Of a stretch of DNA of 64,000 nucleotides, positions 1 through 64,000 are shown piece by piece. The first letter of the stretch is position 1. Each line of letters opens with the position of its first letter. Location of the stretch: assembly GCA_964354975.1 (NCBI GenBank), contig CAYHBS010000002.1, positions 16,088 through 80,087 of the forward strand. Reading direction: 5' to 3'. The position numbers were made by a program, and so were the translations under genes. A model generated the notes under the pieces. The model was not told where the DNA came from. It saw only the letters and a list, made by a program, of their open reading frames with translations, and made no database searches. The DNA comes from an uncultured Candidatus Saccharibacteria bacterium. Lineage in GTDB: Bacteria > Patescibacteriota > Minisyncoccia > Ryanbacterales > HO2-45-13.

Positions 1-1
1 T

Positions 2-250
2 CGACTCGAGATCGATCCGCGCGCCGGACAGCTGTTTGTCTTCTGCAATGCCCGGCACAACCGACTCAAGATCCTTCAGTTCGATTCGTCCGGCGTTTGG
101 GTCGCGGCCAAGCGGCTCGAGAAAGGGACGTTTCGTTGGCCCGAGTCTCGCGATCGCACGATCGTGCTGAGCTACGAAGAGATGGTGATGATCGTGGGCG
201 GACTCGATGCGACGAGCACGCGTCGACGTCGCTGGTATGGTCGTGGATAA
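2..250 (+). pseudogene. tnpB: IS66 family Orf2 (TnpB) 3' fragment, truncated by the window start
   Basis: The translation RLEIDPRAGQLFVFCNARHNRLKILQFDSSGVWVAAKRLEKGTFRWPESRDRTIVLSYEEMVMIVGGLDATSTRRRRW matches the conserved IS66 Orf2 C-terminal region. The stop codon is at 248-250. Confidence 0.6.
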
Positions 251-299
251 CTCGTGCATTGCCGAGCGCGCGCGTATTGACCGAGTACGCGTCGTCCTC

Positions 300-494
300 G
301 GGCTGCGAGTCCTTGCTCTGATGCTCGGCCAGCTCGGCCGCCGCGGCAGCGAGCGCTTCGTCGAGCAGTTTGGCGAAATCCAAGCGCAGCTGCTCGGGGC
401 TCACCTGCTCGGAGCGCCGCCCGTACAGTCGTCGTAGCAGCGCCGAGGGCGGACGCAGAGCGGCCGTGCTGTACTCGCTGGTGGTCAGCTGCAA
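300..494 (-). pseudogene. IS66 transposase N-terminal-like fragment, inverted relative to the other pieces
   Basis: The minus-strand translation ...ALLRRLYGRRSEQVSPEQLRLDFAKLLDEALAAAAAELAE matches the N-terminal motif of IS66 transposases. Downstream similarity is lost. Confidence 0.35.
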
Positions 495-642
495 GCGACT
501 CGGGATCGATCCCTACGCCTACCTGCGCGACGTGATCGCCACGGTGGCAACCTATCCGAACAAGCGCATCGGCGAGCTCACGCCGAGGGCGTGGGCCGCG
601 GCGCGCGAACCTCGGAGCGAGACCCGCGTCGCTTCGGCATAG
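370..642 (+). pseudogene. IS66 family transposase (TnpC) C-terminal fragment
   Basis: The ORF ends with LYSLVVSCKRLGIDPYAYLRDVIATVATYPNKRIGELTPRAWAAA, characteristic of IS66 TnpC C-termini. The upstream about 400 residues of a normal TnpC are missing. Confidence 0.5.
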
Positions 643-783
643 CCGGCCTTACCGGTCTCAAGCCTTATCGGCAGTTGGTCGAACGCTTACGTTCCTCCGG
701 TGTGACCGTGAACAGTGCGGTCTGATCTCGTTGTACTCCCGTCGCCAGCTCTCGATCACGACCTTCGCTTCCTTCTGTGAATC

Positions 784-824
784 GGCTTCCAACTTTGACC
801 CCTTTCGGCGCGCGATTTTGCACG
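784..824. repeat. About 40-bp direct repeat copy 1 (ttccaacTttgacccctttcggcgcgcGatTttg)
   Basis: Near-identical to 2331-2371. The reverse complement contains GGGGTCAAG twice, spaced about 23 bp apart. Confidence 0.6.
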
Positions 825-880
825 GAACCGGACATTTCTACTTTGCGATGACAGCGCTGGGTTGACTCCACTACCCGGCC

Positions 881-1219
881 TTACGGAGGCACGGGCCGGC
901 TGCGCTGCTGCAGCCACTCCAGGAGCGGACCCAGCCCATCGGGTACAGACATCTCGTCGAACTCGAACCGGCGCACGTCCACACCGGTGTGGAGTTCGAG
1001 TTCGTACACGATCTGATCCCTCGCTGAAGAGGACCGCGCGGCAGACACGTCTGATCTCGCGCTGCTTGCAAAGCGCTCGATGGCGAGACGATGTGCGGCG
1101 ACCAGCTCCTCCGCTGCGACATCGCAACCGCGCGAGAGGTTCGCAAAGCCGCCAGACTGCCGGAAATGGATCTGCCGCAGGCTCATATCAAAAACCGACG
1201 GCCTTCCATGCCTTCGCAA
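881..1219 (-). CDS. Hypothetical 112-aa protein co-oriented and overlapping (32 nt) with the M4 protease gene; candidate protease-partner (emfourin-like inhibitor?)
   Basis: ORF directly downstream of the protealysin-like protease on the same strand, with overlapping stop and start. No recognisable catalytic motif. The partner role is inferred from the known bicistronic protealysin-inhibitor arrangement. Confidence 0.35.
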   Translation of the reverse strand: MRRHGRPSVFDMSLRQIHFRQSGGFANLSRGCDVAAEELVAAHRLAIERFASSARSDVSAARSSSARDQIVYELELHTGVDVRRFEFDEMSVPDGLGPLLEWLQQRSRPVPP

Positions 1220-2225
1220 CAGCTTTCTCTTCGGTCGTGCCCATGGCCGCGGCCATCCGCGTGCTCATCGCAACCATCTCGGCGAAATCGCTTTGCTTAT
1301 TCAGCGCCAGCAACGTCTGGTACCAGATTGCTCCGGCCCTGACCCACGCGTTGCCACCGAGCGCCGTCGCCGTGAGGAAGAACGCGTGATTGGGGATGCC
1401 CGAGTTGATGTGCACGCCACCCGAATCTGCAGGGCCTGTGTACTTGTCACACAAGTGCTTCGGTTGAGGGTCGGTCCCTAGATTCGGATCGTTCTCGTAA
1501 GCCTTCCCCTCTTTGAACGTCCGCAGCGACTTGGCCGTCGTGCCCGGACCCATGATGTCGGGGCCGATAAGCCAGTCAGCCTTCGTGGCCGTCTGCTTCC
1601 TTTTCCACTGCTTGACGAGGGTCCCGAAAACGTCAGCAAAATGTTCGTTGAGCGCGCCCGACTCGTCCCGATAGTCCAGGTTCGACGTGTGGCTCACCAC
1701 GCCATGCGTCAGTTCGTGACCCACTACGTCCATCGACCGCGTGAACCGATTGAAAATAACGCCGTCCCCATCGCCATACGCCATCTGCTCGCCGTTCCAG
1801 AACGCGTTGTTGTACTTGTTTCCGAGGTGCACACTTGAGATGAGTGACATTCCGCGGTCATCAAGTGAATTACGGTTGAGCACCTTTTTATAGAAGTCGT
1901 AGGTCGCGCCCGAGTAGTCGTACGCTTCGTTCACGGCGGGATCTGTAGATTTGTTGTCACCCTCGCTGCGCACAAGCTTGCCGGGCAAAAGCGACGAGCC
2001 CTGCTTCTGCATGTCGTAGATCAGCCGATCCTTCTTGGCCCCTGGCGACGGTACCGCGGCCATCATCGCGAACTGCGAAAGCGCGGTGCGCGTTGCGCGC
2101 AACGACGCGGATCGGGCGATGGCCTCGATCGCCAGCTTACGCACTGCCGGGATCGGTGACTCGGCCATCTTGTCTAGTACGTACGGCGGGAGGATGCAGT
2201 GAATAGGCTTGCGTCCGCAGCTCAT
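1188..2225 (-). CDS. M4 (thermolysin-family) zinc metalloprotease, protealysin-like subfamily
   Basis: HEXXH motif (VVGHELTHGV) plus downstream NEHFADVFG glutamate, typical of M4 peptidases. There is no signal peptide, and the short N-terminal propeptide carries the PPL-type motif (CILPPYVLDKM). A strong SD (AAAGGAG) lies 8 nt upstream of the ATG at 2225. Confidence 0.85.
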   Translation of the reverse strand: MSCGRKPIHCILPPYVLDKMAESPIPAVRKLAIEAIARSASLRATRTALSQFAMMAAVPSPGAKKDRLIYDMQKQGSSLLPGKLVRSEGDNKSTDPAVNEAYDYSGATYDFYKKVLNRNSLDDRGMSLISSVHLGNKYNNAFWNGEQMAYGDGDGVIFNRFTRSMDVVGHELTHGVVSHTSNLDYRDESGALNEHFADVFGTLVKQWKRKQTATKADWLIGPDIMGPGTTAKSLRTFKEGKAYENDPNLGTDPQPKHLCDKYTGPADSGGVHINSGIPNHAFFLTATALGGNAWVRAGAIWYQTLLALNKQSDFAEMVAMSTRMAAAMGTTEEKAVAKAWKAVGF

Positions 2226-2330
2226 GCTTATCTCCTTTATGATGTCTTACGCGTGTTCTCCGTCTTCGCTCTGCAGCGATTGGTCATTTTGTATCCGCCC
2301 ACCGAACCTGATGCCATTACGGTGTGGCTC

Positions 2331-2371
2331 AGCTTCCAACCTTGACCCCTTTCGGCGCGCAATCTTGACCC
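2331..2371. repeat. About 40-bp direct repeat copy 2 (ttccaacCttgacccctttcggcgcgcAatCttg), about 100 bp upstream of the protease start
   Basis: Matches 784-824 with 3 mismatches. The two copies bracket the protease/partner gene pair. Confidence 0.6.
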
Positions 2372-2720
2372 CACCCGGTGCTTGAGATCCTCAGTAACCA
2401 CGCTCGGTTGCACGGGCATGGTCGGGGTCACGCTTGGACGCCGATACGGGGTCACACGGCACGCCTCGGGACGCGAGGTAGTGCCGCTCGGCCCCGCGCT
2501 CGACGACTTCTCGCCGGCGCGTGTAGCGCTCTCGGGATCGCTGGATGATCTCGGCGCTGTAAGGCGCTGCAGGGGTAGGGTGGCAGAGAGTCCGGCCACT
2601 GAACGGCGCGGACGTTCGTCCGTTCACGGCAAGCCGGAGATAGATGTCGTGGTGATCGAGCCCGGTCAGATCATCAGTGCACACGCTGATCCTTACAAGA
2701 TTTCACCGCATGCGTTCTCG

Positions 2721-3110
2721 TCAGTCGTACGTAGCCACCGTGGGTGAGAATCCGCGACCGCAAGTGTCGCATTTTTCATGAACGTCGACGTAGCCAGAGG
2801 CATTGCGCTCTGCCAGTTGGGATACAAGCGTCCCCGAGCAGGGTGGCGGACATTTCCGAACCCGCCAGTGATCACCGCACATCGTGCAGAGATACGAAGT
2901 GCCAACTTCGTCTGGGCTCGACTCGATTTCGTGGTTTTCACATGTAGGACAGCACTGAACTACTTTCATCTCTTCCCTCTGTGCCAACGGCTCGCCGAGT
3001 TTGTTGATCGAGGATACCACATGTATCCGCGGAATAGTGGCGGAGCCCACCGGACGACGGCGGGGGACAGATGCCGAGTGGCAACTGAGCGACCGTCGTT
3101 TACCGCTCAA
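2721..3110 (-). CDS. Cys-rich putative zinc-ribbon protein (4 CxxC-type motifs)
   Basis: Contains CCPTC, CTMCG, CPPPC and CDTCG. It overlaps the upstream MBL gene by 11 nt, which suggests operon coupling. Confidence 0.4.
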   Translation of the reverse strand: MSGKRRSLSCHSASVPRRRPVGSATIPRIHVVSSINKLGEPLAQREEMKVVQCCPTCENHEIESSPDEVGTSYLCTMCGDHWRVRKCPPPCSGTLVSQLAERNASGYVDVHEKCDTCGRGFSPTVATYD

Positions 3111-4206
3111 TCACGGCGTCGTAGCGCCCGTCGGTCGTTGCCTGGATGCGCACAGTGCCGTCCCATCCCGTCGCCAGGATCGCTTTCTCTACCTGAACCG
3201 GTGAGAAATCGCGGACGCCGTTTGCGACCAATACGGTTTTCTTCGTCGCCCGCTCGGTAGCGATTGATTGAGTCAACAGGTCAACGGTGACCCGTCGAGG
3301 GTGCCCAAACTGCCACCCTGTGAATTTCTCTTGTGGATGCGAGCGGCCGTATTCCGCGTCCTCCATTGAAATTACGGCGATCGCAGGCGTCATCGCCTCG
3401 AGCAGCTTCCTCGTAGTCCCGTTATACGATCCATGATGCCCGACATGGTAGACGTCGACGTCGAGCGTCGTTGTCCCCCTGTACCAATCGAGCAACGTGC
3501 CGATCGCGTATTCCTCGAGATCGCCCGTGAACAGAAAGGATGACTCCCCGTAGTCGACACGCGTTACGAGGCTATGGTTGTTCTTGTTCGCCCATTCGCC
3601 TTGTGGCCATCCGGGATTGTCATCCATCCGGCCTGACAGAATACGAATCCGCGGGTTCACATCGCCACAATCGATCGGGTCGATGATGTCATCCGTTAGC
3701 CCTGTGCGCGTGGGAAGTCTGGTGATTTCGGAGTCGGCGACCTGGCGCGTCTCGATGTGGAGTGTTTCGGCGTTGTTCCTCACCCAGTTGGGCTCCCCAG
3801 TTCCCGTGCCGGTGCTCTGGCCGGAGTCGATAAAACGTTCCACCGTAAATGATTCGACAATCTCCCGCAGTGCCCGGGTATGGTCGATGTGGTTGTGCGT
3901 GATGATGATGGCGTCGAGCGTGTGGTGAAGTGCGGTGTGAAGAGGATCATCGAAGAAGGCTTGTAAATAGGCCACGAGTGCGTCGGCTTTCTCTTGATCC
4001 CTCGCGCCGGCGTCGATCAACACCGCTCCGCACGGGAACTCGAGGAGCGTGGCATCCGCTTGGCCTACGTCGATGAAATGCGCCACCATCGGCGCCGTTT
4101 CAGCAGCAGCAAAGCGCACTGAAAGCGCGAGAGCGCCGACAGCACAACAAACGCGGTAGGCGAGCCTGCGAGTCACAAAACACTGAACGGGCATAACAAA
4201 CTCCAC
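3100..4206 (-). CDS. Secreted metallo-beta-lactamase-fold hydrolase, ComEC/Rec2-type MBL domain
   Basis: N-terminal signal-peptide-like segment. MBL HxHxDH motif (ITHNHIDHT) and a downstream HVGHHGS motif, typical of ComEC C-terminal-like MBL domains. Confidence 0.7.
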   Translation of the reverse strand: MEFVMPVQCFVTRRLAYRVCCAVGALALSVRFAAAETAPMVAHFIDVGQADATLLEFPCGAVLIDAGARDQEKADALVAYLQAFFDDPLHTALHHTLDAIIITHNHIDHTRALREIVESFTVERFIDSGQSTGTGTGEPNWVRNNAETLHIETRQVADSEITRLPTRTGLTDDIIDPIDCGDVNPRIRILSGRMDDNPGWPQGEWANKNNHSLVTRVDYGESSFLFTGDLEEYAIGTLLDWYRGTTTLDVDVYHVGHHGSYNGTTRKLLEAMTPAIAVISMEDAEYGRSHPQEKFTGWQFGHPRRVTVDLLTQSIATERATKKTVLVANGVRDFSPVQVEKAILATGWDGTVRIQATTDGRYDAVIER

Positions 4207-4390
4207 ATCCCCGAAACGACGACACGGATTGTGCCGTGCCTATCTCGGGCGAAGCAATAGGGGATTCCCCTTACGACGCGGACAGCCCTGGACAGAACGG
4301 CTGAAACCGTCGTATTAAACGGCGGCTCGAGGGGGCAGTCGACGTCGGCACACTTGACGCGACGTACCTACTGCGCACACAAGACAGACA

Positions 4391-5683
4391 ATGTACGACC
4401 TGGGGCTTGCACTGTCGGGTGGCGGCTCTCGTGCCGCCGCCTTCCACGCTGGAACGCTCAGGGCGATAGCCGATCTCCATCTCGTCGAGCGAATCGATGT
4501 TGTCTCGACGGTCTCTGGCGGGTCGTTGTTCGGGGGCGCCTGGCTCGCGGCGCGCGCCAGGGGTGAGTCAGAAGACGCATTCCTGGCAAGCATGAAGACG
4601 GAGCTCGAGAGAGGTTTCATCCTACGTTCGCTTCGCCCCTCGCTGGCGAAAACGTTCCTCCCGTGGCTCGAATACACCCGGACGCACGTGATCGGCGACA
4701 CGTTCGACCGGATTTTCCTTAAAGGCTTGACGCTCTCTGGCTTGCCCGAGCGCCCGGCGCTATGCCTGAACACGTCAATCCTCAACAACGGCCAGGTAGG
4801 GAAGTTCTCGCGTGAGGGATTTTCTGCTTGGGGCCTAAAAGTGCCCGGCGCAACGCCTGAGCATGTCGTCCCGTGGCACAACTTCCCGGTCGCGTACGCA
4901 GTGGCTGCCTCTGCGGCATTCCCGGTTGGACTACCGCCGCTTCGGCTGGGCCACGGACGATTTCCGTCCGGTACACGCTTCACGGAGGGACTTGCGGGTT
5001 CGAAACACCTTTTCCTAACCGATGGCGGCGTGCTGGAGAATCTAGGGATTCAGACGCTCCTGCGATCCGGCCGGTTCGCGGCTTGGGATCTTATCGTCAG
5101 TGACGCTGGCACAGCAGATACACGGTGGAGTCTCGTGCCAGGATGGTCGACAGTAAAGGGCCTAGGTATCTGGATTGCGAGTGGGCGGATCTTGGACCGA
5201 CTCATGATCGTGATGAACAACAAACAGAATCGGTGGGCTCGTCAGGAGGTGATCGACCAACTTGAATCCTCGTGGTTCGCAGCGGCTCTCCGTGACGGCC
5301 TAAAGACACCTGCCATCGATACTCTGCTGCGCACTCATCCCGTCCGGGCTCGGAGAAAGCTCATCTTCGCTCGCGTGAATCAGACCCGAAAATCTTTTGT
5401 CACTGGCATACCGAGACATCGGCTCGCAGAACTCGCCGATGGCAACGAGCGTGACGTCCCTGGGTCAGATGACTACGGGGGGTTATGTGACTTTCTACGC
5501 GCCGCGGGAGTGCATCTGGAGCAGGCGGACACATACTACGGTCAACTCGGCGATGACACGCAGGCGCTCGCAATGAATGAGGTGAAGACAAACTTCACCG
5601 CGTTACCAACGCAAGTCGTTGAACAACTGTCAAACCACGCTGCGTGGCAGGTGCACGCATGCGCGGCTGTGTACGGTGGATGA
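4391..5683 (+). CDS. Patatin-like phospholipase
   Basis: Oxyanion hole GGGSRAAAFHAG, nucleophile elbow G-x-S-x-G (TVSGGS) and catalytic Asp in the DGG motif (LTDGGVLENLG). Confidence 0.8.
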   Translation: MYDLGLALSGGGSRAAAFHAGTLRAIADLHLVERIDVVSTVSGGSLFGGAWLAARARGESEDAFLASMKTELERGFILRSLRPSLAKTFLPWLEYTRTHVIGDTFDRIFLKGLTLSGLPERPALCLNTSILNNGQVGKFSREGFSAWGLKVPGATPEHVVPWHNFPVAYAVAASAAFPVGLPPLRLGHGRFPSGTRFTEGLAGSKHLFLTDGGVLENLGIQTLLRSGRFAAWDLIVSDAGTADTRWSLVPGWSTVKGLGIWIASGRILDRLMIVMNNKQNRWARQEVIDQLESSWFAAALRDGLKTPAIDTLLRTHPVRARRKLIFARVNQTRKSFVTGIPRHRLAELADGNERDVPGSDDYGGLCDFLRAAGVHLEQADTYYGQLGDDTQALAMNEVKTNFTALPTQVVEQLSNHAAWQVHACAAVYGG

Positions 5684-5720
5684 GCAAAGAGGCTCACATC
5701 GATAGGTCGGGTGCCAAGGT

Positions 5721-6365
5721 ATGAAAATTGAAGAGATCGGGCCGTGGATACTGTTGTTTGTAGGCGCGCTGTTACTGCTGGGCGGTGCTTCTCTTGCCGC
5801 CCGAAAGCGTGGCAGTGTCCCAATGATCACCATCCTACTGATCTTTGGCCTCGGAACTGCGGGCATTGGCGTGTATGGCCCAACCTTTTTGGATCGATAC
5901 CAGCTGCTCAAAACGGTGGGGCCGTTGATTGGTTCACCGAGCCACGAGAGCTACAATGCGTTCCTCTCCGGTGTAGCGAGGGGGGACGTCGGACCGCTCG
6001 AGCGAGAACTTGGCCTGTCCTACATCTTGCAGCGGCCGATCGACGGGACAGAAGAGCTACTTCAGGCAGCGACGGCAAAGGCGGAACAAGATGACGCCCG
6101 AGTCGCTCTCAGCGCCGCAGGACAATGGCTCGAGGGGCGCCAGCGGGTAGCGGCTGTCTTGGCGGCCGATCTGATGCCGTCCAACCATACCGCGCGTCTT
6201 AGCGAGGAACAAGTCAAATTATTTGACCCGGCAACCCGCACCTTGATTATTCGCGATCTCGAGAAGCACGACGGGCGGCGACTCGCGACTGACCCGGGCG
6301 TCGTTGCACGGCTGAAGCACACAACACCTGATTTTCTGGAGCCAGGTCCAGTCATAGATCGGTGA
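5721..6365 (+). CDS. Membrane protein (two N-terminal TM helices), hypothetical
   Basis: Hydrophobic N-terminus (WILLFVGALLLLGGASLAA, ITILLIFGLGTAGIGVY). High-GC codon usage like the upstream genes. Confidence 0.4.
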   Translation: MKIEEIGPWILLFVGALLLLGGASLAARKRGSVPMITILLIFGLGTAGIGVYGPTFLDRYQLLKTVGPLIGSPSHESYNAFLSGVARGDVGPLERELGLSYILQRPIDGTEELLQAATAKAEQDDARVALSAAGQWLEGRQRVAAVLAADLMPSNHTARLSEEQVKLFDPATRTLIIRDLEKHDGRRLATDPGVVARLKHTTPDFLEPGPVIDR

Positions 6366-6535
6366 GCATACGGCGTTTCTGTGCGCCATTTTTTTTCGCC
6401 AATGACTCACAGCACATTGAGAAAGCCTCCGGAAAATCCGGGGCGATTCAAGAAAGCGTCAAGGATCATCTACGGTTGCCTCGCACGCCAACATCTCCAT
6501 CCTTCACGCTTCCTTCGCTCTTTCTATACTGGAGC

Positions 6536-6700
6536 ATGGAACTGACAGACGAAGATATCGTCGAGTATCAAGTGATGTGGAAAGAGGAATTCGGAGAAGA
6601 GATTAGCACAGCAGACGCGCGGCGCAGTGCGAGTGAACTCTTGGAGCTCTTCCGTGTGCTCTTCTTCGAGTCATCATCAGTCGAGCAGGAGGAAGAGTAA
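6536..6700 (+). CDS. Small acidic hypothetical protein (54 aa), speculative
   Basis: ATG-initiated sub-ORF of the 6362-6700 frame (MELTDEDIVEYQVMWKEEFGEE...). It lies at the GC-composition transition and has no clear SD. Confidence 0.2.
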   Translation: MELTDEDIVEYQVMWKEEFGEEISTADARRSASELLELFRVLFFESSSVEQEEE

Positions 6701-6837
6701 CAGGTCACGCGGCTTCTCGTAACGATTCATTCATGAGATCGTGAAGATTCTTTAGTTCGTCCTCATTCGCTGCATTCGCGCAAAAAGTTCGAACGTCCTC
6801 TACATAGCTCCACAGACATAGAATAGTATGGAAGAAT

Positions 6838-6880
6838 AAAAAAACAGCTCTCATTCGCATAAGCGTCCGAGAGCTGTTTA
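6838..6880 (-). terminator. Rho-independent terminator for the 6894-7661 gene
   Basis: 10-bp stem (CAGCTCTC.../...GAGAGCTG) followed on the minus strand by a T-run, immediately downstream of the minus-strand stop at 6894. Confidence 0.6.
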
Positions 6881-6893
6881 CTAACGTTAAATT

Positions 6894-7661
6894 TCAAGCA
6901 AGGAGCTGTAAGGCCTTGGCGAGATATTCTCCCGCCATGCACCAATTAATTGGATCGAGAGCGCTTCCGCTGGGGCGAAGCTGACCCTGTGCATCAATGC
7001 TCAAATCAGGGAACTCTGCAACAAGTGGCGCGACCAACTGAATCGTTTTCGGCCCGAGACCGCCGGCGGCGCCGATCCCGAACATTGGGAAACTCTCCCT
7101 GATCGCTCGCGCAAATGGGATGAGACCGTCGGCGTCCATGCCGAGACCCTTTCCCATACTTTTGTCGAGTAATACCCGGTGAATCACGCCTTCGTAGTTG
7201 CCGAGACGCTCGACGACTCTCCGTGGATCATTGTCGACTTCCTCCAGTGCGTTCTTGCCAATCTGGAGGACAATTTCAATCTGCTTGCGTGAAGTGCGAA
7301 CTCCGCGTGCAATCTCGCCAGGATCCGGCCAGATCATATCGAGCTGAAGAGCGTGGATACCGATACCTCCGTAGGAAATCGCAGTTGCGAGACTTTTCCA
7401 AAGATCGGGGTTGTTGTCATAATCCACGTAGTGCAGACAGTTGTATACTTCGTCCAAGGAGAAAATGCTCGCGATACGATCTTTTGGCGGAAAAGCGTTT
7501 TGCCACTTGCTCGGAATGCCGTGGAGTGTCTTATGACTCATCATGATGCCGACATGCAACACCCTGTTCGATTCATGCGATCGATGAGCGTTGAATACTC
7601 GTAACATTTCTTGAACTTGTCCGAAATCCGTGAAGTCGGTAATGCCGATGTATGGATTCAT
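6894..7661 (-). CDS. TIM-barrel protein resembling phosphoribosylanthranilate isomerase (TrpF-like)
   Basis: N-terminal YIGITDF (compare KICGIT), LLDKSMGKGLGMDADGL (compare LLDS..GGTG..FDW) and AAGGLGP...SIDAQGQL (compare AGGL.P.NV...GVDVSSG). It is an orphan, with no other trp genes nearby. Confidence 0.4.
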   Translation of the reverse strand: MNPYIGITDFTDFGQVQEMLRVFNAHRSHESNRVLHVGIMMSHKTLHGIPSKWQNAFPPKDRIASIFSLDEVYNCLHYVDYDNNPDLWKSLATAISYGGIGIHALQLDMIWPDPGEIARGVRTSRKQIEIVLQIGKNALEEVDNDPRRVVERLGNYEGVIHRVLLDKSMGKGLGMDADGLIPFARAIRESFPMFGIGAAGGLGPKTIQLVAPLVAEFPDLSIDAQGQLRPSGSALDPINWCMAGEYLAKALQLLA

Positions 7662-8089
7662 TTATAGCACCCTTTGTAAAGATTTTGGTTTCCAAAAACA
7701 CATTACATTTTTTGACGCGAATAAGCAACAATTCACCAGGTTCTAACTTCTTCCACGTATCTTATCTGGACAACCCCCGTATCAAATGTTTTTGTACATT
7801 CTTGCAAACCGTTTATATATGCCATACATCGACTTCTTTTCCCACAGACCACGTTGTATGTGCCCCCGCTCCTCTACTGAAATATGCTTGTATGTCATCA
7901 CCCTTTCAGATTACAGGGCGGTGCACTTACTTGTTGAACTTACTGTTTTTGCTATTGACAATATAATTGATAATGTGTATAATATATAGGTATAATTCCT
8001 ATTCGAATGGATAGGTCGTTCCGTGATGGGTCAGGTGGTTAGAATCCTGCCACAACATAGGATTCACAGCACATTGGATTCACAACACA

Positions 8090-8608
8090 TTGAGAAGGAG
8101 GTGCCGTATGGCACGCCAAAACGTAGAGTTCGCTATTGTCCAAGGACCCTCGAAGCTCGATCTGATGCTCTCTCTGTTCGACACTAACATGGGGGTGCGG
8201 ACGGTGAGTTTTCTGACGGCCAAGGGTGAAAACCAACCGGGTTTCTCCTACAACGTCCATATCATCTCCGTGAGGAGAGGACATCCCAGCGCAAAGATCT
8301 GGGAAATCGAGGGGCTCACAGAAACCCAAAACGGGAAGAAGAGGGTCTTGATCTACTACCTCTCGGACACGCGCGAAGGTCACATGAGAATCGAAGAGAA
8401 TCTTCGGACCAAAGGAATCATTGAAACGCCCAACAACTCTCGGAAAGCGGGTGCTCTCCTCGAAATCATCTTCAGGATGATTAACAGGTATCGGGAAAGT
8501 CATTCCGGCAACCTGGACGAAGAGATCTTCAATTTTTTCGAGAAGGCGAAGCGAGTTTACTACGCCAAGGACCGCTATTTCCTCACCAGGGCGATCAAGA
8601 ATATCTGA
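8090..8608 (+). CDS. Hypothetical protein (172 aa)
   Basis: Strong SD (GAAGGAGGTG) 6 nt upstream of the ATG. A terminator hairpin follows. No recognisable motifs. Confidence 0.5.
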   Translation: MRRRCRMARQNVEFAIVQGPSKLDLMLSLFDTNMGVRTVSFLTAKGENQPGFSYNVHIISVRRGHPSAKIWEIEGLTETQNGKKRVLIYYLSDTREGHMRIEENLRTKGIIETPNNSRKAGALLEIIFRMINRYRESHSGNLDEEIFNFFEKAKRVYYAKDRYFLTRAIKNI

Positions 8609-8626
8609 GGTCAAGAACCTCAACCA

Positions 8627-8670
8627 GGGCCCCTCGTGGAAGAAATTCCGCGTGGGGCTCTCACTTTTTA
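8627..8670 (+). terminator. Rho-independent terminator after the 8090-8608 gene
   Basis: GC-rich imperfect hairpin (GGGCCCCTCGTGG...CCGCGTGGGGCTC) followed by CTTTTTATATTT. Confidence 0.5.
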
Positions 8671-9253
8671 TATTTGTAATTTGTTGATATAATTCCATAA
8701 AGAATTTAAGAATTTGCCGCCAAAGCAGTAAATTCAACATCAATCTTCATCATTGAATCCGACAATTTGGATCTTTTGACTTTCTTGCTCATTCGACGCC
8801 TCCAAATCCCTGCCTCAATATATTAAAGAGAATTACTGCCGCAACTACAGACTCACGCTACACATAAGACAATATATCATTGGAATTTTATAAAAAGAGA
8901 ACCGTTTCACGTGCAACACCACAAATGATTACCCATAATCACTCGTACATATCAAGACTCTCTTAGATTTAGTATGTCGCACAAATAATATGTGAAACAC
9001 TCAAAACTATTACAATATTGATATTATAGACAATGTCGCTAAAGAAGATCCGAAGTTACGCCTAATACCAACAGTCAGTAGGCGGAAATAATAAGGAGGT
9101 TATGGTTTCACGTGAAATACACAGCTACTGTGGATAACTTGTGTGTTAAAATATAAAGGCCAGTGTCCCTGACCTTAAATGTCTTGTAGGATAAGGACAT
9201 ATGGCCTTGACCCTTGTGTGTATGAACCGTGGATAACTATTGATATTATGAGC

Positions 9254-9790
9254 CTTCAAAAGGACGTTGGTGAGGTAGGAGAGGATATTGTCCGATTGTT
9301 TCTCATGAAACAAGGGCATTCTATCGTCGCAAAAAACGCTCTTGGATATGGCTTTGAAATTGATATTGTTTCACGATATCATGGTTGCTTCTATTTTATC
9401 GAGGTAAAAAGTGTTTCCCATGAAACATATAGTCCCGGCTATTACGCCAGCGACAGATCGCGCTTACTTGTATGGCTTGGCAATGTTGCCAGAGGAGGAT
9501 GGAGAATACTTTCCGAGGGGAAAAAGAGTCGAAAGATTTTATTCTGGAATATCAATGAGACTGGGGAATCTTCTTCTGAAACGCAGATCGAGGAGTGGAA
9601 TAATTTGCTCGCTGGCGCGGCTGACCGAGTGAATTCGCTGAAATTGTTACATGTGAAACGAGGGATTGAGATTCTGACTCATAAGGGTCTCGTCCCGGAT
9701 GATGCCGAGCTGTCTTTTGAGGTGATAACGGTCATGCTCGATTTCTTTAGAAAAACCGCTATAATACAGCGCATTCCTTGTGAACTCTGA
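9254..9790 (+). CDS. YraN/UPF0102-family (PD-(D/E)xK) endonuclease-like protein with about 80-aa C-terminal extension
   Basis: MSLQKDVGEVGEDIVRLFLMKQGHSIVAKNALGYGFEIDIVSRYHGCFYFIEVKS matches the YraN family pattern (GE..A..YL...G..IL.RN.R...GEIDL.A.....L.FVEVK). The upstream in-frame extension to 9179 is probably not translated. Confidence 0.55.
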   Translation, partial: LQKDVGEVGEDIVRLFLMKQGHSIVAKNALGYGFEIDIVSRYHGCFYFIEVKSVSHETYSPGYYASDRSRLLVWLGNVARGGWRILSEGKKSRKILFWNINETGESSSETQIEEWNNLLAGAADRVNSLKLLHVKRGIEILTHKGLVPDDAELSFEVITVMLDFFRKTAIIQRIPCEL

Positions 9791-9852
9791 TGTTTCATGT
9801 GAAACGCGGAGGCTCTGATATTGGAGCTTTTAGCTGATAGGGGAAATACCAG

Positions 9853-10036
9853 CTTACTGTGACTCTCGGGCTGTCGGCCGTACTTCTATGAGATAAATTA
9901 AGGAAGTCGGCACCACCCGTATTGAGAATATCATCACCTTACGGTGATTATCGGGCTGTCGGCCGCACTTCTAAGAGATAAGCTATTGAAGTCGGCACCA
10001 CTTGTATTGAAAGTATCGTCACCTCGCGGTGACTAA
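9853..10036 (+). repeat. Tandem repeat of about 85 bp (two full units plus a third that continues into tRNA-Pro); each unit begins with a copy of the tRNA-Pro 5' leader and first 10 nt (cgggctgtcg) and ends in a GGTGA/TCACC hairpin
   Basis: Unit A 9853-9937 and unit B 9938-10022 are about 85% identical over their full length. The third unit (10023-) diverges into the authentic tRNA at 10037. Confidence 0.7.
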
Positions 10037-10107
10037 CGGGCTGTCGTATACCGGTAGTACGCATGTTTTGGGAACATGTAGACTGGGTTCAATTCCCAGC
10101 AGCCCGA
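10037..10107 (+). tRNA. tRNA-Pro (anticodon TGG), CCA not encoded
   Basis: Manual fold: acceptor CGGGCTG/CAGCCCG, D-arm GTAT-ACCGGTA-GTAC, anticodon stem CATGT/ACATG with loop TTTGGGA (U33, anticodon UGG, G37), T-arm CTGGG-TTCAATT-CCCAG, discriminator A followed by CCG. Confidence 0.8.
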
Positions 10108-10109
10108 CC

Positions 10110-10234
10110 GGTTTTTGGAGGGAAGCAGGAGGCAAACTGCTTTGCCTCTGTTGGGAATTGAAGGGCGAGCGATGTGCGAAGCACCGCAAAGCCCCGGCCG
10201 AGCTGATGGAGCGAGGAAGACCAGCAGCCCGACC
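10110..10234 (+). ncRNA. tRNA-linked structured element copy 1 (hairpin GAGGCAAAG/CTTTGCCTC, hairpin GTGCgaaGCAC, then a duplicate of the tRNA-Pro 3' end CCAGCAGCCCGACC)
   Basis: About 75% identical to the element after the second tRNA-Pro. The first hairpin shows compensatory changes between copies (GAGGCAAA/TTTGCCTC versus CAGGTAAA/TTTACCTG). Confidence 0.4.
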
Positions 10235-10269
10235 AGTAATCGTGAAGAAAGAATGCCTATTTTAATGTG

Positions 10270-10340
10270 CGGGACGTCGTATACCGGTAGTACATACGAT
10301 TCGGGTTCGTATAGACTGGGTTCGATTCCCAGCGTCCCGA
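10270..10340 (+). tRNA. tRNA-Pro (anticodon CGG), CCA not encoded
   Basis: Acceptor CGGGACG/CGTCCCG, same D-arm as the first tRNA-Pro, anticodon stem TACGA/TCGTA with loop TTCGGGT (anticodon CGG), T-arm CTGGG-TTCGATT-CCCAG, discriminator A. Confidence 0.8.
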
Positions 10341-10342
10341 CT

Positions 10343-10480
10343 GAACGAAGTGAAGGAGGTGCAGCAGGTAAACTACTTTACCTGCGTTGGGAATCGAAGG
10401 GCGAGCGATGTGCGTAGCACCGCATAGCCCCGGCCGAGCAGATAAAGCGAGGGATTCCCAGCCTGCCCACTTTGTGGGCG
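10343..10480 (+). ncRNA. tRNA-linked structured element copy 2 (hairpin CAGGTAAAG/CTTTACCTG, hairpin GTGCgtaGCAC, terminal hairpin GCCCACtttGTGGGC)
   Basis: Paralogous to 10110-10234 with covarying stem positions. Confidence 0.4.
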
Positions 10481-10563
10481 GCCCGAATGAATAAACAAAA
10501 GAGTGCGAAAAAAGTAAACTGATGCGTCTGCATTTGGATTGAATAACTCGGTATTTTTTTGAA

Positions 10564-10592
10564 TAAAAAAAGGAGTGCTGGTTAGGCACTCC
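10564..10592 (-). terminator. Rho-independent terminator for the 10607-10978 gene
   Basis: On the minus strand, hairpin GGAGTGCctaaccaGCACTCC followed by TTTTTTTT, immediately downstream of the stop. Confidence 0.65.
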
Positions 10593-10606
10593 AAGGTTCT
10601 GAAGCA

Positions 10607-10978
10607 CTACTCAAGTGTCGGCACCCTTTCGATTATATAGTCATTATTGAAACAATCTCCGCGATACACTTCGGTGCGAATCTTGTAGGGCAGCTTAGCC
10701 CTCCTAAATCTTTGATTGAGACTGCCAATTATGCCACCCGTGCTAAAACCATCAAACATTGTTTGGCCATGCGCTCTTCCTTTCCCATTTCGAAGTGCTA
10801 CAAGGAGTCCGGTAGTTTTTCCCTGAAATGCAAGGGTTGTGAAAATATTCTCCCAATCTTTGTGTGTTAAAGAAGGGGGATTTTCGTCGGTTTCAATGTT
10901 TGTTGTCGAGATTGTTTCCCAAGTTGCTTTGCCTTTTGCGTCTCGTGATTGTTGTTGGATCGTGATGCGGAGCAACAT
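10607..10978 (-). CDS. Small basic protein, possibly a divergent ribosomal protein L19 homolog (tentative)
   Basis: LAFQGKTTGLLVALRNGKG and RFRRAKLPYKIRTE loosely parallel the L19 motifs AFEGVVIAIRNRG and RKAKLYYLRE. The similarity is weak. Confidence 0.35.
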   Translation of the reverse strand: MLLRITIQQQSRDAKGKATWETISTTNIETDENPPSLTHKDWENIFTTLAFQGKTTGLLVALRNGKGRAHGQTMFDGFSTGGIIGSLNQRFRRAKLPYKIRTEVYRGDCFNNDYIIERVPTLE

Positions 10979-11087
10979 AAGACCTCCTTTTTTCCTGGAA
11001 GACTCCTAGACGAAGGAAAGCAGAAAGCGCATGAGAAGTCAAATAGTTGCAGCAAAAGATATCCTAACGACGTAACAGTACTTACCA

Positions 11088-12551
11088 CTATTTCACTTTG
11101 TGGCGTTTTTTTATTTTTTCGACTTCAGAACCCTCAACTTCTGCGGATGTTGATTTTGCTTCTTCTGATTTTTTCTTCAGCGCTACGTCATCCAGTTTGT
11201 TCAATGTTATTGCGAGATCCATGAGATATTCTTTCGTATTGTTCTTTGGCTCGTCGAGCACCGCGCCAAGAAGTGCATTCAATATATAACCAATGCGCGG
11301 GCTAGGGGAGAGTGAGAGCTCTTTCATAAGATCATTTCCAGTGACCTTGAGCATTTTCACGGATATTGGATCGCGCTGGAGTTGTTCCACCATGAAACGA
11401 AAATGACGCAATTTATATGGCTCTGCCTTTGGTACGCCCGAACCGATGCGGTCGCACATACGCACGCGAATGAGATCTTCCATATCTTCCACTCCCACTT
11501 GCGCAATGAGGCGTCGTACTGACGCGGGCGTCACTTCATCAACGTTGTAGTAGAACAAATGAAAGCGCACCAGCTTGGTGACTTTTTCTACCACCGACTT
11601 TGAATATTTCATACGCTCAAGTAGTGGACGCGCCATTTGCGCACCCACAATGTCGTGATTATAGAACGTGGAATATGTTCCATCGCCTTTTTTGGTGCGT
11701 GGTTTTGCAACGTCGTGAAGCAGTGCGCCGAGACGTACTTCAAGTGACCACCCTTGCTCCGCCGCGTATTTGAGCGCACGTACGTTGTGCTCCCACACCG
11801 TGTAGATGTGATGCAAATTTTGACCAACACCAATGCCCTCACAGAGTTCTGGCATGATGTATTGCATTAAGTCGAGCGTTTCGAGTTGTTGCACACCCAC
11901 TTCGGGATGCTCGGACATAATGATGCGGTCAAATTCCGCGCGAATCCGCTCCATCGCAATATCTTTGAGGAGTGCGGAATATTTATGCACGGCATTTGCG
12001 GTTTCGGACGCTATGGCAAAATCCAGTTGTGTAGCAAAGCGTACTGCACGCATAAGGCGAAGCGCGTCTTCGGAAAGTCGTGCAGCAGGATCTCCCACGG
12101 TTTTTACAATCTTCTTTGCCAAATCTTTCTCTCCACCAAATGGATCGACAATTTCAAAATCATTTTTTACGCGACACATTGCCATTGCATTGATGGTGAA
12201 ATCGCGACGTGCTAAATCTTTCTCAAGCGAATCGACAAATTCCACAGCGTCGGGGCGGCGGCGATCAGCATATCCCTGTTCGGTTCGGTACGGAGTCACT
12301 TCAATGATTGCGAGTGTTTCATCTTCACTTCCCGTTTTTATGCCGACCGTGCCGAAATTATTTTCGTAGACGTGGTCGGGGAATAACTTTTGAATATCTT
12401 CTGGTTTTGCGTTTGTCGTTACGTCCCAATCAGCGGGGGCGCGGCCAAGGAGTAAATCGCGAACACATCCACCAACAATGTATGCATCAAAACCACCTTC
12501 CTCAAGTATGTTGAGGACGCGCGTTACTTCAATTGGAATGGAGTATTTCAT
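11088..12551 (-). CDS. cca: CCA-adding tRNA nucleotidyltransferase (class II, PolyA_pol head plus HD domain)
   Basis: N-terminal GGCVRDLLLGR...DWDVTT nucleotidyltransferase motif. RDFTINAMA motif. HD domain in the C-terminal half. 487 aa. Confidence 0.85.
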   Translation of the reverse strand: MKYSIPIEVTRVLNILEEGGFDAYIVGGCVRDLLLGRAPADWDVTTNAKPEDIQKLFPDHVYENNFGTVGIKTGSEDETLAIIEVTPYRTEQGYADRRRPDAVEFVDSLEKDLARRDFTINAMAMCRVKNDFEIVDPFGGEKDLAKKIVKTVGDPAARLSEDALRLMRAVRFATQLDFAIASETANAVHKYSALLKDIAMERIRAEFDRIIMSEHPEVGVQQLETLDLMQYIMPELCEGIGVGQNLHHIYTVWEHNVRALKYAAEQGWSLEVRLGALLHDVAKPRTKKGDGTYSTFYNHDIVGAQMARPLLERMKYSKSVVEKVTKLVRFHLFYYNVDEVTPASVRRLIAQVGVEDMEDLIRVRMCDRIGSGVPKAEPYKLRHFRFMVEQLQRDPISVKMLKVTGNDLMKELSLSPSPRIGYILNALLGAVLDEPKNNTKEYLMDLAITLNKLDDVALKKKSEEAKSTSAEVEGSEVEKIKKRHKVK

Positions 12552-12826
12552 ATGTTGCGTATTTGTAATGCACCGCGCAGCATTTGCTTTAATGCATTCT
12601 TACCACGTGTGGTCTTAAAATATCCTTCACGTCACTTCGCATCATCTATGACGCTGTGTGCTTCATAATATATTAAAACAAACGGACGACGTGACTTGGT
12701 AGACTTTGACCCGCCATTCTTGTGCTCTTTCATTCTTCTCCGCAAATCCGATGAGTAACCGATATATAGCTTATTGTCCAAGAGACTTTTTAGGACATAG
12801 GTATAGTACATTCTCCTATTGTACAT
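12548..12826 (-). pseudogene. GIY-YIG nuclease-domain gene interrupted by an in-frame TGA (codon at 12630-12632) at a conserved Arg position
   Basis: The N-terminal 64 aa (YTYVLKSLLDNKLYIGYSSDLRRRMKEHKNG...RRPFVLIYYEAH) is classic GIY-YIG. After the TGA, the same frame continues as REGYFKTTRGKNALKQMLRGALQIRNI, matching the family C-terminus (KRREKYFKTTKGKKAL..ML). Its terminal TGA overlaps the cca ATG (ATGA coupling). Confidence 0.6.
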
Positions 12827-12905
12827 CGATCACATTATTGATTGGGAATTCATTGACCGTAAACCACGTTGGGTTCACGGCCATGAACTCCATGTAGTTC
12901 ATGGG

Positions 12906-12978
12906 TCCGCCCACTTGGATTCGAACCAAGGACCCACTGCTTAAGAGGCAGTTGCTCTACCAGCTGAGCTATAGGCGG
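12906..12978 (-). tRNA. tRNA-Lys (anticodon CTT), CCA not encoded
   Basis: Minus-strand fold: acceptor CCGCCTA/TGGGCGG, D-arm GCTC-AGCTGGTA-GAGC, anticodon stem ACTGC/GCAGT with loop CTCTTAA, T-arm CTTGG-TTCGAAT-CCAAG, discriminator A. Confidence 0.8.
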
Positions 12979-12984
12979 AAGATA

Positions 12985-13130
12985 TATGCACAAAAACATT
13001 AAATCATGAAAACACATGAACATTAAAGCACAAGAACACCAGAACATTAAAGCAAAAAAACATTAAATTATGAAAACACAAGAACATTAAATCACAAAAA
13101 CACGAAAACAAAAGAACACAAACAGTTTAT
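12985..13130. repeat. A-rich degenerate tandem repeat (aacattaaa[gt]ca... units, about 8 copies)
   Basis: Repeated acattaaa cores at irregular spacing of about 17-21 bp between tRNA-Lys and tRNA-Arg. Confidence 0.6.
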
Positions 13131-13234
13131 CGCGATCCCCCCGCCAGCTGGCGGATCCCACCCCGCTTTGCGGGGACGCTCCGACTTTCGAGTCCCTCCC
13201 GTCCCGCGCACCGGCGGGACTCTCGGACGCCTTG
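13131..13234 (-). other. GC-rich cluster of 3-4 hairpins immediately 3' of tRNA-Arg (CGCCAGCTGGCG palindrome, CCCCGCtttGCGGGG, GTCCCGCcggtgcGCGGGAC)
   Basis: Local GC is much higher than the flanking sequence. Contains a T-arm-like GGAGGGACTCGAAAGTC segment. Could be a terminator array, an att-site remnant or a small RNA. Confidence 0.35.
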
Positions 13235-13307
13235 CGTCCTCGGAGGGACTCGAACCCCCAACCTTTGGTTCCGAAGACCAACGCTCTAGCCATTGAGCTA
13301 CGAGGAC
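13235..13307 (-). tRNA. tRNA-Arg (anticodon TCG), CCA not encoded
   Basis: Minus-strand fold: acceptor GTCCTCG/CGAGGAC, D-arm GCTC-AATGGCTA-GAGC, anticodon stem TTGGT/ACCAA with loop CTTCGGA, T-arm GGGGG-TTCGAGT-CCCTC, discriminator G. Confidence 0.75.
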
Positions 13308-13408
13308 ATGCATGGACAGCGCTCTATTTATACCATGACATTTCACGAAAATAAAGAAAGGGCGGGAGGATCCGTATGGATCTTCCCGCCCCAGTTGTTT
13401 GCACCTCC

Positions 13409-13966
13409 TTAGCTATCTCGCCGCACATCAACTCCGAAGCTATACGTGCGATAAGGGTTGTCCGGATCCGGTAGAAATTTCACCCTCGCTCCACGCGACG
13501 GCATATAACTGAAACATGAAACGCCGGCTGGTGGCGGAGGATCACACTCCAACACACCAATCCGATTTTGAGAACTATCTCGAAAGTCGGTCTCCTCGTT
13601 TGTGCAGTCTGAGCAAACGGGAATGACCTTCCCTTTTCCGCTCGCGATCTTGATGTACGGAGTAACGTCGCCCGGCTTATACCGACGAAATTCCGTGCTC
13701 ACCACCGTTCCTACGTCCTGTCTGAAGAGCCAATGACTCTCGAGCGGCATTTCAACCGTCGGAGAGCCTTTGTAGTGAATCACCCAGTCGGAGTCGTAGT
13801 ATGAGTCGGTAAGGGGATTGTACTGCGCAATGAGTCTCATCACATCAGCACTCGCCCCAAACGTTGTTGTCATACTACCGACGCTCATCACCATCATCGC
13901 AACGGCACTCAGAATGAAGAGTGCACGAGCAATGCGAATGATCCGAGGAATCGTTGTCTTGTTCAT
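13409..13966 (-). CDS. Membrane-anchored hypothetical protein (N-terminal TM, Cys-containing extracytoplasmic domain)
   Basis: Hydrophobic segment ALFILSAVAMMVMSVGS. Overlaps the upstream gene by 4 nt. Confidence 0.45.
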   Translation of the reverse strand: MNKTTIPRIIRIARALFILSAVAMMVMSVGSMTTTFGASADVMRLIAQYNPLTDSYYDSDWVIHYKGSPTVEMPLESHWLFRQDVGTVVSTEFRRYKPGDVTPYIKIASGKGKVIPVCSDCTNEETDFRDSSQNRIGVLECDPPPPAGVSCFSYMPSRGARVKFLPDPDNPYRTYSFGVDVRRDS

Positions 13967-15282
13967 GGAGTCCCTCCTTGTCCTCCGCCTTGTCCCTTAC
14001 CACTCTTTCCCTTTCCACCTTGCTGGGGCGGAACAGGGGTTTGCGGTGTTTGCGATGGAGTAGCGCCCTGTGTTGTCACACCAAGCGCCGCACCCGCCGC
14101 CGCCAATGCACCAACGAGGGAGTTTGGATTGTCAGTGGATATGTGAATACCCTTTCTCACTTCCTGTTGAATTTGCACGGCGACGAGCAAGTCCTTGTCG
14201 ATTTCTTTAAGGATTTTTGCGACCTCCACCGTCTTTTTCGCGCGCTCAATATCGCCTTGCGCCTCCTTTGCTGCAATCTCTGCTTTTTCGAGCGCCGCTT
14301 CGTACTTCTCGGAGAACTTCGCATCATCACGATCGGCCGACTCTACTCTGCAGCCGAAGCGCTTTTCTACTTCACTATCCTGATTTTTCTCCTCCCTCTC
14401 GATATACTCCTCGATGAATTTGGCGTTCAAGCGGTAGAACGTCAGTTCTGCGCCCTGCTTGATCCATCCTTGATGATCAAGAAACTCTGTGTTGTCGGGC
14501 GCATTGTCTTTCGCTACAGGATCCCAATAAGCTCCTTGTAACGTAAGATTCTTCTTGTTTTCTTCGAGAAATTTCGCATCCTTGTGCGGCGGCTTCTCAA
14601 GCATAATCACGCTCAACATAATCAGCTGCTGCTCGCGTTCCGCAGCACGGAATTCAACGCCCCTGCTCTTTGAGATAATTTCCTGCACCACGACGGACGC
14701 GAAGGCCTCGATGCCCTTCGCTATGTCTGCAAAGGTTTCATATTTGAGTCCCACAGTGGAGAGATACCTCCGGAGCCGTTCGACCCACAGAATCTCTCGC
14801 ACTCGAATCTGAACGTTGTCAGCGGAAGTACCATTCACGCACACTTCTACTTTCTCACGCTTCAGGGACACCATCTCCATCGTGATTGCCCATTTGGGCA
14901 ACCACAGAATGCGATTTCCCGAATCGAGCGTCACGCGCATCGGCTTTCCAAACCATCGCAGGCGTCCCGCATGTTCCGTCGGTTCTGATGGCACTTTTGT
15001 CGAGACGCTCCACGAGTAGTACACCGCACCGGAAATTGCCAGCACGACACCGAATACATGCGCCACACTATAGAGAAGTGCCGAGAACACACACGTCACC
15101 GCAACGATAATCGCGATCTGCGCTTCGTAGCGCAGTATGAGCAGTTGGTCTAGGATCAGTATGCTCACTGGGGGTGAAGATTGCGTCGCGCTGGGAGTTC
15201 CTGTTCCGCGACGACCAATGAAAGTCGAGAGCACTGCGAGCACGCAGAGCCCGAGACCAAGACTAATGATAAGTGGGCTCAT
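13963..15282 (-). CDS. Membrane protein with two N-terminal TM helices, a possible SPFH/band-7-like core and a Gly/Lys/Gln-rich tail
   Basis: Two hydrophobic helices followed by a coiled-coil/EA-rich region and a C-terminal GGKGKSGKGQGGGQGG tail. The SPFH assignment is tentative. Confidence 0.4.
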   Translation of the reverse strand: MSPLIISLGLGLCVLAVLSTFIGRRGTGTPSATQSSPPVSILILDQLLILRYEAQIAIIVAVTCVFSALLYSVAHVFGVVLAISGAVYYSWSVSTKVPSEPTEHAGRLRWFGKPMRVTLDSGNRILWLPKWAITMEMVSLKREKVEVCVNGTSADNVQIRVREILWVERLRRYLSTVGLKYETFADIAKGIEAFASVVVQEIISKSRGVEFRAAEREQQLIMLSVIMLEKPPHKDAKFLEENKKNLTLQGAYWDPVAKDNAPDNTEFLDHQGWIKQGAELTFYRLNAKFIEEYIEREEKNQDSEVEKRFGCRVESADRDDAKFSEKYEAALEKAEIAAKEAQGDIERAKKTVEVAKILKEIDKDLLVAVQIQQEVRKGIHISTDNPNSLVGALAAAGAALGVTTQGATPSQTPQTPVPPQQGGKGKSGKGQGGGQGGTP

Positions 15283-15403
15283 TTGCCCCTCCTTTTGACA
15301 CCGCGATGCGGTGTTTTTGTGAATTTACTTTACCGGAGCATTATATAACAAAAAAGCACATTTGTCAATGCGCGAATGGTCAAAAACTCGTTACGTGACA
15401 ACG

Positions 15404-16318
15404 TTATTCCGATGTCTCGCCTTTGCGCTTTGAGCGATGCCCGTGAAATGCCTGGTGGACGTCTTTGAGCTGTCTGTCCGTGAGGTGGGTATAGACCTGT
15501 GTGGTGGTGATAGAGGAGTGCCCAAGAAGCACCTGTACACTGCGCAGATCGGCTCCATTGATGAGTAAATCGGTGGCAAATAAGTGCCGAAGCGTGTGTG
15601 GAGTAACAGATTTTACGATACCCGATTTCACTGCGTACCGCGAAATAAGCCGCTGAATTTGGCGCACCGTTAAACGCCCGGGATTCTTATTCGTTCCCAC
15701 AAATAGCGCGTCTTCAATATCCCCGCGTTTTTCGAGATATCCCTTGATTGCCTCGGTTGCGCGAGGGGAGAGAAACACCACGCGCACTTTTCCTCCCTTT
15801 CCACGCACGGAAAACTCTCCGCGCGTAAAATCGATTGAATCTTTATTGAGGCGCGCAAGCTCCGAGATGCGAAGTCCCGTCGAAAAAAGGAGCTCTAATA
15901 TCGCTTTGTCCCTTAGAGATCTTATGGACATTCCTTCGGGAGCAGCGAGGAGGCGCTCCAAATCTTCTATACTGGGTAAGTCAAAATCGCGTTGCTGGGT
16001 TTTGGGAAGCTCAATTTTTTCGGCAGCGAGCGTTTGAATGTCGCGTTTCGCGAGATACTTGAGAAACGCGCGGAGTGCAATTAAATGATACGTCTGCGTA
16101 CTCCGCGAGAGCGCCGCTCCGTGCGCGTCCACCGTGCGATTCAGCGCGAGGCGATACGAGCGCACGATATCGTCCGTAATCTTGGAAGGGAAGGTGACCC
16201 CGGAAAGCTCGGTAAATCGCAACAAATAATGGCGATAATTTTCAATCGTTTTGCGAGCGCGCCCCCGCTCTACTTCGAGATATTCTAAAAAATCGTCGAG
16301 ATATTGCATAGCAAACAA
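15404..16318 (-). CDS. Tyrosine site-specific recombinase, XerC/XerD family
   Basis: C-terminal catalytic region HTLRHLFATDLLINGADLRSVQVLLGHSSITTTQVYTHL (R..H..R/Y motifs). N-terminal SAM-like core-binding domain. Confidence 0.85.
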   Translation of the reverse strand: MFAMQYLDDFLEYLEVERGRARKTIENYRHYLLRFTELSGVTFPSKITDDIVRSYRLALNRTVDAHGAALSRSTQTYHLIALRAFLKYLAKRDIQTLAAEKIELPKTQQRDFDLPSIEDLERLLAAPEGMSIRSLRDKAILELLFSTGLRISELARLNKDSIDFTRGEFSVRGKGGKVRVVFLSPRATEAIKGYLEKRGDIEDALFVGTNKNPGRLTVRQIQRLISRYAVKSGIVKSVTPHTLRHLFATDLLINGADLRSVQVLLGHSSITTTQVYTHLTDRQLKDVHQAFHGHRSKRKGETSE

Positions 16319-16403
16319 ATGGTTCTTTCAGTATACCATGTCGCACAATATCGCATATTAAACACGACAAATTATTGACTCTTTACAATAACTGTGCTAT
16401 AAA

Positions 16404-16658
16404 ATGAGAAATTGGAGGTGGCAGGTGGAGAAAACAAAGAGACTACTATTTGCCAAACGATTAAAGGTCCTTCGGGAAATTGCTAGGTGGACTCCCGATC
16501 AAATGGCCAGTGAACTCAAAATCCCCGTCGCACAGTACTCTCTCCTCGAATCGGGAATTCTCCCTATTCACAAGGCGACTATTCGAGCAGTGCAGCAAAC
16601 AATGGTGGAGTCCGGTATCTATGCCGACGACAAGCTTGTATACCAAGGGAGTGACTAG
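16404..16658 (+). CDS. Small helix-turn-helix (XRE-like) DNA-binding protein
   Basis: 84 aa. LFAKRLKVLREIARWTPDQMASELKIPVAQYSLLESG matches the XRE-family HTH pattern. Divergent from the recombinase gene. Confidence 0.55.
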   Translation: MRNWRWQVEKTKRLLFAKRLKVLREIARWTPDQMASELKIPVAQYSLLESGILPIHKATIRAVQQTMVESGIYADDKLVYQGSD

Positions 16659-16860
16659 GAATGGGGCATGTTGTCGTAGGGATGCGACAACGCCCACAAA
16701 ACACGGGGCAGCCAGTCGGCTGTCCCACTTTTTTTGAATATCGCTCCGTAGCCCTTGCATTGTAAGGGAAATCATGGTACGCTTGAGTCAATTCGGCACG
16801 CGTACATCTCGCCATTGAGGCCAGAACTGGCTGTCTGAACCCTACTACTGAAACATCGAT

Positions 16861-17118
16861 ATGAAGCAAAAACTAAAAATCATCGAAACGCATCGCAGGC
16901 ATGACACAGATACCGGATCGGCGGGTGTTCAGGTCGCTATCATTTCACAGGAAATTGACAAACTTGCGTTGCATCTCAAAAAGCATCGCAAGGACAATCA
17001 CTCCCGAAGAGGACTTCTCGGTATGGTCGCAAAACGTCGTAAACTCCTTTCGTACCTCGAAAAGGAAGAGCCGAAGATATACCGCTCTACGATCAAAAAA
17101 CTTGGACTCAAGAAATAA
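16861..17118 (+). CDS. rpsO: 30S ribosomal protein S15
   Basis: TDTGSAGVQVAIISQEIDKLALHLKKHRKDNHSRRGLLGMVAKRRKLLSYL matches the S15 signature (GS.EVQVA..T..I..L..H...H.KD.HSRRGLL..V.KRRKLL.YL). Confidence 0.9.
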   Translation: MKQKLKIIETHRRHDTDTGSAGVQVAIISQEIDKLALHLKKHRKDNHSRRGLLGMVAKRRKLLSYLEKEEPKIYRSTIKKLGLKK

Positions 17119-17669
17119 TGGCCGTTCCGAAACAGAAAGATCAGTTAGTTCCCAGCGTCAAACATAAAGATCAACGTGTTGCGGTATTTATTGATGCCGC
17201 AAACATGTATCACTCTGCGCGCAGCTTGTATAATGCGCGTTTGAATTTTAAAGAGGTGCTTAAAACCGCAGTATTTAATCGGCAGCTCATTCGCGCTTTT
17301 GGATATGTTGTGCGCACAAAAACGGGAGAAGAGCAGCCGTTTTTTGATGCGCTCGTAAAACTTGGCATCGAAACACGCGTGCGCGAACTCCAAGAGTTTT
17401 TTGGGGGAGCGAAAAAAGCGGATTGGGACGTTGGTATCGCGGTGGACGCGATCCGTACGGCGGAAATCGTCGACACCATTGTGCTGATTTCCGGAGACGG
17501 AGATTTTCTCCCGCTCGTAGAATACATCAAGAACCAGGGGCGCCGCGTGGAAGTGGTTGCGTTTGGGCGCAGTTCATCTGCAAAATTAAAAGAAATGTGC
17601 GACGAGTTCACTGACTTAGACTCTGAACCAAATCGCTACTTACTAAAACGAGGAAGAGCAAATGCTTAA
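17118..17669 (+). CDS. NYN/LabA-like (PIN-like fold) domain protein
   Basis: VAVFIDAANMYHS...DWDVGIAVDAI...IVLISGDGDFLPLVEYIKNQGRRVEVVAF matches NYN-domain conserved acidic residues. The start overlaps the rpsO stop (TAATG) and the end overlaps the pnp start. Confidence 0.7.
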   Translation: MAVPKQKDQLVPSVKHKDQRVAVFIDAANMYHSARSLYNARLNFKEVLKTAVFNRQLIRAFGYVVRTKTGEEQPFFDALVKLGIETRVRELQEFFGGAKKADWDVGIAVDAIRTAEIVDTIVLISGDGDFLPLVEYIKNQGRRVEVVAFGRSSSAKLKEMCDEFTDLDSEPNRYLLKRGRANA

Positions 17670-19854
17670 TCGAGGAAAACAATTTACGTGCACCGTTGGC
17701 GGCAAAGAAATGACCGCCACATTTAATGATGCGGCTCCACAGCCAAATAGTTCGGTGCTTGTGCGTTGGGGAGACACCGTGGTGCTTGCCACCGTGGTGA
17801 TGTCGCGCGCGCAGAAATCGGGAGCAACGTATTTTCCACTCACCGTTGATTTTGAAGAGAAATTTTACGCTGCGGGCAAAATGCCTGGCATGCGATTTGT
17901 GCGCCGCGAAGGTCGACCATCGGACCACGCAATTCTCACCGGAAGATTTATCGACCGCACGATTCGTCCGCTCTTTGATCAGCGCATGCGCTATGATATT
18001 CAAGTTTCTATTCTCGTACTTTCATATGACAAGGTGCATCACCCTGATGTGGCCGCACTCCTTGCGGCGTCTCTCGTGCTACATACCAGCGACGTTCCAT
18101 GGAATGGACCAGTGGGAAGTGTGCGCGTCGCAAAAGTAAATGGGAATTTGGTTATTAACGCCACGGAAGAAGAGCGCGCGACCGCAGCATTTGAAATGCT
18201 CGTTTCCGGGCGTGATGGAAAGGTGAATATGCTGGAAGGAAGGTCGGTGGGAGCGAGTGAAAATGAGCTCATACAGGCAATTGAACTTGGCCTCAAAGAA
18301 ATTGCGGTAATCACGAAGTTTCAGGATGAGGTGCGCGCGGCAGTGGGAAAAGAAAAGCGCGTTCCTATAATCTACACTGAAATCCCTGAACTCGTTCAAC
18401 TCTTTCACAAAGAATTTCTCTCCGAACTCAAAACGCTTGTTGCGGCGGGACACGGAAAATCGGATTTGAACAACGCGTATGACACATTGGCAGAACGCTG
18501 GAACAGCGCGGCACGTGAAGCATATCCGGATGCCGCCTCGGATTTAATTGGAGATATTTTAGAACACGCGCTTGACGCTGAAGTGCATCGCCTCGCGCTC
18601 GAGGACGGAAAACGAGTGGACGGAAGAACATTTGATGAAATTCGACCTCTCTCCGCCGAGGCGGGAGTGCTTCCGCGCACACACGGATCGGGACTCTTTT
18701 ACCGAGGTGATACACATATTCTCTCGAGCGTTACGCTCGGCCCTCCTTCGGAAGATCTGCTGGTGTACACGATGACGGAGGATAAAAAGAAACGATTCAT
18801 TCATCAATATAATTTTCCTCCGTTTTCGGTGGGCGAGACGGGAAGAATGGGCAGTCCGGGACGTCGCGAAATTGGACACGGCGCACTTGCCGAAAAAGCG
18901 CTCGAACCAGTGATTCCAAATGCGGAAACATTTCCGTACATCATTCGTATCGTTTCTGAAACACTCTCTTCAAACGGATCATCTTCGATGGGATCGGTGT
19001 CTGCGTCTACCATTGCGCTGATGGATGCGGGAGTGCCAATAAAAGAGCCGGTTGCAGGAATTGCCATGGGATTATTTACGGGACCAAAAAATGCGTACAA
19101 GGTGCTCACTGACTTGCAAGGATTTGAAGATCATTATGGAGATATGGATTTTAAGGTTGCAGGAACACGCACCGCAATCACCGCGGTTCAACTCGATATT
19201 AAAGTGGCTGGTATCTCAATGGAGATGATTCGCGATACATTCAAAGACGCGCGTGTGGCGCGCCTCAAAGTACTTGATGTGATTGAGAGCGCGATTGCCA
19301 CACCACGCGCCGAACTCTCTCCGTACGCGCCTCGTATCATCACGCTCACGATTAATCCGGAAAAAATTCGCGACCTGATTGGCCCCGGAGGAAAAATCAT
19401 CAATGCCATTATTGACGCAACCGGTTGTCAGATTGATATCGAACAAGACGGCACCGTACTCATCTCAAGCCCCACCCCAGAATCCCTCGATGCTGCGGTT
19501 CAGCAAGTAAAAGCAATCACGAAAGAACCGGAAATCGGAGAAACATTTACCGGAAAAGTCACGCGTATTTTTCAGTTCGGAGCGATGGTAGAAATGGGTC
19601 CAAATCAGGAAGGACTTGTGCATATTTCCGAACTTGCGCCCTACCGCGTCGGAGAAGTAACTGATATTGTACATGTGGGAGACACCGTGCCTGTGAAAGT
19701 CATTGGAATTGATGATCTTGGACGTGTAAACCTCTCTATTAAAGCGGTGGCAACGCTCGAGCAAAAGCCTCGCCCCAGTGGAGAAGAAACGAAATCGCAT
19801 GCTCCCCAACGACCCCACCAAAATAACTCCCACGGGAGGCAAGGTAGGCGGTAA
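17662..19854 (+). CDS. pnp: Polyribonucleotide nucleotidyltransferase (PNPase)
   Basis: 730 aa. Two RNase PH-like domains, a KH domain (IRDLIGPGGKIINAI) and an S1 domain (GETFTGKVTRIFQFGAMVEM) at the C-terminus. Confidence 0.9.
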   Translation: MLNRGKQFTCTVGGKEMTATFNDAAPQPNSSVLVRWGDTVVLATVVMSRAQKSGATYFPLTVDFEEKFYAAGKMPGMRFVRREGRPSDHAILTGRFIDRTIRPLFDQRMRYDIQVSILVLSYDKVHHPDVAALLAASLVLHTSDVPWNGPVGSVRVAKVNGNLVINATEEERATAAFEMLVSGRDGKVNMLEGRSVGASENELIQAIELGLKEIAVITKFQDEVRAAVGKEKRVPIIYTEIPELVQLFHKEFLSELKTLVAAGHGKSDLNNAYDTLAERWNSAAREAYPDAASDLIGDILEHALDAEVHRLALEDGKRVDGRTFDEIRPLSAEAGVLPRTHGSGLFYRGDTHILSSVTLGPPSEDLLVYTMTEDKKKRFIHQYNFPPFSVGETGRMGSPGRREIGHGALAEKALEPVIPNAETFPYIIRIVSETLSSNGSSSMGSVSASTIALMDAGVPIKEPVAGIAMGLFTGPKNAYKVLTDLQGFEDHYGDMDFKVAGTRTAITAVQLDIKVAGISMEMIRDTFKDARVARLKVLDVIESAIATPRAELSPYAPRIITLTINPEKIRDLIGPGGKIINAIIDATGCQIDIEQDGTVLISSPTPESLDAAVQQVKAITKEPEIGETFTGKVTRIFQFGAMVEMGPNQEGLVHISELAPYRVGEVTDIVHVGDTVPVKVIGIDDLGRVNLSIKAVATLEQKPRPSGEETKSHAPQRPHQNNSHGRQGRR

Positions 19855-19897
19855 CATTCCTGCAGTTCATACCTTGAAAAGCGACGCCGCCTATATC

Positions 19898-21013
19898 ATG
19901 AACCGTCAAGATGTGACGGTTGTTGATATTGCACGCAAAGATCACCAAGTGCGTGAGCAAGACGCGCAGATATATAACGTTCCTCGCCGACCAAACTGGG
20001 CGAAGCGAATTCTTGTTACAGTGTCGGTCATTCTGATACTCACGGGAGTTGGCGCGGGGGGGTATTTGGGATACCGTTGGTACACTAAAGAACCCGAGCC
20101 GGTAAAGCCTATTGCCTACTCTCCCATCATTGAAGCGAACGTAATCACCGAGTACACGCTCCCCGCAAACAACACGGAAGCACTGCAGGAACATATTGCG
20201 GACGCAAAAAAATTATCGCTCCCCGCAGGACAGACTCGCTACATGCCGTTGATGTTGACCCGTAGTGGCACCGCGTTCGCGGAGCCGGCGGACGTAAGGG
20301 CATTTATGCATCTCGCGGCGCTTGCCCCTCCGCAATCGGTGCGAGATGCATTCACGGGAACATGGAGTATGTATACCGTGTACGGCGAATCGACTGCAGA
20401 CATCGCATGGTTATTTGCGAGCAATATAAACGCCCCCGAGCGCACCCGCAGCGCAATGCAAGAGTGGGAACGCTCCATTAGAATGGATTTTTCGCGCATC
20501 ACCGGCATTTCTGCTGCTCCCGCGCCAGCAACGCAGACGCGCACCATTGAAGGAATTACCATCACGAGATGGATCATACTCGGAACCACGGGGGATGACG
20601 TCACCACACTGCAAACATTCCTTAAGGATATTGGACATCTTCCTTCCGTATATACACCGTCAACGAAAATGGACGTACCTGCCGTAGACGCCCTCAAAAA
20701 ATATCAATGTGATCAGAAACTCGTGTGCGGCGGGACGGTGGACGAAGGCTACGGGGCAACGGGGCCAAAAACACGTACCGCGCTGAACATGGCGGTCACG
20801 GTGAGTGACGCGTCCGCAACCGCGGGAACAGTGGGAGGATTTGCTTCAGATACTATCGAAAACATTGATGTGCGTGTGCTCCGCGACTTCGCAAGTGGCC
20901 CAGGACTCTATACGTACGCAATATTTAATAATAACCTCGTCGTACTCACCACGTCTCCAGAAGCCATGCGCGTGATGCTTCAGTTGCTTCGTGTAAAACG
21001 AATTAATCTGTAA
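19898..21013 (+). CDS. Membrane-anchored protein with a putative peptidoglycan-binding domain
   Basis: TM helix (ILVTVSVILILTGVGAGGYLGY). C-terminal region DVTTLQTFLKDIGHLPS...VDALKKYQ...GTVDEGYGATGPKTRTALN resembles a PG_binding_1 repeat. The ATG at 19898 was chosen to avoid overlap with pnp. Confidence 0.5.
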   Translation: MNRQDVTVVDIARKDHQVREQDAQIYNVPRRPNWAKRILVTVSVILILTGVGAGGYLGYRWYTKEPEPVKPIAYSPIIEANVITEYTLPANNTEALQEHIADAKKLSLPAGQTRYMPLMLTRSGTAFAEPADVRAFMHLAALAPPQSVRDAFTGTWSMYTVYGESTADIAWLFASNINAPERTRSAMQEWERSIRMDFSRITGISAAPAPATQTRTIEGITITRWIILGTTGDDVTTLQTFLKDIGHLPSVYTPSTKMDVPAVDALKKYQCDQKLVCGGTVDEGYGATGPKTRTALNMAVTVSDASATAGTVGGFASDTIENIDVRVLRDFASGPGLYTYAIFNNNLVVLTTSPEAMRVMLQLLRVKRINL

Positions 21014-21050
21014 GTTGTTCGCATACATCAGGGGAGCGTACAATGTCGGT

Positions 21051-21419
21051 ATGGATACATCGATATTTCAAGGACTCCTCATAAAAGAAAAGGTGGATAT
21101 TGAGCGTACGCTTACCTCGGTGGGACACAAAGAAGGCGTTGGGCACATTACCGCATGGGAACCATCATTTCCGGATCTGAACGCATCGCGCGCGGAACAA
21201 AGCGAAGTCGCGGATGAATATGAAGAATTTGATAATCGCATTGGAGTAGAAACAAGTCTCGCGCGTCGTCTCTCTGACATTGATGCGGCGCTTTCACGTA
21301 TTACAAATGGAATATACGGAACATGCGCGGTCGGGGGCGAGCAGATTTCGGAAGATCGGCTCCGCGCAAACCCTGCCGCCACCACGTGCATCACTCACGC
21401 ACCCACGCGTACCGGCTAG
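21051..21419 (+). CDS. DksA/TraR-family protein with degenerate (2-Cys) zinc finger
   Basis: Coiled-coil N-region, then LSRITNGIYGTCAVGGEQISEDRLRANPAATTCITHA, the DksA C-terminal pattern with only two of the four Cys. Confidence 0.5.
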   Translation: MDTSIFQGLLIKEKVDIERTLTSVGHKEGVGHITAWEPSFPDLNASRAEQSEVADEYEEFDNRIGVETSLARRLSDIDAALSRITNGIYGTCAVGGEQISEDRLRANPAATTCITHAPTRTG

Positions 21420-21431
21420 GCCGGTATTTTT

Positions 21432-22970
21432 ATGGCTCAATGCATTCATAGCGTACAAACAATAGGCATTGTCGCACATCCCGTGGATGTTGAGGTTGAT
21501 CTTGCACCGGGACTTTTTCGATTTACTATTGTCGGTCTTCCCGATAAGGCAGTGGAGGAATCTCGAGATCGCGTAGGAGCCGCCATTGCACATAGCAAGC
21601 TCACTCCTCCGCACAAAAAACATGCGCGTGTCACCATTAACTTAGCTCCTGCGGACATCAAAAAAGAAGGGCCGATGTTTGACGTGCCTATTGCGCTCGC
21701 ATTTTTACTTGCCGGAAAACAAATTCGCTTTGATCCTGCGCGGAGATGGTTTGTGGGAGAGCTGGCACTCGACGGATCGGTGCGTGCGGGGAAAGGTATT
21801 ATTATTCTTGCGAGCGCCGCAAAGCGCGCAGGAATCACCGAACTCTACGTCCCCACCACGAATTGCGTGGAAGCGGCGATGGTTCCAGGAATTTCCGTGA
21901 TTGGTTTTTCAACGCTCGGTGAACTGATAGATCACCTTGAGGGACGCCACATCATCCCCGCAACTCCCAGTGGCACATTTCATTCCGTCACCCCTGCAAC
22001 GGTTGTAGATTTTGCGGATATCAAAGGGCAGGTGTCTGCCAGGCGCGCCGCAGAAATTGCCGCAGCGGGAAGACATCATCTCGCCCTTTCAGGACCTCCG
22101 GGCACTGGGAAAACAATGATTGCTCGTGCAATCCCAGGCATTATGCCGCCCATGACATTTGATGAAGCACTTGAAGTGACTGCAATTCATAGCGTATCGG
22201 GCACCGCGCGCGAGGATATTCGTAGCTACGGCGTCATACGCTCACGTCCATTCCGCAGTCCACATCACACAACATCCCACGCTGCGCTTGTTGGGGGAGG
22301 AACGGTGCCAAAACCGGGAGAGCTTACGCTCGCCCATCACGGTATTTTATTTCTCGACGAATTCCCAGAATTCAGTACCGCCTCCATCGAGGCGCTTCGT
22401 GAACCACTCGAAGAGCGTATGGTGACTGTTGCGCGCGTAAAAGCAACAAATACATTCCCCGCACATATTTTGCTGGTCGCAGCTATGAATCTCTGCCCGT
22501 GCGGGAGGCGAGGGGCTCACGAAGTATGCACGTGCTCACCGAGAGATCTGATGCGCTACCAACGGAAAGTGTCGGGACCCATAGTGGACCGCATTGATCT
22601 CTGGGCAAACGTTCCGCGTGTGGACGCCGCAAGCGCTACCGCGCTCCCCGCAGGGGACTCGTCGGAGCGCATGAAAGAACGTGTCGCGCGCGCTGCGCTC
22701 ATGCAGCGTGATCGATACGCGCATACTCCATATCTCTGGAACAGTGAGCTCCCCGCCGCAAAATTTGATATGTTTCTTGCACTGAGCGACGTGGCGTCTC
22801 GTACGCTCGCTACCGCGGCGTCGCAACTACACATGTCACTTCGCGCATTTCATCGTGTGAAAAAAATATCGAGAACCATTGCGGATCTCGATGCGTCGCC
22901 CTCAATTGAAAATGCACACATTCTCGAAGCGCTCCAGTTTCGCCCTCGCGTACAAGAAATACATCACTAG
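21432..22970 (+). CDS. comM: YifB/ComM-family Mg-chelatase-like AAA+ ATPase
   Basis: N-terminal Lon-protease-like ChlI domain (VDVEVDLAPGLFRFTIVGLPDKAVEESRDRV), Walker A LSGPPGTGKTM, and C-terminal Mg_chelatase_C. Confidence 0.85.
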   Translation: MAQCIHSVQTIGIVAHPVDVEVDLAPGLFRFTIVGLPDKAVEESRDRVGAAIAHSKLTPPHKKHARVTINLAPADIKKEGPMFDVPIALAFLLAGKQIRFDPARRWFVGELALDGSVRAGKGIIILASAAKRAGITELYVPTTNCVEAAMVPGISVIGFSTLGELIDHLEGRHIIPATPSGTFHSVTPATVVDFADIKGQVSARRAAEIAAAGRHHLALSGPPGTGKTMIARAIPGIMPPMTFDEALEVTAIHSVSGTAREDIRSYGVIRSRPFRSPHHTTSHAALVGGGTVPKPGELTLAHHGILFLDEFPEFSTASIEALREPLEERMVTVARVKATNTFPAHILLVAAMNLCPCGRRGAHEVCTCSPRDLMRYQRKVSGPIVDRIDLWANVPRVDAASATALPAGDSSERMKERVARAALMQRDRYAHTPYLWNSELPAAKFDMFLALSDVASRTLATAASQLHMSLRAFHRVKKISRTIADLDASPSIENAHILEALQFRPRVQEIHH

Positions 22971-24046
22971 AACGGATTTGCGGCTCCGCGAATTTCGAAG
23001 TGTACGTGGCATCCCGTGGAACGACCCGTTGTTCCAACATCTCCAATATATTGTCCTTTTTCTACGGCGCCGCCTTGCGCGACCATCACCGTACTCATGT
23101 GTCCATAGACGGTCTGTGTGCCATTTGGATGTTTAATGGCAACATATTTCCCATATCCTCCATTCCATCCGGAGTTACGCGAAATAATGACCGTACCTCC
23201 GGCAGACGCGTAGAGTGGGGTTCCACAGGGAGCGGCAATATCTACGGCATTATATCCATGGAGTCCCTGCGTTTTTTTCCCACCTGTGAGTGGGCGTCCA
23301 AAATATCCCGGTGCGCTTGGTGCGGAAGAACCGCGCACTCCGAGAGATTTTGCTACTGCGGACGGCGCTTGCGTGACCATATCGACATTTGGAATGATCA
23401 TGTCCTTGCCGACGCTTAGTGTGCTCCCTATCGCGAGCTCATTAAAAATACGAATTTCTTCAACGTCTCCTTTATATTTCTTCGCAATGGACTCAATGGT
23501 GTCTCCTTTCGCCACCGTGTGTTTCACTCCCGATACCGGAAGAATCACAAGCACGTCTCCTGGTTTAATTAGCTCGGGGCGAGAAATATTATTTGCCCAA
23601 TAAATGGTCCCTACGCTAATGCCAAACGTACGCGCAATAACGGAAAGATTGTCTCCGTCACGCACCGTGTAGGTGGTAATGATTGAAAGCCGAGTTTCTT
23701 CTGCATCAGAAATCGTGCCGAGTGGCCCAATTGCAGGAATAATGGCGTTTTCTTCGGTGTATGCCAGTGTCGGCCCTCCCGTTGCTGCTTTGGGATTGGT
23801 GTTGCGCACCGCCTCAAGAAACGGTTTTGAAATGATGGGGTCCTGGTGTGCGGCAAGTGAAGATGCGTCTACAGTTTCTACCGAAGATCCAAATAGGGTG
23901 CGGAAAAACTCTCCGATGGAAAACGCTCGCGCCAAAGAAGGAACCAGGATAACCCCCAGCATGAGGGTAAGCACTGAAACCCGCACACGACCCGCTGATC
24001 GCCTCGCGAGTCCGATATGGAGTTGTTGTGATGTAGTAATACGCAA
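22967..24046 (-). CDS. LysM-domain-containing M23-family metallopeptidase
   Basis: Two LysM-like repeats (YTVRDGDNLSVIARTF..., HTVAKGDTIESIAKKY...). M23 motifs HGYNAVDIAAP and GHMSTV...GTTGRSTGCHVHFE. Confidence 0.8.
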   Translation of the reverse strand: MRITTSQQLHIGLARRSAGRVRVSVLTLMLGVILVPSLARAFSIGEFFRTLFGSSVETVDASSLAAHQDPIISKPFLEAVRNTNPKAATGGPTLAYTEENAIIPAIGPLGTISDAEETRLSIITTYTVRDGDNLSVIARTFGISVGTIYWANNISRPELIKPGDVLVILPVSGVKHTVAKGDTIESIAKKYKGDVEEIRIFNELAIGSTLSVGKDMIIPNVDMVTQAPSAVAKSLGVRGSSAPSAPGYFGRPLTGGKKTQGLHGYNAVDIAAPCGTPLYASAGGTVIISRNSGWNGGYGKYVAIKHPNGTQTVYGHMSTVMVAQGGAVEKGQYIGDVGTTGRSTGCHVHFEIRGAANPF

Positions 24047-24209
24047 AGTGAGTTACGCGCCGGTTCTTCCAAAACGTCCACACAGTGTATGCGCTATAAT
24101 GAGTGGGCACTTGCCCAGTCGTGCCCACTAGCATACCCGAAAACGCCCCATTTTTCAACCGTTTTTATGGAGGCGCAGTGGGCAAAAAATCATTACTACA
24201 CAACGATAA

Positions 24210-26126
24210 ATGGACATTTTCCACGGGTTAAACCCGGAGCAGAAAATTGCGGTAGAAACAACTGAAGGGCCCCTCCTTGTGCTTGCGGGGGCCGGATCGG
24301 GAAAAACACGCGTTATTGCACATCGCATCGCACATATTGTCCGCCAAGGGACCGCTCCGGACCGTATTTTGGCGGTCACGTTTACCAATAAAGCTGCGGG
24401 GGAGATGCGGGAACGTATTCATGCACTTCTCGGTACGGTCGATGGTAGTGGAAGTGTGCCGTTTATTGGCACATTTCATGCGCTCGGTATTCAAATACTC
24501 CGCACGCATGGAAGCCGCATTGGACTGAGCGACCGCTTTTCGATTGCCGATCAGGAAGATTCATTGAAGCTCATTAAAGAAATTATGGTGGGTCGTCAAC
24601 TTGATCCGGATATCTACGACCCGCAACGGTTTCGCGGAATTATTTCACAACTCAAAAATGAAATGACACCGGTGTCGCAACTCGGAGCCGCGGGGTTTTC
24701 AAGTCCCTATGAAGAACAAATTGCGGGCGTGTACGTTGGGTATGAAGCGGCGCTGCATAAAATGCAAAACTGCGATTTTGATGATCTCCTTATCCGACCT
24801 GTACAACTACTAAAAGACCATGCGGATGTTCGCGAATATTGGCAGGACAAGTGGAAATACATTCACATTGATGAATACCAGGACACGAACGTTGCGCAGT
24901 ACCAACTCTCGCGTTTACTCTCCGCGCGTCATCACAACATTTGTGTGGTGGGAGATATTGATCAAGCAATTTATTCGTGGAGAGGCGCGGACTGGAGAAA
25001 TATTCTCAACTTTGAGCGTGACTTCGAAGGCGCTACCGTCATAATGCTTGAACAAAATTATCGATCAACCAAGGTGATTCTTGAGGCGGCGCGGAGTGTG
25101 ATAGCCAGAAACTCCGAACGCAAGCCAATCGCACTCCGCACTGACAACGCAGAAGGGGAAAAGGTGCGCATTAAAATATTAGAAGATGAGCGCAAGGAAG
25201 CGGCAATGGTGGTGAGTGATATTGCAGACGCCATTCGCGTAGGATACAAACATTCCGACATTGCGATACTATTCCGCACCAACGCACAATCACGCGCAAT
25301 TGAAGAGGCGCTGATGAAGCGCGCGATTCCATATCGATTAGTGTCGGGAGTGCGATTTTACGACCGAAAAGAGGTCAAGGATGTACTTGCGTATCTCAAA
25401 CGCGCGCGAAACCCGGAGGACGGAGTGTCCGAGCGTCGTGTTCTGAACATGCCTCCGCGCGGAATCGGAAAAGTGTTGCTATATAAGTATATTGCGGGCA
25501 TTTCACTCTCTGCTTCGGAGCAGAAAAAAATTGAGGAATTCACTCGTATCATCACGGAAATTAGCGAAAAATTTTCAACCACCAACCTCCCGGATCTCAT
25601 CACATTTATCATTGAGCGCGCGGGGTACGTAACGTATTTTTCAAAAGATGCTGAAGGAAAAGAGCGGCTCGCAAATATGCGCGAACTCGTGAGCGTTGCC
25701 GCAAAACACCGTGATACGCATGCGATAGAAATTATTGATGACTTTTTGCAGGAAGTGGAACTCATGAGCGATCAGGACCTCGTAGACACCACGGTGGATG
25801 CGGTGCACCTCCTCACCGCGCACGCCGCAAAAGGCCTTGAGTTTAAAGTGGTCATCGTGACCGGACTCGAAGAGGGGCTCTTCCCACATACGCTCGCGCA
25901 AGAAGAGGGAATGATTGAGGAGGAACGACGCCTCTTTTATGTGGCTGTTACGCGCGCGCGCGAGCGCATCATTCTTACGCTCACCATGCGCCGGATGATG
26001 AATGGAGAAGTTGCATTTAACGATCCTTCTCGCTTTATTGGAGAAATACCGGAGCATCTCGTCGACATCATTATTCCGGAGTACCCGTCCAAATCGTATG
26101 AAGAAGAAACAATCCATTATTTCTAA
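24210..26126 (+). CDS. UvrD/PcrA/Rep-family ATP-dependent DNA helicase
   Basis: Motif I LVLAGAGSGKTRVIAHRIAH, motif II HIDEYQDTN, plus C-terminal helicase motifs (VTRARERI). Confidence 0.85.
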   Translation: MDIFHGLNPEQKIAVETTEGPLLVLAGAGSGKTRVIAHRIAHIVRQGTAPDRILAVTFTNKAAGEMRERIHALLGTVDGSGSVPFIGTFHALGIQILRTHGSRIGLSDRFSIADQEDSLKLIKEIMVGRQLDPDIYDPQRFRGIISQLKNEMTPVSQLGAAGFSSPYEEQIAGVYVGYEAALHKMQNCDFDDLLIRPVQLLKDHADVREYWQDKWKYIHIDEYQDTNVAQYQLSRLLSARHHNICVVGDIDQAIYSWRGADWRNILNFERDFEGATVIMLEQNYRSTKVILEAARSVIARNSERKPIALRTDNAEGEKVRIKILEDERKEAAMVVSDIADAIRVGYKHSDIAILFRTNAQSRAIEEALMKRAIPYRLVSGVRFYDRKEVKDVLAYLKRARNPEDGVSERRVLNMPPRGIGKVLLYKYIAGISLSASEQKKIEEFTRIITEISEKFSTTNLPDLITFIIERAGYVTYFSKDAEGKERLANMRELVSVAAKHRDTHAIEIIDDFLQEVELMSDQDLVDTTVDAVHLLTAHAAKGLEFKVVIVTGLEEGLFPHTLAQEEGMIEEERRLFYVAVTRARERIILTLTMRRMMNGEVAFNDPSRFIGEIPEHLVDIIIPEYPSKSYEEETIHYF

Positions 26127-26946
26127 ACGCCGCGCGCGCGCGAAGCGCCCGCCACTTGGACAACATTTTTTGACGTCTGCGCGTGTGCTGACAGATATTA
26201 TACGCGCCGCGCATGTTCGTCCTGGTGAGCTGATTTTGGAAATTGGCCCAGGAAAGGGAGTGCTCACGCGTGCACTCCTTGCCTCTGGTGCGCGCGTGAT
26301 TGCAATTGAGCGCGATGAGATGCTCGCTGGGGCGCTTTCCAAAGAATTTGCAGGCAACACACACTTCACACTCATCACCGGTGACGCTATTGAAATCTTG
26401 GAGCAGGGGAGTGTTCCGGAGTTACGACGCACTTCATACGCGGTGATTGCAAATATTCCGTACGCGATAACCGGACGACTGTTCCGTTTACTCTGGTCGC
26501 ACGCCTCACTCCCCGCACCCACGCGCACGGTAGTGCTTGTGCAGAAAGAAGTGGCGGATCGCATGATGGCGGATATTAAAAAAGGAACGGGCATGAACCT
26601 GCTTGGACTCGCAACACATTGTTATGGAAATCCTGCGTACATCTCAACGGTTCCGAAAGGAGCGTTTCAACCGCCACCAAATGTACTTTCGGCAATCATT
26701 GCGATCACAAAACACGTCACATCGCCACTCGCAGAAGCACGCATCGAACATCTTGATGATTTTTTTGATATTGCGCGCACCGCATTTCAACAAAAACGAA
26801 AACAGCTTCACACATCGCTCAAATTGCAGTGGCCGAAAGCGGGAACCGCAAAAGAAAAATCGATCGAAAAGTATCGAATGCGCCGCCCCGAGACACTTTC
26901 GCTCGCAGATTGGATGAACCTTTATCAAGGTTTGCAAAAACACTGA
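26098..26946 (+). CDS. rsmA: 16S rRNA (adenine1518/1519-N6)-dimethyltransferase RsmA/KsgA
   Basis: GQHFLTS...ILEIGPGKGVLTRAL...NIPYAIT motifs. The start at ATG 26098 overlaps the helicase end by 29 nt. Confidence 0.8.
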   Translation: MKKKQSIISKRRARAKRPPLGQHFLTSARVLTDIIRAAHVRPGELILEIGPGKGVLTRALLASGARVIAIERDEMLAGALSKEFAGNTHFTLITGDAIEILEQGSVPELRRTSYAVIANIPYAITGRLFRLLWSHASLPAPTRTVVLVQKEVADRMMADIKKGTGMNLLGLATHCYGNPAYISTVPKGAFQPPPNVLSAIIAITKHVTSPLAEARIEHLDDFFDIARTAFQQKRKQLHTSLKLQWPKAGTAKEKSIEKYRMRRPETLSLADWMNLYQGLQKH

Positions 26947-27007
26947 AAAACATTAGTGATTATGCACAAAACAAGTGCGTAATTACTAGTATCCGACTGC
27001 TATACTA

Positions 27008-27832
27008 ATGTATATGCACGTTTGGAGGCACCTGCGGTTTGGTGCGGTGTTGCGTTATGCAGGCATAACGCTACTTTTGTTGATTTTTGGCGTCGGACTC
27101 TATTTTCAATTTGGCACTCAAGCGCTCTCCTACGTTTCAGGATTTGGAAGAAATTCAGAGCAACCTCTCATTGTTGGAAATCTTCCCGCGCAGCAGGCCA
27201 CCATCATCACCACTGGTGGAGACTGGCAGCAAACACTCAATGGTTTGGTCGCTCCGCTTGACGAGGGAAGTGGCTCATCTACTGAATATCAAAACACCAT
27301 GGTGGATGATTTGATTGGAATGTATCTCAAGGAAAAGATGCGTGTGGGGCAAGGCGGAAGCGTTGACGGAGAGGCGGTAGCGAGAAAGTACTTTAAAGAA
27401 AAGACGTATTATTCTTCGGTGCTCAGATTTCAGGAAAGCACATTTCGTATTTCCCGAACTGCATCAACAACTGTATATGCAAAAGAGTTGCAGCACGTTG
27501 TACAAATTTTTAACGACAAAACGGCAGCTCCCGCATCCCAAGCGTTTCTTGCATATCAAAAAAATGCAGACAGCAAAGATCTTGCTCCACTGATACAGAT
27601 TCAACCGATTATCCAAAACACGCTCGATACACTTCTCGCAATGGAGGTTCCCGCAGTCATGTTGTCTCTGCACAAACAAGCCGCGGAAATTCTCCTCAAT
27701 CAAGCATACTATATCTCCCAAATCACAGAGTCGAACGGCGACGTAATTCAAGAATTTACTGCGGTATCAGGATATATGCAGACACTTGAAGACGGTCCCT
27801 CAATTTACTCGCGAATTATGGCACTCAAATGA
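27008..27832 (+). CDS. Membrane-anchored hypothetical protein; first gene of the T4SS-like operon
   Basis: N-terminal TM (AGITLLLLIFGVGLYF). Its stop overlaps the next start (ATGA). Confidence 0.5.
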   Translation: MYMHVWRHLRFGAVLRYAGITLLLLIFGVGLYFQFGTQALSYVSGFGRNSEQPLIVGNLPAQQATIITTGGDWQQTLNGLVAPLDEGSGSSTEYQNTMVDDLIGMYLKEKMRVGQGGSVDGEAVARKYFKEKTYYSSVLRFQESTFRISRTASTTVYAKELQHVVQIFNDKTAAPASQAFLAYQKNADSKDLAPLIQIQPIIQNTLDTLLAMEVPAVMLSLHKQAAEILLNQAYYISQITESNGDVIQEFTAVSGYMQTLEDGPSIYSRIMALK

Positions 27833-29232
27833 TGCGCATATTCACATCTCGCCTACTGATGGCACTGTTTCTCGGCATCATACTTGTTGCGGCTCCCATG
27901 CCGTCACGCGCACAATTTGTGCCGGTATGGGTTGTGGAAGACACGCCGTTTGATGTCAAAGAAAATCTTCTTGATACGATGATGAAACCACTTGCGCGCC
28001 GCATCGCGAGCATGTTCGTTAATGCAACGGTGGATTGGCTACGCGCAGGCGGGAAAGGCGGAGGACCACTTTTCATCACCGATTTCCAAAAATTTGCTGA
28101 AGATGCGCTGGTGAACGCGTCGGGAGAATTTATTAATCAACTTGGACTCTCGGATCTTCTCTGTGGGCCGTTCCCATTTGCATTTGATATTAGTTTCTTT
28201 GGAGGAGCGGGGCGCAATAAATACGAACAGTTTGATTGCACTATTGAAGATGTCGTTGCCAATGTGGAGGATTGGCAGAATGATTTCAATAGCGGTGGGT
28301 GGCAAGCGTGGCATGAATATATGAAACCCCAAAATCGTGCAAGTAGCGCATTTATGCTCGCACTCGATACCGCAATCGTGGCAGGAGAGCAGGAGCGGGA
28401 GGAAGCAACTTCCAAGGCGAGCGCGTCTGGCGGCATACTTCCCAGCCAGCTCTGCGCAGACGTAACATACCCCACTTCAGCGGGAACCGTGGTCACTGAA
28501 GAGCGCTGTATTGACACTACTCCGCAAGAAGCAGTCGTAACTGCAGTCCATGATACATTGGGTTCGAGTATGGATTGGCTCGTTGATGCGGATGAAATAT
28601 CAGAACTTATCACAGCAGTTACCGATTTTGCAATCTCACAACTTATGAACGATGCGTCCGGTCTGTTGGGATCCGATCCCGGGCCACGCAATCTTGAACG
28701 TGATTCTGGAACTGCAATAGGTGTGGAAACAGGGAAGCAGTCGCTCAGATCGCTTACATCCTCTGCCATCACTACGGTTGACCGCACAGCAAATATTCTT
28801 CAGGCATATATCACCGAGCAACTTAGTCTTCAGCAAGATCCTCCATACAGCCCGCTGCTGTGCTCTCCTAGCAATCCGAGTTGTCTTTATACCGTCGATA
28901 ATGGAGGCTGCGCGCTTAGCCCCCCCATTAAAGGATGTCCAGTGCTCGTTTTCTACGGCGGAAATACTTTTGATGCCCAAGACCTTTACACAAATCTTCG
29001 TTTGCAGTCCGTGGAATTGGGCTCTTTCCGAGACGTTGCGGTCTCTACTGCCACCTCTATCGGTGAACTCTCGGATCTTGGTAGAGATTTGCAGTCATTA
29101 TGGAATGCGTCAAAACAATGGATTCGCATCACGGAAACCATTATGAATGAAGCACAAATTTCGGACATAGAACGTCGAATTGCTTCTACAGATGATAGTC
29201 TATCGGAATTTATTCGCTACAGCGGACAATAG
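27829..29232 (+). CDS. Secreted hypothetical protein (signal peptide, Cys-containing)
   Basis: Signal peptide MMRIFTSRLLMALFLGIILVAAPMPSRA. 467 aa. Translationally coupled on both sides. Confidence 0.5.
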   Translation: MMRIFTSRLLMALFLGIILVAAPMPSRAQFVPVWVVEDTPFDVKENLLDTMMKPLARRIASMFVNATVDWLRAGGKGGGPLFITDFQKFAEDALVNASGEFINQLGLSDLLCGPFPFAFDISFFGGAGRNKYEQFDCTIEDVVANVEDWQNDFNSGGWQAWHEYMKPQNRASSAFMLALDTAIVAGEQEREEATSKASASGGILPSQLCADVTYPTSAGTVVTEERCIDTTPQEAVVTAVHDTLGSSMDWLVDADEISELITAVTDFAISQLMNDASGLLGSDPGPRNLERDSGTAIGVETGKQSLRSLTSSAITTVDRTANILQAYITEQLSLQQDPPYSPLLCSPSNPSCLYTVDNGGCALSPPIKGCPVLVFYGGNTFDAQDLYTNLRLQSVELGSFRDVAVSTATSIGELSDLGRDLQSLWNASKQWIRITETIMNEAQISDIERRIASTDDSLSEFIRYSGQ

Positions 29233-29235
29233 AAT

Positions 29236-31429
29236 GCGAAAGTTTACTACTATTATTACGTCTATTCTTCTCTCTGCGCTGTTGCTCGCGATATTTGTCC
29301 CATCGCTTGCGCTGGCACAAAGCGGTGACGCATATAACGCGAATTTAACGATTATAGGGGAGACAAATCCTTGCGGAATAACAGGCTTGAGCTTCTGGTT
29401 AAGTACATGTCTTGTATACTGGTTTGCCAACTTTTTAGGAATAATTCTGTGGATGCTCGGGTGGATTATAGGGATCATCGGGCAGATATTTACCATTTTT
29501 GCATCTTTTGCGCTCAGTGGCGCCATGTTCGATTCTGCCTCCATCGATGAGGGGTGGATGATAATGAGGGATATTGGCAACATCGCATTCATATTTATTT
29601 TGCTCTATATTGGGGTAACTACCATATTAGATATTGGTGGGGTTAACACGAATAAACTGCTCGCGCGCGTGGTGATTGCAGTGCTACTCATGAATTTTAG
29701 CCTCGCACTCACGAAAATACCGATTGACGCAAGTAATGTATTCGCTATTGCGTTTCATAATGCGATTGGAAATGGAAACGCAAGAACCGATGGCTTTGAT
29801 CTTGATATTGATTCCTCTTTACGAAATATCGATATTTCCGGTGAACTGATGACTGCGATGAGTCCGCAACGACTCTTCACCTCGGTACAGATCGGCGCAG
29901 ACACTGTAACCAGCGCTAATTTTATGGAGACAATCATGGCGGTGATCGTAAATAGTATTTTTGCCCTTGTTGCGCTCGGTCTCCTAATTTATGTATTTCT
30001 CACAGGTATTGTGATTTTTTTGGTGCGCATCGTTGCACTATCAATGGTGCTGATTTTTTCGCCCGCCGCAGTTATTGCCTACGCCGCTGGCATGGATGGT
30101 TTTTTCAAAAAATGGAAAACATATCTCGTGAACTATGCAGTCGTGGCTCCTATCTATATGTTCTTTATTTATCTCACGCTCCGATTTGCAAAGAGTCCAT
30201 TTCTGCAAAAAGCATTTCAAGATGGCTTTTCAGGATTAGGGCAAGGGTGGGGAGTGGCCTCGATTGCAGAGTGGGCGTCTGGAAACGCAGTTTTTTTAGT
30301 TGGTTATTTTATGATCATTGGATTCCTCCAAGCTGGGGTAAAGATTGCAAAGCAGCTGGGCATTGTAGGGGCAGACGCTATTGATAAGCTTGGTAAAAAA
30401 TTTGCGGTCGTAGGTAAGGTTGCCGCACTCGCAACACCGCTGGGTGCGGGTATGGCCGCGGTAAGTATTGCTCAAAAGACTCTGTTTAACCCAGCGGCAA
30501 ACATTGTTAAGGCCGGGAAGTTGCGCACCGTGGATAGGGGACTGAAGGGTGTATATAACAAACTCGAGGCATCGACAAAAGCGGATCAAGAGGCTGGTAC
30601 AAAACGAAATATTGGAACACGCTTGCTACGCAACTATGGCATGAGGGGCGCCAATGCGGCGCTTGGACAAACTGAGGATCGTATTAAAGAATCTGAGAAG
30701 GAATTTGCAAGTGTGCGTTCAGCAGATGAATTAAAACTCGCTATCTCGAGTCCATTTATTAGCGCGGAAAAAGCGATGGCGGGAATGCGAGTACTCGCAG
30801 AAAAATTCAAAGACTTTAAACCGTTCGGCACATTCGATCCAAAGAACTTTGAGGCACTTTATGGCAGATTTAAGAATATAGGCGTCAATACGAAAAGTAT
30901 CGAGGATGTTGATCCAAGGTTTGCTAAACTTGGCAAGTCTGCAGATAAAACTCCAATGGAGCAGGTGGCCGAATCTGCAAAAAAACGATCAAATCGCGAG
31001 CGCATTCAAGGATACGATCAGGGAATCTTTGGTGCGGCAGATAAGGATGGAGTGGGAGATAGAGCGGCAGATGCGGAAAAGGTTGGTCTCGCGATTGCAG
31101 AAGGTATTGTAAGTTCTGGAAAGATGGAAAATATTATCACTATGCAGCAACACTCTGCCGCTGGTGAAAAGCGTCTCGTAGAAGTCTTACAATCATACGT
31201 GAATGAATATCACACAAAGAAGGGAACCACGGGAGACATCATTAAAGACGTGAAAGAGGCTCTGGAAGAAAAGGGCCTCGGGCGCGTCGCAAGAGGACTA
31301 GAAAATTCAAACTCCATAGAGGTGCGCGCGCTAATTCAAGAAAAAGTGGAGATGAAAAAAGTGACTGGTAAAAATCCGGGTGGCGCTGAGCGAACGATTC
31401 TTGATTCAGTTGAAAACTCTGCATTATGA
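29236..31429 (+). CDS. VirB6/TrbL-like polytopic membrane protein with long hydrophilic C-terminal domain
   Basis: Signal peptide plus about 6-8 predicted TM helices in the N-terminal 400 aa, followed by a charged about 330-aa tail. The topology and operon context with VirB4 and PrgI-like genes match the VirB6/TrbL class. Confidence 0.5.
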
Positions 31430-32877
31430 AATACCCCCTTATTCAAGTGAGGGAAATAGTGCATACGCTTCCGCAGAGTATACTCATGGTATTTGAGTCT
31501 GACAAAACAGGGGAAATTATCCGAGAAATAGCGGAAAAATTTCAACTAGAAGATAAAACTACTTGGGCCCTCGCAGATCAAGTTACATATACGCTTGTTG
31601 GACTGCTGAATCCAGAACAATTTCATGATTCGGTCATGCGCGAGCTCAACCTTCGTCCATCAGAAACTGACGAGATAGTAAAAGAGGTTGATGAAAAAAT
31701 TTTTCAACACATTCGATCTGACCTTAATAATCTTGCGCGGGGTGGTGCGCCAAAATTTACTGACGCAGCGCAGACTCCACCAACTCCACATCCTCCAACG
31801 CCTGCGATTATCCCCAACGTGCCAGCGCATGCGCCTGACCAAATTGAACGCGCAGCCGCTTCTTCATTATGGAATATCCCATTAAACCCTGTGGTCACCG
31901 AGGCCACTCCCATGACGCCGCGCACACTATCAACTCCCTCCCCACAAAAAATCTCTCCGGAACCTGTGCCACAGCCGCTCCAACCAAAATCAGCAGCCCC
32001 ACTCCCTCCGCCACCAAAAGAGGAGCTGGTGGTGCCTCATAAAAGCGGATCTCAACACACGAGCAACATGCCAGGAATGCGTCATCCGTGGCTTTCAGAT
32101 CCGATCAAACTTCCCAGTACGGTCGCGCCCACTCCCGGCTCCGTAAAGGAAGTAGAGAAAAAGGGGCTGACCGAAAAGCCAAAGGTGCCCACCTTTGAAA
32201 AGGTAAGTGCAAGTACGAAGACAGAGATTATAACGGCGCCCTCCGTATCTGTCGCAACAAAACCTGAATCACCTAACATTTCTTCTATTCCGCAACCGAT
32301 ACAACAAAGAGCTCCGATGCCCGCGAGCACACCCTCCATCGTAAAGCCCCTTACTTCGACTACGCCCCTCCAAAAAACTTCAGCACCGGCACCTGCGAAC
32401 GTATCAGTTCCGCTCAAACCACACATCTCGGAACCTGTTTCAACCAAAGACATAACATCCACCGAAGTGATTATGCCCGGGAAGGGAGTGAACATCCCAA
32501 TACCTAAAATGGTAAGTCGTCTTCCTATAGAAGAGCGGGACGCGTCGCGCATTACCATTGTGCGTAAGCAAGTTACAGAAGCGCCAAAAACTATTACCAC
32601 AAAAGTGCCGTCCACTCCAGCGGACGCTCCAATTTCACCCGTTTCTTCAACAATATCACCTAGCGCTCATAAAACTTCAAACAATTCAATCACACGCACC
32701 ACACCAACTCCCGTAGCGTCTGCAACCGAAGCGGTGAAGTCGCCAATAAAAATACCCACCCCTGGAGCTCCGTCGCACGAGGTGGTGCGTCCAGAAAAAA
32801 CTCCTATCACGCCACCAACGCCGGACACACCAATATACCAAGGCGGAAAAGATCCTTATCGCGAGCCAGTATCCTAA
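31426..32877 (+). CDS. Hypothetical protein with structured N-domain and long Pro/Thr/Ser-rich low-complexity region
   Basis: The N-terminal 110 aa are globular, followed by PTPHPPTPAIIPNVPAH... and repeated P/S/T-rich segments. Confidence 0.45.
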   Translation: MKYPLIQVREIVHTLPQSILMVFESDKTGEIIREIAEKFQLEDKTTWALADQVTYTLVGLLNPEQFHDSVMRELNLRPSETDEIVKEVDEKIFQHIRSDLNNLARGGAPKFTDAAQTPPTPHPPTPAIIPNVPAHAPDQIERAAASSLWNIPLNPVVTEATPMTPRTLSTPSPQKISPEPVPQPLQPKSAAPLPPPPKEELVVPHKSGSQHTSNMPGMRHPWLSDPIKLPSTVAPTPGSVKEVEKKGLTEKPKVPTFEKVSASTKTEIITAPSVSVATKPESPNISSIPQPIQQRAPMPASTPSIVKPLTSTTPLQKTSAPAPANVSVPLKPHISEPVSTKDITSTEVIMPGKGVNIPIPKMVSRLPIEERDASRITIVRKQVTEAPKTITTKVPSTPADAPISPVSSTISPSAHKTSNNSITRTTPTPVASATEAVKSPIKIPTPGAPSHEVVRPEKTPITPPTPDTPIYQGGKDPYREPVS

Positions 32878-32878
32878 T

Positions 32879-33304
32879 ATGTTGCAATTTCAAGTACCAC
32901 AATTCGTCGATGTTGAAGATAAGGTGATTTGGATTTTATCATTCCGGCAGTTTGGTATTTTTCTTGCCGCAGGTGGGCTCATCTTTCTCGTCCGACAATT
33001 TCGCTTTCCCACAGCCATTTTTGGCATCTTTGCACTTGCCATTGTGGGATTTGCGTACATGCTTGCGTTCCTTAAAGCAGAGGGGAGGCCATTTCATCAT
33101 CGCGTTCTTGGATTTATTCGCTACTATTTCAGCCCGCAACTCTATCTCTGGGCAACGCCGAAAGAATCTGCTCGTGAAGTGGAACAGCGTGACCAGAAAA
33201 AAGCACAGCGGATCGTAGCGGCGGCACCCGTTACCGAAAAGAAGCTTACTCCCAATAAACTAAAGGAGCTCGCCTGGAAGCTTAATATTCACGAACAGAA
33301 ATAA
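32879..33304 (+). CDS. PrgI-family small membrane protein (Gram-positive-type T4SS component)
   Basis: MLQFQVPQFVDVEDKVIWILSFRQFGIFLAAGGL matches the PrgI-family N-terminal signature (VPQ..D.EDK...G.L..RQ) followed by two TM helices. Confidence 0.6.
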   Translation: MLQFQVPQFVDVEDKVIWILSFRQFGIFLAAGGLIFLVRQFRFPTAIFGIFALAIVGFAYMLAFLKAEGRPFHHRVLGFIRYYFSPQLYLWATPKESAREVEQRDQKKAQRIVAAAPVTEKKLTPNKLKELAWKLNIHEQK

Positions 33305-33305
33305 T

Positions 33306-33947
33306 ATGGCTAATTTACCAGCGTCACAAAAAATATTAGAGATCGAGGAAATACGAGACAATGTGCTCGTGATTAAAAATAAGGGGCTCCGCACCATACT
33401 TCTCTGTACCTCGATTAACTTCGACCTCAAATCCACTGATGAACAAGAGTCTATTATTCTTTCATATCAACGCTTTATCAATACACTCGATTTTCCGGTA
33501 CAATTTTTTGTCTCTTCGCGCAGATTAAACATCGATGGGTATTTGGACGATCTTCGAATACGCGCAAGTGAGGAAACAAATGAATTACTAAAAATACAGA
33601 CCAATGAGTATATTGCGTTCATGAAGTCCCTCGTGACCTCAAACAGTATCGTTACAAAAACGTTTTATACGGTCGTACCATATCAGCCTGCTGAAGCAAC
33701 GAAAGAAGCATCAATGATTTCTGGAGTATTTAGTATGATCACGGGAAAGCAAAAAACGGACGCGGATGTTGCAGAAAAATTTGATGAGTGGAAATCACAA
33801 CTCTTGCAACGCGTGGCGGTTGTTGAGCAGGGACTCTCGGGAATTGGCATTCGCTCGGTCGCGCTCGGTACGGAAGAACTCATTGAACTCTTCCGGCAAC
33901 TCTACAATCCGGATCTCGCAGGACCTATTGGAGTGACAATAAAATAA
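33306..33947 (+). CDS. VirB4/TraC-type ATPase N-terminal domain encoded as a separate ORF
   Basis: LVIKNKGLRTILLCTSINFDLKSTDEQESIILSYQRFINTLDFPVQFFVSSRRLNIDGYL is the conserved N-terminal region of Gram-positive VirB4 homologs. It is separated from the ATPase ORF by TAA plus 1 nt. Confidence 0.65.
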   Translation: MANLPASQKILEIEEIRDNVLVIKNKGLRTILLCTSINFDLKSTDEQESIILSYQRFINTLDFPVQFFVSSRRLNIDGYLDDLRIRASEETNELLKIQTNEYIAFMKSLVTSNSIVTKTFYTVVPYQPAEATKEASMISGVFSMITGKQKTDADVAEKFDEWKSQLLQRVAVVEQGLSGIGIRSVALGTEELIELFRQLYNPDLAGPIGVTIK

Positions 33948-33948
33948 T

Positions 33949-35757
33949 ATGGCGCTATTTAATAAACAACAAAAAAATCTTCCTGCCAATATCGCGCCCG
34001 TTCTTCCCGACGACGTGTATCGCGAGGGACTTGTCGAAATGCGGGATATTATTGCTCCAAGCGCATTTTCGATAGCGTCCGCACATGTACAACTTGGGAA
34101 TGTATTTACGCGCACCATGTTTGTACTCTCGTACCCGCGCACACTCGCTCCTAATTGGTTTGGCGACATCATCAGTCTTGATAAAGTATATGACGTTTCA
34201 ATATTTATCCATCCTGCAGACACCGCAAAGGTGCTGAAGGACTTACAAAAACAATCGGCACGCGTACTTTCGCAAATTCGCGAAAACGAAGAGAAGGGAA
34301 TGGTGCGCGACCCCATGCTCGATACCGCATATCGAGACATAGAGACACTGCGAGATCGCCTCCAGCAGGCAACGGAAAAATATTTTTCATTTGGACTGTA
34401 TATTACGGTGTATGCCGACTCTGCAGATGCACTAAACAAAGCGGAGCATGAAGTAAGATCAATTCTAAGCTCTAAGCTCATTGAGACTCGCCCCGCGATG
34501 TTCCGACAAAAAGAGGGGCTTCACTCCACGTTTCCAATGGGCACTGATCTGTTGGGGGTAAATTATAATATGAACACCGCTCCGATATCTAGCGTCTTCC
34601 CATTTTCTTCACTCGAACTTACGTCGGATAGGGGAATTCTCTACGGTATGAATCGAAGTAATGCCTCGCTTGTTATTTTTGATCGCTACAGCTTGGAGAA
34701 TTACAACTCCGTTATTCTTGCCACTTCAGGAGCCGGAAAATCATACACCGCAAAGTTAGAAATTATCCGCTCCCTGATGTTGGGTACGGAAGTGATTATT
34801 ATCGACCCCGAGCGCGAGTATGAGTTTCTTGCGGAATCCATCGGCGGGCGCGCATTCAATATTTCTCTCACGTCAAAGCATCATATCAATCCATTCGACC
34901 TTCCAACACCCAGAGAAGACGAATCATTGTCTGATGTGCTCCGCTCGCACATCATCGGACTGGTGGGGCTCTTTCGTATTATGCTCGGTGGACTCACCCC
35001 CGAGGAAGATGCGGTGCTCGACCGCGCAATCACCGAAACGTACGCAACGAAGGACATCACCGCAGAAAGCGACTTTACCGGGCGCACGCCTCCGCTACTC
35101 ACTGACCTGGAGCTTGTACTATCTAATATGGAGGGTGGGGAGGCACTCGCAATGCGACTGCGAAAATATACTACTGGTACGTGGGCGGGGTTTCTTAATC
35201 AACACACCAACGTCGATATCACAAAAAAATTAACAGTATTTTCGGTGCGCGACATGCAAGACGATCTCCGCCCCATTGCGATGTATCTCATTGTCCAGCA
35301 CATTTGGAATGCTATTCGACAAGAACTAAAGAAGCGTATACTACTCGTCGATGAGGCGTGGTGGATGATGAAAAGTGAGGACGGCGCATCATTCCTCTTT
35401 GGTATCGCGAAGCGCGCGCGTAAATATTATCTAGGTCTCATGACCATCACGCAGGACGTTGCGGACTTTATGGGCTCGCAGTATGGACGCGCCATTATCA
35501 CGAACTCATCCGTACAGCTACTGCTCAAACAATCTCCGAGCACGATTGATATTGTAAAAGAAACATTTCACCTCACCGATGAAGAACGATATTTACTGCT
35601 TGGCGCAGAGGTGGGAACGGGAATATTCTTTGCGGGAATGAAGCATGTCGCAATTCGCGTAATTTCCTCTTATACTGAACATCAGATTATCACTTCTGAT
35701 CCATCGGAAATCCTGGCAGTCAAACAAGCAAAAGAAGAATATGCGAGTAATCAATAA
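33949..35757 (+). CDS. VirB4/TrbE/CagE-family T4SS ATPase (central and C-terminal domains)
   Basis: Walker A ATSGAGKSYTAKLEI, IIIDPEREY, Walker B LLVDEAWWMM and the ITQDVADF motif. Extensive collinearity with the VirB4 family. Confidence 0.85.
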   Translation: MALFNKQQKNLPANIAPVLPDDVYREGLVEMRDIIAPSAFSIASAHVQLGNVFTRTMFVLSYPRTLAPNWFGDIISLDKVYDVSIFIHPADTAKVLKDLQKQSARVLSQIRENEEKGMVRDPMLDTAYRDIETLRDRLQQATEKYFSFGLYITVYADSADALNKAEHEVRSILSSKLIETRPAMFRQKEGLHSTFPMGTDLLGVNYNMNTAPISSVFPFSSLELTSDRGILYGMNRSNASLVIFDRYSLENYNSVILATSGAGKSYTAKLEIIRSLMLGTEVIIIDPEREYEFLAESIGGRAFNISLTSKHHINPFDLPTPREDESLSDVLRSHIIGLVGLFRIMLGGLTPEEDAVLDRAITETYATKDITAESDFTGRTPPLLTDLELVLSNMEGGEALAMRLRKYTTGTWAGFLNQHTNVDITKKLTVFSVRDMQDDLRPIAMYLIVQHIWNAIRQELKKRILLVDEAWWMMKSEDGASFLFGIAKRARKYYLGLMTITQDVADFMGSQYGRAIITNSSVQLLLKQSPSTIDIVKETFHLTDEERYLLLGAEVGTGIFFAGMKHVAIRVISSYTEHQIITSDPSEILAVKQAKEEYASNQ

Positions 35758-36742
35758 ATTTGTTACAATTATCGCTACCGCCGTCCTCTGTACACCCTGG
35801 TTTCTCAACTTCACGTTCGTGAATGCACAATTTGGTGCGCCAACTGTTTCACCTGGACAAATCCAAATTATTGCGACACCAACTCAATCAAACGCGAATG
35901 AAGCAGTAACGCTCGAAGCAAGGTCGTACGCCGTTAATCTGAATGCAATGGATATTATTTGGTATGCCGATGATAAAATTGTTACTTCAGGTTACGGCCT
36001 TTATTCCACTACGGTCACCCTTGGTGCCATTGGATCAGAAACACGCTTACGCGTCGTGGGAAGAATGTCTGGGGCGTTAGTTGCTGAGGGATTTATTACG
36101 CTTCGCCCCGCTAATCTTGTTCTTGTTATGGAGGCAAACTCCACTGCTCCATTTTGGTATCAAGGAAGAAAACTCCCGTCTCCTCGGGGGTCAGTGAGCA
36201 TTACCGCATTTCCCACGCTTGCGGGAATATACGCATCGTTAAGTCCAAATAGATTGCAGTATACTTGGCATGTAAATAACTCGGGTGCAATTGCGCTCGC
36301 TGGGGTAGGGAAGCAAACATTGCGCCTTCCCCTTCCAAAAGCCCCCACAGCGGTTACGCGAGTACAAGTAACCGTTACCGACCCCAGAGGCACATATTCT
36401 GCAACCGGATTTGTGCATGTGATACCTGAAAAACCACACGTTACACTATTCAGTGATCAATCACACTCGCGTACACGAAACGCGGTTTCCGGAACAATAC
36501 AACTCCGTCCTGATGAAAAAATTGGTCTTTACGCGGAACCTTTTTATATAGGAAATTCTGGAGATCATACGTTTGAATGGAAAAGTAACGGACAAAAAAT
36601 TCCCATCACTGGAGAGCGTGGCAACACCGCAGTCCTCACTATGCCAAGCGTCCCCGCTGCATACACAATCACCGCTAGCGTCTTAAATATCCAAAATGCC
36701 TTTGAGCGTGCGATGGCTACATTAATCTTACGAGTCGAATAA
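35741..36742 (+). CDS. Secreted beta-rich hypothetical protein
   Basis: Signal peptide (VTIIATAVLCTPWFLNFTFVNA). Overlaps the VirB4 ORF end. Confidence 0.5.
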   Translation: MRVINKFVTIIATAVLCTPWFLNFTFVNAQFGAPTVSPGQIQIIATPTQSNANEAVTLEARSYAVNLNAMDIIWYADDKIVTSGYGLYSTTVTLGAIGSETRLRVVGRMSGALVAEGFITLRPANLVLVMEANSTAPFWYQGRKLPSPRGSVSITAFPTLAGIYASLSPNRLQYTWHVNNSGAIALAGVGKQTLRLPLPKAPTAVTRVQVTVTDPRGTYSATGFVHVIPEKPHVTLFSDQSHSRTRNAVSGTIQLRPDEKIGLYAEPFYIGNSGDHTFEWKSNGQKIPITGERGNTAVLTMPSVPAAYTITASVLNIQNAFERAMATLILRVE

Positions 36743-36743
36743 C

Positions 36744-37190
36744 ATGAGCACGTTGTTTAAAACTTTTTGGACCTCACTCGTTATGTTTGTCTTTACAACC
36801 GGAGTGGTATTCGCACAAACGTTCCCTGCGCCGTACCAATTATCAGAACCGCTACCTGGGTCTCCCAATAGGGCGGTGGGTAGCCTCGCGGAGTATTTGA
36901 GTCTTGCATATATATCGCTCCTTTCTGCTTCGATTGCCTTTGGATTAGTCATGTTGGTTTATAGTGGGGTGGAATATATCACTGCGGGTGGAAATCAAAA
37001 TGCAATAAAAAGCGCAAAGGACCGAATGTTTAGAATCGCAAAGGGTTTCATTATTATCGTTGGAGCCGTGTTGCTTCTCACTACATTAGGAGGAGACTCG
37101 CTTTTGGAGATGAATTTCGATATACGTCCAACTGGCACGCCATTTCCTACAGGAAACAATGCTCCGTCGGCTCCTACTGGTAATGAATAG
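36744..37190 (+). CDS. Small secreted protein with two hydrophobic helices, a candidate VirB2/TrbC-like pilin
   Basis: Signal peptide, then two TM segments separated by a short loop (LSLAYISLLSASIAFGLVMLVY...GFIIIVGAVLLLTTLGG), about 120 mature residues. This is pilin-like architecture in the T4SS-like operon. Confidence 0.4.
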   Translation: MSTLFKTFWTSLVMFVFTTGVVFAQTFPAPYQLSEPLPGSPNRAVGSLAEYLSLAYISLLSASIAFGLVMLVYSGVEYITAGGNQNAIKSAKDRMFRIAKGFIIIVGAVLLLTTLGGDSLLEMNFDIRPTGTPFPTGNNAPSAPTGNE

Positions 37191-37196
37191 ACCTAT

Positions 37197-38357
37197 ATGA
37201 ACAGCTCCCGAAAAAAAATCCTTATCATCATTTCGTTTGTCATTATTCTTTCTGGCATGAGTACGCTTTTTTGGTATTTTAATCGGCAAGAAGGCGGAGT
37301 GGCGCCGGAAGGGAATCTTCCGGACAGCGAGGGGCGTGTCGACTCTCCTGGCGTTTCAGCTGGACCGGTGGGCACTATTATCACCGAGGGGGAGGAGGCC
37401 ACGGCGGAAATCGCGCAGAATGTTATTAGCGGCGTATTTGCTCCCAACAGCGCTACCGTAAGATATATTGAGCGCGCGAGTGGACTTGTGTACGAAAAAC
37501 CGATCACGGGAGGCACGGCAATAGCACTCTCGGACAAGCGGCTTGATAACGCCTATATTGCCGATTGGGCGGGGAATGGCAGCGCCGCACTTCTCACATT
37601 TTCCACCGATGGGGTAAAACCAAATTTTGCGCACGTCGCATTCACGTCTTCAAGCTCGGTGGTCACGGTGCTTCCCGCAGAAACGCTATTTGCGGCAATC
37701 TCACCCGATGGCGCGCGCGTGGCATTTGCGAAAACGTCCACGGACGGATCAATTATTGCGAGCGCGCTCCCAAATGGCACAAAACCGATTACCCTTGCGC
37801 CGCACCCGCAAACTCAACTTCTCATGTCGTGGGACGTGAGTGCCCGCCCGGTAGTGCGCAACCCGGGCTCCGCATTTGCCGAGAGCCTTGCTTGGATGGT
37901 TGGGGGCGGCACTTATACTCCGATCGTTCCTGCGTCGTATCAGCTCTCTCTTCTTGAGCGTCCGTCCGGGCAATACATACTCTACAGTGCGGCTGAAAAA
38001 AGCACGGACGCGCCATCTCTCTACCTTATCGATACAAAAACAAAAACCACTACGGAACGACTGATGACTGCGCCATTTGCAACGTATCCGGAGAAGTGTG
38101 CCTGGGCGCGTGTAAATATGTCGGTTGTCTATTGTGCGGTTCCTACAAATATTCCAAAACAAAGTTACGACGCGTGGCTCCGTGGTGAACAACATTTTAC
38201 TGATCGCATCCTGCAGTGGGATATACTCACCGGTGAAGTAAAAACAATTGTGGAGGGAAATTTTGATGCAATTGAGCTTGCCATTGCTCCCGATGATAGT
38301 GCGCTACTTTTTGTAAACAAAAATGACTCCTCACTCTGGGGTCACATGCTCAAATAA
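37197..38357 (+). CDS. Secreted protein with TolB-like beta-propeller repeats, hypothetical
   Basis: N-terminal TM/signal anchor. Repeated ISPDGARVAFAK / IAPDDSALLF motifs typical of WD40-like (TolB/PD40) blades. Last gene of the operon. Confidence 0.45.
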   Translation: MNSSRKKILIIISFVIILSGMSTLFWYFNRQEGGVAPEGNLPDSEGRVDSPGVSAGPVGTIITEGEEATAEIAQNVISGVFAPNSATVRYIERASGLVYEKPITGGTAIALSDKRLDNAYIADWAGNGSAALLTFSTDGVKPNFAHVAFTSSSSVVTVLPAETLFAAISPDGARVAFAKTSTDGSIIASALPNGTKPITLAPHPQTQLLMSWDVSARPVVRNPGSAFAESLAWMVGGGTYTPIVPASYQLSLLERPSGQYILYSAAEKSTDAPSLYLIDTKTKTTTERLMTAPFATYPEKCAWARVNMSVVYCAVPTNIPKQSYDAWLRGEQHFTDRILQWDILTGEVKTIVEGNFDAIELAIAPDDSALLFVNKNDSSLWGHMLK

Positions 38358-38370
38358 TATTTGCGCGTGG

Positions 38371-38838
38371 CTACGGATATGGACGGATCACGACGCACCG
38401 CGCATGACCCTCCCCTGTTGATTCAGTAGTGATGTCTGGATATTCTTGGAGCGTCACGTGCACAATGCGTCGCTCAAACGCTGACATCGGCGCGAGTACG
38501 ACCTCCTTTTTGAAATACCGCACTCGCTGAGCGCCCATGCGGGCCTGGTCGCGTAATTCCTCATATTGCTTCCTTCGATAATCATTTACATCCACCAATA
38601 TTTGGGCGCTATCATGACCAAGCTCGTGCTCCATAATGCGTCGGATCATATGATTGAGTGCTTGGAGTCGTGCGCCATCTTCACCAATGAGCACTCCGGC
38701 TTCGGGAGTGCGAATCGTGAGCGTGAGTGTATCTCCAAGGGCACCTTCTTCAAGGGTGCCGGAAACGCCCATGAGTTTAAGCAGCGTCTCGAGGTGTTGC
38801 GCCGCTCGTTGTGATATGTTGTGTTCCTGTGGATTCAT
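38371..38838 (-). CDS. jag: Jag/KhpB-like RNA-binding protein (KH plus R3H domains)
   Basis: VLIGEDGARLQALNHMIRRI (KH-like) and ERRIVHVTLQEY (R3H). The true start may be the internal Met at about 38772, which would avoid the 62-nt overlap with yidC. Confidence 0.7.
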   Translation of the reverse strand: MNPQEHNISQRAAQHLETLLKLMGVSGTLEEGALGDTLTLTIRTPEAGVLIGEDGARLQALNHMIRRIMEHELGHDSAQILVDVNDYRRKQYEELRDQARMGAQRVRYFKKEVVLAPMSAFERRIVHVTLQEYPDITTESTGEGHARCVVIRPYP

Positions 38839-39556
38839 ATCTCATAGTTGCTGCGCGTTTACGCACAATTCCTTCGTGCACTATAGCAAGCACATTCATC
38901 ACTGTCCAATACAGCGGCAGGGCTGCGGCAAACTTCATACCAAAGAGCCCCACCATCAGTGGAATGATGTATGGCATTTGTGTCTGCATCGCTCGTTGAA
39001 ATTCTGGACCAAATCCCTCGCCACGTTGTGGTTGCGCTTTTTGTTTCGTCATCATCAACTTCACTTGGACGAATTGTGTGATGGCCGCAAGAATAGCAAG
39101 CGGAATAAATGGTTGCGAGAGATTAATTCCTAAAAACATCATATTAATATAATCAGGATGTGGTACAAAACTGTATAGCTGCGCAGAAATATCTCCGGTC
39201 AGTCCGTGTTGAAATATTTTAAAGAGCGCAATCAGGATAGGGAGTTGTATGAGTAGCAAAAAAAATGAGGTAAATGGATTGATGCCATGTTTTTTGTACA
39301 GCTCAAGGGTGCGGCGAGCGAGCTCCTCTCGATTGTCTTTATGTTCCTCTTTCAGGGCGGTGAGGTGGGGCTCCAAATGTTTCATTGCTTCCTGCACTTT
39401 TGTTGCGCGGTGTTGAAGAGGGAAGAGAATGGTGCGCACACATATGGTAATAATGATGACCGCGTATCCTACGCTTTGATCGGGCATTATGGCGGTCAGC
39501 GCAATAATGGCATTGAGCAGTGGCTGGTAGATAATTGTGGTATAGAGAAATTTCAT
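38777..39556 (-). CDS. yidC: Membrane protein insertase YidC (short Gram-positive/Oxa1 type)
   Basis: GYAVIIITICVRTILFPLQHRATKVQ...ELYKKHGINPFTSFFLLLIQLPILIALF are conserved YidC/Oxa1 core helices. Confidence 0.85.
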   Translation of the reverse strand: MKFLYTTIIYQPLLNAIIALTAIMPDQSVGYAVIIITICVRTILFPLQHRATKVQEAMKHLEPHLTALKEEHKDNREELARRTLELYKKHGINPFTSFFLLLIQLPILIALFKIFQHGLTGDISAQLYSFVPHPDYINMMFLGINLSQPFIPLAILAAITQFVQVKLMMTKQKAQPQRGEGFGPEFQRAMQTQMPYIIPLMVGLFGMKFAAALPLYWTVMNVLAIVHEGIVRKRAATMRYESTGTQHITTSGATPRDAA

Positions 39557-39891
39557 ATGAGTATACGTGCGAGTGTTTGTGTCACATCTTTTAACAAATC
39601 CTCTGGCGATACTTCGCTCGCATCTGTTTTGAGTCGAATAACGACATCATACCCTTTTTGCACCCTGGGAACAATTTTTGTACGTATACATTCAGTCACT
39701 TTTCGCTTATTCCGGTTTCTCACCACCGCAAACTTTGAGACACTTTTTGGAACTACCACACAAAAGCGTGTGAATTCGCTATCGCTGCGTAAGATGTGAC
39801 ACAAAACAAAATGGCCATGAAGACGAATTCCCGTCGACATGGCACGCCGAATGTCTGTATCGCTTTTCAGCCGCGAGTGTGGCGGCAACAT
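39553..39891 (-). CDS. rnpA: Ribonuclease P protein component
   Basis: RNR motif region (FAVVRNRNKRKVTE). 112 aa. Located between rpmH and yidC. Confidence 0.85.
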   Translation of the reverse strand: MLPPHSRLKSDTDIRRAMSTGIRLHGHFVLCHILRSDSEFTRFCVVVPKSVSKFAVVRNRNKRKVTECIRTKIVPRVQKGYDVVIRLKTDASEVSPEDLLKDVTQTLARILI

Positions 39892-39901
39892 ACGAATATG
39901 A

Positions 39902-40036
39902 TTATACCGTAAGACGCTTACGTCCTTTTGCTCGGCGCCGTTTCACAACCTTCACGCCTCCAGCACTGCGCCGTCGCTTTAAAAAGCCATGGGAACGGCT
40001 CCGTTTTCTCTTTTTTGGTTGATAGGTAACTGACAT
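39902..40036 (-). CDS. rpmH: 50S ribosomal protein L34 (not in the supplied ORF track; below the length cutoff)
   Basis: Minus-strand translation [44 protein letters not shown] (44 aa), a canonical L34, directly upstream of rnpA. Confidence 0.85.
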
Positions 40037-40170
40037 ATCTTGTGAAAATCATTATACACATGTCATACACACCTTGTAAACACTTAGGGCGTAAAACCAT
40101 TTTTTGCGTAGTTGGCTCACTTGTTGCACACTAGAGGGTAAACAGAGTAAAACATAACTACACCCACCAT
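40037..40170. promoter_or_regulatory. rpmH-dnaA intergenic region with tandem DnaA boxes (TTATACACA at 40052-40060 and adjacent TCATACACA); a candidate part of oriC
   Basis: The consensus TTATNCACA is matched exactly once and once with one mismatch. Divergent rpmH and dnaA promoters are expected here. Confidence 0.55.
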
Positions 40171-41550
40171 ATGCAACAACCCATCAATCACCAAGAACTG
40201 TGGCAAAAGGTTCTGAGTCAGATGGAACTAGAGACATCAAAGGCAAATTTCGCAACATGGTTTCAAAATACGACGCTCCAGGGCATCCAAGACGGCACTG
40301 CGCTCATTACCGTTCCGAATGCATTTGCTAAAGAGTGGTTAGAAAGAAAATATCATCGCTCCATTGTCAAGGCCCTACGGGACCAGACTGATGCGGTGCG
40401 TTCGGTAAATTACGCGATTAGTTCGCTCATTCAAAATCAGCGTCTCCAGAAAAAGATTGACCAACCACTCGAGGAACGGCATGAGCAGCTGGAATTTAAG
40501 GAGTTTTCGGTCGATCGTGAGACAAATCTTAACCCCAGATATACATTCGATAGCTTTATTGTTGGGTCGTTTAATGAACTAGCACATGCGGCCGCGCTAT
40601 CAATTACAAAGAGTATGGGATCACTCTATAATCCTTTTTTCGTCTATGGGGGGGTTGGGCTTGGGAAAACACATCTCCTTCAGGCAATCGGGAATGAGGT
40701 AAAAAAAATACACCCCAATTACCGTATTTTATACCTCACATCTGAAAGGTTTATGAATGAGCTCATCACACTCATTCAAAACCGAGAGCCCCTTGGGGCG
40801 TTTAAAGAAAAATATCGTGCGGTTGATCTTTTAATTATTGATGATATTCAGTTTATTGCGGGAAAGAATAAGACAGAGGAGGAGTTTTTCCACACATTTA
40901 ATGTGCTCTACGAGTTAGGTAAGCAGATTGTGTTTTCATCCGACAAACCCCCACAGATCATTCCAAATTTAGAAGCACGGCTGCGCTCACGTTTTGAGGC
41001 GGGGCTTATTGTTGATATTGGTCAACCTGAATATGAGTCACGCCTTGCAATACTCAAAGCAAAAGCGCTTGAAAAGCACTATATTCCCCCGGAAGAGGTG
41101 TTGGAATATATTGCGTCTCTCATTCAACAAAATATTCGTGAATTAGAAGGAGCGTTGAATATTTTAATTGCAAAAACCCGTCTCCGTACCCAACCACTAT
41201 CTATTGATGAGGCAAAACAGACACTGGAGCAGTTAAATCTCCAAGCACAACGTGTGGTCACTACGTCGCAGATTTTAAAGACGGTGGCTGAATTTTTTGG
41301 GATTGAAGAAAAAGATTTGTTCGCGAGAAGTCGTAAGAGGGAGGTGGTAAAACCCAGACAAATTGCGATGTACTTGCTTCGTGAAGATTTTCATGGATCA
41401 TATCCGTATATCGGACAAAAATTAGGTGGGAGAGACCACACCACCGCATTACATGCGCACGATAAGATCACAACGGATTTGAAAAAGAATGGAAAACTTG
41501 TGGAAGAAATTAGACTCATCAGGGAAAAGTTGTACAAAACTTCTCCGTAG
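40171..41550 (+). CDS. dnaA: Chromosomal replication initiator protein DnaA
   Basis: AAA+ Walker A GGVGLGKTHLLQAIGN, Walker B LLIIDDIQF, and C-terminal DNA-binding helix region (IAMYLLRE...IGQKLGGRDHTT). Confidence 0.92.
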   Translation: MQQPINHQELWQKVLSQMELETSKANFATWFQNTTLQGIQDGTALITVPNAFAKEWLERKYHRSIVKALRDQTDAVRSVNYAISSLIQNQRLQKKIDQPLEERHEQLEFKEFSVDRETNLNPRYTFDSFIVGSFNELAHAAALSITKSMGSLYNPFFVYGGVGLGKTHLLQAIGNEVKKIHPNYRILYLTSERFMNELITLIQNREPLGAFKEKYRAVDLLIIDDIQFIAGKNKTEEEFFHTFNVLYELGKQIVFSSDKPPQIIPNLEARLRSRFEAGLIVDIGQPEYESRLAILKAKALEKHYIPPEEVLEYIASLIQQNIRELEGALNILIAKTRLRTQPLSIDEAKQTLEQLNLQAQRVVTTSQILKTVAEFFGIEEKDLFARSRKREVVKPRQIAMYLLREDFHGSYPYIGQKLGGRDHTTALHAHDKITTDLKKNGKLVEEIRLIREKLYKTSP

Positions 41551-41730
41551 TAATGAGAAAAAATCGTATGGGGAATTTTCTTCCAGTCTTCATCCACATC
41601 TTATCAGTGGTGTACAAATAAAAAAGAATTGAAATACCCTTGTAGTAACATAATATTTATCCTTCCACACATATGCACGTAGGTAATAATAGTAATAAGT
41701 ATTTAATAAAGAAATAATTATATTATTACT
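41551..41730. promoter_or_regulatory. dnaA-dnaN intergenic AT-rich region with DnaA-box-like sites (TCATCCACA at 41590-41598) and an AT-rich DNA-unwinding-element-like stretch; a candidate oriC
   Basis: 180 bp at over 75% AT with box-like 9-mers. This is the classical position of oriC between dnaA and dnaN. Confidence 0.5.
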
Positions 41731-42843
41731 ATGCAGTTTGAATGTGTTGCTGAATATTTAAAGAAATCTGTAAGTATTGTTGAGCGTGTTGTTGGAAAAA
41801 ATCCAGCCGTTCCAATTCTTAGTACCATTCTTTTTACATACGAGCAGGGTAGAGTAATTATTGCAGCAACAAATCTCGAAATTGGGGTTGAAACATCCTT
41901 TCCTTGTTCCGGGGGGAAATACGGAGCGATAGCAATCCCTGCGCGTGTATTTTCGTCATTTCTCCTTGGTGTTGAAAATACCGCAAACCTTATTATTGGT
42001 CTTCATAATCACCAACTCACTATTGACGTTCATAATCAGCAAACAAAATTTCAAACACTTCCCACAAATGAGTTTCCTCCATTTCCCACACAACACGATA
42101 GTGCGGTCATTACCGTGCACCGATCATTATTCATTGATGCAGTAGGAAGGGTTGTTGTTGCCGCGTCCCCATTTAATATTCGTCAAGAGCTTGGATCGGT
42201 ACTCTTTCGTGTGAGGCAAGATCTCGTGTGTGTTGCCACAGATAGTTTTCGATTAGTAGAGGTACGTATTGCTCCTGGAGAATTTACCACGACCGAGCGG
42301 ACGCAACAATTTATGATTCCCGTACATGTTGTTGATGAGTGTGTACGTATTTTTAAAGAAAGCGCAGATGAAACGATCGCGCTCCACTTTTCACCACAAA
42401 GCGTCACTATTCGCTCTAAAGAAACCACCGTCTATTCACGACTCATTGATGGGGTATTTCCCGCGTATGAAGAAATTATTCCAAAACAATTTATCACGGA
42501 GTGTGTGGTGGATCGCCAAGAACTCTTACAGCACCTCAAGCAGGCGAAATTATTTTCTGGGAAACTCCACGATGTATATCTCTCATTCACATCAGATGGA
42601 GGTGTGTCCATCACCTCCGAAAGTCCTGATGTGGGTCAATACCACGCCGCGCTCCCAGCGCACATTACAGGGGAGGGGGTGAATATTACACTGAATTGGA
42701 AGTATATGATTGATGCGCTTCAAACATTTACGGAGCGAGAGGTATTTATTGGGGCGAACAAGGGAAAGGATGCGGTATTATTTAAAAACACCTCAAGTAC
42801 TCACAAACACATTATTATGCCGATGCGTGGTTTGAGAGAATAA
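41731..42843 (+). CDS. dnaN: DNA polymerase III beta subunit (sliding clamp)
   Basis: 370 aa with three beta-clamp domain repeats. N-terminal MQFECVAEYLKKSVSIVERVVGKNPAVPILSTILF is typical. Confidence 0.88.
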   Translation: MQFECVAEYLKKSVSIVERVVGKNPAVPILSTILFTYEQGRVIIAATNLEIGVETSFPCSGGKYGAIAIPARVFSSFLLGVENTANLIIGLHNHQLTIDVHNQQTKFQTLPTNEFPPFPTQHDSAVITVHRSLFIDAVGRVVVAASPFNIRQELGSVLFRVRQDLVCVATDSFRLVEVRIAPGEFTTTERTQQFMIPVHVVDECVRIFKESADETIALHFSPQSVTIRSKETTVYSRLIDGVFPAYEEIIPKQFITECVVDRQELLQHLKQAKLFSGKLHDVYLSFTSDGGVSITSESPDVGQYHAALPAHITGEGVNITLNWKYMIDALQTFTEREVFIGANKGKDAVLFKNTSSTHKHIIMPMRGLRE

Positions 42844-43127
42844 TGTTTCAATCTCTCGAATCATATTTTCAAAAACACCGGCGTGCGTTCGTGCGCACAC
42901 AATATACAAACCCTGCCAATATTCAGGGTGTACTCAATCAAATCTTTGAAGAGCTCCATGTTCCTGTGAAAGTGGATGAAAAGCGTGTGATGGTGAAAAA
43001 TAGCACCATTATCATACAAGGACTATCAGGTGGGGAGCGTCATTTGATTGTAAAAAGAAATCAGGAACTCTGCACACTTCTCTCGTCCCGCACCGGAGGC
43101 GTGATTACGGACGCGCGATTTCAATAA
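42843..43127 (+). CDS. Small protein downstream of dnaN, possibly DUF721/DciA-like
   Basis: 94 aa. Position and size resemble DUF721 proteins found after dnaN/recF. Sequence similarity is only qualitative. Its stop and start overlap dnaN (ATAATG). Confidence 0.35.
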   Translation: MFQSLESYFQKHRRAFVRTQYTNPANIQGVLNQIFEELHVPVKVDEKRVMVKNSTIIIQGLSGGERHLIVKRNQELCTLLSSRTGGVITDARFQ

Positions 43128-45594
43128 TTGCGCTGACAGAACCACGATTCTCCATAGTGTCATACATACGCACCTGGAGATCCCCAGAGGCATCTTCGCC
43201 ATCTTCTGATTTTGGGATTTCAAAAGTAATCGATGAAAAATTGCTCGTTTGGGATTTGATAAATTCACCATTCCAAAATATATCCAAGTGTTTAATTGGG
43301 TATGTTGCGGTTGTTCGTAGTCCCACCGAAAAAGAAACCCCCGGAGGTACTGGACTCGTGGGAAGGTTCAGTAGTTTTCCGGTCGGTTGAAACTGTGGAA
43401 GATGCACATCGTCCGTCTCCATAGGAATGGAGTTCAAATTTGAAAGCCCTTGTGCGGCAGCCCATACTGCGACGGGCGCCTCCCAGTTACGATATTGTGG
43501 ATCAGACGCGGGGTTTGTTGGGACGGGTCCACGCGGCGTGTCCTTATCAACCCAATGGAGAATATCATGGGTCTCCTGAATAATTCGCTCTTCTCTCACG
43601 TCCTCCGGAGTAAATTCAGTCGCAAGCTTTCCAGAAATCCTATCAATGGTGTATATCCGTGAACCCCTCCACTCACCGTTGAGTACTGGTTTTGTTACCG
43701 ATGCATCGGGTGTATACGTTTGAAATACTTCATGGGGATATTTTGTCAACGCATAGTCCATAAATTCTCTCCACAGCGGAGCGACAATAAATCCCGCAAC
43801 TTGTTTGATGACCGGAGAGTTATCATTATTCCCAGCCCACGCCCCCACAACCACGCCACTGCTATACCCAACAGTCCACGAGTCTCGAAAATCATTCGAT
43901 GTTCCTGTTTTAACCGCTACGTCCCCTGCAGGGAAATAGAGTGGGGACTCGGCGCCAAACATTGGTGTACGCGCCCTATTGTCCGAGAGCACACTGGATA
44001 TTGCGCTCGCGGTAGATGGTTGTAACACAGGAGTGCTGGTGACTTCCTGTTCATACACCACCGATCCGCTATTTGTCTCAATTTTCAAAATTGCGGCGTG
44101 CGGGACAAATACCCCATTATTTGAGAATGTGGCATATGCATTTGTTAGTTCGAGTGGTATCACCTCGCCACCCCCAAGGACGAGCGAGAGTCCGAATCTA
44201 CTTGGATCGGTAAGTGTGGAGATGCCCATTTTTCGCGCAAGCGTGAGCACCGTATTCATTCCTGTGAGATAGAGTACTTTTACCGCAGGAATATTGATTG
44301 ACTGTGCGAGCGCATCACGCAGCATTATCGGGCCTCTGAATTTCAGGTCATAATTTTGCGGTGTGTAGGACGCAGAGTTAATGGTAGAAAATTCCGTTCC
44401 GAGATCAAAGACTACTGTTTCGGGAGTGTACCCTTTTTCAAAGGCGGCGGCGTAGACTATAGGTTTAAATGATGACCCTGGCTGGCGACGAGCGAGGGTG
44501 ACGTTGTAATTTCCATCATGATCAATGTCAAAATAATCTCGTGACCCAACCATCGCAAGAATTTGCCCCGTTTTTGGTTCGAGCGCCACGAGACCCGCAT
44601 TTGTTGCGTTGAAATTTTTTGAGTTTGATTCGGCGTATTTTGCAACCACCTCTTCTCCGCGCGCCTGCATCTCCACATCGAGCGATGTGATTACTTTAAA
44701 TCCCTGCTGCTCCACCTCGAGCTCCGGGAACTCTTCTTCAAGAAGTGATCGCACGTACATGACAAAGTGTGGGGCGCGGATACCGCGGGCGGACGGCGCG
44801 AGAAATGTCACTGATTCCTTCAGTCCCGCAGCATATTCTTCGTCAGTGAGGTAGTGGAGATCTTTCATGCGGGAGAGCACTAAATTTTTCCGCTCCTCAA
44901 GGAGATTGCGATTATTACCGTACGGAGAATATCGTGTTGGGGCGTTAGCAATTGCTGCAATGTATGCGGATTCCGCAAGAGAAAGTTCAGATGCGTGTTT
45001 GCCAAAAAATGTTTGTGCGGCTGATTCAATACCATACGCATTTGATCCGTACGGGATTTCATTGAGATACAAACTAAGAATCTCGTCCTTCGCGTACACG
45101 GTTTCGAGCTTCAGTGCGATAATGGCCTCTTTCACTTTTCGTATAATGGTCTGGCGCGGATTCAGGAGCGCATATTTTACAAGTTGTTGTGTGATGGTGG
45201 ATCCTCCTTGCTTAATCTCTCCCGAGAGAACATCAACAACGAGTGCGCGAAGAATTCCGCGGATGTCTACGCCGGGGTGTGAGTAAAAATCCGCATCTTC
45301 AATAGCAACGGTTGCATTTTTAACATTACGCCCAATTTCTTCAAACGGCACCACGGTGCGACGCTCTTCTCCGTGAAGTTCCCAGAGGAGAATTTGACCA
45401 GTGCGGTCGTAAATTTTTGTTGACTCCACCACCTCACGCTCAGAAAAACTTTCGATATTTGGGATAGAAATAAAGTAAAAGAAAAGCACGAACACAATCA
45501 TCCCGGAAAGCAATAACCCGCAAAGGAGCACCGCAGCGGAGAGCATGGGATGTGTCCGTATGGTGTGCGTGATTGTAAATGTGCGGCGCTTCAT
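43105..45594 (-). CDS. Bifunctional class A penicillin-binding protein (glycosyltransferase GT51 plus transpeptidase) with C-terminal extension
   Basis: GT51 motifs (EDADFYSHPGVD, GGSTITQQL). Transpeptidase SSFKP (SxxK), SxN and KTG(T) motifs. N-terminal TM anchor. Confidence 0.88.
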   Translation of the reverse strand: MKRRTFTITHTIRTHPMLSAAVLLCGLLLSGMIVFVLFFYFISIPNIESFSEREVVESTKIYDRTGQILLWELHGEERRTVVPFEEIGRNVKNATVAIEDADFYSHPGVDIRGILRALVVDVLSGEIKQGGSTITQQLVKYALLNPRQTIIRKVKEAIIALKLETVYAKDEILSLYLNEIPYGSNAYGIESAAQTFFGKHASELSLAESAYIAAIANAPTRYSPYGNNRNLLEERKNLVLSRMKDLHYLTDEEYAAGLKESVTFLAPSARGIRAPHFVMYVRSLLEEEFPELEVEQQGFKVITSLDVEMQARGEEVVAKYAESNSKNFNATNAGLVALEPKTGQILAMVGSRDYFDIDHDGNYNVTLARRQPGSSFKPIVYAAAFEKGYTPETVVFDLGTEFSTINSASYTPQNYDLKFRGPIMLRDALAQSINIPAVKVLYLTGMNTVLTLARKMGISTLTDPSRFGLSLVLGGGEVIPLELTNAYATFSNNGVFVPHAAILKIETNSGSVVYEQEVTSTPVLQPSTASAISSVLSDNRARTPMFGAESPLYFPAGDVAVKTGTSNDFRDSWTVGYSSGVVVGAWAGNNDNSPVIKQVAGFIVAPLWREFMDYALTKYPHEVFQTYTPDASVTKPVLNGEWRGSRIYTIDRISGKLATEFTPEDVREERIIQETHDILHWVDKDTPRGPVPTNPASDPQYRNWEAPVAVWAAAQGLSNLNSIPMETDDVHLPQFQPTGKLLNLPTSPVPPGVSFSVGLRTTATYPIKHLDIFWNGEFIKSQTSNFSSITFEIPKSEDGEDASGDLQVRMYDTMENRGSVSAIIEIARP

Positions 45595-45869
45595 AGGGAA
45601 GAGAACATACCCTACCTGCGGGAGGGTACATCCTATTGTTTATATTAAATCTTCGTCAAGCACATCCTCGGCGTCTTCGGCGTTCTTTTCCACCACTAAC
45701 GCTTTTTCCAATGCTTCAGTTTCCGTCTCTTCGACTTCGTCTGGCATGAATTCCTCAAACTGATCCATATAAATGATATGTGGAGGGGGTTAGTAATCAG
45801 TGCCCTATTCTTATCAAGAACTCGCGTGGGTGTAAAGAGTGTATTGTGTGTGGAGTATGTGTGGACAAC

Positions 45870-46346
45870 TCAAGGACGATACAACCGTTCTGCTGTAATA
45901 GCAATTGCGATTGCGTCCATCACGTCGTCTTGAGTGATACCTGACGGACGAGAAAGGATGCGTTCCACCATATGCCGTACTTGCACTTTCTCCGCGCGCC
46001 CATGTCCGGTAAGCGCGAGCTTCACTTGATTGGGGGTAATGTCCAAAATAGGAACAGCGTGTGATGCGAGCAGTGCGAGCACGGCGCCGCGCGCCTCTGC
46101 GACTCCGATGGCAGTTTTTACATTTTTTGCCATATAAAGCGTTTCCACCCCAGCGGCACTTGGACTATACGTCATAACGATACCAGCGAGCGCTTGTTGC
46201 GCGGTCCACAGTCGGTCAGCGATGTGCTGCGTTGCAGGTGTTTCAATGAGCGCAGCGTACACGAGCGTAATAGTACCGTTACTACCCAAAGAGACCACTG
46301 CGACACCAAGTCTGCCATATCCAGGATCAATTCCGAGAATATTCAT
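45870..46346 (-). CDS. ruvC: Crossover junction endodeoxyribonuclease RuvC
   Basis: MNILGIDPGYGRLGVAVV with the catalytic Asp, RNase H-like fold. 158 aa. Confidence 0.88.
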   Translation of the reverse strand: MNILGIDPGYGRLGVAVVSLGSNGTITLVYAALIETPATQHIADRLWTAQQALAGIVMTYSPSAAGVETLYMAKNVKTAIGVAEARGAVLALLASHAVPILDITPNQVKLALTGHGRAEKVQVRHMVERILSRPSGITQDDVMDAIAIAITAERLYRP

Positions 46347-46888
46347 TCTCCGGCGTCGTTGGTGTAAATATCCTGCACATCGTCGTGATCGTCAAGCGCG
46401 TCCACCAGACGCTCGAGCGTGGCACGATCTTCAACTCCAAGTGTTATCAGGGAGTATTCTTTGGGCTCCCACCCCTCGGCCGTCTTATCGAACGCCCAAA
46501 GAACGCTGCCGGACTGGGCCCACTTTCCCCCAACAGCTCTCAACAGATGTTTTATTTCGTTGGAAGTGCGATTATTATTGTCGGTGATACCAAGGATTAG
46601 TACCGCCACACCTCCCGGTCCGTACGCTTCATAGAGCACGGAAGACAGCGTTTCCTCTCCCGCTCCCGTCGCTTTTGCAATCGCGCGGTCGATATTGTCA
46701 CTTGGCATGTTCAGTGAGCGCGCCTTCTCGATCGCGGACGCAAGTGTCGCATTCCCGCTCGGATCCACTCCCTTTTCACGCGCCGCTATCGTGATGGCGC
46801 GTGCAAGCTTTGAAAATAACTTTCCGCGACGCGCGTCGGTAGATGCCTTTTTATGTTTAATTTGTGCCCACTTGGAATGTCCCGCCAT
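46343..46888 (-). CDS. YebC/PmpR-family DNA-binding regulator (short form)
   Basis: MAGHSKWAQIKHKKASTDARRGKLFSKLARAITIAAREKG is the invariant YebC N-terminus. Overlaps ruvC by 4 nt. Confidence 0.8.
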   Translation of the reverse strand: MAGHSKWAQIKHKKASTDARRGKLFSKLARAITIAAREKGVDPSGNATLASAIEKARSLNMPSDNIDRAIAKATGAGEETLSSVLYEAYGPGGVAVLILGITDNNNRTSNEIKHLLRAVGGKWAQSGSVLWAFDKTAEGWEPKEYSLITLGVEDRATLERLVDALDDHDDVQDIYTNDAGE

Positions 46889-47414
46889 GATGTGTTGCTT
46901 GTCTTGCGGTCATAATAATAAGTTCTCGGATACGATCAGCGTTTGGCACGTCGCGAACTATAAAACTTTTGTCACCCGCCGTATGAATAGTGATAGTACC
47001 AAAGTGGAGCATGGTTGCAAGAAAGGTGGGCGTCTCAACGGTAACGTCCTGAATATTTTCCACGCCGAACTCTGATATTTCTCGATGAAATAAACCGCGC
47101 TGCTCAATATCAATAACGCGCTCATTCGTAAGAATCCACACGTCGAGCCAATAGAATACAAGCTCTGTTAGTAAGGTCGCGGCCAGGATAAGCCACAGGA
47201 GTGTCAGCACAAAGAGCCCGAGCGTGCTCGAAAGCGCCACGATGAGGAATGGAGAGATGCTTGCGATAGTTAATAACATAGCGGGAGGAATGATTGCGAT
47301 GAGGAGTGTGGAGACAATAGGAAGAATGAGCACCGCCCAGTGTCGATGCATAATTGTAACCACGCGTTCGGTATTGCGAAGCGTAATCATGGGGTAAGGG
47401 TAAAAGAATTCCAC
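46857..47414 (-). CDS. Membrane protein with bacterial PH (YdbT/DUF304-like) domain
   Basis: Two TM helices followed by a region typical of bPH_2 proteins (LTNERVIDIEQRGLFHREISEF...ITIHTAG). Confidence 0.5.
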   Translation of the reverse strand: MEFFYPYPMITLRNTERVVTIMHRHWAVLILPIVSTLLIAIIPPAMLLTIASISPFLIVALSSTLGLFVLTLLWLILAATLLTELVFYWLDVWILTNERVIDIEQRGLFHREISEFGVENIQDVTVETPTFLATMLHFGTITIHTAGDKSFIVRDVPNADRIRELIIMTARQATHHGGTFQVGTN

Positions 47415-47602
47415 GGAACTTGGAAAAACGCAACAATCGCAATCGCTATTATCACAGTCATCAGCGGAATCAACACGTAGAGGAGACGATGATGCGGCTC
47501 ACCGGGGACTCGATAGGTATGAAGGTGCCACAAATGAACACCAACAAACAGCACGTAGAGAAGTAGAAACATGACAAATGCGATGAGCGCAGGGGTGAAC
47601 AT
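47387..47602 (-). CDS. Small two-TM membrane protein, hypothetical
   Basis: 71 aa, two hydrophobic helices. Coupled between ruvB and the PH-domain gene. Confidence 0.35.
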   Translation of the reverse strand: MFTPALIAFVMFLLLYVLFVGVHLWHLHTYRVPGEPHHRLLYVLIPLMTVIIAIAIVAFFQVPWNSFTLTP

Positions 47603-47604
47603 GA

Positions 47605-48630
47605 TTATGAGGCAATGAGCGGGGGCTGTCCTTCGGGCAACCCTATGCCGAGGTGGGCGTATGCATGTGCGGTTGCGAGTCTGCCGCGGGGCGTGCGCTC
47701 AATAAATCCCAGTTGTAATAAGTACGGTTCATACAACTCCTCGATGGTGCTTGCGTCTTCGGATATTGCCGCCGCAAGCGTGCTGACTCCCACGGGACCC
47801 CCACGAAACTTCACGATCAGTGCTTCAAGAAGTCTACGATCTTCCGCATTCAAGCCCTGTTCATCAATATCAAGGAGTGTGAGTGCTTTTTGAGCATCCT
47901 CGGTGCCAATACGCTGACTACCCGATACCGTTGCGACGTCTCTGCAACGCTTCAGTAGTTGATTTGCGATACGCGGAGTGCGACGGCTCCGAGCGGCAAT
48001 GAGTATAATTGCATCATCATCAATCACAATATTGAGTACACGCGCAGATCTTCGCACGATACGCTCAATTTCTTTTACGTCATAAAAACTCAATCGGTAT
48101 GCTCCGCCAGAAAAACGTGAACGGAGCGGACTTGAGAGTAATCCCGCGCGCGTAGTTGCTGCAAGAAGTGTGAATGGAGGAAGATCAAGTTGTATGGTGC
48201 GCGCGGAAGGCCCCTTGCCAATAATAATATCAATAGTGCGCGACTCCATCGCGGGGTAAAGTACCTCCTCGACGAGTTTATTCATACGATGGATCTCGTC
48301 GATAAACAAAATATCTCCCGGAGAAAGATTTGTAAGGAGTGACGCAAGATCTCCCACGCGCTCAATGGCGGGGCCGGAAGTAATTTTCATTTGGGCATGC
48401 ATCTCTCGCGCAATAAGATACGCGAGTGTGGTTTTTCCAAGACCCGGAGGGCCGTAGAAGAGCACATGCTCAATTGGTTCAGATCGTGTTGCGGCGGCCT
48501 GAATTAAGATCCGAAGCGTATTCTTAATCTGTTCTTGGCCAATATATTCATCCCACGTCTGCGGACGGAGCGTCACATCGAGCGTAGATGAAAACCCAGT
48601 GGGGACGATATTATTTTCGGTGCTTGACAT
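47605..48630 (-). CDS. ruvB: Holliday junction branch-migration ATPase RuvB
   Basis: [12 protein letters not shown], Walker [12 protein letters not shown], Walker [10 protein letters not shown], and C-terminal winged helix. Confidence 0.92.
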
Positions 48631-48876
48631 ACAGGTATAATTCTGCTAACATTATCGTAGCATATTTACTGATTCCCTCCAGAAGCCTCTAGGTAATTAA
48701 GGTTATCCTTATCTGCTCCGCTTTTAGTACATGGCTGATCTGGCGTCCCGGCTTGCCGGGAAGTGCTGGGTCATTCCTCGAAGAGGCGCTCCGTTCCGTT
48801 TCGGCGGGACAAATTACCTAGGGACTTGTAGAGGGAATTTTTTATTTTTATAGCGCCACGAGCACGGTGCGCGCAA

Positions 48877-48913
48877 CAAAAAAATATTCCAGGAATGCCT
48901 GGAATATTTTTTT
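48877..48913 (-). terminator. Palindromic rho-independent terminator (A-run / ATATTCCAGGaatgCCTGGAATAT / T-run) downstream of the GspE/PilB gene
   Basis: 10-bp perfect stem flanked by A7 and T7. It can act on either strand. Confidence 0.7.
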
Positions 48914-48941
48914 CCAATAGATTTTATTGTTTGGGAATATA

Positions 48942-50618
48942 TTATTCACTCCCCACGACGCGCACCACTTCTTCCAAGCTTGTTGCACCGGCAATCACCT
49001 TTAACATTGCGTCTTGATACATTGTGAGCATCCCTTGCGCGCGCCCTGCTTCAAAAAAATCTGCTTCAGATGGAGCGCCAAGCATGAGTCGCTCGACGGC
49101 ATCATCAATGCGAAGCGCCTCGTAGACGCCGATTCGTCCTTTATATCCAATTGTCGTACATTCTTTACATCCCGGCGCGCGCCATACGAGTATCTCTTTT
49201 GGAATAATACTCGCGTGCACCGTTGGAATACTTTGTAATGCCGTCTCAATGCGGGCGCGCTCTTCAGCGTTCGGGGCGAATGATTGTTTGCAGTGACTGC
49301 ACAGTTTACGTACCAAGCGCTGCGCAATAGCAAGATTGACCGCGGGAGCTATGATATTTGGTTTTACACCAATATCAATAAGGCGAGGAATAGTGCCCGC
49401 GGCGTTATTCGTGTGCAACGTTGAGAATACGAGGTGACCGGTCAGCGCGGCATGGAGCGCCGTTTGCGCAGTCTCTAAACTTCGGATTTCTCCAATAAGA
49501 ATCACGTCCGGATCTTGCCTTAAAATTGCCGCGAGCCCGAGTTCAAATGTGTAATGTCCCGCAGCATCTACCTGTGTTTGCGTGATGCCTTGTAAATGAT
49601 ATTCGATTGGATTTTCAATCGTGATTATCTTAATGTCAGGTGACTGGATTTTTTTGATAAATGCGTAGAGGGTGGTGGTTTTCCCTGATCCGGTGGGGCC
49701 CGTAGTAACAATCATTCCATTTGGACGCTCAAGCTCCTTACTGATGAGTTCATACACCGGGCGCTGCATTCCAAGATCTTCAAGGGTAAGGGCAATTGTT
49801 TTTGGGTTCAGGACGCGCATCACGAGGGACTCACCATATGGACCAGGGAGTGAAGAAAGGCGCACCTCAATATCCGCCTTCGCTTGACGAATGGTGAAGC
49901 GCCCATCTTGTGCGCGATCGTGCACGTTAAGTTTCAGTTCCGCGACAAGTTTGATGCGCGAGAGAAGGAGTTTGTAAATTTCATTTGGAATACTTGTCGC
50001 CCCGTGGAGTACGCCGTCGAGGCGGTAGCGAAGTACGGTATGTTTTTCTTCTTGCTCTAGGTGAATATCAGATGCATCGAGTGCGAGTGACCCCGCAAGA
50101 ATAAGCTCCAACAAGTCCGTTGCACGGAATTTCTCTGTGTTTTCTGCGGCGGTGGTGATAAGCGCGCCAAGTTCTTTAATCGATCCGACGGTAGCTTGAA
50201 ATGATCGCAAGCGATCCACAGCAATATCCACGATACCGGGCGGCGCGTCGGACGCCTCAATAATTTCAGCATAGCGATTCCACACGTGTTCGAGTGATGG
50301 AATGGACGCTAAGTAGCTATCAACTTGATACCGCTGCGTTGCGAGCGATTGTATGAGTTCGCGGACCGCAGGGAGCTCCGGATTTTTAACCGCAACGCGC
50401 AGCTTTCTTGCGACGCGCTCAAAAACAGCGACGCCAACACGTCGCGCCTCTGATTCCGGAATCAGCTTGAGCGCATCGAGATCGATTGGAATGATGCGCA
50501 AATTAATATATGGAATACTATAGCGCTCCGCCATAACCGCGGCGAGCTTCTCCGCCTCCTCTAGGTGTGTACGCTGTAGTTTTGCGTTTGTATCGTCTGA
50601 TCTCGAAAAGTCCGTCAC
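48942..50618 (-). CDS. GspE/PilB-family type II secretion / type IV pilus assembly ATPase
   Basis: N-terminal GSPII_E_N-like domain, Walker A TGPTGSGKTTTLYA, Asp box, Walker B and His box, and a C-terminal tetracysteine (CSHC...CKEC). Confidence 0.88.
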   Translation of the reverse strand: MTDFSRSDDTNAKLQRTHLEEAEKLAAVMAERYSIPYINLRIIPIDLDALKLIPESEARRVGVAVFERVARKLRVAVKNPELPAVRELIQSLATQRYQVDSYLASIPSLEHVWNRYAEIIEASDAPPGIVDIAVDRLRSFQATVGSIKELGALITTAAENTEKFRATDLLELILAGSLALDASDIHLEQEEKHTVLRYRLDGVLHGATSIPNEIYKLLLSRIKLVAELKLNVHDRAQDGRFTIRQAKADIEVRLSSLPGPYGESLVMRVLNPKTIALTLEDLGMQRPVYELISKELERPNGMIVTTGPTGSGKTTTLYAFIKKIQSPDIKIITIENPIEYHLQGITQTQVDAAGHYTFELGLAAILRQDPDVILIGEIRSLETAQTALHAALTGHLVFSTLHTNNAAGTIPRLIDIGVKPNIIAPAVNLAIAQRLVRKLCSHCKQSFAPNAEERARIETALQSIPTVHASIIPKEILVWRAPGCKECTTIGYKGRIGVYEALRIDDAVERLMLGAPSEADFFEAGRAQGMLTMYQDAMLKVIAGATSLEEVVRVVGSE

Positions 50619-51463
50619 GACTTTATTGTACCCAGTCCGAGAGTCAGCAGCAATTTACGTACGTTGCGCTCCGCTTCGGTAAACGAACCCATGTAGGGAA
50701 GCATCACGTGCGCACTACTGCGCGCAACACCCAATTGTGCAGCAATTTGTTGGAGGGTATGTTCATTACGTGAGTGCACAAGTCCTGTGACATCGCGTCC
50801 AAGTTCTTGCCAAAGCACCACAACACACTGCGGTCCTCCCGAGAGTGACTCCATCGAAGGAACGAGCGCCAGCGCATCGGTGGGACTTGATTCCGTTTTC
50901 AAAAAATCATCGGGAGAAATAAATGACCAGAGCGTGCCAAGCTCTAACTCTTCGCGCGACCTGAATAGCATTCGTGAGAGTAATTTCAGGTTTCCTGCCT
51001 TTGCAGAAGTTGCTCCAGAGCGCGCAATGGAAATATGCTTGTATGTTTTATTCGGGTACATGCGCTGAAGGGTTTCTTGTTCAGTTTCTGTATTTGGAAA
51101 TCCCACGGTGATAATCAGGTCACACTCCGGGAGCGCTTCTTCAAATGTAAAATGCTGTGTGTCGAGTTCACGGTAACTGGTGAAATAGACGGTAAGCGCG
51201 TCTCCTTTGCGTTCGTAGCGAAGCTCTTCGATCGGAATATCCGCGGTATTAACGGTGAGCGCAAAGTCACGCGGCGGGAGTTTTTCATTAAAAAGCATAT
51301 TCCAATGATCATGAGTGACTCCGGGGTTTCCAAGTAAATATCCCTTCTCCCCCGCAGCCTTTTTGACCGCAAATGCAGCAAGAAGCGCCTCGTGAGTGGG
51401 CGAAGGAGGGACGATAATACCGACAAAACGCGCCTGTTCGATGTCTCCTTTCAGATTATGCAT
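50615..51463 (-). CDS. Hypothetical protein co-transcribed upstream of the GspE/PilB ATPase
   Basis: 282 aa with no recognisable motifs. Overlaps the ATPase start by 4 nt. Confidence 0.45.
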   Translation of the reverse strand: MHNLKGDIEQARFVGIIVPPSPTHEALLAAFAVKKAAGEKGYLLGNPGVTHDHWNMLFNEKLPPRDFALTVNTADIPIEELRYERKGDALTVYFTSYRELDTQHFTFEEALPECDLIITVGFPNTETEQETLQRMYPNKTYKHISIARSGATSAKAGNLKLLSRMLFRSREELELGTLWSFISPDDFLKTESSPTDALALVPSMESLSGGPQCVVVLWQELGRDVTGLVHSRNEHTLQQIAAQLGVARSSAHVMLPYMGSFTEAERNVRKLLLTLGLGTIKS

Positions 51464-51551
51464 GGATTGCTTATACCATATATACAGAAAAAACGCAAGT
51501 GCTGTAAGGGCTTTTTGGTTTTTGGCGACTTGACAGGTTTTTCCCGGCGTG

Positions 51552-51580
51552 TTGACAAGACTTACAATTCAAGGTATAAT
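51552..51580 (+). promoter_or_regulatory. Consensus sigma70-type promoter (TTGACA-17 bp-TATAAT)
   Basis: Perfect -35 (51552-51557) and -10 (51575-51580) hexamers with 17-bp spacing, about 50 bp upstream of the 51630 start, which has the SD GAGGAGG. Confidence 0.7.
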
Positions 51581-51629
51581 TACAACAGAAATACAGAAGT
51601 CCGCCTAGGTAGGCGAGGAGGACGACAAA

Positions 51630-52277
51630 ATGATGGAAAAAATCATGGGGAAGTGGGCGTTGGGTATTTTCATCGCTGCGTTCGCCTCACAGATCGAGGC
51701 AGGGAGTAGGGCAATGAAAGCTTTGAAGAAGATCTTTGCAATGTTCATCATCGTCGCTGTGGCGATTGTAATGGTCATTGCGACGACGTCGCCGGCGGAG
51801 GCGCTTCTGGTGTGTAAGGCTCCCGGACATTGCAAGAATGTGTACGGAAGCGTGAACTCCGGTCGTAATCGGAGTTCGCGGGGCAGGAGCTACCACTACG
51901 GTAACTCCTACGATTCCGATGGGTCGTCCGGATCCATGATGGCGCTTGGCTCCAACGGAGGTGACACCGCCGTGAACCATCGCTCTAATGGCTCGCTGGT
52001 AGAGGTAAGCATTTGGCCCCCTAAGCTCTGCTTGTTGTGCTCGGAGAGCACAACCGAAGCGGCAGCCAATGATGGCGATAACGACGTGCCGCAAGGCCAG
52101 GTGATATCTGGCGGCGGACAAGTGTATTCGCGGCCATCACCAACCGTGTCACAAGCTTCCTACGCGCCACGGGACGGAAGCGTAACAACGAGTTGCGACG
52201 CGCTTGAGAGATCCTGTCAGGGTCTCGAAGGATGCGGAGCGCTTGTCGAAGAGTGCTGGGCAGAGCGGGGGCAGTAG
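51630..52277 (+). CDS. Hypothetical membrane/secreted Cys-containing protein, monocistronic
   Basis: Two N-terminal hydrophobic segments. GC-richer codon usage than its neighbours. Bracketed by a consensus promoter and a strong terminator. Confidence 0.5.
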   Translation: MMEKIMGKWALGIFIAAFASQIEAGSRAMKALKKIFAMFIIVAVAIVMVIATTSPAEALLVCKAPGHCKNVYGSVNSGRNRSSRGRSYHYGNSYDSDGSSGSMMALGSNGGDTAVNHRSNGSLVEVSIWPPKLCLLCSESTTEAAANDGDNDVPQGQVISGGGQVYSRPSPTVSQASYAPRDGSVTTSCDALERSCQGLEGCGALVEECWAERGQ

Positions 52278-52303
52278 CAATGCTACCCTCCCTAACAACT
52301 TTA

Positions 52304-52342
52304 AACGGGCGACTTCAGGAGGAAGTCGCCCGTTTTTCTTTT
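52304..52342 (+). terminator. Rho-independent terminator (CGGGCGACTTC...GAAGTCGCCCG followed by a T-run)
   Basis: 11-bp GC-rich stem with TTTTTCTTTT tail, 27 bp after the stop codon. Confidence 0.75.
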
Positions 52343-52379
52343 ATATTGAGTTCGCATTGGTACGTGGTACGCTACGCGC

Positions 52380-52844
52380 ATGCAGGTGCGTATTGCAACC
52401 ACAAAGCGATCAGATTTTACCAAAGCAGTGCGTGTTTTTTCAGATGCGTTGCTTGAGCGCGCTCCAAATGTGAAAGGGGCCCTCGTGGTATCACTCAATG
52501 GAGAGCTCGGTGCGGGAAAAACCACCTTCGTACAGGAGTTTGCGCGCACACTCGGTGCGCGCGGGCGCGTGCTTTCCCCAACCTTTATTGTGACCCGTTC
52601 ACACGAGCTTACGAATGGTCCGTGGGACATATTGCATCATGTTGATGTGTACCGATTTGAATCAACGGCGGAACTAGACCCCATTGGTTGGAAGGAAATG
52701 GTGAGTGATCCGCGCGCCGTGATGTGCGTGGAGTGGGGGTCAAAAATAAAGGCCGCACTTCCTAAAAAACGCATTGACATTTTAATTGATGGCGGCGAAA
52801 AACCAGCACATCGCAAGCTTACATTCAATTTTTATGGCCTCTAA
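52380..52844 (+). CDS. tsaE: tRNA threonylcarbamoyladenosine biosynthesis protein TsaE (YjeE)
   Basis: P-loop GELGAGKTTFVQ, SPTF motif and HVDVYR motif. Confidence 0.85.
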   Translation: MQVRIATTKRSDFTKAVRVFSDALLERAPNVKGALVVSLNGELGAGKTTFVQEFARTLGARGRVLSPTFIVTRSHELTNGPWDILHHVDVYRFESTAELDPIGWKEMVSDPRAVMCVEWGSKIKAALPKKRIDILIDGGEKPAHRKLTFNFYGL

Positions 52845-55455
52845 AAAGAAATCGACAGCGAACACGATTGTGCTTCTTGATACGCACGCGCTTATTCACC
52901 GTGCGTACCATGCGCTCCCTGACCTTCTTTCTCCCACGGGAGAGCCGGTGGGGGCGGTGTACGGAGTAGCAACGGTGCTCATGAAACTGATTAAAGAATT
53001 AAAGCCAACACACATCGCCGCGGCGTTTGATCGCGCGGAACCAACATTTCGGCATCAGGCGTACGAATCATATAAAGCGCAGCGACCAGAAATAGACGAA
53101 GCGCTCGTGCGCCAATTCGCGTCCGTACGAGAACTCGTAGCCGCGTTTAACATTCCGGTGGTGGACGCCCCAGGATTTGAAGCGGACGATATCATTGGCA
53201 CGCTCTCAAAGAAATTTGCAGATAAGGGAAGTCGCATCATCATTGCATCGGGGGATTTAGATACATTACAACTTGTAGTGGGAGACCGGGTATGTGTGTA
53301 TACGCTTCGAAAGGGAATTCAGGACACGATACTCTACGACGAAAAAGGAGTACGCGAACGATTTGGATTTGTGCCGGAACTACTCCCAGATTTTAAGGGA
53401 CTGAAAGGAGATCCATCTGACAACATCATTGGTATTAAGGGTATTGGAGAGAAAACCGCCTCTCTTCTTGTGGGAGAATATGGCGACTTGGAACACATCT
53501 ACAGGGCACTGAAAAAATTGCCGCATCCGAAGTGGTTAAAGCCGCGCATGGCGGAGCTCTTGAAGAACGGAGAAGAAGAAGCGCTATTCTCTCGCGAGCT
53601 TGCGCGTATTCGTTTTGACGCGCCGGTTGCTGTTTCCATAGATGACCTCAAGCTCCAAGTTGATACCGCACAGGTGTCTGATTTTTTTACTCGTTTTGGA
53701 TTTCGGTCATTGGTACAACGTGTGCGTGATTTGAATGGTGAGCCAAAAAAGGAATTATTGGCCGAACAGCAAACGCTTCTTCATGATGCGCGGTCCACCA
53801 CTATTGATGTGACGTCTGAAAATGAAAAAGATTTTTTTGCAGATACGGCAAAAGGAATTGTGGCAATCGCCGTTTCGGGAGATGGAGCGGTGGTCGCAAC
53901 ACAGACGAGTGAGTGGAGAGTGAATATGCTCCGTGCGGCGCGCGCATTACACGACACTCCCAATGCGTCCGATGTTGTTTTGCATGATGCAAAACCAGTA
54001 TTGAAAGCATGTCTGACCGCTGACATTGAGGTTCCTCCGTATGCGGGGGATACGACGCTCGCAGAATGGCTTATTGATCCTCAACGGCGCACGTCGGAAG
54101 CGGAAGACCTCATTACCGCGCATGCACCACATGCGCAGAGTGGTATACGAGCGTTACAAAATGTACATGAGGAACAAATAAAAAAAATCACCGCGCAATC
54201 ACTCCTTCCCATATATAAAGAGATGGAGCTACCGCTCACACCTGTACTCGCAGCGATGGAACACGTTGGGGTGCATGTGGATGTGCGCGTACTCGATGGG
54301 CTACGAAAAAGCACAGGAACACGAATCGCGGATCTAGAGGAGCGGATTATACGGTCTGCGGGGACGGAATTTAATATTCAGTCTCCAAAACAGCTCGGAG
54401 AAGTATTATTCGAAAAACTCGGGATCGGCGTAAAGGGAATTCGCAAGACGAGCACGAGCGCGCTTTCCACCGCGCAGTCCGAGCTCGAAAAAATAAAAGA
54501 TGTGCACCCAATTATTCTATTGATACTCGAATACCGAGAGCTTACAAAATTACAGAATACGTATATTTCCGCGCTTCCTGATCTTGTGGGGAGTGATGAA
54601 AAAATTCACACCACGTATCAACAAACGGGGACCGTCACGGGAAGGGTTTCCTCGCACAATCCAAATCTACAAAACATTCCCATACGCACGGATCTGGGAA
54701 TGGAAATTCGCAAAGCCTTTATTCCATCGGAGGGGTTTGTGCTCGTGTCATTTGATTATTCGCAGATTGAATTGCGTATTGCCGCAGCGCTTTCAGAAGA
54801 TTCTACTATGATGGACGCTTTTGCGCGCGGAGAGGATATTCACACCGTGACCGCCGCGCGTGTGAGCGGAGTTGATCCGAGTGTGGTGACAAAAGAAATG
54901 CGCCGTCAGGCAAAAATCATCAACTTTGGTATTCTCTTCGGGATGGGATCAACCGCACTCTCTGAACTTATGGGTACACCACGCACAGAAGCGAAAGAAT
55001 ACATGCAACGATATTTCAATGCCTTTTCTGGAATTGAGCGATATATCGAACGAACGAAAGCATTCGCGCGAAAACATGGATATGTAGAAACCGCGCTTGG
55101 GAGGAGGAGATATTTACCCGCAATCAATTCAAGGCAATTTCGCGCGTCACGAGAGGCGGAACGTATGGCAGTGAATATGCCCATTCAAGGAACGGAAGCG
55201 GACATTATCAAGCGCGCCATGATTGATATTGCGCGCGCATTTGATATTGTTCGGAGTCCTCTCGGGGATGTGCGCATGCTCCTGCAAGTGCACGACGAAT
55301 TAGTGTTTGAAATTCGTTCCGCACGCGTGAGTGATGCACTGCCGCACATTGTTGCGATTATGGAAGGTGCGTCCAAACTCTCCGTGCATATGAAAGTAGA
55401 TGTGCGCACGGGGAGTAGCTGGGGGGCGCTCGAAACATTTTCACAACACTCGTAA
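52834..55455 (+). CDS. polA: DNA polymerase I
   Basis: 5'-3' exonuclease domain (LLDTHALIHRAYHA..., GIKGIGEKTA), central 3'-5'-exo-like region, and polymerase motifs A (LVSFDYSQIELRI), B (RRQAKIINFGILFG) and C (QVHDEL). The start at ATG 52834 overlaps the tsaE stop. Confidence 0.9.
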   Translation: MASKKKSTANTIVLLDTHALIHRAYHALPDLLSPTGEPVGAVYGVATVLMKLIKELKPTHIAAAFDRAEPTFRHQAYESYKAQRPEIDEALVRQFASVRELVAAFNIPVVDAPGFEADDIIGTLSKKFADKGSRIIIASGDLDTLQLVVGDRVCVYTLRKGIQDTILYDEKGVRERFGFVPELLPDFKGLKGDPSDNIIGIKGIGEKTASLLVGEYGDLEHIYRALKKLPHPKWLKPRMAELLKNGEEEALFSRELARIRFDAPVAVSIDDLKLQVDTAQVSDFFTRFGFRSLVQRVRDLNGEPKKELLAEQQTLLHDARSTTIDVTSENEKDFFADTAKGIVAIAVSGDGAVVATQTSEWRVNMLRAARALHDTPNASDVVLHDAKPVLKACLTADIEVPPYAGDTTLAEWLIDPQRRTSEAEDLITAHAPHAQSGIRALQNVHEEQIKKITAQSLLPIYKEMELPLTPVLAAMEHVGVHVDVRVLDGLRKSTGTRIADLEERIIRSAGTEFNIQSPKQLGEVLFEKLGIGVKGIRKTSTSALSTAQSELEKIKDVHPIILLILEYRELTKLQNTYISALPDLVGSDEKIHTTYQQTGTVTGRVSSHNPNLQNIPIRTDLGMEIRKAFIPSEGFVLVSFDYSQIELRIAAALSEDSTMMDAFARGEDIHTVTAARVSGVDPSVVTKEMRRQAKIINFGILFGMGSTALSELMGTPRTEAKEYMQRYFNAFSGIERYIERTKAFARKHGYVETALGRRRYLPAINSRQFRASREAERMAVNMPIQGTEADIIKRAMIDIARAFDIVRSPLGDVRMLLQVHDELVFEIRSARVSDALPHIVAIMEGASKLSVHMKVDVRTGSSWGALETFSQHS

Positions 55456-55475
55456 AAAAGTGATATAATTGCTCC

Positions 55476-56672
55476 ATGTTCCTTGGTGAACGGCATATTC
55501 GTATGGACCGGGAGGGGAGAATCCTTCCACGGATGGGCAAGTCTCTTTTTGTCCGTCTATTCTTTTCACTGCTCTCGCTTGCATTCATTCCGATGATTCT
55601 CATCGGCCTGTTTGCATGGACAACATTTCAAGCGCTCATCAGCGCGTCAGGGGGAGTGTCGGTTTCAACCGAGCTTTCCACCAATCTCATTGCGCAGGGG
55701 ATATACATTTTTCTGTACATTCTCCTTATGGCACTCTTTCTCGCGTACGTGATGAGTCGAAGTATTACCCAATCGCTTCGTACGCTCACGGGAGCGGTGG
55801 AACAAATCACGACGGGAGACCTAGATCTCTCATTTCGTATTACACGCAAAGATGAAATTGGCATTCTGGGGCAGTTTTTTAATGATATGATTCGCAAGCT
55901 CAAAGAAGTAACGGAGCGTCAGCAATCTATTTCTAAAGTAAAATCAGAATTTATTTCAATTACTGCGCATCAACTCCGCACTCCGCTCTCGGCAATGAAG
56001 TGGGCACTCCACCTGCTTGAGGAGGGGGACCTTGGAAAAATGAACAAAAAACAAGAAGAGATTGTACGGCGTACATATGAAGAGAATGAACGGATGATTC
56101 AACTGGTCAACGATCTCTTAAATGTGGCGCGCATTGAGGAGGGGAGATTTGGATATAATTTTTCTGCATTGAATATCAATGAACTCGTTTCCTCCACAGT
56201 GAAGGAGCATGAGCTCATGGCGTCGCAAAAGAATATTGCACTTTCACTTTCACTTCCTCCGGAGCCATACACTATTTTTGCAGACAGGGAGCGACTGAAT
56301 TTGGCGCTCACAAACCTCATTCGTAACGCGCTCAACTACTCTGTAAAAGGGATGCAGGTTTCGGTAGTGATGCAAAAATTAAAAGAGGATTATATACAAG
56401 TGTCTGTTGCTGACCAGGGGCTCGGGATTGCAGATGAAGATAAAGAGAGAATTTTCTCAAAATTTTTCCGCGGCGCGAACGTCGTAAAACAAGAAACTGC
56501 AGGCAGTGGGCTCGGCCTCTTTATTACACGGAATATTGTCGCCCAGCACGGTGGATCCATTTGGTTTGAATCCGCCCTTGGGAAGGGGACTACATTCTTC
56601 TTTACCCTCCCACTCGCGAAGCGTCTCGTCCCTCCCTCGGAGCACGCTCCAGTAGAAACAGCGGGGATATAG
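55476..56672 (+). CDS. Sensor histidine kinase (2 TM, HAMP, HisKA, HATPase_c)
   Basis: TM helices, HAMP (LRTLTGAVEQITTGDLD), H-box (ITAHQLRTPLSAMKWAL), and N, G1, G2 boxes (LIRNALNYS, DQGLGI, GSGLGL). Confidence 0.85.
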   Translation: MFLGERHIRMDREGRILPRMGKSLFVRLFFSLLSLAFIPMILIGLFAWTTFQALISASGGVSVSTELSTNLIAQGIYIFLYILLMALFLAYVMSRSITQSLRTLTGAVEQITTGDLDLSFRITRKDEIGILGQFFNDMIRKLKEVTERQQSISKVKSEFISITAHQLRTPLSAMKWALHLLEEGDLGKMNKKQEEIVRRTYEENERMIQLVNDLLNVARIEEGRFGYNFSALNINELVSSTVKEHELMASQKNIALSLSLPPEPYTIFADRERLNLALTNLIRNALNYSVKGMQVSVVMQKLKEDYIQVSVADQGLGIADEDKERIFSKFFRGANVVKQETAGSGLGLFITRNIVAQHGGSIWFESALGKGTTFFFTLPLAKRLVPPSEHAPVETAGI

Positions 56673-56712
56673 ACGACTTCCACGCGCGGGTGTTAACCTA
56701 TACCTAATCATT

Positions 56713-57108
56713 ATGACGGTACCAACAGATAAAATCACCATTCTTCTTGTAGAAGATGATAAGTTTCTTCGCGATCTCATCTCTGGCAAATTAAAACAAG
56801 AAGGGTACACCGTGGTGGAAGGAGTGGATGGAGATGAGGGGCTTCGACTCCTCAAAGAGAAACAACCATCCATCGTATTACTTGATCTTGTGATTCCGGG
56901 AATTGACGGATTCGAACTCCTCAAGACCGCGAAAGGGGACACATCCGTCAGCGCTATCCCTATCATCGTGCTCTCGAATCTCGGAGCCAAAGAAGACATC
57001 GACAAAGCAATGGCACTCGGTGCGCATGATTTTCTTGTGAAAGCACACTACACTCCCGCAGAGATTGTGCAGACGGTGAAGGACATTATACAAAAGGCGT
57101 ACAACTAA
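56713..57108 (+). CDS. Single-domain response regulator (CheY-like receiver)
   Basis: LLVEDD...phospho-acceptor LLDLVIPG...SNLGAK...KAHY, with no output domain. Confidence 0.8.
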   Translation: MTVPTDKITILLVEDDKFLRDLISGKLKQEGYTVVEGVDGDEGLRLLKEKQPSIVLLDLVIPGIDGFELLKTAKGDTSVSAIPIIVLSNLGAKEDIDKAMALGAHDFLVKAHYTPAEIVQTVKDIIQKAYN

Positions 57109-57112
57109 CCAC

Positions 57113-57859
57113 ATGGAGCTCACGGTACTTGCCGGGACAGATGCGCGGCAGATTTTTCAACATGTACGGCGCATCATCGAAGAAGCTACTCAAAAACAAG
57201 AGATCATATCCGAGGTGGACGTCGACGAAGCAGGAGAGGAGGTGCTCGAAATACTCGCCGCACGTTCTCTCTTTATTGGGAAGCGGTGTGTGATCGTAAA
57301 AAATTTATTTAAGAACGAAGCGGTGGCTGACGCAGTATATGCGTGGTGGAAGACAGAGAAGCAGAGGAATGATCAGTTAGTGATTGTTGTTGTAAACGGC
57401 GAAAAGACGACCGCGCATCCAATGCTTGCATACGCAAAAAAACAGAAATATGTAACTACGTACGATCTGAAGTCTGTCGGTGAGGAAGTGGGACGCCGCG
57501 AAATTTACCAGTTTGTTGATGAGTATCTCGCAGGCAACACTACGCGAGTGCTTAGTGAATACGCATCACTGACACGAAGGGGCATAAAAGCGCCAGAATT
57601 ATTCTGGGCACTTCATTTTCAGGTGCGTTCCATGGTAAGCGTGCTCGAATATGCACGAAAGGGAATTTCAGAAGTGGAAATCATCGAGCGCACAAAACTC
57701 CACCCATATGTTGTGGGCAAGTGCGTTCGTATGTCGCGCACATTGCCTCCCGGATTTCTCACGCGCACGCTTTCCCGCCTGCGCGACATAGATCTCAAAA
57801 TAAAAACAACACCATCGCAGTTTGATGATGTGTTTTTACAATTTTTATTAACCGCGTAG
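57113..57859 (+). CDS. holA: DNA polymerase III delta subunit (short form)
   Basis: 248 aa. Size, position and the delta-subunit-like N-terminal fold. Low-information sequence, assigned partly by analogy. Confidence 0.5.
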   Translation: MELTVLAGTDARQIFQHVRRIIEEATQKQEIISEVDVDEAGEEVLEILAARSLFIGKRCVIVKNLFKNEAVADAVYAWWKTEKQRNDQLVIVVVNGEKTTAHPMLAYAKKQKYVTTYDLKSVGEEVGRREIYQFVDEYLAGNTTRVLSEYASLTRRGIKAPELFWALHFQVRSMVSVLEYARKGISEVEIIERTKLHPYVVGKCVRMSRTLPPGFLTRTLSRLRDIDLKIKTTPSQFDDVFLQFLLTA

Positions 57860-57860
57860 A

Positions 57861-58124
57861 TTAGGATTTTTTAGCGGTCTGGCGAGCGATGGACGCCTTT
57901 CTGCGACTGGCGGTATTTTTTGAGATAATTCCGCGTTTTGCCGCCTTATCAATTGCTTGGTAGGCCTGCGGAAGGAGTTTTTGTGCTTCAGTGATGTCAT
58001 GTGCGCGTACGTGACGATGAATGTCCTTCACGACATCTTTCATGGCGCGACTGCGGCGCAGATTAAACACGCGACGGCTTTTTGATTGCCGAAGCGCCTT
58101 CTTTGCGGAGCGAGTATTTGGCAT
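57861..58124 (-). CDS. rpsT: 30S ribosomal protein S20
   Basis: MPNTRSAKKALRQSKSRRVFNLRRSRAMK... is the conserved S20 N-terminus. 87 aa. Confidence 0.88.
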   Translation of the reverse strand: MPNTRSAKKALRQSKSRRVFNLRRSRAMKDVVKDIHRHVRAHDITEAQKLLPQAYQAIDKAAKRGIISKNTASRRKASIARQTAKKS

Positions 58125-58127
58125 GAC

Positions 58128-60146
58128 TCACAGCGTATCATGGTCTTTCACATCTGGCAAGACTCCGTCAAGGGATTTTATGACGTCGCGTATTTCGGCG
58201 GCACGCTCAAAATCGAGCTGGTTGGCGGCCTCAATCATTTCTTGTTCGAGTTCTCGTTTCAACGCACGTTCCGAGAGCTCGTGCCGGTTCTTTTGAATAA
58301 TTTTTGCAAGCTCCGCAGGGGTGCGCTTTTTTGATGCTCGAAATGACTCAAAGAGATCTTCTCCAACAGGCTTTCCAAGAGCAGTGGGCGTTATACCATG
58401 TGCCACGTTGTATGATTCCTGTAATTTCCTGCGACGAGCGGTCTCGTCGAGTGCGCGCTGCATGGAGCCCGTCACGCGATCCGCATAAAAAACCACGTGT
58501 CCCGTGGGATGCCGTGCGGCTCTTCCGATTGTTTGGATGAGTGTGGTGTCATTACGGAGAAACCCCTCTTTGTCTGCGTCTAAAATACAAATCAAACTCA
58601 CTTCCGGGAGATCCAGCCCTTCCCGCAGGAGATTGATACCTACAATTGCATCAATATCTCCAAGGCGAAGCTTACGGAGAATGTCGGGGCGCTCAAGTGT
58701 TTTAATATCGGAATGTAAGTAGGTAACGCGAATACCTTTACCCTCTAGGTATTCCGAAAGATCCTCCGCGTTTCGCTTTGTAAGACACGTCACCAATGAC
58801 CGCTCACTACGAGACGCACGTTCCAAAATATGTTGAGCCGCACTTTCCACCTGTCCTTCAATGGGCTCAATAGAGATAGTGGGATCAAGTAGTCCTGTCG
58901 GTCGAATGAGTTGTTCTACGACCGGGCCGCGATCCATCTCGAATGCGTTGGGCGTTGCTGACACATACACCGTCGTTCCCGTGCGTATTTCAAATTCTTC
59001 AAATGTCAGTGGTCGGTTATCGATTGCCGATGGCATACGAAATCCAAAATCAACAAGCGTTTGTTTCCGCGCGCGGTCTCCGTTATACATCCCGCGAATT
59101 TGCGGAAGGGTCATGTGGGACTCATCAACGAAGGTGATAAATCCTTTGGGAAAATAGTCGATGAGCGTATGTGGAGGAGTGCCCGGGGCGCGACCCTCGA
59201 TATGGCGAGAATAATTTTCAATACCGGAACAATATCCAGTTTCTTTCAGCATTGCGATATCAAACATCGTGCGCTGGTTCAGGCGCTCTGCCTCAAGAAT
59301 TTTTCCCTCCGCCCGAAGAGCGGTCACGCGCGCGTCGCGTTCCGCATCAATGTTCGTAATCGCGCGCTCCAGTTTTGTGTTTCCGGTGACGAAATGCTTT
59401 GCGGGGAATACGGTAATCTCCCGCGCTGTTTCCCAGAGTGGGTCGGGGAAGCTCGTTTTTCCAGTTTTGATGCGATCAATTGTGGATCCAAAAAGCTCAA
59501 TACGTGTCACGGTGTTTCCGTCCGGAGCGTAGATTTCGACCAACTCGCCTTTTACACGAAAGGTTCCAGGTGTTTTTTCCACCTCATTTCTCGAATATTG
59601 GAGCATTGCGAGTGCGCGGAGCAGTTCGCTTCGTTGCACGGTCTCTCCCGTGCGAAAGTGCACTGCCATCGATCGGTATTCATCGGGATCGGCAAGTCCA
59701 TAAATAGCAGATACAGATGCGACCACAATAACGTCCCTGCGTGTAAGCACTGCGGCGGTTGCGGCGTGGCGAAGTTGATCTAAGAATGTATTAATTTTTG
59801 CATCTTTTTCGATATAGGTGTCGGTGACCGGAAGGTACGCCTCCGGTTGATAGTAGTCGTAGTACGATACAAAGTAGTGCACGGCGCTTTCTGGGAAAAA
59901 TGATTTGAATTCTTGGTACAGTTGTGCGGCAAGCGTTTTGTTGTGTGAAAGAATGAGCGTGGGGCGACCCAGTGCTTGAATCACATTTGCCATCGTGAAT
60001 GTTTTTCCCGATCCGGTAACCCCAAGAAGTGTTTGATATTGAGTCCCTTCACGGATATGACTCATCAGCGCTTCGATTGCGCGCGGTTGGTCTCCCATTG
60101 GTTGATAGCTCGAAGAGAGTCGAAATAGAGTTGGTTCAGTATTCAT
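58128..60146 (-). CDS. uvrB: Excinuclease ABC subunit B
   Basis: FRLSSSYQPMGDQPRAIEAL, Walker A GVTGSGKTFTMA, beta-hairpin region, helicase motifs and C-terminal UVR domain (AAEIRDVIKSL). Confidence 0.92.
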   Translation of the reverse strand: MNTEPTLFRLSSSYQPMGDQPRAIEALMSHIREGTQYQTLLGVTGSGKTFTMANVIQALGRPTLILSHNKTLAAQLYQEFKSFFPESAVHYFVSYYDYYQPEAYLPVTDTYIEKDAKINTFLDQLRHAATAAVLTRRDVIVVASVSAIYGLADPDEYRSMAVHFRTGETVQRSELLRALAMLQYSRNEVEKTPGTFRVKGELVEIYAPDGNTVTRIELFGSTIDRIKTGKTSFPDPLWETAREITVFPAKHFVTGNTKLERAITNIDAERDARVTALRAEGKILEAERLNQRTMFDIAMLKETGYCSGIENYSRHIEGRAPGTPPHTLIDYFPKGFITFVDESHMTLPQIRGMYNGDRARKQTLVDFGFRMPSAIDNRPLTFEEFEIRTGTTVYVSATPNAFEMDRGPVVEQLIRPTGLLDPTISIEPIEGQVESAAQHILERASRSERSLVTCLTKRNAEDLSEYLEGKGIRVTYLHSDIKTLERPDILRKLRLGDIDAIVGINLLREGLDLPEVSLICILDADKEGFLRNDTTLIQTIGRAARHPTGHVVFYADRVTGSMQRALDETARRRKLQESYNVAHGITPTALGKPVGEDLFESFRASKKRTPAELAKIIQKNRHELSERALKRELEQEMIEAANQLDFERAAEIRDVIKSLDGVLPDVKDHDTL

Positions 60147-60209
60147 GTGTCGGGTACACTACCAGTATGCAGGCAGGTCGTCATTTCAACAATTCAGGAG
60201 CGCAGGATC

Positions 60210-60792
60210 AATGATTGCACTACTGACAGGTGCCATTGCGTTTCGCGGAATGAGATACGTCATTCTTGATGTTGGGGGAGTAGGATACCGCGTGTATATG
60301 TCCGACCTTGATTTGGGTCGTGTGGGCGCGGAAGGTGCGGTGGTGTCGCTGCACACACATCTCCACGTCCGCGAGGATATAATGGATCTCTACGGATTTT
60401 TTACTCGGTCGGAACTTGAATTTTTTGAATCCCTTATTTCCATATCTGGGATTGGTCCGCGCTCTGCGCTTGGTATTCTCGGCGTTGGACCCGTGGATCA
60501 ATTAAAGCGTGCGATTGCTGCAGGGGACATTCGTCACCTCACAAAAGTTGCGGGCATTGGTAAAAAGACCGCAGAGAAAGTGGTGCTTGAGTTGAAAGAT
60601 AAGTTAAGCGGAGGAGCGGAACATGTGATGTATACAAGTGGAGACGCTGACGCACTCGACGCACTCGTGTCCCTCGGATATTCACAGGAGGAAGCGCGTG
60701 ATGCGCTTCGTGCGGTTCCGAGTGAGATTATGGAAGTAAAGTCGCGCGTGCAATATGCACTCCGCGACTTAGGAAAAGGAGACCGCACATAG
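60210..60792 (+). CDS. ruvA: Holliday junction DNA helicase RuvA
   Basis: MIALLTGAI...VILDVGGVGYRV (OB domain), helix-hairpin-helix pairs (ISGIGPRSALGIL, VAGIGKKTAEKVV), and C-terminal domain III. The ATG at 60210 is the likely start. Confidence 0.85.
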
Positions 60793-60828
60793 TTGTCAAA
60801 ACAATATTCTCCTGGTACAGTGTGATTT

Positions 60829-61032
60829 GTGACTTCACGAAATCCCCGAAGCTGGAAAAAATTCATCCGCACCAAAAAGGCGGAACTTCGTCGTGCTGGT
60901 ACTCCAGATGCAGACGTAAAAACCATCATCGCGAGTGAATATGCGCGTCTCAAAATAGCCCCAGCGGCACCCGTAGAGAAAAAACCTTCTAAGAAAGCAA
61001 AGGCAGGCAAAACAAAAAAAACTTCCAAGTGA
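60829..61032 (+). CDS. Small Lys-rich basic protein, hypothetical
   Basis: 67 aa, with the C-terminal tail KKPSKKAKAGKTKKTSK. Confidence 0.3.
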   Translation: MTSRNPRSWKKFIRTKKAELRRAGTPDADVKTIIASEYARLKIAPAAPVEKKPSKKAKAGKTKKTSK

Positions 61033-61070
61033 AGTAATCTTGATATTCAATAGTCACTCGCAATCCTACT

Positions 61071-61625
61071 ATGAGGAGCGAGAAACCCCAACCCAAACGC
61101 AAATCTACGCAACGCTCTTTTCATAAAAATGTAGCAGTATTTCGGCGCGAGGGAAGTAATCAGGAGGTCGTCGCTATGCTCCACAATATTCGTTCCCTGC
61201 AAAATGTCGGAGCGATGTTTCGCACCGCTGACGCCGCTGGCATCCAAAGGATTATTCTCACGGGGTATACTCCGACACCACTGAATCTTCTTGGTGAAGT
61301 ACGAACAGAGTTTGCAAAAACTGCGCTTGGTGCAGAGCGGAGCGTGCAGTGGGAGCAGAAAAAGAATATTTCATCCGTTATTTCACAGTTAAAAAGTGAG
61401 GGACATAACATCTATGCCATTGAAGAGACAATGGGAGCAAAAAATATTTTTACATACAGAACAAAAAAGCCCTGCGCGTTTGTTGTGGGGAACGAGGTCA
61501 CTGGTCTTTCTCGCGCCGTGCTCGTGAAGTGTGATGCGGTACTCGCAATTCCGATGAAGGGAATAAAAGAGTCGCTCAATGTATCTGTAGCATTTGGAAT
61601 CGCCGCGTACGAAATCGTAAAATAA
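61071..61625 (+). CDS. SpoU/TrmH-family RNA 2'-O-methyltransferase
   Basis: SPOUT motifs LHNIRSLQNVGAMFRTADAAG, FVVGNEVTGLS and AIPMKG...SLNVSVAFGIAAYEI. Confidence 0.8.
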   Translation: MRSEKPQPKRKSTQRSFHKNVAVFRREGSNQEVVAMLHNIRSLQNVGAMFRTADAAGIQRIILTGYTPTPLNLLGEVRTEFAKTALGAERSVQWEQKKNISSVISQLKSEGHNIYAIEETMGAKNIFTYRTKKPCAFVVGNEVTGLSRAVLVKCDAVLAIPMKGIKESLNVSVAFGIAAYEIVK

Positions 61626-61659
61626 AAAAAATAGACCCCCAGCGCCGTCACTGGGGGTC
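61622..61659 (-). terminator. Rho-independent terminator (minus-strand sense): GACCCCCAGtgacggcgCTGGGGGTC followed by T9
   Basis: 9-bp GC stem followed on the minus strand by TTTTTTTTT. Downstream of the minus-strand promoter at 62021-62049. Confidence 0.7.
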
Positions 61660-62014
61660 CTAAACTGTTCGCCTATTGGCTAACTACAAACTTGCCGTCC
61701 CTACCCTCTCTTTTTGGTAAATATCCGACCGGTTGTGTCGGTCAGTGTCCGCGCTCACGTCGACGCTTGTTGCGTCGCCCTCGTGTCCCGTCGTCGCTCT
61801 TGCGGAGTCGACGCTGGAGATCTTCCAAGTCCACTTCGGCGACACTGTTCCTGTCGCTCACCTCGTAGTAGGTGGCATTCGAACTTCTTGTGTCGTCGCA
61901 CCAGATGGGCAACACCCTTCGACACCCATCTCCGAGTAACTCCTTCGGAACCATTCCGCTCATCCTCTCCATCCTCCACTGAAGATTGGAACGCCGCCGC
62001 AAGTGAGCCAAAGT
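61660..62014 (-). ncRNA. Candidate about 390-nt transcript (ncRNA or small unconventional ORF) bounded by a consensus promoter and a terminator
   Basis: No convincing ORF or SD in any frame. GC-richer than the flanks. I could not match it to RNase P RNA, tmRNA, SRP RNA or 6S RNA by eye. Confidence 0.3.
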
Positions 62015-62020
62015 TACGTT

Positions 62021-62049
62021 CGATATGGAGTATACTATGTGACGCCATA
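62021..62049 (-). promoter_or_regulatory. Consensus sigma70-type promoter on the minus strand (TTGACA-17-TATACT)
   Basis: -35 TTGACA (62049-62044) and -10 TATACT (62026-62021) with a 17-nt spacer. Confidence 0.6.
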
Positions 62050-62067
62050 TCTGTCAAGCGCGTGTAA

Positions 62068-62078
62068 GAAATAGTTGT
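62068..62078 (+). promoter_or_regulatory. Extended -10 promoter element (TGcTATAAT) for the hydrolase gene
   Basis: TGCTATAAT at 62070-62078, 24 bp upstream of ATG 62102. Divergent from the minus-strand promoter. Confidence 0.5.
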
Positions 62079-62101
62079 GCTATAATGTAAAAACTCTATA
62101 T

Positions 62102-62776
62102 ATGGCAATGCAAAATAGTATTTCTACCATCACACTGACCACTACCGACAACACGCGTATTGTGGGGGATTACTATCACGGATCCACGAGTGCGGGTGTA
62201 CTACTCCTACATATGATGCCGGCAACGCGTGAGTCATGGGACGATATTGCGCTGAAATTTCAGGATCATGGATTTCACGTACTTGCGATTGATTTGCGGG
62301 GGCATGGAGAATCAGAAGGGGGGCCGGATGGCTTTCGCTCATTTTCAGATAGACAGCATCAAGCGAGTATTCATGACGCGGAAGCGGCAGTGGCATATTT
62401 GAGGTCGCAAGGAGCCATCGAACTCCATGTGATGGGCGCGTCCATCGGTGCAAATCTTTCGCTCCAAATGCTCGCACGTGATGCTGACGTGGTATCCGCA
62501 ATCTGTATTTCACCCGGCCTCGATTATTATGGCATCCGCACAATTCCATTTGCAGATAAGACGCGGGGAGATCAATCCATCATGCTACTTGCTGCTCGTG
62601 ACGACACACGCATGGGAGAGGAGCAACCAGACACCATACTAAAACACATTGCAGATGCCGCACATGGACGGGCGCAAGTAGAAATTTTTGATGAAGGAGG
62701 GCACGGGACAGATTTATTGAAACATTGGCCAGATTATGTCGGTACCATTATTGATTGGACGCAAGGGCACGAATAA
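62102..62776 (+). CDS. Alpha/beta-hydrolase fold protein
   Basis: Nucleophile elbow G-x-S-x-G (MGASIG), HGFHVLAIDLRGHGES lid region, and C-terminal GGHG. Confidence 0.7.
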   Translation: MAMQNSISTITLTTTDNTRIVGDYYHGSTSAGVLLLHMMPATRESWDDIALKFQDHGFHVLAIDLRGHGESEGGPDGFRSFSDRQHQASIHDAEAAVAYLRSQGAIELHVMGASIGANLSLQMLARDADVVSAICISPGLDYYGIRTIPFADKTRGDQSIMLLAARDDTRMGEEQPDTILKHIADAAHGRAQVEIFDEGGHGTDLLKHWPDYVGTIIDWTQGHE

Positions 62777-62777
62777 T

Positions 62778-63581
62778 ATGGAGCACGATATTGTTTTTGA
62801 CATAGAAACAGAAAAATCATTCGATGAAGTCGGAGGGCGAGACCATCTCACCGATCTTGGTGTTACTGTGGTCGGCGTGTATTCATACTCCGATAATTCA
62901 TATTATGCGTATGAAGCGAATGAATTTCAGAAACTGACGGAGGTACTCAAAGGCGCTCGCCGACTTATTGGTTTTAACATTCGTGATTTTGATATTCCGG
63001 TGCTTGCGCCGCACGTTGGTGTGAACCTTTTTTCGCTCCAAATGCTCGATTTGATGGACGATGTGGCGCGGGGCGCGGGGTTTCGTATTTCTCTCGATAG
63101 TCTCGCAAAGGCAACGCTGGGAGCTGAAAAGTCAGGACATGGACTCGACGCAATCACGTGGTGGCGCGCGGGAGAGAAAGAAAAAGTGAAATCATACTGT
63201 TTGCAGGACGTGCGTCTTACAAAAGACTTGTACGAATATGGCAGCCAGCGAGGCGAAGTATATTTCATTTCAAAATATGGAGGAGGAAAGGTCACAGTGC
63301 CGGTACGGTGGCGTGAAATTTCGCAACATGATGTGCCACATTTGGTGAAGCGCGCATATGACGAGCGCAAAACCATCGTGGTGAAGCTGTTGATGTCATC
63401 TGCGTCAAAGGAAAATCCAGAAACACGCGTGGACGTTACGCACATTGACCGAAAATCATTCGAGGGGTACTCTCACGAACGGAAGGCAACGCGCACGTTT
63501 CCGTTCGATGCGGTTGCTTCAATCACGCTCACTGACCACACGTATTTACTTGAACAAGATGTCCAACAAACACTTATCTAA
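62778..63581 (+). CDS. DEDD-family 3'-5' exonuclease (RNase H-like)
   Basis: Exo I (IVFDIETEK), Exo II region (GFNIRDFDIPVL) and Exo III (YCLQDVRLTKDLYEY). Confidence 0.65.
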   Translation: MEHDIVFDIETEKSFDEVGGRDHLTDLGVTVVGVYSYSDNSYYAYEANEFQKLTEVLKGARRLIGFNIRDFDIPVLAPHVGVNLFSLQMLDLMDDVARGAGFRISLDSLAKATLGAEKSGHGLDAITWWRAGEKEKVKSYCLQDVRLTKDLYEYGSQRGEVYFISKYGGGKVTVPVRWREISQHDVPHLVKRAYDERKTIVVKLLMSSASKENPETRVDVTHIDRKSFEGYSHERKATRTFPFDAVASITLTDHTYLLEQDVQQTLI

Positions 63582-63630
63582 TAATCTGAATTTTATAAAC
63601 TCACATGGTGAGCGTTTTTCGGTTACGTCA

Positions 63631-64000
63631 ATGTTAGATGCGATGCGCACCTACATGGCGCATGATCCAACGCGGGACTATGAGATTGTGATAGGAACTG
63701 ATTCTCGTGCCGGAGAGCGTGATGTTCAATTTGTTACATCGGTGGTGTTTCGCAGAGTTGGAAATGGCGGGATATATTTTTATACACGCACGGAGGAGCG
63801 CTCCGTTATGACCATGCGTGATCGTATTTGGAAGGAAGCCATGCGGTCTATCACGCTCGCTCAAGAACTTCGTTCGGTGCTGCGCGAGCAGTTTGGAGAT
63901 GAAATTGTGTGGGATAAGCGTATTACATTTCAGCATATTCACCTCGATATTGGCACGCAAGGCCCCACGCGTGAACTGGTGGATGGTGTGAGTGGTATGG
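63631..64000 (+). CDS. DUF458/YkuK-like RNase H-fold protein, 3' end truncated by the window
   Basis: The translation MLDAMRTYMAHDPTRDYEIVIGTDSRAGERDVQFVTSVVFRRVGNGGIYFYTR... matches the family pattern (IGTDS...FVT.V...G.G..YF). This plus-strand ORF is not in the supplied track, and the 63634-63960 minus-strand ORF is its shadow. Confidence 0.55.
   Translation, partial: MLDAMRTYMAHDPTRDYEIVIGTDSRAGERDVQFVTSVVFRRVGNGGIYFYTRTEERSVMTMRDRIWKEAMRSITLAQELRSVLREQFGDEIVWDKRITFQHIHLDIGTQGPTRELVDGVSGM

What the first reader, a model, noticed from the sequence alone, without database searches (positions are those of the whole stretch)
1..6400. Abrupt compositional discontinuity: a high-GC block carrying an IS66 remnant and secreted hydrolases abuts a moderate-GC compact genome
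Genes from 1 to about 6365 use strongly GC-biased codons (for example the start of the patatin gene, atgtacgacctggggcttgcactgtcgggtggcggc). Everything after about 6700 is visibly AT-richer. The block contains a scrambled IS66 element at its edge plus a protease, an MBL hydrolase, a patatin phospholipase, a Zn-ribbon protein and a membrane protein. Either this is a recently acquired accessory island from a high-GC donor, or the contig is an assembly chimera.
Basis: seen in the sequence. Interest (0 to 1): 0.6.

Follow-up and report, generated by a model that had tools for sequence, protein, structure and literature searches.

The report
Foreign high-GC island in CPR bacterium
The GC jump is real: it is the right-hand end of a strain-specific block of foreign DNA, at least 25 kb long, in the chromosome of an ultra-small groundwater (Patescibacteria/CPR) bacterium, which is a good but not unprecedented example of horizontal gene transfer.

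Summary
**Observation:** confirmed. GC falls from 0.60 to 0.48, with a maximum-likelihood change point near 6320. Mean GC3 is 0.63 in the block and 0.48 in the host (p = 3e-10).

**Chimera:** rejected. Eight independent contigs cross the GC step at 100% identity. Four of them (three samples, two assemblers) also cross the structural breakpoint.

**Extent:** the finding sees only the tip. High GC continues at least 17.9 kb left of window position 1, so the block is at least 24.7 kb and its left edge is unseen. The IS66 debris is internal, not at an edge.

**Host and boundary:**
- The host is a Patescibacteria MAG with dnaA, dnaN, polA and pnp in the window.
- Three sister-strain contigs, more than 99% identical, lose homology at exactly 6808/6809.
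- At that site they carry an intact tRNA-Ala(CGC) and a ComEC gene at host-like GC.
- Mismatches to the sisters cluster within 240 nt of the breakpoint (P about 1e-14), which marks a homologous-recombination tract.

**Cargo:** non-CPR in affinity.
- A protealysin-like M4 protease plus emfourin operon is about 81% identical in DNA to contigs of a kind labelled Acidobacteriota.
- A patatin is 55-59% identical to homologs labelled Myxococcota, Chloroflexota or Acidobacteriota.
- The rest is a ComEC-type MBL domain, IS66 fragments, a coupling-protein relic and many ORFans.

**Verdict:** a decayed, mosaic genomic island and a new member of a known kind. The integration mechanism is unresolved.

The parts
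1..6808 (.). Visible right-hand part of the high-GC island. The island continues left of the window to at least position -17,933 on overlapping public contigs, so its total length is at least 24.7 kb.
   Evidence: GC profile and change point. Left extension on L013, L014, L022 and L024. Loss of homology with sister strains at 6808/6809.
1..250 (+). 3' part of an IS66-family tnpB (orf2) gene. The whole gene spans window -94 to 250.
   Evidence: PF05717 TnpB_IS66 on the called 114-aa gene. It is 42-45% identical to annotated IS66 TnpB proteins.
312..443 (-). Fragment of the N-terminal leucine-zipper region of an IS66 transposase, inverted relative to tnpB. The match is marginal.
   Evidence: PF13007 LZ_Tnp_IS66, E = 2e-4, 22.4 bits against a cutoff of 22.9, residues 18-61 of ORF 66-494 (-).
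466..642 (+). C-terminal fragment of an IS66 transposase. The DDE core is missing.
   Evidence: PF13817 DDE_Tnp_IS66_C, E = 2e-11. No DDE_Tnp_IS66 domain was found anywhere in the block.
776..831 (.). Copy 1 of a 56-nt imperfect direct repeat that brackets the M4-emfourin cassette.
   Evidence: the repeat finder family D1, 80% identity over 56 nt. The core at 785-813 versus 2332-2360 is 28/29 identical, and there are only two copies in the 82-kb composite.
881..1186 (-). Gene for an emfourin-family metalloprotease inhibitor, immediately downstream of the protease gene.
   Evidence: PF20242 Emfourin, E = 6.5e-13. It is 69% identical in protein to the ORF in the same position in L075 and L077.
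1188..2225 (-). Protealysin-like M4 metalloprotease, with HELTH at residue 170, a PPYVL propeptide motif and no signal peptide.
   Evidence: Pfam Peptidase_M4 and Peptidase_M4_C. The best PDB match is 2VQX, full length, E = 8e-91. Homologs at 72-90% identity are labelled Vicinamibacterales or Thermoanaerobaculia.
2323..2378 (.). Copy 2 of the 56-nt direct repeat bracketing the M4-emfourin cassette.
2391..2702 (-). Probable relic of the C-terminal tail of a type IV secretion coupling protein (TrwB/VirD4-like).
   Evidence: 42% identity over 62 aa to residues 367-428 of L054:1923-3500 (-), which carries PF10412 and PF12696. The ORF itself has no Pfam hit.
2721..3110 (-). Cys-rich (zinc-ribbon-like) ORF that overlaps the stop codon of the MBL gene by 11 nt.
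   Evidence: ORF list. CPTC, CTMC and CDTC pairs. No family hit. Whether it is a real gene is uncertain, because public gene calls differ here.
3100..4194 (-). Stand-alone ComEC-type metallo-beta-lactamase-fold hydrolase with a signal-peptide-like N-terminus and an HNHIDH motif.
   Evidence: PF00753, E = 3e-14. TIGR00361 ComEC_Rec2 positions 419-633 of 663, E = 1e-22, below that model's cutoff. Motif.
4391..5683 (+). Patatin-like phospholipase with GGGSR, TVSGG and DGG motifs.
   Evidence: PF01734, E = 1e-19. Motifs. Nearest homologs are 55-59% identical and labelled Myxococcota, Chloroflexota, Haliangiales or Acidobacteriota.
5721..6365 (+). Membrane protein with two N-terminal hydrophobic helices and no known family. 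It is the last high-GC gene.
6366..6808 (+). Terminal 443 nt of the strain-specific segment, with host-like GC of 0.50. It contains a small acidic ORF (6362 or 6536 to 6700). Its origin is uncertain.
   Evidence: GC. It is absent from the sister strains. Gene calls give either 112 aa or 54 aa. There is no tRNA-like remnant at Rfam E <= 10.
6809..6812 (+). TCCA, the only part of the sister strains' tRNA-Ala(CGC) retained here. It corresponds to the tRNA's last 4 nt and marks the first base of shared host sequence.
   Evidence: Alignment at the breakpoint. ARAGORN finds tRNA-Ala(cgc) at L019 10849-10920 and L021 6714-6785.
6819..7047 (.). Island-linked divergent tract in host DNA. Ten of the 13 window-versus-L019 mismatches lie here. 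A further SNP at 7768 and a 1-nt indel at 7827 also separate the window from the sisters.
   Evidence: binomial P = 9e-15.
6894..7661 (-). First host gene: a conserved Patescibacteria protein of unknown function, 255 aa.
   Evidence: 41 homologous loci in Patescibacteria species representatives, up to 84% identity. No Pfam hit.

Best explanation
Window 1-6808 is the right-hand end of a real, strain-variable genomic island of at least 24.7 kb in the chromosome of a groundwater Patescibacteria (CPR) bacterium.

**Position (shown).** The island ends at the site where sister strains have the 3' end of tRNA-Ala(CGC), downstream of comEC. That site is about 33 kb from dnaA.

**Composition and content (shown).** The island is foreign in composition (GC 0.59 against 0.48) and mosaic in content. 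It holds:
- a protealysin-like M4 protease plus emfourin inhibitor operon of Acidobacteriota type, bracketed by 56-nt direct repeats;
- a patatin phospholipase;
- a stand-alone ComEC-type MBL hydrolase;
- a response regulator;
- many ORFans.

It looks like a decayed mobile element, with scrambled IS66 fragments and a relic of a type IV coupling protein.

**History (inferred).** The DNA originally came from one or more high-GC, non-CPR bacteria. It has been resident long enough to lose its mobility genes and to drift towards AT. It is now gained or lost within the CPR population by homologous recombination in the flanking host DNA, plausibly after natural transformation.

**Function (inferred, not tested).** The hydrolase cargo may act in cell-cell antagonism or host exploitation.
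For: **The composition step is real:**

**The junction is real.**
- Eight contigs from ENA (SPAdes-style names) and Logan assemblies of different Hainich groundwater samples cross 6365 at 100% identity (99.9% for L007).
- L001, L002, L004 and L007 also cross 6809, and L012 crosses it by 24 nt.
- Coverage of junction contigs (5.03 and 5.06) is close to that of block-only contigs from the same assemblies (4.51 and 4.31).

**Extent.** GC of 0.53-0.65 continues to -17,933. The upstream genes lie on the same 82,268-bp NCBI contig as the window's genes.

**The host is core CPR chromosome.**
- Proteins are labelled 'Patescibacteria group bacterium'.
- pnp, uvrB, uvrD, polA, PBP1 and the CCA enzyme are present, as are dnaA, dnaN and ruvB.

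**Strain specificity.**
- L019, L020 and L021 are 99.4-99.99% identical to window 6809-17464 and all break at 6809.
- Beyond that point they carry tRNA-Ala(CGC) and a ComEC 3' end at GC 0.48-0.49.
- In assembly H51_R1 the island-free contig has coverage 7, while block fragments have coverage 2-3.

**Recombination tract.** Ten of 13 mismatches lie within 240 nt of the breakpoint (P = 9e-15). L021 has a further private patch of 15 SNPs at 7125-7426.

**Foreign origin.**
- M4 homologs at 72-90% identity that carry an organism label are Vicinamibacterales or Thermoanaerobaculia.
- Their contigs have GC 0.65-0.69 and ordinary metabolic genes. DNA homology of 80.5-82% is confined to window 883-2239.
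- Patatin relatives are labelled Myxococcota, Chloroflexota or Acidobacteriota, on contigs up to 1.59 Mb, and none is labelled Patescibacteria.
- No block genes lie next to the 255-aa gene in 41 other CPR species.

**Decay and residence time.**
- IS66 fragments without a DDE core.
- A coupling-protein relic.
- M4 GC3 of 0.76 against 0.88-0.89 in its closest homologs, with 69 GC-to-AT against 25 AT-to-GC changes on the window branch.
Against: - The left boundary was never reached. It is therefore not shown that host DNA resumes on the other side, and insertion cannot be told apart from replacement or rearrangement.
- No integrase, no att-type direct repeat and no tRNA remnant beyond TCCA were found, so the original integration mechanism is unknown.
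- Only two cargo genes could be placed taxonomically, and the organism labels are MAG annotations. Most block genes are ORFans of unknown origin.
- The AT-biased change in the M4 gene could reflect a lower-GC donor rather than amelioration, because the polarisation is crude.
- Coverage figures come from contig names at low depth (2-7x). Host-only contigs from the H52 assemblies were not retrieved.
- I had no reads, so read-pair support was not examined directly.
Confidence: 0.75

Rival explanations
1. Assembly or binning chimera: DNA of a high-GC organism was wrongly joined to a CPR contig.
For: - Depth is low, 2-7x.
- The high-GC part runs off the contig end, with no host DNA seen on its far side.
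- The cargo's nearest relatives are in other phyla.
- Several Logan contigs end or start within about 35 nt of the breakpoint: L003 ends at 6783, L006 ends at 6774 and L012 starts at 6785.
Against: - The same junction sequence was assembled independently in at least four assemblies of three samples by two different assemblers, at 100% identity. Eight contigs cross the GC step.
- No repeat at the junction could mislead a de Bruijn assembler.
- Junction and block-only contigs have similar coverage.
- The host DNA adjoining the junction has island-specific SNPs starting 10 nt from the breakpoint.
- The 25-kb block has no housekeeping genes and is ORFan-rich, unlike the donor-like chromosomal contigs L075 and L077.
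Confidence: 0.04
2. An integrase-driven integrative element (ICE or IME) that targets the 3' end of tRNA-Ala(CGC). The intact tRNA, attL and the integrase would lie at the unseen left end.
For: - The breakpoint coincides to within 4 nt with the 3' end of a tRNA gene in the empty-site strains. That is the classic target of tyrosine-recombinase islands.
- A coupling-protein relic suggests a conjugative past.
- The size, at least 24.7 kb, fits.
Against: - At the right end only TCCA is shared with the tRNA. There is no att-length repeat of the tRNA 3' part, no tRNA-like remnant at E <= 10 and no copy of the junction sequence elsewhere in the block.
- No integrase, relaxase or intact T4SS gene was found in 24.7 kb.
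- The sister strains' tRNA-Ala and ComEC sequence is not present in the 17.9 kb seen to the left.
Confidence: 0.2
3. The block is ancestral to this population and the sister strains lost it. On this view the event to explain is a deletion or replacement in the sisters rather than a gain in the window strain.
For: - The haplotype pattern needs at least two recombination events under either polarity.
- The island is decayed and partly ameliorated, so it is not a fresh arrival.
- Both sister contigs end 551 and 679 nt beyond the breakpoint, inside comEC, so their far side is also unknown.
Against: - The sisters have an intact tRNA-Ala(CGC) and a comEC 3' end at host-like GC exactly at the site. 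That looks like an undisturbed empty site rather than a deletion scar.
- No other CPR species examined has block genes near this locus.
- This rival changes only the polarity of the last event, not the foreign origin of the block.
Confidence: 0.2
4. Rearrangement: the high-GC block sits elsewhere in all strains, and an inversion or translocation with one endpoint at tRNA-Ala brought it next to position 6809 in the window strain.
For: - The left boundary is unseen.
- tRNA genes and IS fragments are common rearrangement endpoints.
- CPR gene order around this locus is not conserved between species.
Against: - In assembly H51_R1 the block fragments have coverage of only 2-3, against 7 for the sister-type contig. 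This argues that most cells there lack the block altogether.
- The island-linked divergent flank is better explained by import with flanking homology.
Confidence: 0.07

Closest known systems
Genomic islands in groundwater Patescibacteria (PMC12455944, mSystems 2025)
   Same: That study found horizontally acquired regions in streamlined CPR genomes from aquifers by their compositional deviation. [quoted passage not shown]
   Different: - That study found most transfers to be CPR-to-CPR, and its donor table does not list Acidobacteriota.
- Here there is strain-level presence/absence at base-pair resolution, a tRNA-end boundary and a flanking recombination tract.
- Here the block is at least 24.7 kb and its identifiable cargo looks non-CPR.
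Classical tRNA-associated genomic or pathogenicity islands (criteria recalled from my own knowledge of the field)
   Same: Deviant GC, absence from close relatives, a boundary at the 3' end of a tRNA gene, remnants of IS elements and conjugation genes, accessory hydrolase cargo, and a size in the 10-200 kb range.
   Different: No flanking direct repeat or partial tRNA copy at the visible end, no integrase in the 24.7 kb seen, and the second boundary is not observed.
Protealysin-emfourin operon of Serratia proteamaculans (PDB 2VQX; PMC9505478 and its reference 13)
   Same: A bicistronic arrangement of an M4 protease, which has a short propeptide and no signal peptide, followed by an emfourin-family inhibitor gene. 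The protease matches 2VQX over its full length at E = 8e-91. The literature proposes that such pairs act like effector-immunity pairs.
   Different: Here the operon sits in a CPR genome on a foreign island. Its closest relatives are of the kind labelled Acidobacteriota. The inhibitor has no detectable match to any solved structure. No activity data exist.
IS66-family insertion sequences
   Same: A TnpB (orf2) homolog, plus N-terminal leucine-zipper and C-terminal fragments of the transposase.
   Different: The DDE catalytic core is missing and the fragments are in opposite orientations, so the element is dead and cannot explain present mobility.
ComEC/Rec2 DNA-uptake channel
   Same: The island's 364-aa protein matches the C-terminal MBL (nuclease-like) domain of ComEC and has the HxHxDH motif.
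   Different: It lacks the Competence (PF03772) channel domain and scores far below the ComEC model cutoff (80 against 190 bits). It is a stand-alone, probably exported MBL hydrolase. The host's own comEC, seen in sister strains, ends after the Competence domain with no MBL domain.

Membership tests
Genomic island (horizontally acquired accessory region) | Base composition and codon usage differ from the rest of the genome | tested here: met
   GC 0.586 against 0.484. 19 of 24 block 1-kb windows exceed the host maximum. GC3 is 0.63 against 0.48 (p = 3e-10). The tetranucleotide correlation with host segments is lower than between host segments.
Genomic island (horizontally acquired accessory region) | Present in some strains and absent from close relatives at the same locus | tested here: met
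   L019, L020 and L021 are more than 99% identical in the flank and lack the block at 6809.
Genomic island (horizontally acquired accessory region) | Bounded on both sides by core genome | tested here: inconclusive
   The right boundary is mapped to 6808/6809. The left boundary was not reached after 17.9 kb of extension.
Genomic island (horizontally acquired accessory region) | Adjacent to a tRNA gene | tested here: met
   In empty-site strains tRNA-Ala(CGC) ends 4 nt into the shared sequence at the breakpoint. In the window strain the tRNA itself was not seen.
Genomic island (horizontally acquired accessory region) | Flanking direct repeats (att sites) | tested here: not met
   There is no repeat of window 6760-6860 in the 24.7 kb seen and no tRNA-like remnant at the right end. 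The true left end is unseen, so a repeat there cannot be excluded.
Genomic island (horizontally acquired accessory region) | Mobility genes or their remnants | tested here: met
   IS66 tnpB plus transposase fragments and a T4SS coupling-protein relic. No integrase was found.
Integrative conjugative or mobilisable element | Integrase, relaxase and (for ICEs) a type IV secretion module inside the element | tested here: not met
   Pfam annotations on called genes and my own scans show none in the 24.7 kb seen, apart from a 60-100-aa coupling-protein relic.
Prophage | Phage structural or replication gene families | tested here: not met
   PHROGs gave only receiver-domain and DUF6650-like hits of unknown function. 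There are no IMG/VR relatives for three block proteins.
Known plasmid | DNA or protein similarity to catalogued plasmids | tested here: not met
   Only the M4 gene matches PLSDB, at 64-70% nucleotide identity. The other 16 kb of block DNA and two ORFans have no match.
IS66 family insertion sequence (intact) | TnpB accessory protein | tested here: met
   PF05717 on the 114-aa gene at window -94 to 250. It is 42-45% identical to annotated TnpB proteins.
IS66 family insertion sequence (intact) | Full-length DDE transposase (TnpC) | tested here: not met
   Only a marginal leucine-zipper fragment on the minus strand and the 39-residue C-terminal element on the plus strand are present, within about 400 nt.
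IS66 family insertion sequence (intact) | Terminal inverted repeats and 8-bp target duplication | not tested
   Not searched for specifically. The general repeat scan of 1-7200 shows no candidate.
Protealysin-like protease with emfourin operon | M4 catalytic and helical domains with the HExxH zinc site | tested here: met
   PF01447 at 1e-33 and PF02868 at 2e-44. HELTH at residue 170.
Protealysin-like protease with emfourin operon | Protealysin-type precursor: short propeptide, no signal peptide, full-length similarity to protealysin | tested here: met
   Best PDB hit is 2VQX, residues 10-344 against 8-339, E = 8e-91. There is no hydrophobic N-terminus, and a PPYVL motif lies at residue 13. No dedicated signal-peptide predictor was run.
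Protealysin-like protease with emfourin operon | Emfourin-family inhibitor gene directly downstream in the same orientation | tested here: met
   PF20242 at 6.5e-13. The gene at 881-1186 (-) starts 1 nt after the protease stop. The same pairing occurs in L075 and L077.
Protealysin-like protease with emfourin operon | Inhibition of the protease by the inhibitor | not testable with these tools
   This needs biochemistry.
Patatin-like phospholipase | Patatin domain with oxyanion GGGxR/K, nucleophile GxSxG and catalytic DG[A/G] | tested here: met
   PF01734 at 1e-19. GGGSR at residue 10, TVSGG at residue 40 (Thr replaces the first Gly) and DGG at residue 211.
ComEC/Rec2 | Competence (PF03772) membrane channel domain | tested here: not met
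   The island protein has only the MBL domain. Its TIGR00361 score is 80 bits against a cutoff of 190, matching model positions 419-633 only.
Anti-phage defence system | Match to a catalogued defence protein family and system architecture | tested here: not met
   PADLOC gave only generic MBL-fold hits for the MBL protein and none for the patatin, the membrane protein or the ORFans.

The most novel reading that the evidence does not exclude
The island could be a host-interaction toolkit that an episymbiotic CPR cell captured from, or through, the bacteria it lives on.

- The toolkit would be an intracellular-type protease with its immunity-like inhibitor, a phospholipase and an exported ComEC-type nuclease-fold hydrolase.
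- The Acidobacteriota-type affinity of the best-placed cargo would then point to the otherwise unknown host lineage.
- The island's position beside comEC, together with the flanking recombination tract, would show that blocks of foreign DNA 25 kb long circulate among CPR strains by natural transformation and homologous recombination.
Probability: 0.12. Interest if true: 0.6.

Novelty: new member of a known kind. Interest (0 to 1): 0.35.

Why it matters
CPR/Patescibacteria have tiny, streamlined genomes of about 1 Mb, and their hosts in groundwater are mostly unknown.

- A block of foreign DNA at least 25 kb long is a few percent of such a genome. If it is functional, it adds protease, phospholipase and nuclease-fold activities that could matter for an epibiotic lifestyle.
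- The case is unusually well resolved for a metagenome. It has a base-pair breakpoint at a tRNA end, an empty site in co-occurring sister strains, and a recombination tract linked to the island. It could therefore serve as a worked example of how islands are gained and lost in uncultivated, naturally competent bacteria.
- It also shows that a sharp GC step at the end of a MAG contig need not be contamination. That matters for automated MAG decontamination, which would probably trim this region.
- It does not reveal a new kind of element or mechanism.

Tried and rejected
1. **Searching with the sister strains' ComEC fragment to find the left junction.** Only three hits came back, all contig-end fragments, so one of the three homolog searches was largely wasted.
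2. **Walking left** with emfourin, P0025, P0048 and P0042. This reached -17,933 but no boundary. The 82,268-bp NCBI contig is not in the look-up index.
3. **Host-only coverage in the H52 assemblies.** Similar places were collapsed, so the needed contig names were not shown.
4. **Synteny in 41 other CPR species.** Gene order around the 255-aa gene is not conserved, so this says nothing about the ancestral state. Only L071 has a tRNA-Ala(CGC) nearby, and it lies on the other side of the gene.
5. **att-site search and tRNA remnant search.** Both were negative.
6. **Prophage, plasmid and defence-system readings.** PHROGs, PADLOC, PLSDB and IMG/VR all gave nothing.
7. **A conserved partner for the patatin.** The membrane protein is not found beside distant patatin homologs on L081 and L082.
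8. **RNA structure in the 56-nt repeats flanking the M4 cassette.** Folding energies are no better than shuffled sequence.
9. **A degenerate tRNA at 6737-6808.** By eye the segment shares GCATTCGC and GTTCGA(A/T)C with the tRNA-Ala, but the spacing differs and Infernal finds nothing. I treat this as chance.

Full report
**1.

- GC in 1-kb windows is 0.57-0.64 across positions 1-6000 and 0.38-0.56 from 7001 to 64000.
- A single-change-point likelihood scan puts the step at about 6320, with GC 0.601 on the left and 0.484 on the right. The log-likelihood gain is about 157.
- The fall is complete within about 300 nt.
- Mean GC3 is 0.627 for block ORFs and 0.478 for host ORFs (Mann-Whitney p = 2.7e-10).
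- Tetranucleotide z-score profiles correlate at 0.47-0.71 between host segments but only 0.27-0.51 between block and host.
It omits an emfourin gene and over-reads 'secreted'.

**2. It is not an assembly chimera**

- Exact look-ups of the genes on either side of the step returned contigs from separate assemblies of Hainich groundwater 0.1-µm-fraction samples. These were ENA assemblies of wells H52 and H51, and Logan assemblies of ERR38581xx and SRR326966xx runs.
- Eight contigs cross the GC step at 6365. L001, L002, L004 and L007 also cross 6809. All are 100% identical to the window, apart from two mismatches in L007.
- Contig-name coverages of junction contigs (5.03 and 5.06) are close to those of block-only contigs from the same assemblies (4.51 and 4.31).
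- No repeat at the junction could mislead an assembler.

**3. The finding sees only the tip of the block**

- Overlapping contigs L013, L014, L022 and L024 extend the sequence 17,934 bases to the left of window position 1. GC stays at 0.53-0.65 throughout.
- The upstream genes are recorded on the same 82,268-bp NCBI contig as the window's genes. My composite is 81,934 bp, so the window appears to be the last 64 kb of that contig (inference).
- The block is therefore at least 24.7 kb. Its left edge was not reached, and the IS66 debris is internal rather than at an edge.

**4. The host**

- Window proteins are deposited as 'MAG... [Patescibacteria group bacterium]'.
- The moderate-GC part carries pnp, uvrB, uvrD, polA, a class A PBP, the CCA-adding enzyme and ksgA. 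It also carries dnaA, dnaN, ruvB and pilB.
- It is core chromosome. The probable origin of replication lies about 33 kb from the island edge.
- The first host gene (6894-7661, minus strand) is conserved in 41 Patescibacteria species representatives, at up to 84% identity. The labels on those MAGs are too inconsistent to assign a class.

**5. A base-pair boundary from sister strains**

- Close variants of the 255-aa protein led to contigs L019 (58.5 kb, also in NCBI), L020 and L021.
- These are 99.4-99.99% identical to window 6809-17464, and all three lose homology at exactly 6808/6809.
- Beyond that point they carry an intact tRNA-Ala(CGC), with the G3:U70 pair read from the sequence, and the 3' end of a comEC gene. 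The GC there is host-like, 0.48-0.49.
- The window retains only the last four bases of the tRNA, TCCA.
- The structural boundary is therefore about 450-490 nt right of the compositional one. The intervening 6366-6808 segment has GC 0.50 and is of uncertain origin.
- The sisters' tRNA and comEC sequence does not occur anywhere in the 24.7 kb of block seen. There is also no att-like repeat and no tRNA remnant at the right end.
- In assembly H51_R1 the island-free contig has coverage 7 while block fragments have coverage 2-3. This fits a mixture of strains with and without the block.

**6. A recombination tract linked to the island**

- Of the 13 mismatches between the window and L019 over 10.7 kb, ten lie at 6819-7047, within 240 nt of the breakpoint (binomial P = 9e-15).
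- A SNP at 7768 and a 1-nt indel at 7827 also separate the window from all sisters.
- L021 has a further private patch of 15 SNPs at 7125-7426.
- Elsewhere the strains are almost identical.
- The host DNA next to the island therefore has a separate, recombination-shaped history tied to island presence. This is independent evidence that the junction is biological.
- It also suggests the island is gained or lost by homologous recombination between CPR lineages (inference).
- The polarity, gain in the window strain or loss in the sisters, cannot be decided from three haplotypes.

**7. What the block carries and where it came from**

*M4 protease and emfourin.*
- The M4 protease (1188-2225, minus strand) matches the protealysin precursor 2VQX over its full length at E = 8e-91. 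It has HELTH and a PPYVL propeptide motif and lacks a hydrophobic N-terminus.
- The next gene is an emfourin-family inhibitor (PF20242). This is the protealysin-emfourin operon architecture described in Serratia and proposed to behave like an effector-immunity pair (PMC9505478).
- Its homologs at 72-90% identity are numerous. Every one among the listed best matches that carries an organism label is Vicinamibacterales or Thermoanaerobaculia.
- On two such contigs (GC 0.67-0.69, ordinary metabolic neighbours), DNA homology to the window is 80.5-82% and stops at the operon's edges, window 883-2239.
- A 56-nt imperfect direct repeat, with a 28/29-identical core, brackets the cassette at 776-831 and 2323-2378.
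- The window copy has GC3 0.76 against 0.88-0.89 in its closest homologs. It shows 69 GC-to-AT against 25 AT-to-GC changes at sites where the three homologs agree. This fits amelioration or a less GC-rich donor.

*Patatin.* It has the GGGSR, TVSGG and DGG motifs. Its nearest relatives are only 55-59% identical and are labelled Myxococcota, Chloroflexota, Haliangiales or Acidobacteriota, on contigs up to 1.59 Mb. None is labelled Patescibacteria.

*MBL protein.* It is a stand-alone ComEC-type MBL domain.

*Signs of decay.*
- The IS66 element is reduced to tnpB plus inverted N- and C-terminal transposase scraps.
- Window 2391-2702 looks like the C-terminal relic of a TrwB/VirD4-type coupling protein.

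*The remainder.*
- It holds a receiver-domain protein, weak HNH, HAD, Mrr-like and H-lectin hits, DUF6650 and many ORFans.
- It has no phage, defence, plasmid or IMG/VR affinity.

**8. Best explanation and rivals**

- Best: a real, strain-variable, mosaic and decayed genomic island of non-CPR, high-GC origin at the tRNA-Ala/comEC locus, now exchanged or lost by homologous recombination (confidence 0.75).
- Chimera: about 0.04.
- A still-organised tRNA-targeting integrative element, with its integrase at the unseen left end, is possible for the original insertion (about 0.2). It lacks an att repeat.
- Loss in the sisters rather than gain here (about 0.2) changes only the polarity of the last event.
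- A rearrangement that moved a pre-existing block (about 0.07) is disfavoured by the coverage ratio in H51.

**9. Comparison with what is known, and novelty**

- Genomic islands and inter-phylum HGT have already been catalogued in groundwater Patescibacteria: hundreds of islands, up to 13% of genome length, mostly CPR-to-CPR (PMC12455944).
- This case meets the island criteria of deviant composition, strain specificity, tRNA adjacency, size and mobility-gene remnants.
- It fails the flanking-repeat criterion at the visible end, and its second boundary is unobserved.
- It is a new member of a known kind. It is well resolved and fairly large for a genome of about 1 Mb, with an interesting cargo, but it is not a new mechanism.

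**10. Limits**

- I had no reads, so pair support and depth were inferred from independent contigs and contig names.
- Taxonomic labels come from MAG annotations.
- Only two cargo genes were placed taxonomically.
- The left end and the integration mechanism remain unknown.

Noticed in passing
window 39500-42850: dnaA (40171-41550) and dnaN (41731-42843) sit beside an AT-rich dip (GC 0.38-0.43) and the minimum of cumulative GC skew. The chromosomal replication origin therefore appears to lie in this window, about 33 kb from the island edge.
   Followed up: partly
window 776-831 and 2323-2378: A 56-nt imperfect direct repeat, with a 28/29-identical core, brackets the M4-emfourin cassette just outside the limits of its homology to the Acidobacteriota-type contigs (883-2239). 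There are only two copies in 82 kb and no special RNA fold. It suggests the cassette was inserted as a unit, by an unknown mechanism.
   Followed up: partly
window 2391-2702 (-): A small ORF in a local GC peak aligns at 42% identity over 62 aa with the C-terminal tail of a TrwB/VirD4-type coupling protein from a Liptonbacteria MAG (L054:1923-3500). It is probably a relic of a conjugation gene inside the island.
   Followed up: yes
L019 10854-11404 and L021 6719-7397 (sister strains); window 3100-4194: The sister strains' comEC ends after the Competence domain with no MBL domain, while the island next to that locus carries a stand-alone ComEC-type MBL protein on the opposite strand. This may be coincidence. 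Both sister contigs also stop inside comEC, 551 and 679 nt from the breakpoint.
   Followed up: no
window 9853-10350: An 85-nt tandem repeat (2.3 copies, 83% match) lies just upstream of two tRNA-Pro genes (TGG and CGG) that are themselves about 79% similar together with their flanks. L019 has roughly 196 extra bases between the two tRNAs, and two SPAdes contigs end at 9779 and 9788.
   Followed up: partly
window 27000-38400: A VirB4/TraG-type ATPase (33949-35757) is embedded in a run of large ORFs with no Pfam hits, at host-like GC. This may be a CPR type-IV-secretion-like cluster. It is conserved in close relatives at 90% identity or more.
   Followed up: no
window 15404-16318 (-): A XerC/XerD-like tyrosine recombinase gene is present in both the island-bearing and the island-free strains, so it is not island-specific.
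   Followed up: partly
composite about -16,086 to -16,700 (L083 and L085 ends; L024 versus L026): Two Logan contigs from different runs end at the same base inside the block. The neighbouring HAD-like gene is called as 190 aa in one assembly and 171 aa in another. This suggests a second strain-variable point within the island.
   Followed up: no
window 7125-7426: Sister contig L021 has a private patch of 15 SNPs (about 5%) inside the 255-aa gene that neither the window nor L019 shares. This is an independent recombination import at the same locus.
   Followed up: partly

Follow-up and report, generated by a model that had tools for sequence, protein, structure and literature searches.

Introduction

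One of the described systems closest to the locus considered here is built around a metallo-beta-lactamase (MBL)-fold enzyme and an E2-E1-JAB protein. Such a pair was described as 6a, a two-gene operon of E2-E1-JAB plus MBL (Iyer et al 2006, Table 1 row 6a; PMC1779556). The 6A-MBL system has been reported to be anti-phage in P. aeruginosa (PMC13276650), and 'MBL pathways' have been grouped with type II CBASS (PMC11601596). A patatin as a component of 6A-MBL is absent from the original two-gene description (PMC1779556), from the NCBIfam models and from the searchable literature.

In the present study, we analysed positions 2721-6365 of a 64,000-nucleotide stretch of DNA (the whole of which is called the window) from a genome of about 48% GC that belongs to a tiny Patescibacteria (CPR) bacterium of groundwater and whose host proteins are named Patescibacteria by NCBI. 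To our knowledge, CPR bacteria are generally considered poor in known defence systems. The original prediction for this region was a possible effector or defence cassette of four genes, coding for a Zn-ribbon protein, a ComEC-type MBL hydrolase, a patatin-like phospholipase and a membrane protein. The four open reading frames are all present.

Results

The region lies within a foreign, IS66-associated block, as had been proposed. GC content in this island is about 0.60 as far as a break near position 6400, after which it is about 0.48; in finer detail, from position 6300 on it falls from about 0.6 to values of 0.46-0.52. The high-GC block is at least 12.7 kb long, with 2721-6365 as its right-hand end, and continues for at least 6 kb further left on the extended contig L001. 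A C-terminal fragment of an IS66 transposase (370..642, plus strand; PF13817 DDE_Tnp_IS66_C, E = 2.2e-11) is a mobile-element remnant, and an IS66 TnpB gene is found further left on L001. On the minus strand, an emfourin gene (881-1219; PF20242, E = 6.5e-13) and a gene for an M4 protealysin-like metalloprotease (1188-2225; PF01447, E = 1e-33; PF02868, E = 2e-44) have a 56-nt direct repeat on both sides. This pair (881..2225) forms a two-gene module of its own within the island, outside the claimed cassette. No N-terminal hydrophobic signal was found in the M4 protease.

The sharpness of the compositional step, together with the best matches of the island genes, which are to Latescibacterota, Myxococcota, Acidobacteriota and Planctomycetota, could speak for an assembly chimera or contamination joined to the Patescibacteria contig, in which case the neighbourhood would be artefactual. 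Against this, the same island/host junction (patatin, 214-aa gene, orf112 and orf255) recurs in contigs from independent assemblies of different samples (ERZ1292617, ERZ1292616, Logan SRR32696699 plus five further samples, and ERR3858112). In addition, the terminator scan placed a terminator-like hairpin with a T-run, GGCGTTTCTGTGCGCC ATTTTTTTTC, at 6372..6397 on the plus strand; it begins 7 nt past the stop of the 214-aa gene and sits exactly on the junction, at the right edge of the high-GC island. We consider a chimera extremely improbable.

The patatin-like phospholipase (4391..5683, plus strand) was correctly recognized in the original prediction. This protein of 430 aa matches PF01734 over residues 6-223 (E = 1.2e-19; 71.8 bits against a cutoff of 27.7), and its motifs SGGGSR (residues 9-14), V41-S42-G43-G44 and D211-G212-G213 coincide with invariant columns of the alignment. 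The serine motif reads T-V-S-G-G, so that the first glycine of the GxSxG-like motif is replaced; every family-invariant residue is retained. The AF2 model (pLDDT 87, pTM 0.88) has the patatin alpha/beta fold, with CapV, CapE, PlpD and cPLA2 as the best PDB fold matches and a Foldseek probability of 1.00 against CapV, PlpD, cPLA2 and VipD. No N-terminal hydrophobic segment or export signal was found in the protein. Judged from its sequence, the patatin is an intact Ser-Asp lipase of the cytoplasm. It keeps the invariant residues and is followed by a gene and a terminator of its own, and so may be a working gene and not a passive remnant.

The relatives of this patatin were found in a distinct genomic context. 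All seven of the closest relatives with readable flanks (at least 53% identity) are encoded immediately 3' of an E2-E1-JAB plus MBL operon, which is of the fused 6A-MBL form at L006, L007, L021, L169, L170 and L171 and of the split form at L008; identity between the window patatin and the patatins that immediately follow bona fide 6A-MBL gene pairs is 53-59%. At L006, a 6A-MBL enzyme (NF058524, 371 bits, cutoff 220) and cap2_3 (NF058523, 611 bits, cutoff 320) sit immediately 5' of a 58%-identical patatin, and the other five fused loci are arranged alike. In the split operons of L008, L010 and L014 the order is E2, E2, E1, JAB, MBL, patatin, and their MBL is also ComEC-like. Overall, the patatin is linked to E2-E1-JAB plus MBL at no fewer than 35 of the 79 related genome loci, including those of Streptomyces and Rhodobacterales, and in a neighbour-joining tree without bootstrap the window patatin is sister to a clade whose members are all operon-linked. 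At one locus, a patatin is apparently fused in frame with the E2-E1-JAB protein.

In the window and on L001, tblastn with the L006 cap2_3 and the L008 E2, E1 and JAB proteins gave nothing better than E = 0.06; no trace of E1, E2, JAB or a 6A-type MBL was found there by tblastn. The window MBL itself reaches only 37.2 bits against the 6A-MBL enzyme model NF058524 (cutoff 220), over a short stretch. Since the 6A-MBL partners were untraced in both the window and the extended contig, this copy of the patatin appears to be orphaned.

The MBL gene (3100..4206, minus strand) encodes a stand-alone hydrolase of 368 aa, or of 364 aa from the start at 4194 placed by gene callers. Its label as a ComEC-type MBL is correct, because the protein matches Pfam Lactamase_B (E = 3.4e-14), has TIGR00361 ComEC/Rec2 as its best NCBIfam match (80 bits against a cutoff of 190, over model positions 418-633 of 663 only), and is nearest by sequence to ComEC MBL domains among solved structures (PDB, E = 2.6e-19). 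The metal motifs HxHxD(H) and GHHGS are conserved, with H104, H106, D108, H257 and H258 invariant. We rejected assignment as a ComEC/Rec2 competence protein, as only the MBL part matches, without the full architecture of a membrane competence domain and a C-terminal MBL. The suggestion that the protein might be simply a truncated ComEC also failed, since its family is a large one, made up of stand-alone proteins of similar length. There are 3259 homologues; the 120 best of these cover 84-99% of the query and are about 320-480 aa long, save one of 606 aa, and 36 aligned family members are 46-58% identical to it.

The N-terminus of the MBL, RRLAYRVCCAVGALALSVRFAAA/ETAP, resembles a signal peptide as judged by eye and by the family pattern; by eye, a basic stretch is followed by VCCAVGALALSV and then by AAA/E. 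An extension before the conserved Met, typically basic and then hydrophobic, occurs in 34 of the 37 aligned family members, while the remaining three begin at this Met. No transmembrane segment was found outside the N-terminal signal-like stretch. Among 73 neighbours of 12 MBL orthologues, Pfam families recur at most twice; no conserved neighbour was found at the orthologue loci, and no E1/E2/JAB gene at any of the 17 examined. On this sequence evidence, the MBL is a full-length member of a large, widespread stand-alone family with signal-peptide-like N-termini and no fixed partners.

The two remaining open reading frames differ in their standing. The gene for the membrane protein (5721..6365) is on the plus strand like that of the patatin, starts 37 nt past its stop, and probably shares a transcript with it. 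It encodes 214 aa with two predicted N-terminal transmembrane helices (hydrophobic segments at residues 2-28 and 31-54), and its GC at codon positions 1/2/3 is gene-like (0.68/0.46/0.63). No family match was obtained for this orphan protein and no homologue other than itself among 5.8e9 clusters; its single-sequence AF2 model has a pLDDT of 51.

The Cys-rich, Zn-ribbon-like frame on the minus strand (2721..2969) has a real cysteine pattern. The version of 82 aa, from the likely start ATG at 2969 with an SD-like GAGGG 5 nt upstream, carries C6, C7, C10, C28, C31, C40, C44, C67 and C70, which form three CxxC pairs (7-10, 28-31 and 67-70) and one CxxxC (40-44). The coding status of this frame is uncertain, because its codon-position GC is flat (0.55/0.53/0.57, without codon periodicity), it was left uncalled by gene callers on three independent contigs (L001-L003), and it has no real homologue, with only two low-complexity matches among 1.84e9 representatives; it may not be a gene. 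The overlap with the MBL gene, which had been noted in the original prediction, exists only in the earlier version of 129 aa (2721-3110) starting from TTG at 3110; from the likelier ATG there is a gap of 130 nt to the MBL stop.

The four-gene arrangement was then sought elsewhere with tblastn of all island proteins, and the four genes were nowhere found together at the other loci examined, an outcome that the original prediction had itself named as its refutation. None of the 27 patatin orthologue loci has an MBL of the same family, the Zn-ribbon frame or the 214-aa protein, and none of the 17 MBL orthologue loci has an orthologue of the window patatin, the Zn-ribbon frame or the 214-aa protein. 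The PADLOC run gave no match for the patatin, and those for the MBL were weak, partial and generic; no cyclase, CD-NTase or other CBASS model was matched by six island proteins, in agreement with the earlier remark that a cyclase partner could not be recognized. Furthermore, the patatin matched no PADLOC or NCBIfam family, including CapV-type ones, at E <= 0.01. The four-gene effector or defence cassette is not supported; it is a chance mix of genes within a foreign island and not a conserved system.

Discussion

Our results favour the view that 2721-6365 is a mosaic of unrelated accessory genes, in which the patatin is an orphaned effector of a 6A-MBL-linked lineage, and we hold this to be reasonably probable. 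Only the patatin, among the four genes, has a defence pedigree, because its relatives are the last gene of a known anti-phage operon, which this locus lacks. The suspected link of the patatin to defence stands as far as its lineage, which adjoins 6A-MBL operons, and its best folds, CapV and CapE, are concerned, but the E2-E1-JAB partner is absent from this locus. Elsewhere, the lineage provides the gene directly after 6A-MBL-type operons, which consist of the E2-E1-JAB protein and a dedicated cytoplasmic MBL. Gene order and fold suggest that the operon-linked patatin is most plausibly a membrane-degrading abortive-infection effector, like CapV in CBASS, and the window copy would then be such an effector carried by horizontal transfer, with the E2-E1-JAB protein and the cognate MBL missing. 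The MBL next to it probably acts outside the cytoplasm as a nuclease or phosphodiesterase, by analogy with the ComEC nuclease domain. The other two frames, the two-helix membrane protein ending at the terminator-like hairpin and the Cys-rich frame, are lineage-specific.

The neighbourhood of the MBL and the patatin may still have some meaning. An MBL-fold gene of at least four subtypes lies within two genes of the patatin in 11 of 27 genome orthologue loci, far above chance, and with MBL-fold genes so strongly enriched near this patatin clade, the MBL beside the window patatin is perhaps not a pure coincidence. The divergent pair could be a functional minimal 'MBL pathway', a 6A-MBL variant without a Cap2/3-like protein (compare type I CBASS), in which the MBL would be the upstream enzyme, the patatin the effector, and the two small frames might be lineage-specific accessories. 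The patatin is intact, MBL-patatin pairs without detectable E1/E2/JAB occur at L016, L035 and L029, and the split-operon MBL scores 77 bits against TIGR00361, compared with 80 bits for the window MBL. However, the upstream MBL is co-directional with the patatin at these three loci and at the operon-linked ones, while in the window the two genes diverge; the window MBL subfamily has signal-peptide-like N-termini and the patatin has no export signal; 0 of 17 orthologues of this subfamily adjoin a patatin orthologue or an E1/JAB gene; and PADLOC reports no system. We regard the minimal pathway as unlikely. A broader proposal is that MBL and patatin together form the conserved centre of a CBASS-like 'MBL pathway', with the patatin as its so far unnamed effector and E2-E1-JAB as an optional regulator. 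The window would then carry a pared-down pair, working in defence or as a toxin and recently gained by a CPR bacterium; the MBL of this pair would be one with a signal-peptide-like N-terminus. In our judgement this proposal is very unlikely.

It is also conceivable that horizontal transfer brought in the island as a lytic toolkit, made up of a protease, a nuclease and a phospholipase, with which an episymbiotic CPR bacterium attacks or feeds on its host cell or environmental polymers. CPR bacteria rely on host-derived nucleotides and lipids, and three hydrolases lie in one foreign block, namely the M4 protease (with its emfourin inhibitor), the MBL and the patatin; the signal-peptide-like N-termini across the MBL family would suit such a role. 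On the other hand, the patatin and the M4 protease are without an N-terminal hydrophobic signal, no secretion-system genes were found in the seen part of the island, and orthologues of the three hydrolase genes are never together at the orthologue loci examined. Moreover, the context of the patatin orthologues is that of intracellular anti-phage operons, and the IS66 genes of the island are fragmentary, which suggests decay. A lytic toolkit is quite unlikely, and the mosaic with an orphaned patatin is the reading that we retain.

The cluster has to be left out of any count of candidate defence or effector systems, and the record is corrected in this respect. Patatin-like phospholipases often form the third gene of 6A-MBL (E2-E1-JAB plus MBL) operons in many phyla, which is worth follow-up; if the patatin is the effector, one could then test how 6A-MBL stops phage, and whether its MBL produces or processes a signal. 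In addition, a reproducibly assembled foreign island with three hydrolases in a Patescibacteria genome bears on the gain of accessory functions by reduced episymbionts.

Compared with known systems, the island resembles the protealysin-emfourin operon in its M4 protease and emfourin inhibitor. This pair lies outside the claimed cassette, and no homologue of it occurs at the patatin and MBL orthologue loci examined. The window MBL shares its metal motifs and its best structure-sequence and NCBIfam matches with the C-terminal MBL nuclease domain of ComEC/Rec2, and differs in having neither the competence channel nor the OB-fold domain at its 368 aa. The patatin is only 13-17% identical to CapV/CapE of CBASS and, according to the model, has about 200 additional residues in a helical C-terminal half, but CapV and CapE are its best PDB structure matches (E = 3e-9, TM 0.42-0.51), and the patatin fold and the Ser-Asp dyad are common to all. 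From 6A-MBL the locus differs in being without both defining genes (the NF058523 E2-E1-JAB protein and an NF058524 MBL above cutoff) and in the signal-peptide-like N-terminus of the MBL adjoining the patatin. The likeness to 6A-MBL lies in the patatin itself, which is sister to the clade of patatins that follow 6A-MBL pairs; at the orthologue loci these patatins come last, after an E2-E1-JAB-regulated enzyme, as in type II CBASS.

Results

Over its first 6.4 kb, the window has a GC content of about 60%, versus about 48% in the other 57 kb, and a 100-nt profile places the break at about 6300-6500. Within this high-GC block are an IS66 C-terminal fragment (370-642, + strand), an emfourin / M4 protease gene pair (881-2225, -), a Cys-rich ORF (2721-3110, -), a gene of the metallo-beta-lactamase (MBL) fold (3100-4206, -), a patatin-like phospholipase gene, here called patatin (4391-5683, +), and a 214-aa ORF (5721-6365, +). 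A terminator-like hairpin with a T-run lies 7 nt past the stop of the 214-aa ORF and coincides with the compositional break. On L001, a contig with the same island that reaches further left, the high-GC DNA continues past the left end of the window for at least another 6 kb (with IS66 TnpB, DUF6650 and others). Since L001 prolongs the block in this way, the island is at least 12.7 kb long; because its left end is beyond the available DNA, a scan for flanking repeats marking the island ends gave no convincing pair. Across the window at 1-6400 and L001:1-12000, the GC range is 55-65% versus about 48% for the Patescibacteria genome, the IS66 genes are in fragments, and no sign of an integrase was seen.

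Five contigs from Hainich groundwater (0.1 µm fraction) and Logan assemblies, representing several separate samples, encode the identical patatin protein, and three of the five span the junction of high- and low-GC DNA. The same junction was recovered in a fourth sample, starting from the host side, where the proteins carry the NCBI name Patescibacteria group bacterium. Chimerism of island and host is unlikely, and with an identical right junction in contigs of several independent samples, we regard an assembly artefact as the source of this neighbourhood as very improbable. The foreign, IS66-associated block of the original prediction was borne out by the GC step and the IS66 remnants.

Several further features were observed around the island. 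The Rfam scan of window 1-14000 returned four tRNAs and nothing else. Two tRNA-Pro genes (10037-10109 and 10270-10341; anticodons TGG and CGG) are located 3.6 kb beyond the right edge of the island, not at the junction itself. The emfourin / M4 protease pair lies between two direct copies of a 56-nt sequence (776-831 and 2323-2378; 80% identity; core GCTTCCAACYTTGACCCCTTTCGGCGCGC), as though the two genes had been inserted as a cassette of their own or the repeat had a regulatory role. The 20-nt motif GAYTCACARCACATTGAGAA is present at 6404-6423, just beyond the right edge of the island, as a tandem pair 1.66 kb deeper in the host DNA (8061-8080 and 8077-8096), and as a weaker copy within the island, 9.5 kb leftward (L001:2511-2530); possible readings are a regulatory motif of the host and the relic of an insertion site. 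Opposite the IS66 C-terminal fragment, a 142-aa ORF (66-494, -) resembles by eye the N-terminal region of the IS66 transposase (LRRLYGRRSEQVSPEQLRLDF); if this resemblance is real, the IS66 remnants have been rearranged.

The original prediction had joined the Cys-rich ORF, the MBL gene, the patatin gene and the 214-aa membrane protein into one possible effector or defence cassette. Every island protein was searched by tblastn against 79 genome loci around patatin relatives and 80 metagenome loci around MBL relatives. No locus in either set has a homologue of emfourin, the M4 protease, the zinc-ribbon ORF or the 214-aa protein. The 27 loci with a full-length patatin orthologue all lack an MBL of the window's subfamily, and the 17 with an MBL orthologue all lack an orthologue of the window patatin. 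The four-gene arrangement is therefore not conserved. PADLOC and NCBIfam recognised no named system among the island proteins, giving only weak generic MBL matches.

The MBL gene has a clear Lactamase_B domain (Pfam; E=3.4e-14), and the solved structures closest to it are MBL domains of ComEC (E=2.6e-19). The best NCBIfam match, to the C-terminal MBL part of ComEC/Rec2, reached 80 bits, under the cutoff of 190, and PADLOC gave weak partial matches to generic MBL effector models and nothing more. The search detected 3259 homologues; of the best 120, all but one are stand-alone and of comparable length. The metal-binding residues H104, H106, D108, H257 and H258 do not vary across an alignment of 37 family members, and 34 of the 37 have an N-terminal extension before the conserved Met that typically runs from basic to hydrophobic. 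From its sequence, the protein reads as a ComEC-like hydrolase with putative export. The possibility that it is simply a truncated ComEC pseudogene was rejected, as it is full-length relative to hundreds of similar-length proteins. No conserved partner was found among 73 neighbours of 12 MBL orthologues, in which no Pfam family recurs more than twice.

The 214-aa ORF has gene-like codon-position GC and two N-terminal hydrophobic helices; it belongs to no family, the homologue search returned only itself, and its single-sequence AlphaFold model (pLDDT 51) was not good enough to be used in a fold search. In the Cys-rich ORF, the cysteines form a convincing zinc-ribbon-like pattern, and a Shine-Dalgarno-like GAGGG is found 5 nt upstream of an internal ATG at 2969. 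Against coding stand its flat codon-position GC and its absence from three independent gene-call sets. An exhaustive HMMER search of the 82-aa form over 1.84 billion representatives matched only two proteins with Cys-rich repeats, neither of them a real homologue, and its status as a gene appears doubtful. Starting at ATG 2969, it would lose the predicted coding overlap with the MBL gene.

The patatin (PF01734, E=1.2e-19) agrees with its family alignment at each of the 48 invariant columns, among them those of the SGGGSR, VS42GG and D211GG motifs, and has no hydrophobic N-terminus. Its AlphaFold model is confident (pLDDT 87), with the CBASS effectors CapV and CapE as best PDB matches, followed by PlpD, VipD and cPLA2. 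It was not recognised by PADLOC, and no NCBIfam model names patatins of this clade. On viral contigs, the patatin domain is matched with 25-32% identity at two loci, while one more locus matches only about 45 residues; seven plasmids match across about half of the query at 30-35% identity, and 6A-MBL genes were absent from the one plasmid context inspected. These relatives are distant, and therefore the patatin family is not mainly phage- or plasmid-borne.

Neighbour clustering of the patatin orthologues gave one recurrent neighbour, an MBL-fold gene, and the top recurring Pfam families among 120 neighbours were ThiF (6), Lactamase_B (5), Prok-JAB (5) and Prok-E2_A (3). At the Latescibacterota locus L006 (6660-11335), whose patatin is 58% identical to that of the window, the curated 6A-MBL pair lies directly upstream of patatin: the dedicated MBL enzyme (NF058524, 371 bits; cutoff 220) and the E2-E1-JAB protein (NF058523, cap2_3, 611 bits; cutoff 320). 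The layout is the same at L169-L171, which carry the three closest of the metagenomic orthologues on long contigs: a gene of 368 aa, an E2-ThiF-JAB gene of 737 aa and patatin, surrounded by PIN, HTH/M78, methyltransferase, SIR2 and HEPN genes. In Myxococcota and Acidobacteriota (L008, L010, L014) the operon is split into E2, E2, E1, JAB and a ComEC-like MBL, followed by patatin (L008:6389-11350). By tblastn of all loci, MBL and cap2_3 genes adjoin patatin at 35 or more of the 79 genome loci, including those of distant patatins of Streptomyces, Rhodobacterales and others, with linked loci among L037-L073. In many phyla, 6A-MBL operons are frequently followed directly by patatin as a third gene. 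In a neighbour-joining tree (no bootstrap), the window patatin is sister of a clade in which all members are operon-linked. In an uncultured actinomycete (L072, 7553-11119), E2-E1-JAB and patatin form a single uninterrupted reading frame of 1188 codons, which may be a natural fusion joining both functions or may reflect a sequencing error that deleted a stop codon. At the orthologue loci L016, L035, L029 and L015, other MBL subtypes lie within two genes and E1, E2 and JAB were not detectable.

Other loci of these relatives were also of note. In a second metagenomic 6A-MBL-patatin operon (L172:2660-10186), the MBL gene is broken up, leaving three short ORFs. Two genes downstream lies an IS66 transposase that is intact, and the locus is an example of decay of such systems beside IS66 elements. 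One Rubritalea contig (CBDBEG010000052.1; L009, L032, L034) carries three patatin paralogues within about 115 kb, and the copy at L009 has three different MBL-fold genes around it.

Discussion

The observation of the original prediction is partly confirmed and its interpretation partly supported: the foreign block stands, as does the link to defence through a patatin lineage tied to 6A-MBL operons; the cassette as a system does not. The feature in the window is itself ordinary. The reading that we consider probable is a mosaic foreign block with an intact patatin of the 6A-MBL-linked lineage, cut off from its controlling genes; by tblastn, no trace of E2, E1, JAB, cap2_3 or a 6A-type MBL, decayed fragments included, was found in the window or L001. 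Parted from these genes, the patatin would now adjoin by accident an unrelated MBL with a signal-peptide-like N-terminus, and the block would also hold the orphan membrane gene downstream and the doubtful Cys-rich ORF nearby. In its native operons, the patatin may be a membrane-degrading effector, as gene order and fold suggest.

The main rival is that the adjacency of MBL and patatin is functional, and the enrichment of several kinds of MBL genes beside this patatin clade speaks for it; we hold it to be unlikely in view of the export-type N-terminus of the MBL, the divergent orientation of the two genes and the failure to find a second example. The block as a "lytic toolkit" of an episymbiont is an attractive but likewise doubtful explanation, as two of the three enzymes have no export signal.

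The 6a system of Iyer et al (2006) is a two-gene operon of E2-E1-JAB and a specialised MBL (PMC1779556), in whose description patatin is unmentioned. A passage of a 2026 review (PMC13276650) credits van den Berg et al (2024) with anti-phage activity of 6A-MBL in P. aeruginosa, and a 2024 preprint classes "MBL pathways" with type II CBASS and Pycsar, the E2-E1 fusion conjugating a signalling enzyme (PMC11601596). No paper in the literature searched joins patatin with Cap2, JAB or MBL. Patatin as third gene is absent from the 2006 description, the NCBIfam 6A-MBL models and this literature, and is worth a separate follow-up. The 6A-MBL enzyme and the MBL of the window are different proteins, the latter scoring 37 bits on the 6A-MBL enzyme model; the N-terminus of the window MBL resembles a signal peptide, and the MBL gene runs divergently from patatin.

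What the first reader, a model, noticed from the sequence alone, without database searches (positions are those of the whole stretch)
8700..9810. YraN-like nuclease gene flanked by perfect palindromes GTTTCACGTGAAAC / GTTTCATGTGAAAC, plus DnaA-box-like 9-mers in a 640-bp AT-rich spacer
A 640-bp non-coding AT-rich region (8610-9250) carries a perfect 12-bp palindrome TTTCACGTGAAA (9106-9117) and half-sites at 8904-8913, 8991-9000 and 9651-9660. A second near-perfect palindrome GTTTCATGTGAAAC sits exactly at the gene stop (9792-9805). The spacer also has TGTGGATAA (a perfect DnaA-box reverse complement, 9127-9135) and CGTGGATAA (9228-9236). There is a strong SD followed by an 11-codon mini-ORF (atggtttcacgtgaaatacacagctactgtggataa) that itself contains the palindrome and the DnaA box. 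The pattern suggests a regulator-bound leader or attenuator, or a small mobile cassette carrying the nuclease gene.
Basis: seen in the sequence. Interest (0 to 1): 0.5.

Follow-up and report, generated by a model that had tools for sequence, protein, structure and literature searches.

The report
Chromosome partition sites inside nuclease gene
The palindromes are a dense cluster of parS-type chromosome-partition sites, with two conserved DnaA boxes beside them, built into and around a small nuclease gene about 32 kb from dnaA; dozens of related ultra-small groundwater bacteria keep the same layout, and I found no published description of it.

Summary
The motifs are real and far beyond chance. 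All six matches in the 64-kb window to the bacterial centromere consensus parS (TGTTTCACGTGAAACA, 3 or fewer mismatches) lie in 8903-9806. Two lie upstream of the YraN-family gene (9248-9790), three lie inside it in two different reading frames, and one starts right after its stop codon. Relatives whose synonymous sites are saturated keep the sites at the same offsets. In 56 more distant yraN loci the site density is 3-4 per kb around the gene, against 1 hit in 128 kb further away. The unconstrained centre is a pyrimidine-purine step in 93% of sites, so the local consensus is TGTTTCA-YR-TGAAACA. The two DnaA-box 9-mers are also conserved, and DnaA boxes are about 11-fold enriched upstream of yraN across these loci. 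dnaA and dnaN lie 31 kb away, and GC skew places the origin there. The best reading is an origin-proximal ParB loading array (centromere) with adjacent DnaA sites, as at the Caulobacter centromere. ParB binding is inferred, because this genome's parB was not located. The mini-ORF/attenuator and mobile-cassette ideas are not supported. Two nearly invariant blocks (9125-9245 and 9725-9777) remain unexplained.

The parts
8903..8918 (.). parS-like site 1, CGTTTCACGTGCAACA (2 mismatches to TGTTTCACGTGAAACA), 345 nt upstream of yraN
   Evidence: Orthologues carry one or two sites at -351/-335 and -315/-298.
8973..9000 (.). Conserved block ATGTCGCACAAATAATATGTGAAACA, ending in a perfect parS half-site GTGAAACA (8992-8999)
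   Evidence: half-site. Invariant columns in the three-lineage alignment. Also present in L013.
9104..9119 (.). parS-like site 2, GGTTTCACGTGAAATA (contains the perfect 12-bp palindrome 9106-9117), at -144
   Evidence: GTTTCACGTGAAA is invariant at the same offset in L002, L006 and L013.
9129..9137 (-). DnaA box 1, a perfect TTATCCACA (TGTGGATAA on the + strand)
   Evidence: Invariant in four lineages. It occupies the position of the TGTGGATAA that opens the conserved upstream module in distant loci.
9125..9245 (.). Nearly invariant non-coding block b1, function unresolved. It contains DnaA box 1, TTGTGTG, an AT-rich run with TATAAA (9152-9157), hairpin arms GGCCAGTGTCC (9158-9168) and GGACATATGGCC (9195-9206), TTGACC, TTGTGTG and DnaA box 2.
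   Evidence: Alignments. nhmmer finds it only in the close clade. Neutral sites in these lineages are saturated. No Rfam match. Fold z-scores are -1.8 (+ strand) and -2.5 (- strand).
9228..9236 (-). DnaA box 2, TTATCCACG (one mismatch), 20 nt before the start codon
   Evidence: GTGGATAAC is invariant in four lineages.
9248..9790 (+). YraN/UPF0102-family PD-(D/E)xK nuclease gene (180 aa) that hosts the array
   Evidence: Pfam PF02021, E = 4e-8, 33.9 bits against a cut-off of 23.6. NCBI names the 99%-identical protein 'YraN family protein'. The D...E-x-K residues are invariant. The start is taken as 9248 because the upstream ATG (9179) frame has a stop in L013 (read directly from the sequence).
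9297..9312 (.). parS-like site 3, TGTTTCTCATGAAACA, inside the CDS (codons LFLMKQ), offset +49
   Evidence: Identical 16-mer at +49 in L002 and L006, and one change in L013.
9367..9374 (.). Perfect parS half-site TGTTTCAC inside the CDS (codons IVSR)
   Evidence: All four codons are nucleotide-identical in four lineages.
9412..9427 (.). parS-like site 4, TGTTTCCCATGAAACA, inside the CDS (codons VSHET, a different frame from site 3), offset +164
   Evidence: The same offset is occupied in most distant loci, although that offset was part of the retrieval pattern.
9645..9660 (.). parS-like site 5, TGTTACATGTGAAACG, inside the CDS, offset +397
   Evidence: Same offset in L006 and L013, and +391 in L002 (TGTTTCATATGAAACA).
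9725..9777 (.). Block b2: the last ~53 nt of the CDS (codons ITVMLDFFRKTAIIQRI), nucleotide-invariant, containing CGCTATAATACAGCG. It may be an internal promoter for tRNA-Pro; this is unresolved.
   Evidence: 17 of 18 codons are identical in four lineages. Synonymous-site constraint tested. nhmmer finds it only in the close clade.
9791..9806 (.). parS-like site 6, TGTTTCATGTGAAACG, starting on the base after the stop codon
   Evidence: TGTTTCATATGAAACA lies at stop+1 in L002, L006 and L013.

Best explanation
The palindromes are parS sites, the 16-bp centromere-like sequences on which the partition protein ParB (Spo0J) loads. Six full sites and two half-sites spread over 0.9 kb, in and around yraN, would form the origin-proximal partition complex of this Patescibacteria chromosome, about 32 kb from dnaA-dnaN.

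Inferred mechanism, from what is established for ParABS systems: CTP-bound ParB dimers close as clamps at each site and slide or spread over the neighbourhood. The resulting complex is moved by ParA and can recruit SMC.

The two conserved DnaA boxes next to the array are most likely real DnaA-binding sites. They either link initiation to segregation, as described for the Caulobacter centromere, or regulate a promoter in block b1.

The yraN reading frame is the long-term host of the array. Several of its conserved peptide motifs (LFLMKQ, VS[HY]ET) are simply translations of parS.

Shown here: motif identity, clustering, nucleotide-level conservation and the origin-proximal position. Inferred: binding by ParB and DnaA, and the function.
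For: 1. Motif identity. Every match in the window to TGTTTCACGTGAAACA with 3 or fewer mismatches lies in 8903-9806. With only the arms scored there are 6 hits against 0.23 expected.

2. Positional conservation. L002, L006 and L013 keep sites at about -345/-335, -300, -144, +49, +164, +397 and stop+1. Their neighbouring CCA gene has dS of 0.9-1.5, so neutral sites are saturated.

3. The constraint is on DNA, not protein. The in-gene sites use two different reading frames. Among codons with an invariant amino acid, 27 of 32 inside the elements are nucleotide-identical, against 10 of 34 outside (p = 7e-6).

4. Breadth. In 56-58 non-redundant distant yraN loci (GC 31-51%) the density is 3.3 sites per kb in -500..0 and 4.2 per kb in 0..+600, against 1 hit in 128 kb beyond 1.5 kb on either side. 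With the two offsets used for retrieval excluded, 52 of 56 loci still have at least one site. Perfect canonical parS occurs in L035 and L057. In L075 (20 kb) and L076 (16 kb) the sites occur only around yraN.

5. The unconstrained centre dinucleotide is YR in 230 of 247 sites, and CG, the canonical parS centre, is the commonest in non-coding sites.

6. Position. dnaA (40171-41550) and dnaN (41731-42843) are in the window. The dnaA-dnaN spacer looks like an unwinding region, and GC skew changes there.

7. ParA and ParB exist in the phylum. In a cultivated Saccharibacterium they were scored essential at two of three Tn-seq time points (supplement of PMC10633639). The closest named relative of the window, L013, is labelled Saccharibacteria.

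8. DnaA boxes. Both are invariant in four lineages. Boxes reach 3.6 per kb in the 500 nt upstream of yraN against about 0.3 per kb elsewhere, and 41 of 46 loci have at least one. DnaA boxes at a parS centromere have a precedent in Caulobacter (PMC6399470).
Against: - No parB or parA was found in the window, in about 25 kb of flanking contigs, or in any of the 74 loci fetched at that point. The cognate ParB of this genome is therefore unseen.
- None of the six window sites is a perfect parS; each has 2-3 mismatches, mostly at the centre and the outermost bases. Whether ParB tolerates TA, CA or TG centres was not tested.
- The distant loci were retrieved with peptide patterns that are themselves translations of two of the sites, so prevalence among all Patescibacteria yraN genes is unknown. 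Two or three loci have no sites or only one.
- The rest of the genome could not be scanned for other parS sites.
Confidence: 0.7

Rival explanations
1. The sites are operators of a dedicated dimeric transcription factor (not ParB) that controls yraN and the downstream tRNA-Pro genes.
For: A 16-bp palindrome is typical of helix-turn-helix dimers, and sites lie upstream of the start codon. YraN is a competence and recombination nuclease (bioRxiv 10.1101/2024.02.06.579203), so regulated expression is plausible.
Against: - There are six to seven sites spread over 0.9 kb, including three inside the CDS and one after the stop codon, at conserved offsets. This is not an operator layout.
- The consensus equals parS, and perfect canonical copies occur in relatives.
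- No regulator gene is conserved next to yraN.
- LexA of Patescibacteria is cited among LexA proteins that evolved recognition of a direct-repeat motif rather than a palindrome (PMC7739468).
Confidence: 0.1
2. The region upstream of yraN is the replication origin, or one half of it, or a DnaA-titrating box cluster of the datA/DBC type. On this view the DnaA boxes are the primary feature and parS is simply placed at the origin.
For: - The best DnaA-box density in the window is at 8700-9500.
- The boxes are conserved and about 11-fold enriched upstream of yraN in distant loci, usually as TGTGGATAA-N11-nGTGGATAA.
- In distant loci the CCA gene and yraN diverge from this spacer, and genes on either side tend to point away from it.
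Against: - The window has only two boxes here.
- No AT-rich unwinding element or DnaA-trio run was recognised next to them.
- The dnaA-dnaN spacer, 32 kb away, is 30% GC and has box-like motifs and a trio-like run.
- The replication component of GC skew is about -0.01 from 9.8 to 40 kb and +0.047 to the right of dnaA.
- The skew comparison across distant loci is confounded by shared gene content.
Confidence: 0.12
3. The DnaA-box-like 9-mers are just the -35 and -10 regions of a conserved promoter (TGGATA, 15-16 nt, [T/G]ATAAA), not DnaA sites.
For: In distant loci TGTGGATAA-N11-nGTG[G/T]ATAAAGGACA can be read as TGGATA, 16 nt, TATAAA. In the window it can be read as TGGATA (9131-9136), 15 nt, TATAAA (9152-9157) (read directly from the sequence). 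The ATAAAGGACA motif is the most enriched 8-10-mer upstream of yraN.
Against: - A full 9-of-9 DnaA consensus recurs in many lineages, which is more than a -35 hexamer requires.
- Box 2 of the window (9228-9236) is not in such a pair.
- The promoter scan did not call this site.
- The two readings are compatible, since DnaA-regulated promoters do overlap boxes.
Confidence: 0.25
4. A small mobile cassette or MITE carries the nuclease gene, with the palindromes as its terminal inverted repeats.
For: Palindromic motifs sit on both sides of the gene. tRNA fragments are repeated nearby, and a compositionally foreign island begins about 2.5 kb upstream.
Against: - The locus is syntenic in all relatives found.
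- The same motif occurs four more times between the 'ends'.
- No target-site duplication was seen and there is no second copy in the window.
Confidence: 0.01
5. The leader is a transcription attenuator or structured leader RNA with a regulatory mini-ORF.
For: There is a GGAGG followed by an 11-codon ORF (9102-9137) and a conserved hairpin (9158-9206).
Against: - The mini-ORF's ATG is absent in L002, L006 and L013.
- The Shine-Dalgarno to ATG spacing is 2 nt.
- No U-tract follows the hairpin on the + strand.
- Fold z-scores are modest, there is no Rfam match, and no covariation is available.
Confidence: 0.03

Closest known systems
Chromosomal parS/ParB (Spo0J) centromere sites, consensus TGTTNCACGTGAAACA (B. 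subtilis, Caulobacter, Pseudomonas and others; background in PMC8494293, PMC5961200 and my own knowledge)
   Same: A 16-bp palindrome with the same arms. The sites are origin-proximal, rare elsewhere, and often lie inside coding sequence (my own knowledge: a B. subtilis site lies inside spo0J). Half-sites are also present, as described for P. aeruginosa (PMC10419367).
   Different: - The density is much higher: 6 full and 2 half-sites in 0.9 kb, rather than a few sites over 10-200 kb.
- The centre is degenerate to YR (TA, CA or TG as well as CG).
- The host gene is yraN, not parB, and no parAB genes lie nearby.
- The offsets are conserved across many lineages.
- ParB binding was not tested.
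Caulobacter crescentus centromere with DnaA boxes (Mera et al. 2014, as summarised in PMC6399470)
   Same: DnaA boxes sit directly beside parS, so the initiator and the partition protein share one locus a few kb to tens of kb from the origin.
   Different: Here there is only sequence evidence. The boxes form a conserved pair or module fused to a third motif (ATAAAGGACA) in relatives. The distance to dnaA is 31 kb.
Vibrio cholerae chromosome II rctA/parS2 locus (PMC6399470)
   Same: A small ORF serves as a platform that carries a centromere site and binding sites for the replication initiator.
   Different: yraN keeps its catalytic residues and has dN/dS of 0.34-0.46, below 1, so it probably still encodes a protein. 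The initiator here would be DnaA, not RctB.
Plasmid centromere arrays (F sopC, P1 parS; my own knowledge)
   Same: Many ParB sites are packed into less than 1 kb.
   Different: The motif is the chromosomal type, not a plasmid type. The locus is chromosomal and syntenic, and the sites are irregularly spaced (115-233 bp) rather than tandem.
oriC-proximal DnaA-box clusters of B. subtilis and E. coli datA (my own knowledge)
   Same: Conserved DnaA boxes lie outside oriC but near it.
   Different: There are only two boxes in the window, they are coupled to parS, and no titration function was tested.
YraN/UPF0102 nuclease, the partner of the ComM helicase in resolving transformation D-loops (bioRxiv 10.1101/2024.02.06.579203)
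   Same: The gene is a member by Pfam and by its catalytic motif. ComM is present in the window at 21432-22970.
   Different: This clade carries an insertion of about 45 aa and evolves roughly 8 times faster than its neighbours. No link between YraN and parS is reported in the searchable literature.

Membership tests
Chromosomal parS (ParB-binding centromere site) | A 16-bp inverted repeat matching TGTTNCACGTGAAACA | tested here: met
   Six sites have 2-3 mismatches each, and the arms consensus is TGTTTCA..TGAAACA. Related loci carry perfect canonical copies. The pooled frequency matrix equals parS with a YR centre.
Chromosomal parS (ParB-binding centromere site) | Located in the origin-proximal part of the chromosome | tested here: met
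   dnaA and dnaN lie 31-32 kb away in the same window, and the skew shift is at the dnaA region.
Chromosomal parS (ParB-binding centromere site) | Rare or absent elsewhere in the genome | tested here: inconclusive
   There are none elsewhere in the 64-kb window or in about 25 kb of extra contigs, and only 1 hit in 128 kb of distant-locus flanks. The whole genome is not available.
Chromosomal parS (ParB-binding centromere site) | The genome encodes a ParB (N-terminal CTPase domain plus HTH) | not testable with these tools
   None was found in the window or in any of the 74 loci fetched at that point. ParA and ParB are present in a cultivated Saccharibacterium and were scored essential at two of three Tn-seq time points.
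Chromosomal parS (ParB-binding centromere site) | ParB binds and spreads from the site | not testable with these tools
   This needs ChIP-seq or in vitro binding.
Chromosomal parS (ParB-binding centromere site) | Sites conserved at the DNA level in orthologous loci | tested here: met
   The offsets are the same in L002, L006 and L013, and synonymous sites inside the elements are constrained.
oriC (chromosomal replication origin) | A cluster of several DnaA boxes | tested here: inconclusive
   The window has two good boxes and distant loci have two to three. This is the highest local density in the window, but only marginally.
oriC (chromosomal replication origin) | An adjacent AT-rich unwinding element or DnaA-trios | tested here: not met
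   None was recognised beside the boxes. A trio-like AT-rich run is present in the dnaA-dnaN spacer instead.
oriC (chromosomal replication origin) | A GC-skew sign change at the site | tested here: not met
   There is no positive replication component between 9.8 and 40 kb; the shift is near 43 kb. The evidence is weak because the window is short.
Leader-peptide attenuator | A conserved upstream ORF coupled to alternative terminator and antiterminator hairpins | tested here: not met
   The ATG of the mini-ORF is absent in three orthologous lineages, and no terminator follows the hairpin on the + strand.
MITE or mobile cassette | Terminal inverted repeats with a target-site duplication, and presence/absence or multiple copies | tested here: not met
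   It is a single copy in conserved synteny in all relatives, and the motif also occurs internally.
YraN / UPF0102 nuclease | A Pfam PF02021 match above the curated cut-off, and the PD-(D/E)xK catalytic residues | tested here: met
   33.9 bits against a cut-off of 23.6. E37, D39, E52 and K54 are invariant in the family alignment.
Centromere with initiator-binding sites (Caulobacter type) | DnaA boxes within the parS region that are bound by DnaA | tested here: inconclusive
   The boxes lie 10 nt from site 2 and 20 nt before the start codon, and they are conserved. Binding was not tested.

The most novel reading that the evidence does not exclude
In a large part of the Patescibacteria the chromosome's centromere is one composite module anchored in the yraN gene. 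It consists of a DnaA-box pair, a third conserved motif (ATAAAGGACA) and 3-10 parS sites. The array is old enough that conserved YraN peptide motifs (VS[HY]ET, LFLMKQ) are translations of parS. The module couples DnaA to ParB loading, or is itself part of the origin, and it may place the transformation nuclease YraN under cell-cycle control.
Probability: 0.35. Interest if true: 0.75.

Novelty: new variant of a known kind. Interest (0 to 1): 0.6.

Why it matters
Nothing is known experimentally about how the ultra-small, mostly uncultivated Patescibacteria organise and segregate their chromosomes.

If this reading is right, the work provides four things:
- a predicted centromere with a lineage-specific parS consensus (TGTTTCA-YR-TGAAACA);
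- a marker for the origin-proximal region that can be recognised in fragmentary metagenome assemblies;
- a predicted third case, after Caulobacter and Vibrio chromosome II, in which initiator-binding sites and centromere sites share one compact locus;
- a clear case of a cis-element array shaping a protein's sequence.

It can be tested directly in the Saccharibacteria that can now be manipulated genetically.

Tried and rejected
- **Leader peptide.** The mini-ORF at 9102-9137 is not conserved.
- **Longer YraN starting at 9179.** That frame has a stop in L013, so the start is 9248.
- **Known RNA families.** Rfam found nothing in 8600-10120 apart from the tRNA, even at E up to 10, and nothing in the L075 upstream region.
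- **b1 as a structured RNA.** Fold z-scores are only -1.8 and -2.5, and there are too few substitutions to test covariation.
- **Mobile cassette.** Rejected on synteny.
- **Search for ParB or ParA next to the array.**
  - Pfam scans of nearly all large ORFs in the window found none.
  - Contig extensions on both sides found none.
- **LexA as the binder.** A paper cites Patescibacteria LexA among proteins that evolved recognition of a direct-repeat motif. The primary paper is not held.
- **oriC at yraN.**
  - GC skew and the absence of an unwinding element argue against it in this window.
  - Pooled skew in distant loci was uninformative because the flanks share homologous genes.
- **Taxonomy of distant loci.** Cluster look-ups gave only 'Patescibacteria group' and 'Candidatus Kaiserbacteria' names, so 'Patescibacteria' is an inference for most of the 56 loci.
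- **Tool failures.** The genome-collection search with the seven-protein alignment failed for lack of a conserved stretch. The three-protein alignment found one locus.
- **Literature.** Searches for parS or ParB in Patescibacteria, or parS with YraN, found nothing relevant.
Full report
**1. What is in the sequence**

- TTTCACGTGAAA at 9106-9117 is a perfect 12-bp palindrome, inside GGTTTCACGTGAAATA.
- GTTTCATGTGAAAC at 9792-9805 starts on the base after the TGA stop of the gene.
- TGTGGATAA, a perfect DnaA box on the minus strand, is at 9129-9137. This is 2 nt from the stated position.
- CGTGGATAA is at 9228-9236.
- The mini-ORF is at 9102-9137.
- The spacer 8609-9247 is 37% GC, against 48% for the window.

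GTTTCNNNNGAAAC with up to one mismatch occurs 7 times in 64 kb, and six of those lie at 8904, 9105, 9298, 9413, 9646 and 9792. Three of the six are inside the coding sequence.

**2. What the motif is**

GTTTCACGTGAAAC is the core of parS, the 16-bp centromere-like site bound by chromosomal ParB/Spo0J (consensus TGTTNCACGTGAAACA; established knowledge, with background in PMC8494293 and PMC5961200, seen).
- All six matches in the window to TGTTTCACGTGAAACA with 3 or fewer mismatches lie in 8903-9806. There are also two perfect half-sites, at 8992 and 9367.
- With only the 14 arm positions scored (up to 2 mismatches) there are six hits, all in this 0.9 kb. Mononucleotide shuffles of 57.6 kb give 0.23.

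**3. Context**

The window is a bacterial chromosome around its origin.
- dnaA is at 40171-41550, dnaN at 41731-42843, yidC at 38777-39556 and a Jag-like gene at 38371-38838.
- The gene inside the array (9248-9790) is a YraN/UPF0102 PD-(D/E)xK nuclease. Pfam gives 33.9 bits against a cut-off of 23.6, and the catalytic D...E-x-K residues are conserved.
- YraN has recently been described as the nuclease partner of the ComM helicase in resolving transformation D-loops (bioRxiv 10.1101/2024.02.06.579203). ComM is present at 21432-22970.
- The exact protein occurs in Hainich groundwater 0.1-µm metagenomes. A 99%-identical protein is encoded in NCBI MAG GCA_038065875.1, labelled 'Patescibacteria group bacterium'.
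- The closest species-level relative in the genome collection is labelled Candidatus Saccharibacteria (L013).

**4. Orthologous loci**

Three related lineages (L002, L006, L013) carry the same array at the same offsets from the yraN start. The offsets are about -351/-335, -315/-298, -144, +49, +164, +391/+397 and stop+1. In these lineages the site is often the perfect palindrome TGTTTCATATGAAACA.

These genomes are not near-identical.
- The neighbouring CCA-adding enzyme is 88-93% identical in protein, but its dS is 0.9-1.5, so neutral sites are saturated.
- YraN itself is only 45-59% identical between the window, L002 and L013/L006 (74% between L013 and L006), and its dN/dS is 0.34-0.46 in those comparisons (0.16 between L013 and L006), against 0.04-0.05 for CCA.

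The in-gene sites use two different reading frames: +49 encodes LFLMKQ and +164 encodes VSHET. Of the 40 codons that overlap the sites, the half-site and block b2, 29 are nucleotide-identical in all four lineages, against 11 of 140 elsewhere. Among codons with an invariant amino acid the figures are 27 of 32 inside and 10 of 34 outside (p = 7e-6). The constraint is therefore on the DNA.

**5. Wider distribution**

A metagenome scan returned 61 more distant yraN loci, 56-58 of them non-redundant, with GC of 31-51%. One caveat applies: the two peptide patterns used for retrieval are translations of the sites at +49 and +164.

- Arm-only matches reach 3.3 per kb in -500..0 and 4.2 per kb in 0..+600. 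There is 1 hit in the 128 kb lying more than 1.5 kb away.
- With the two selected offsets excluded, 52 of 56 loci still have at least one site and 41 have at least two. Of 46 loci with enough upstream sequence, 37 have an upstream site.
- Perfect canonical parS occurs in L035 and L057.
- The centre dinucleotide was left free in the search. It is YR in 230 of 247 sites (TA 92, CG 66, CA 54, TG 18), and CG is the commonest centre in non-coding sites.
- Two loci fetched by homology with 10-kb flanks (L075, 20 kb, and L076, 16 kb) show sites only around yraN. L076 encodes P0108, which NCBI names a Candidatus Kaiserbacteria protein.

The family is large: 4734 proteins have E of 1e-5 or better among the 8000 candidates scored.

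**6. The DnaA boxes**

Window-wide, boxes with up to one mismatch are at chance level (12 found, 12.6 expected). The two boxes in the spacer are nevertheless invariant in four lineages.

In the distant loci, boxes reach 3.6 per kb in the 500 nt upstream of yraN, against about 0.3 per kb elsewhere, and 41 of 46 loci have at least one. They typically appear as TGTGGATAA-N11-nGTGGATAA fused to AGGACA.

K-mer enrichment in 44 upstream regions gives three motif families:
- ATAAAGGACA, in 28 of 44 regions (0.6 expected);
- GTTTCACGTGAAAC, in 25-28 of 44;
- GTGGATAA, in 25 of 44.

The window's TGTGGATAAC...ATAAAGGCCA (9129-9162) is the local version of this module.

**7. Is this the origin?**

Probably not in this genome.
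- The dnaA-dnaN spacer is 30% GC and carries TCATCCACA, TTATCC..CCACACA and a TAATAATAGTAATAA run.
- GC skew was split by gene orientation. The replication component is about -0.01 between yraN and dnaA and +0.047 to the right of dnaA.
- No unwinding element was recognised beside the yraN boxes.

The evidence is weak because the window is short, and the distant loci could not be tested. Their pooled skew is confounded by shared genes. I keep this as a rival at about 0.12.

DnaA boxes at a parS centromere have a precedent in Caulobacter, and the V. cholerae rctA/parS2 locus is an ORF that serves as a platform for ParB2 and the initiator RctB (PMC6399470).

**8. ParB**

No parB or parA was found in any of these places:
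- the window (Pfam scans of nearly all large ORFs);
- the contig extensions;

ParA and ParB (PF02195 plus PF17762) do exist in the cultivated Saccharibacterium Southlakia epibionticum, where they were scored essential at two of three Tn-seq time points (supplement of PMC10633639). In that organism the YraN domain is fused to RNase HII, so the arrangement there may differ. Binding of ParB to this array remains an inference from motif identity.

**9. Mechanism proposed**

- Shown: an origin-proximal array of parS-consensus sites, clustered and conserved at the nucleotide level, with conserved DnaA boxes beside it.
- Inferred from established ParABS biology: CTP-bound ParB loads at the six sites and slides or spreads over yraN and its flanks. 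The complex is segregated by ParA and can recruit SMC.
- Inferred, weaker: DnaA binds the two boxes. It either links initiation to segregation or regulates a promoter in b1. The module can also be read as -35 TGGATA and -10 TATAAA.

The yraN ORF has hosted the array for long enough that its motifs VS[HY]ET and LFLMKQ are translations of parS.

**10. Rejected or unresolved**

- The mini-ORF lacks an ATG in the orthologues.
- The ORF extension from 9179 is interrupted by a stop in L013.
- The mobile-cassette idea fails on synteny.
- LexA is unlikely as the binder. A paper cites Patescibacteria LexA among proteins that evolved recognition of a direct-repeat motif (PMC7739468).

Two blocks are unexplained.
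- b1 (9125-9245) is nearly invariant, contains a hairpin, has no Rfam match and has fold z-scores of -1.8 and -2.5.
- b2 (9725-9777) has 17 of 18 codons identical and contains TATAAT about 270 nt before tRNA-Pro.
- Both occur only in the close clade.

**11. Novelty**

parS arrays and DnaA boxes at centromeres are known kinds. Four things seem to be new:
- the density of the array;
- the YR-degenerate centre;
- the embedding in yraN at conserved codon positions;
- the conserved DnaA-box / ATAAAGGACA / parS module across many ultra-small lineages.

Searches of the held literature for parS or ParB in Patescibacteria, and for parS together with YraN, found nothing relevant. I rate it a new variant of a known kind, with interest 0.6.

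Noticed in passing
window 1-6400 (and L010, L005): The first ~6.4 kb is about 60% GC, against 45-50% for the rest. It carries an M4 peptidase, an MBL hydrolase and a patatin-like lipase. IS66 fragments lie just beyond the window's left end. The 99%-identical sister assembly has ComEC at this position instead. This is either a strain-variable island or an assembly join.
   Followed up: partly
window 9850-10046: Two 85-nt tandem repeats, plus the start of a third, run into tRNA-Pro(tgg) at 10037-10109. Each unit has a small hairpin with a compensatory change (ATCACC/GGTGAT versus GTCACC/GGTGAC) followed by the first 10 nt of the tRNA. L006 has one such unit.
   Followed up: partly
window 10088-10162, 10221-10237, 10321-10398: Downstream of each tRNA-Pro gene is a 14-15-nt stretch complementary to the tRNA's 3' half. 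A third copy of the tRNA 3' end lies at 10221-10237. In L075 three extra copies of the tRNA-Gly 3' end lie between tRNA-Gly and yraN. These may be integration scars or processing or termination elements.
   Followed up: no
window 41551-41730: The dnaA-dnaN spacer is 30% GC. It has TCATCCACA, TTATCC..CCACACA and the run TAATAATAGTAATAA, which resembles DnaA-trios next to an AT-rich stretch. It is the likely unwinding region of oriC.
   Followed up: partly
window 9248-9790 versus 11088-12551: In this clade YraN evolves about 8 times faster than its neighbours (dN/dS of 0.34-0.46 against 0.04-0.05). It also carries an insertion of about 45 aa relative to the 130-150-aa YraN of other Patescibacteria.
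   Followed up: partly
L075 5722-6150 (also L076, about 3.4 kb upstream of yraN): A second motif cluster lies 4.2 kb upstream of yraN, on the far side of the CCA gene. It has a 40-bp perfect palindrome containing TGTCCTTTATAAAGGACA, then tandem DnaA-box-like 9-mers TTTTCCACAgTTATGCACA flanked by GGACAG/CTGTCC, then about 350 nt of unannotated sequence ending in a terminator. There is no Rfam match.
   Followed up: partly
L014-L074, 350 nt upstream of yraN: The motif ATAAAGGACA (variant ATAAAAGACA) occurs in 28 of 44 upstream regions (0.6 expected). It is often fused to the second DnaA box and sometimes appears as the palindrome GTCCTTTATAAAGGAC (L066, L035). The binder is unknown; it could also be a -10 element plus transcription start site.
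   Followed up: partly
window 32879-37190: A type IV secretion-like gene set (PrgI family, VirB4/TraG-like ATPase, T4SS pilin) lies within a run of ORFs without Pfam matches at 27008-38357.
   Followed up: no
window about 8711-8797 (minus strand): A 28-codon ORF (MSKKVKRSKLSDSMMKIDVEFTALAANS) with a GGAGG Shine-Dalgarno sequence sits in the part of the spacer that does not align with L002.
   Followed up: no
window 12632-12826 (minus strand): A short 64-aa GIY-YIG-domain ORF lies between the CCA-adding enzyme gene and tRNA-Lys.
   Followed up: no
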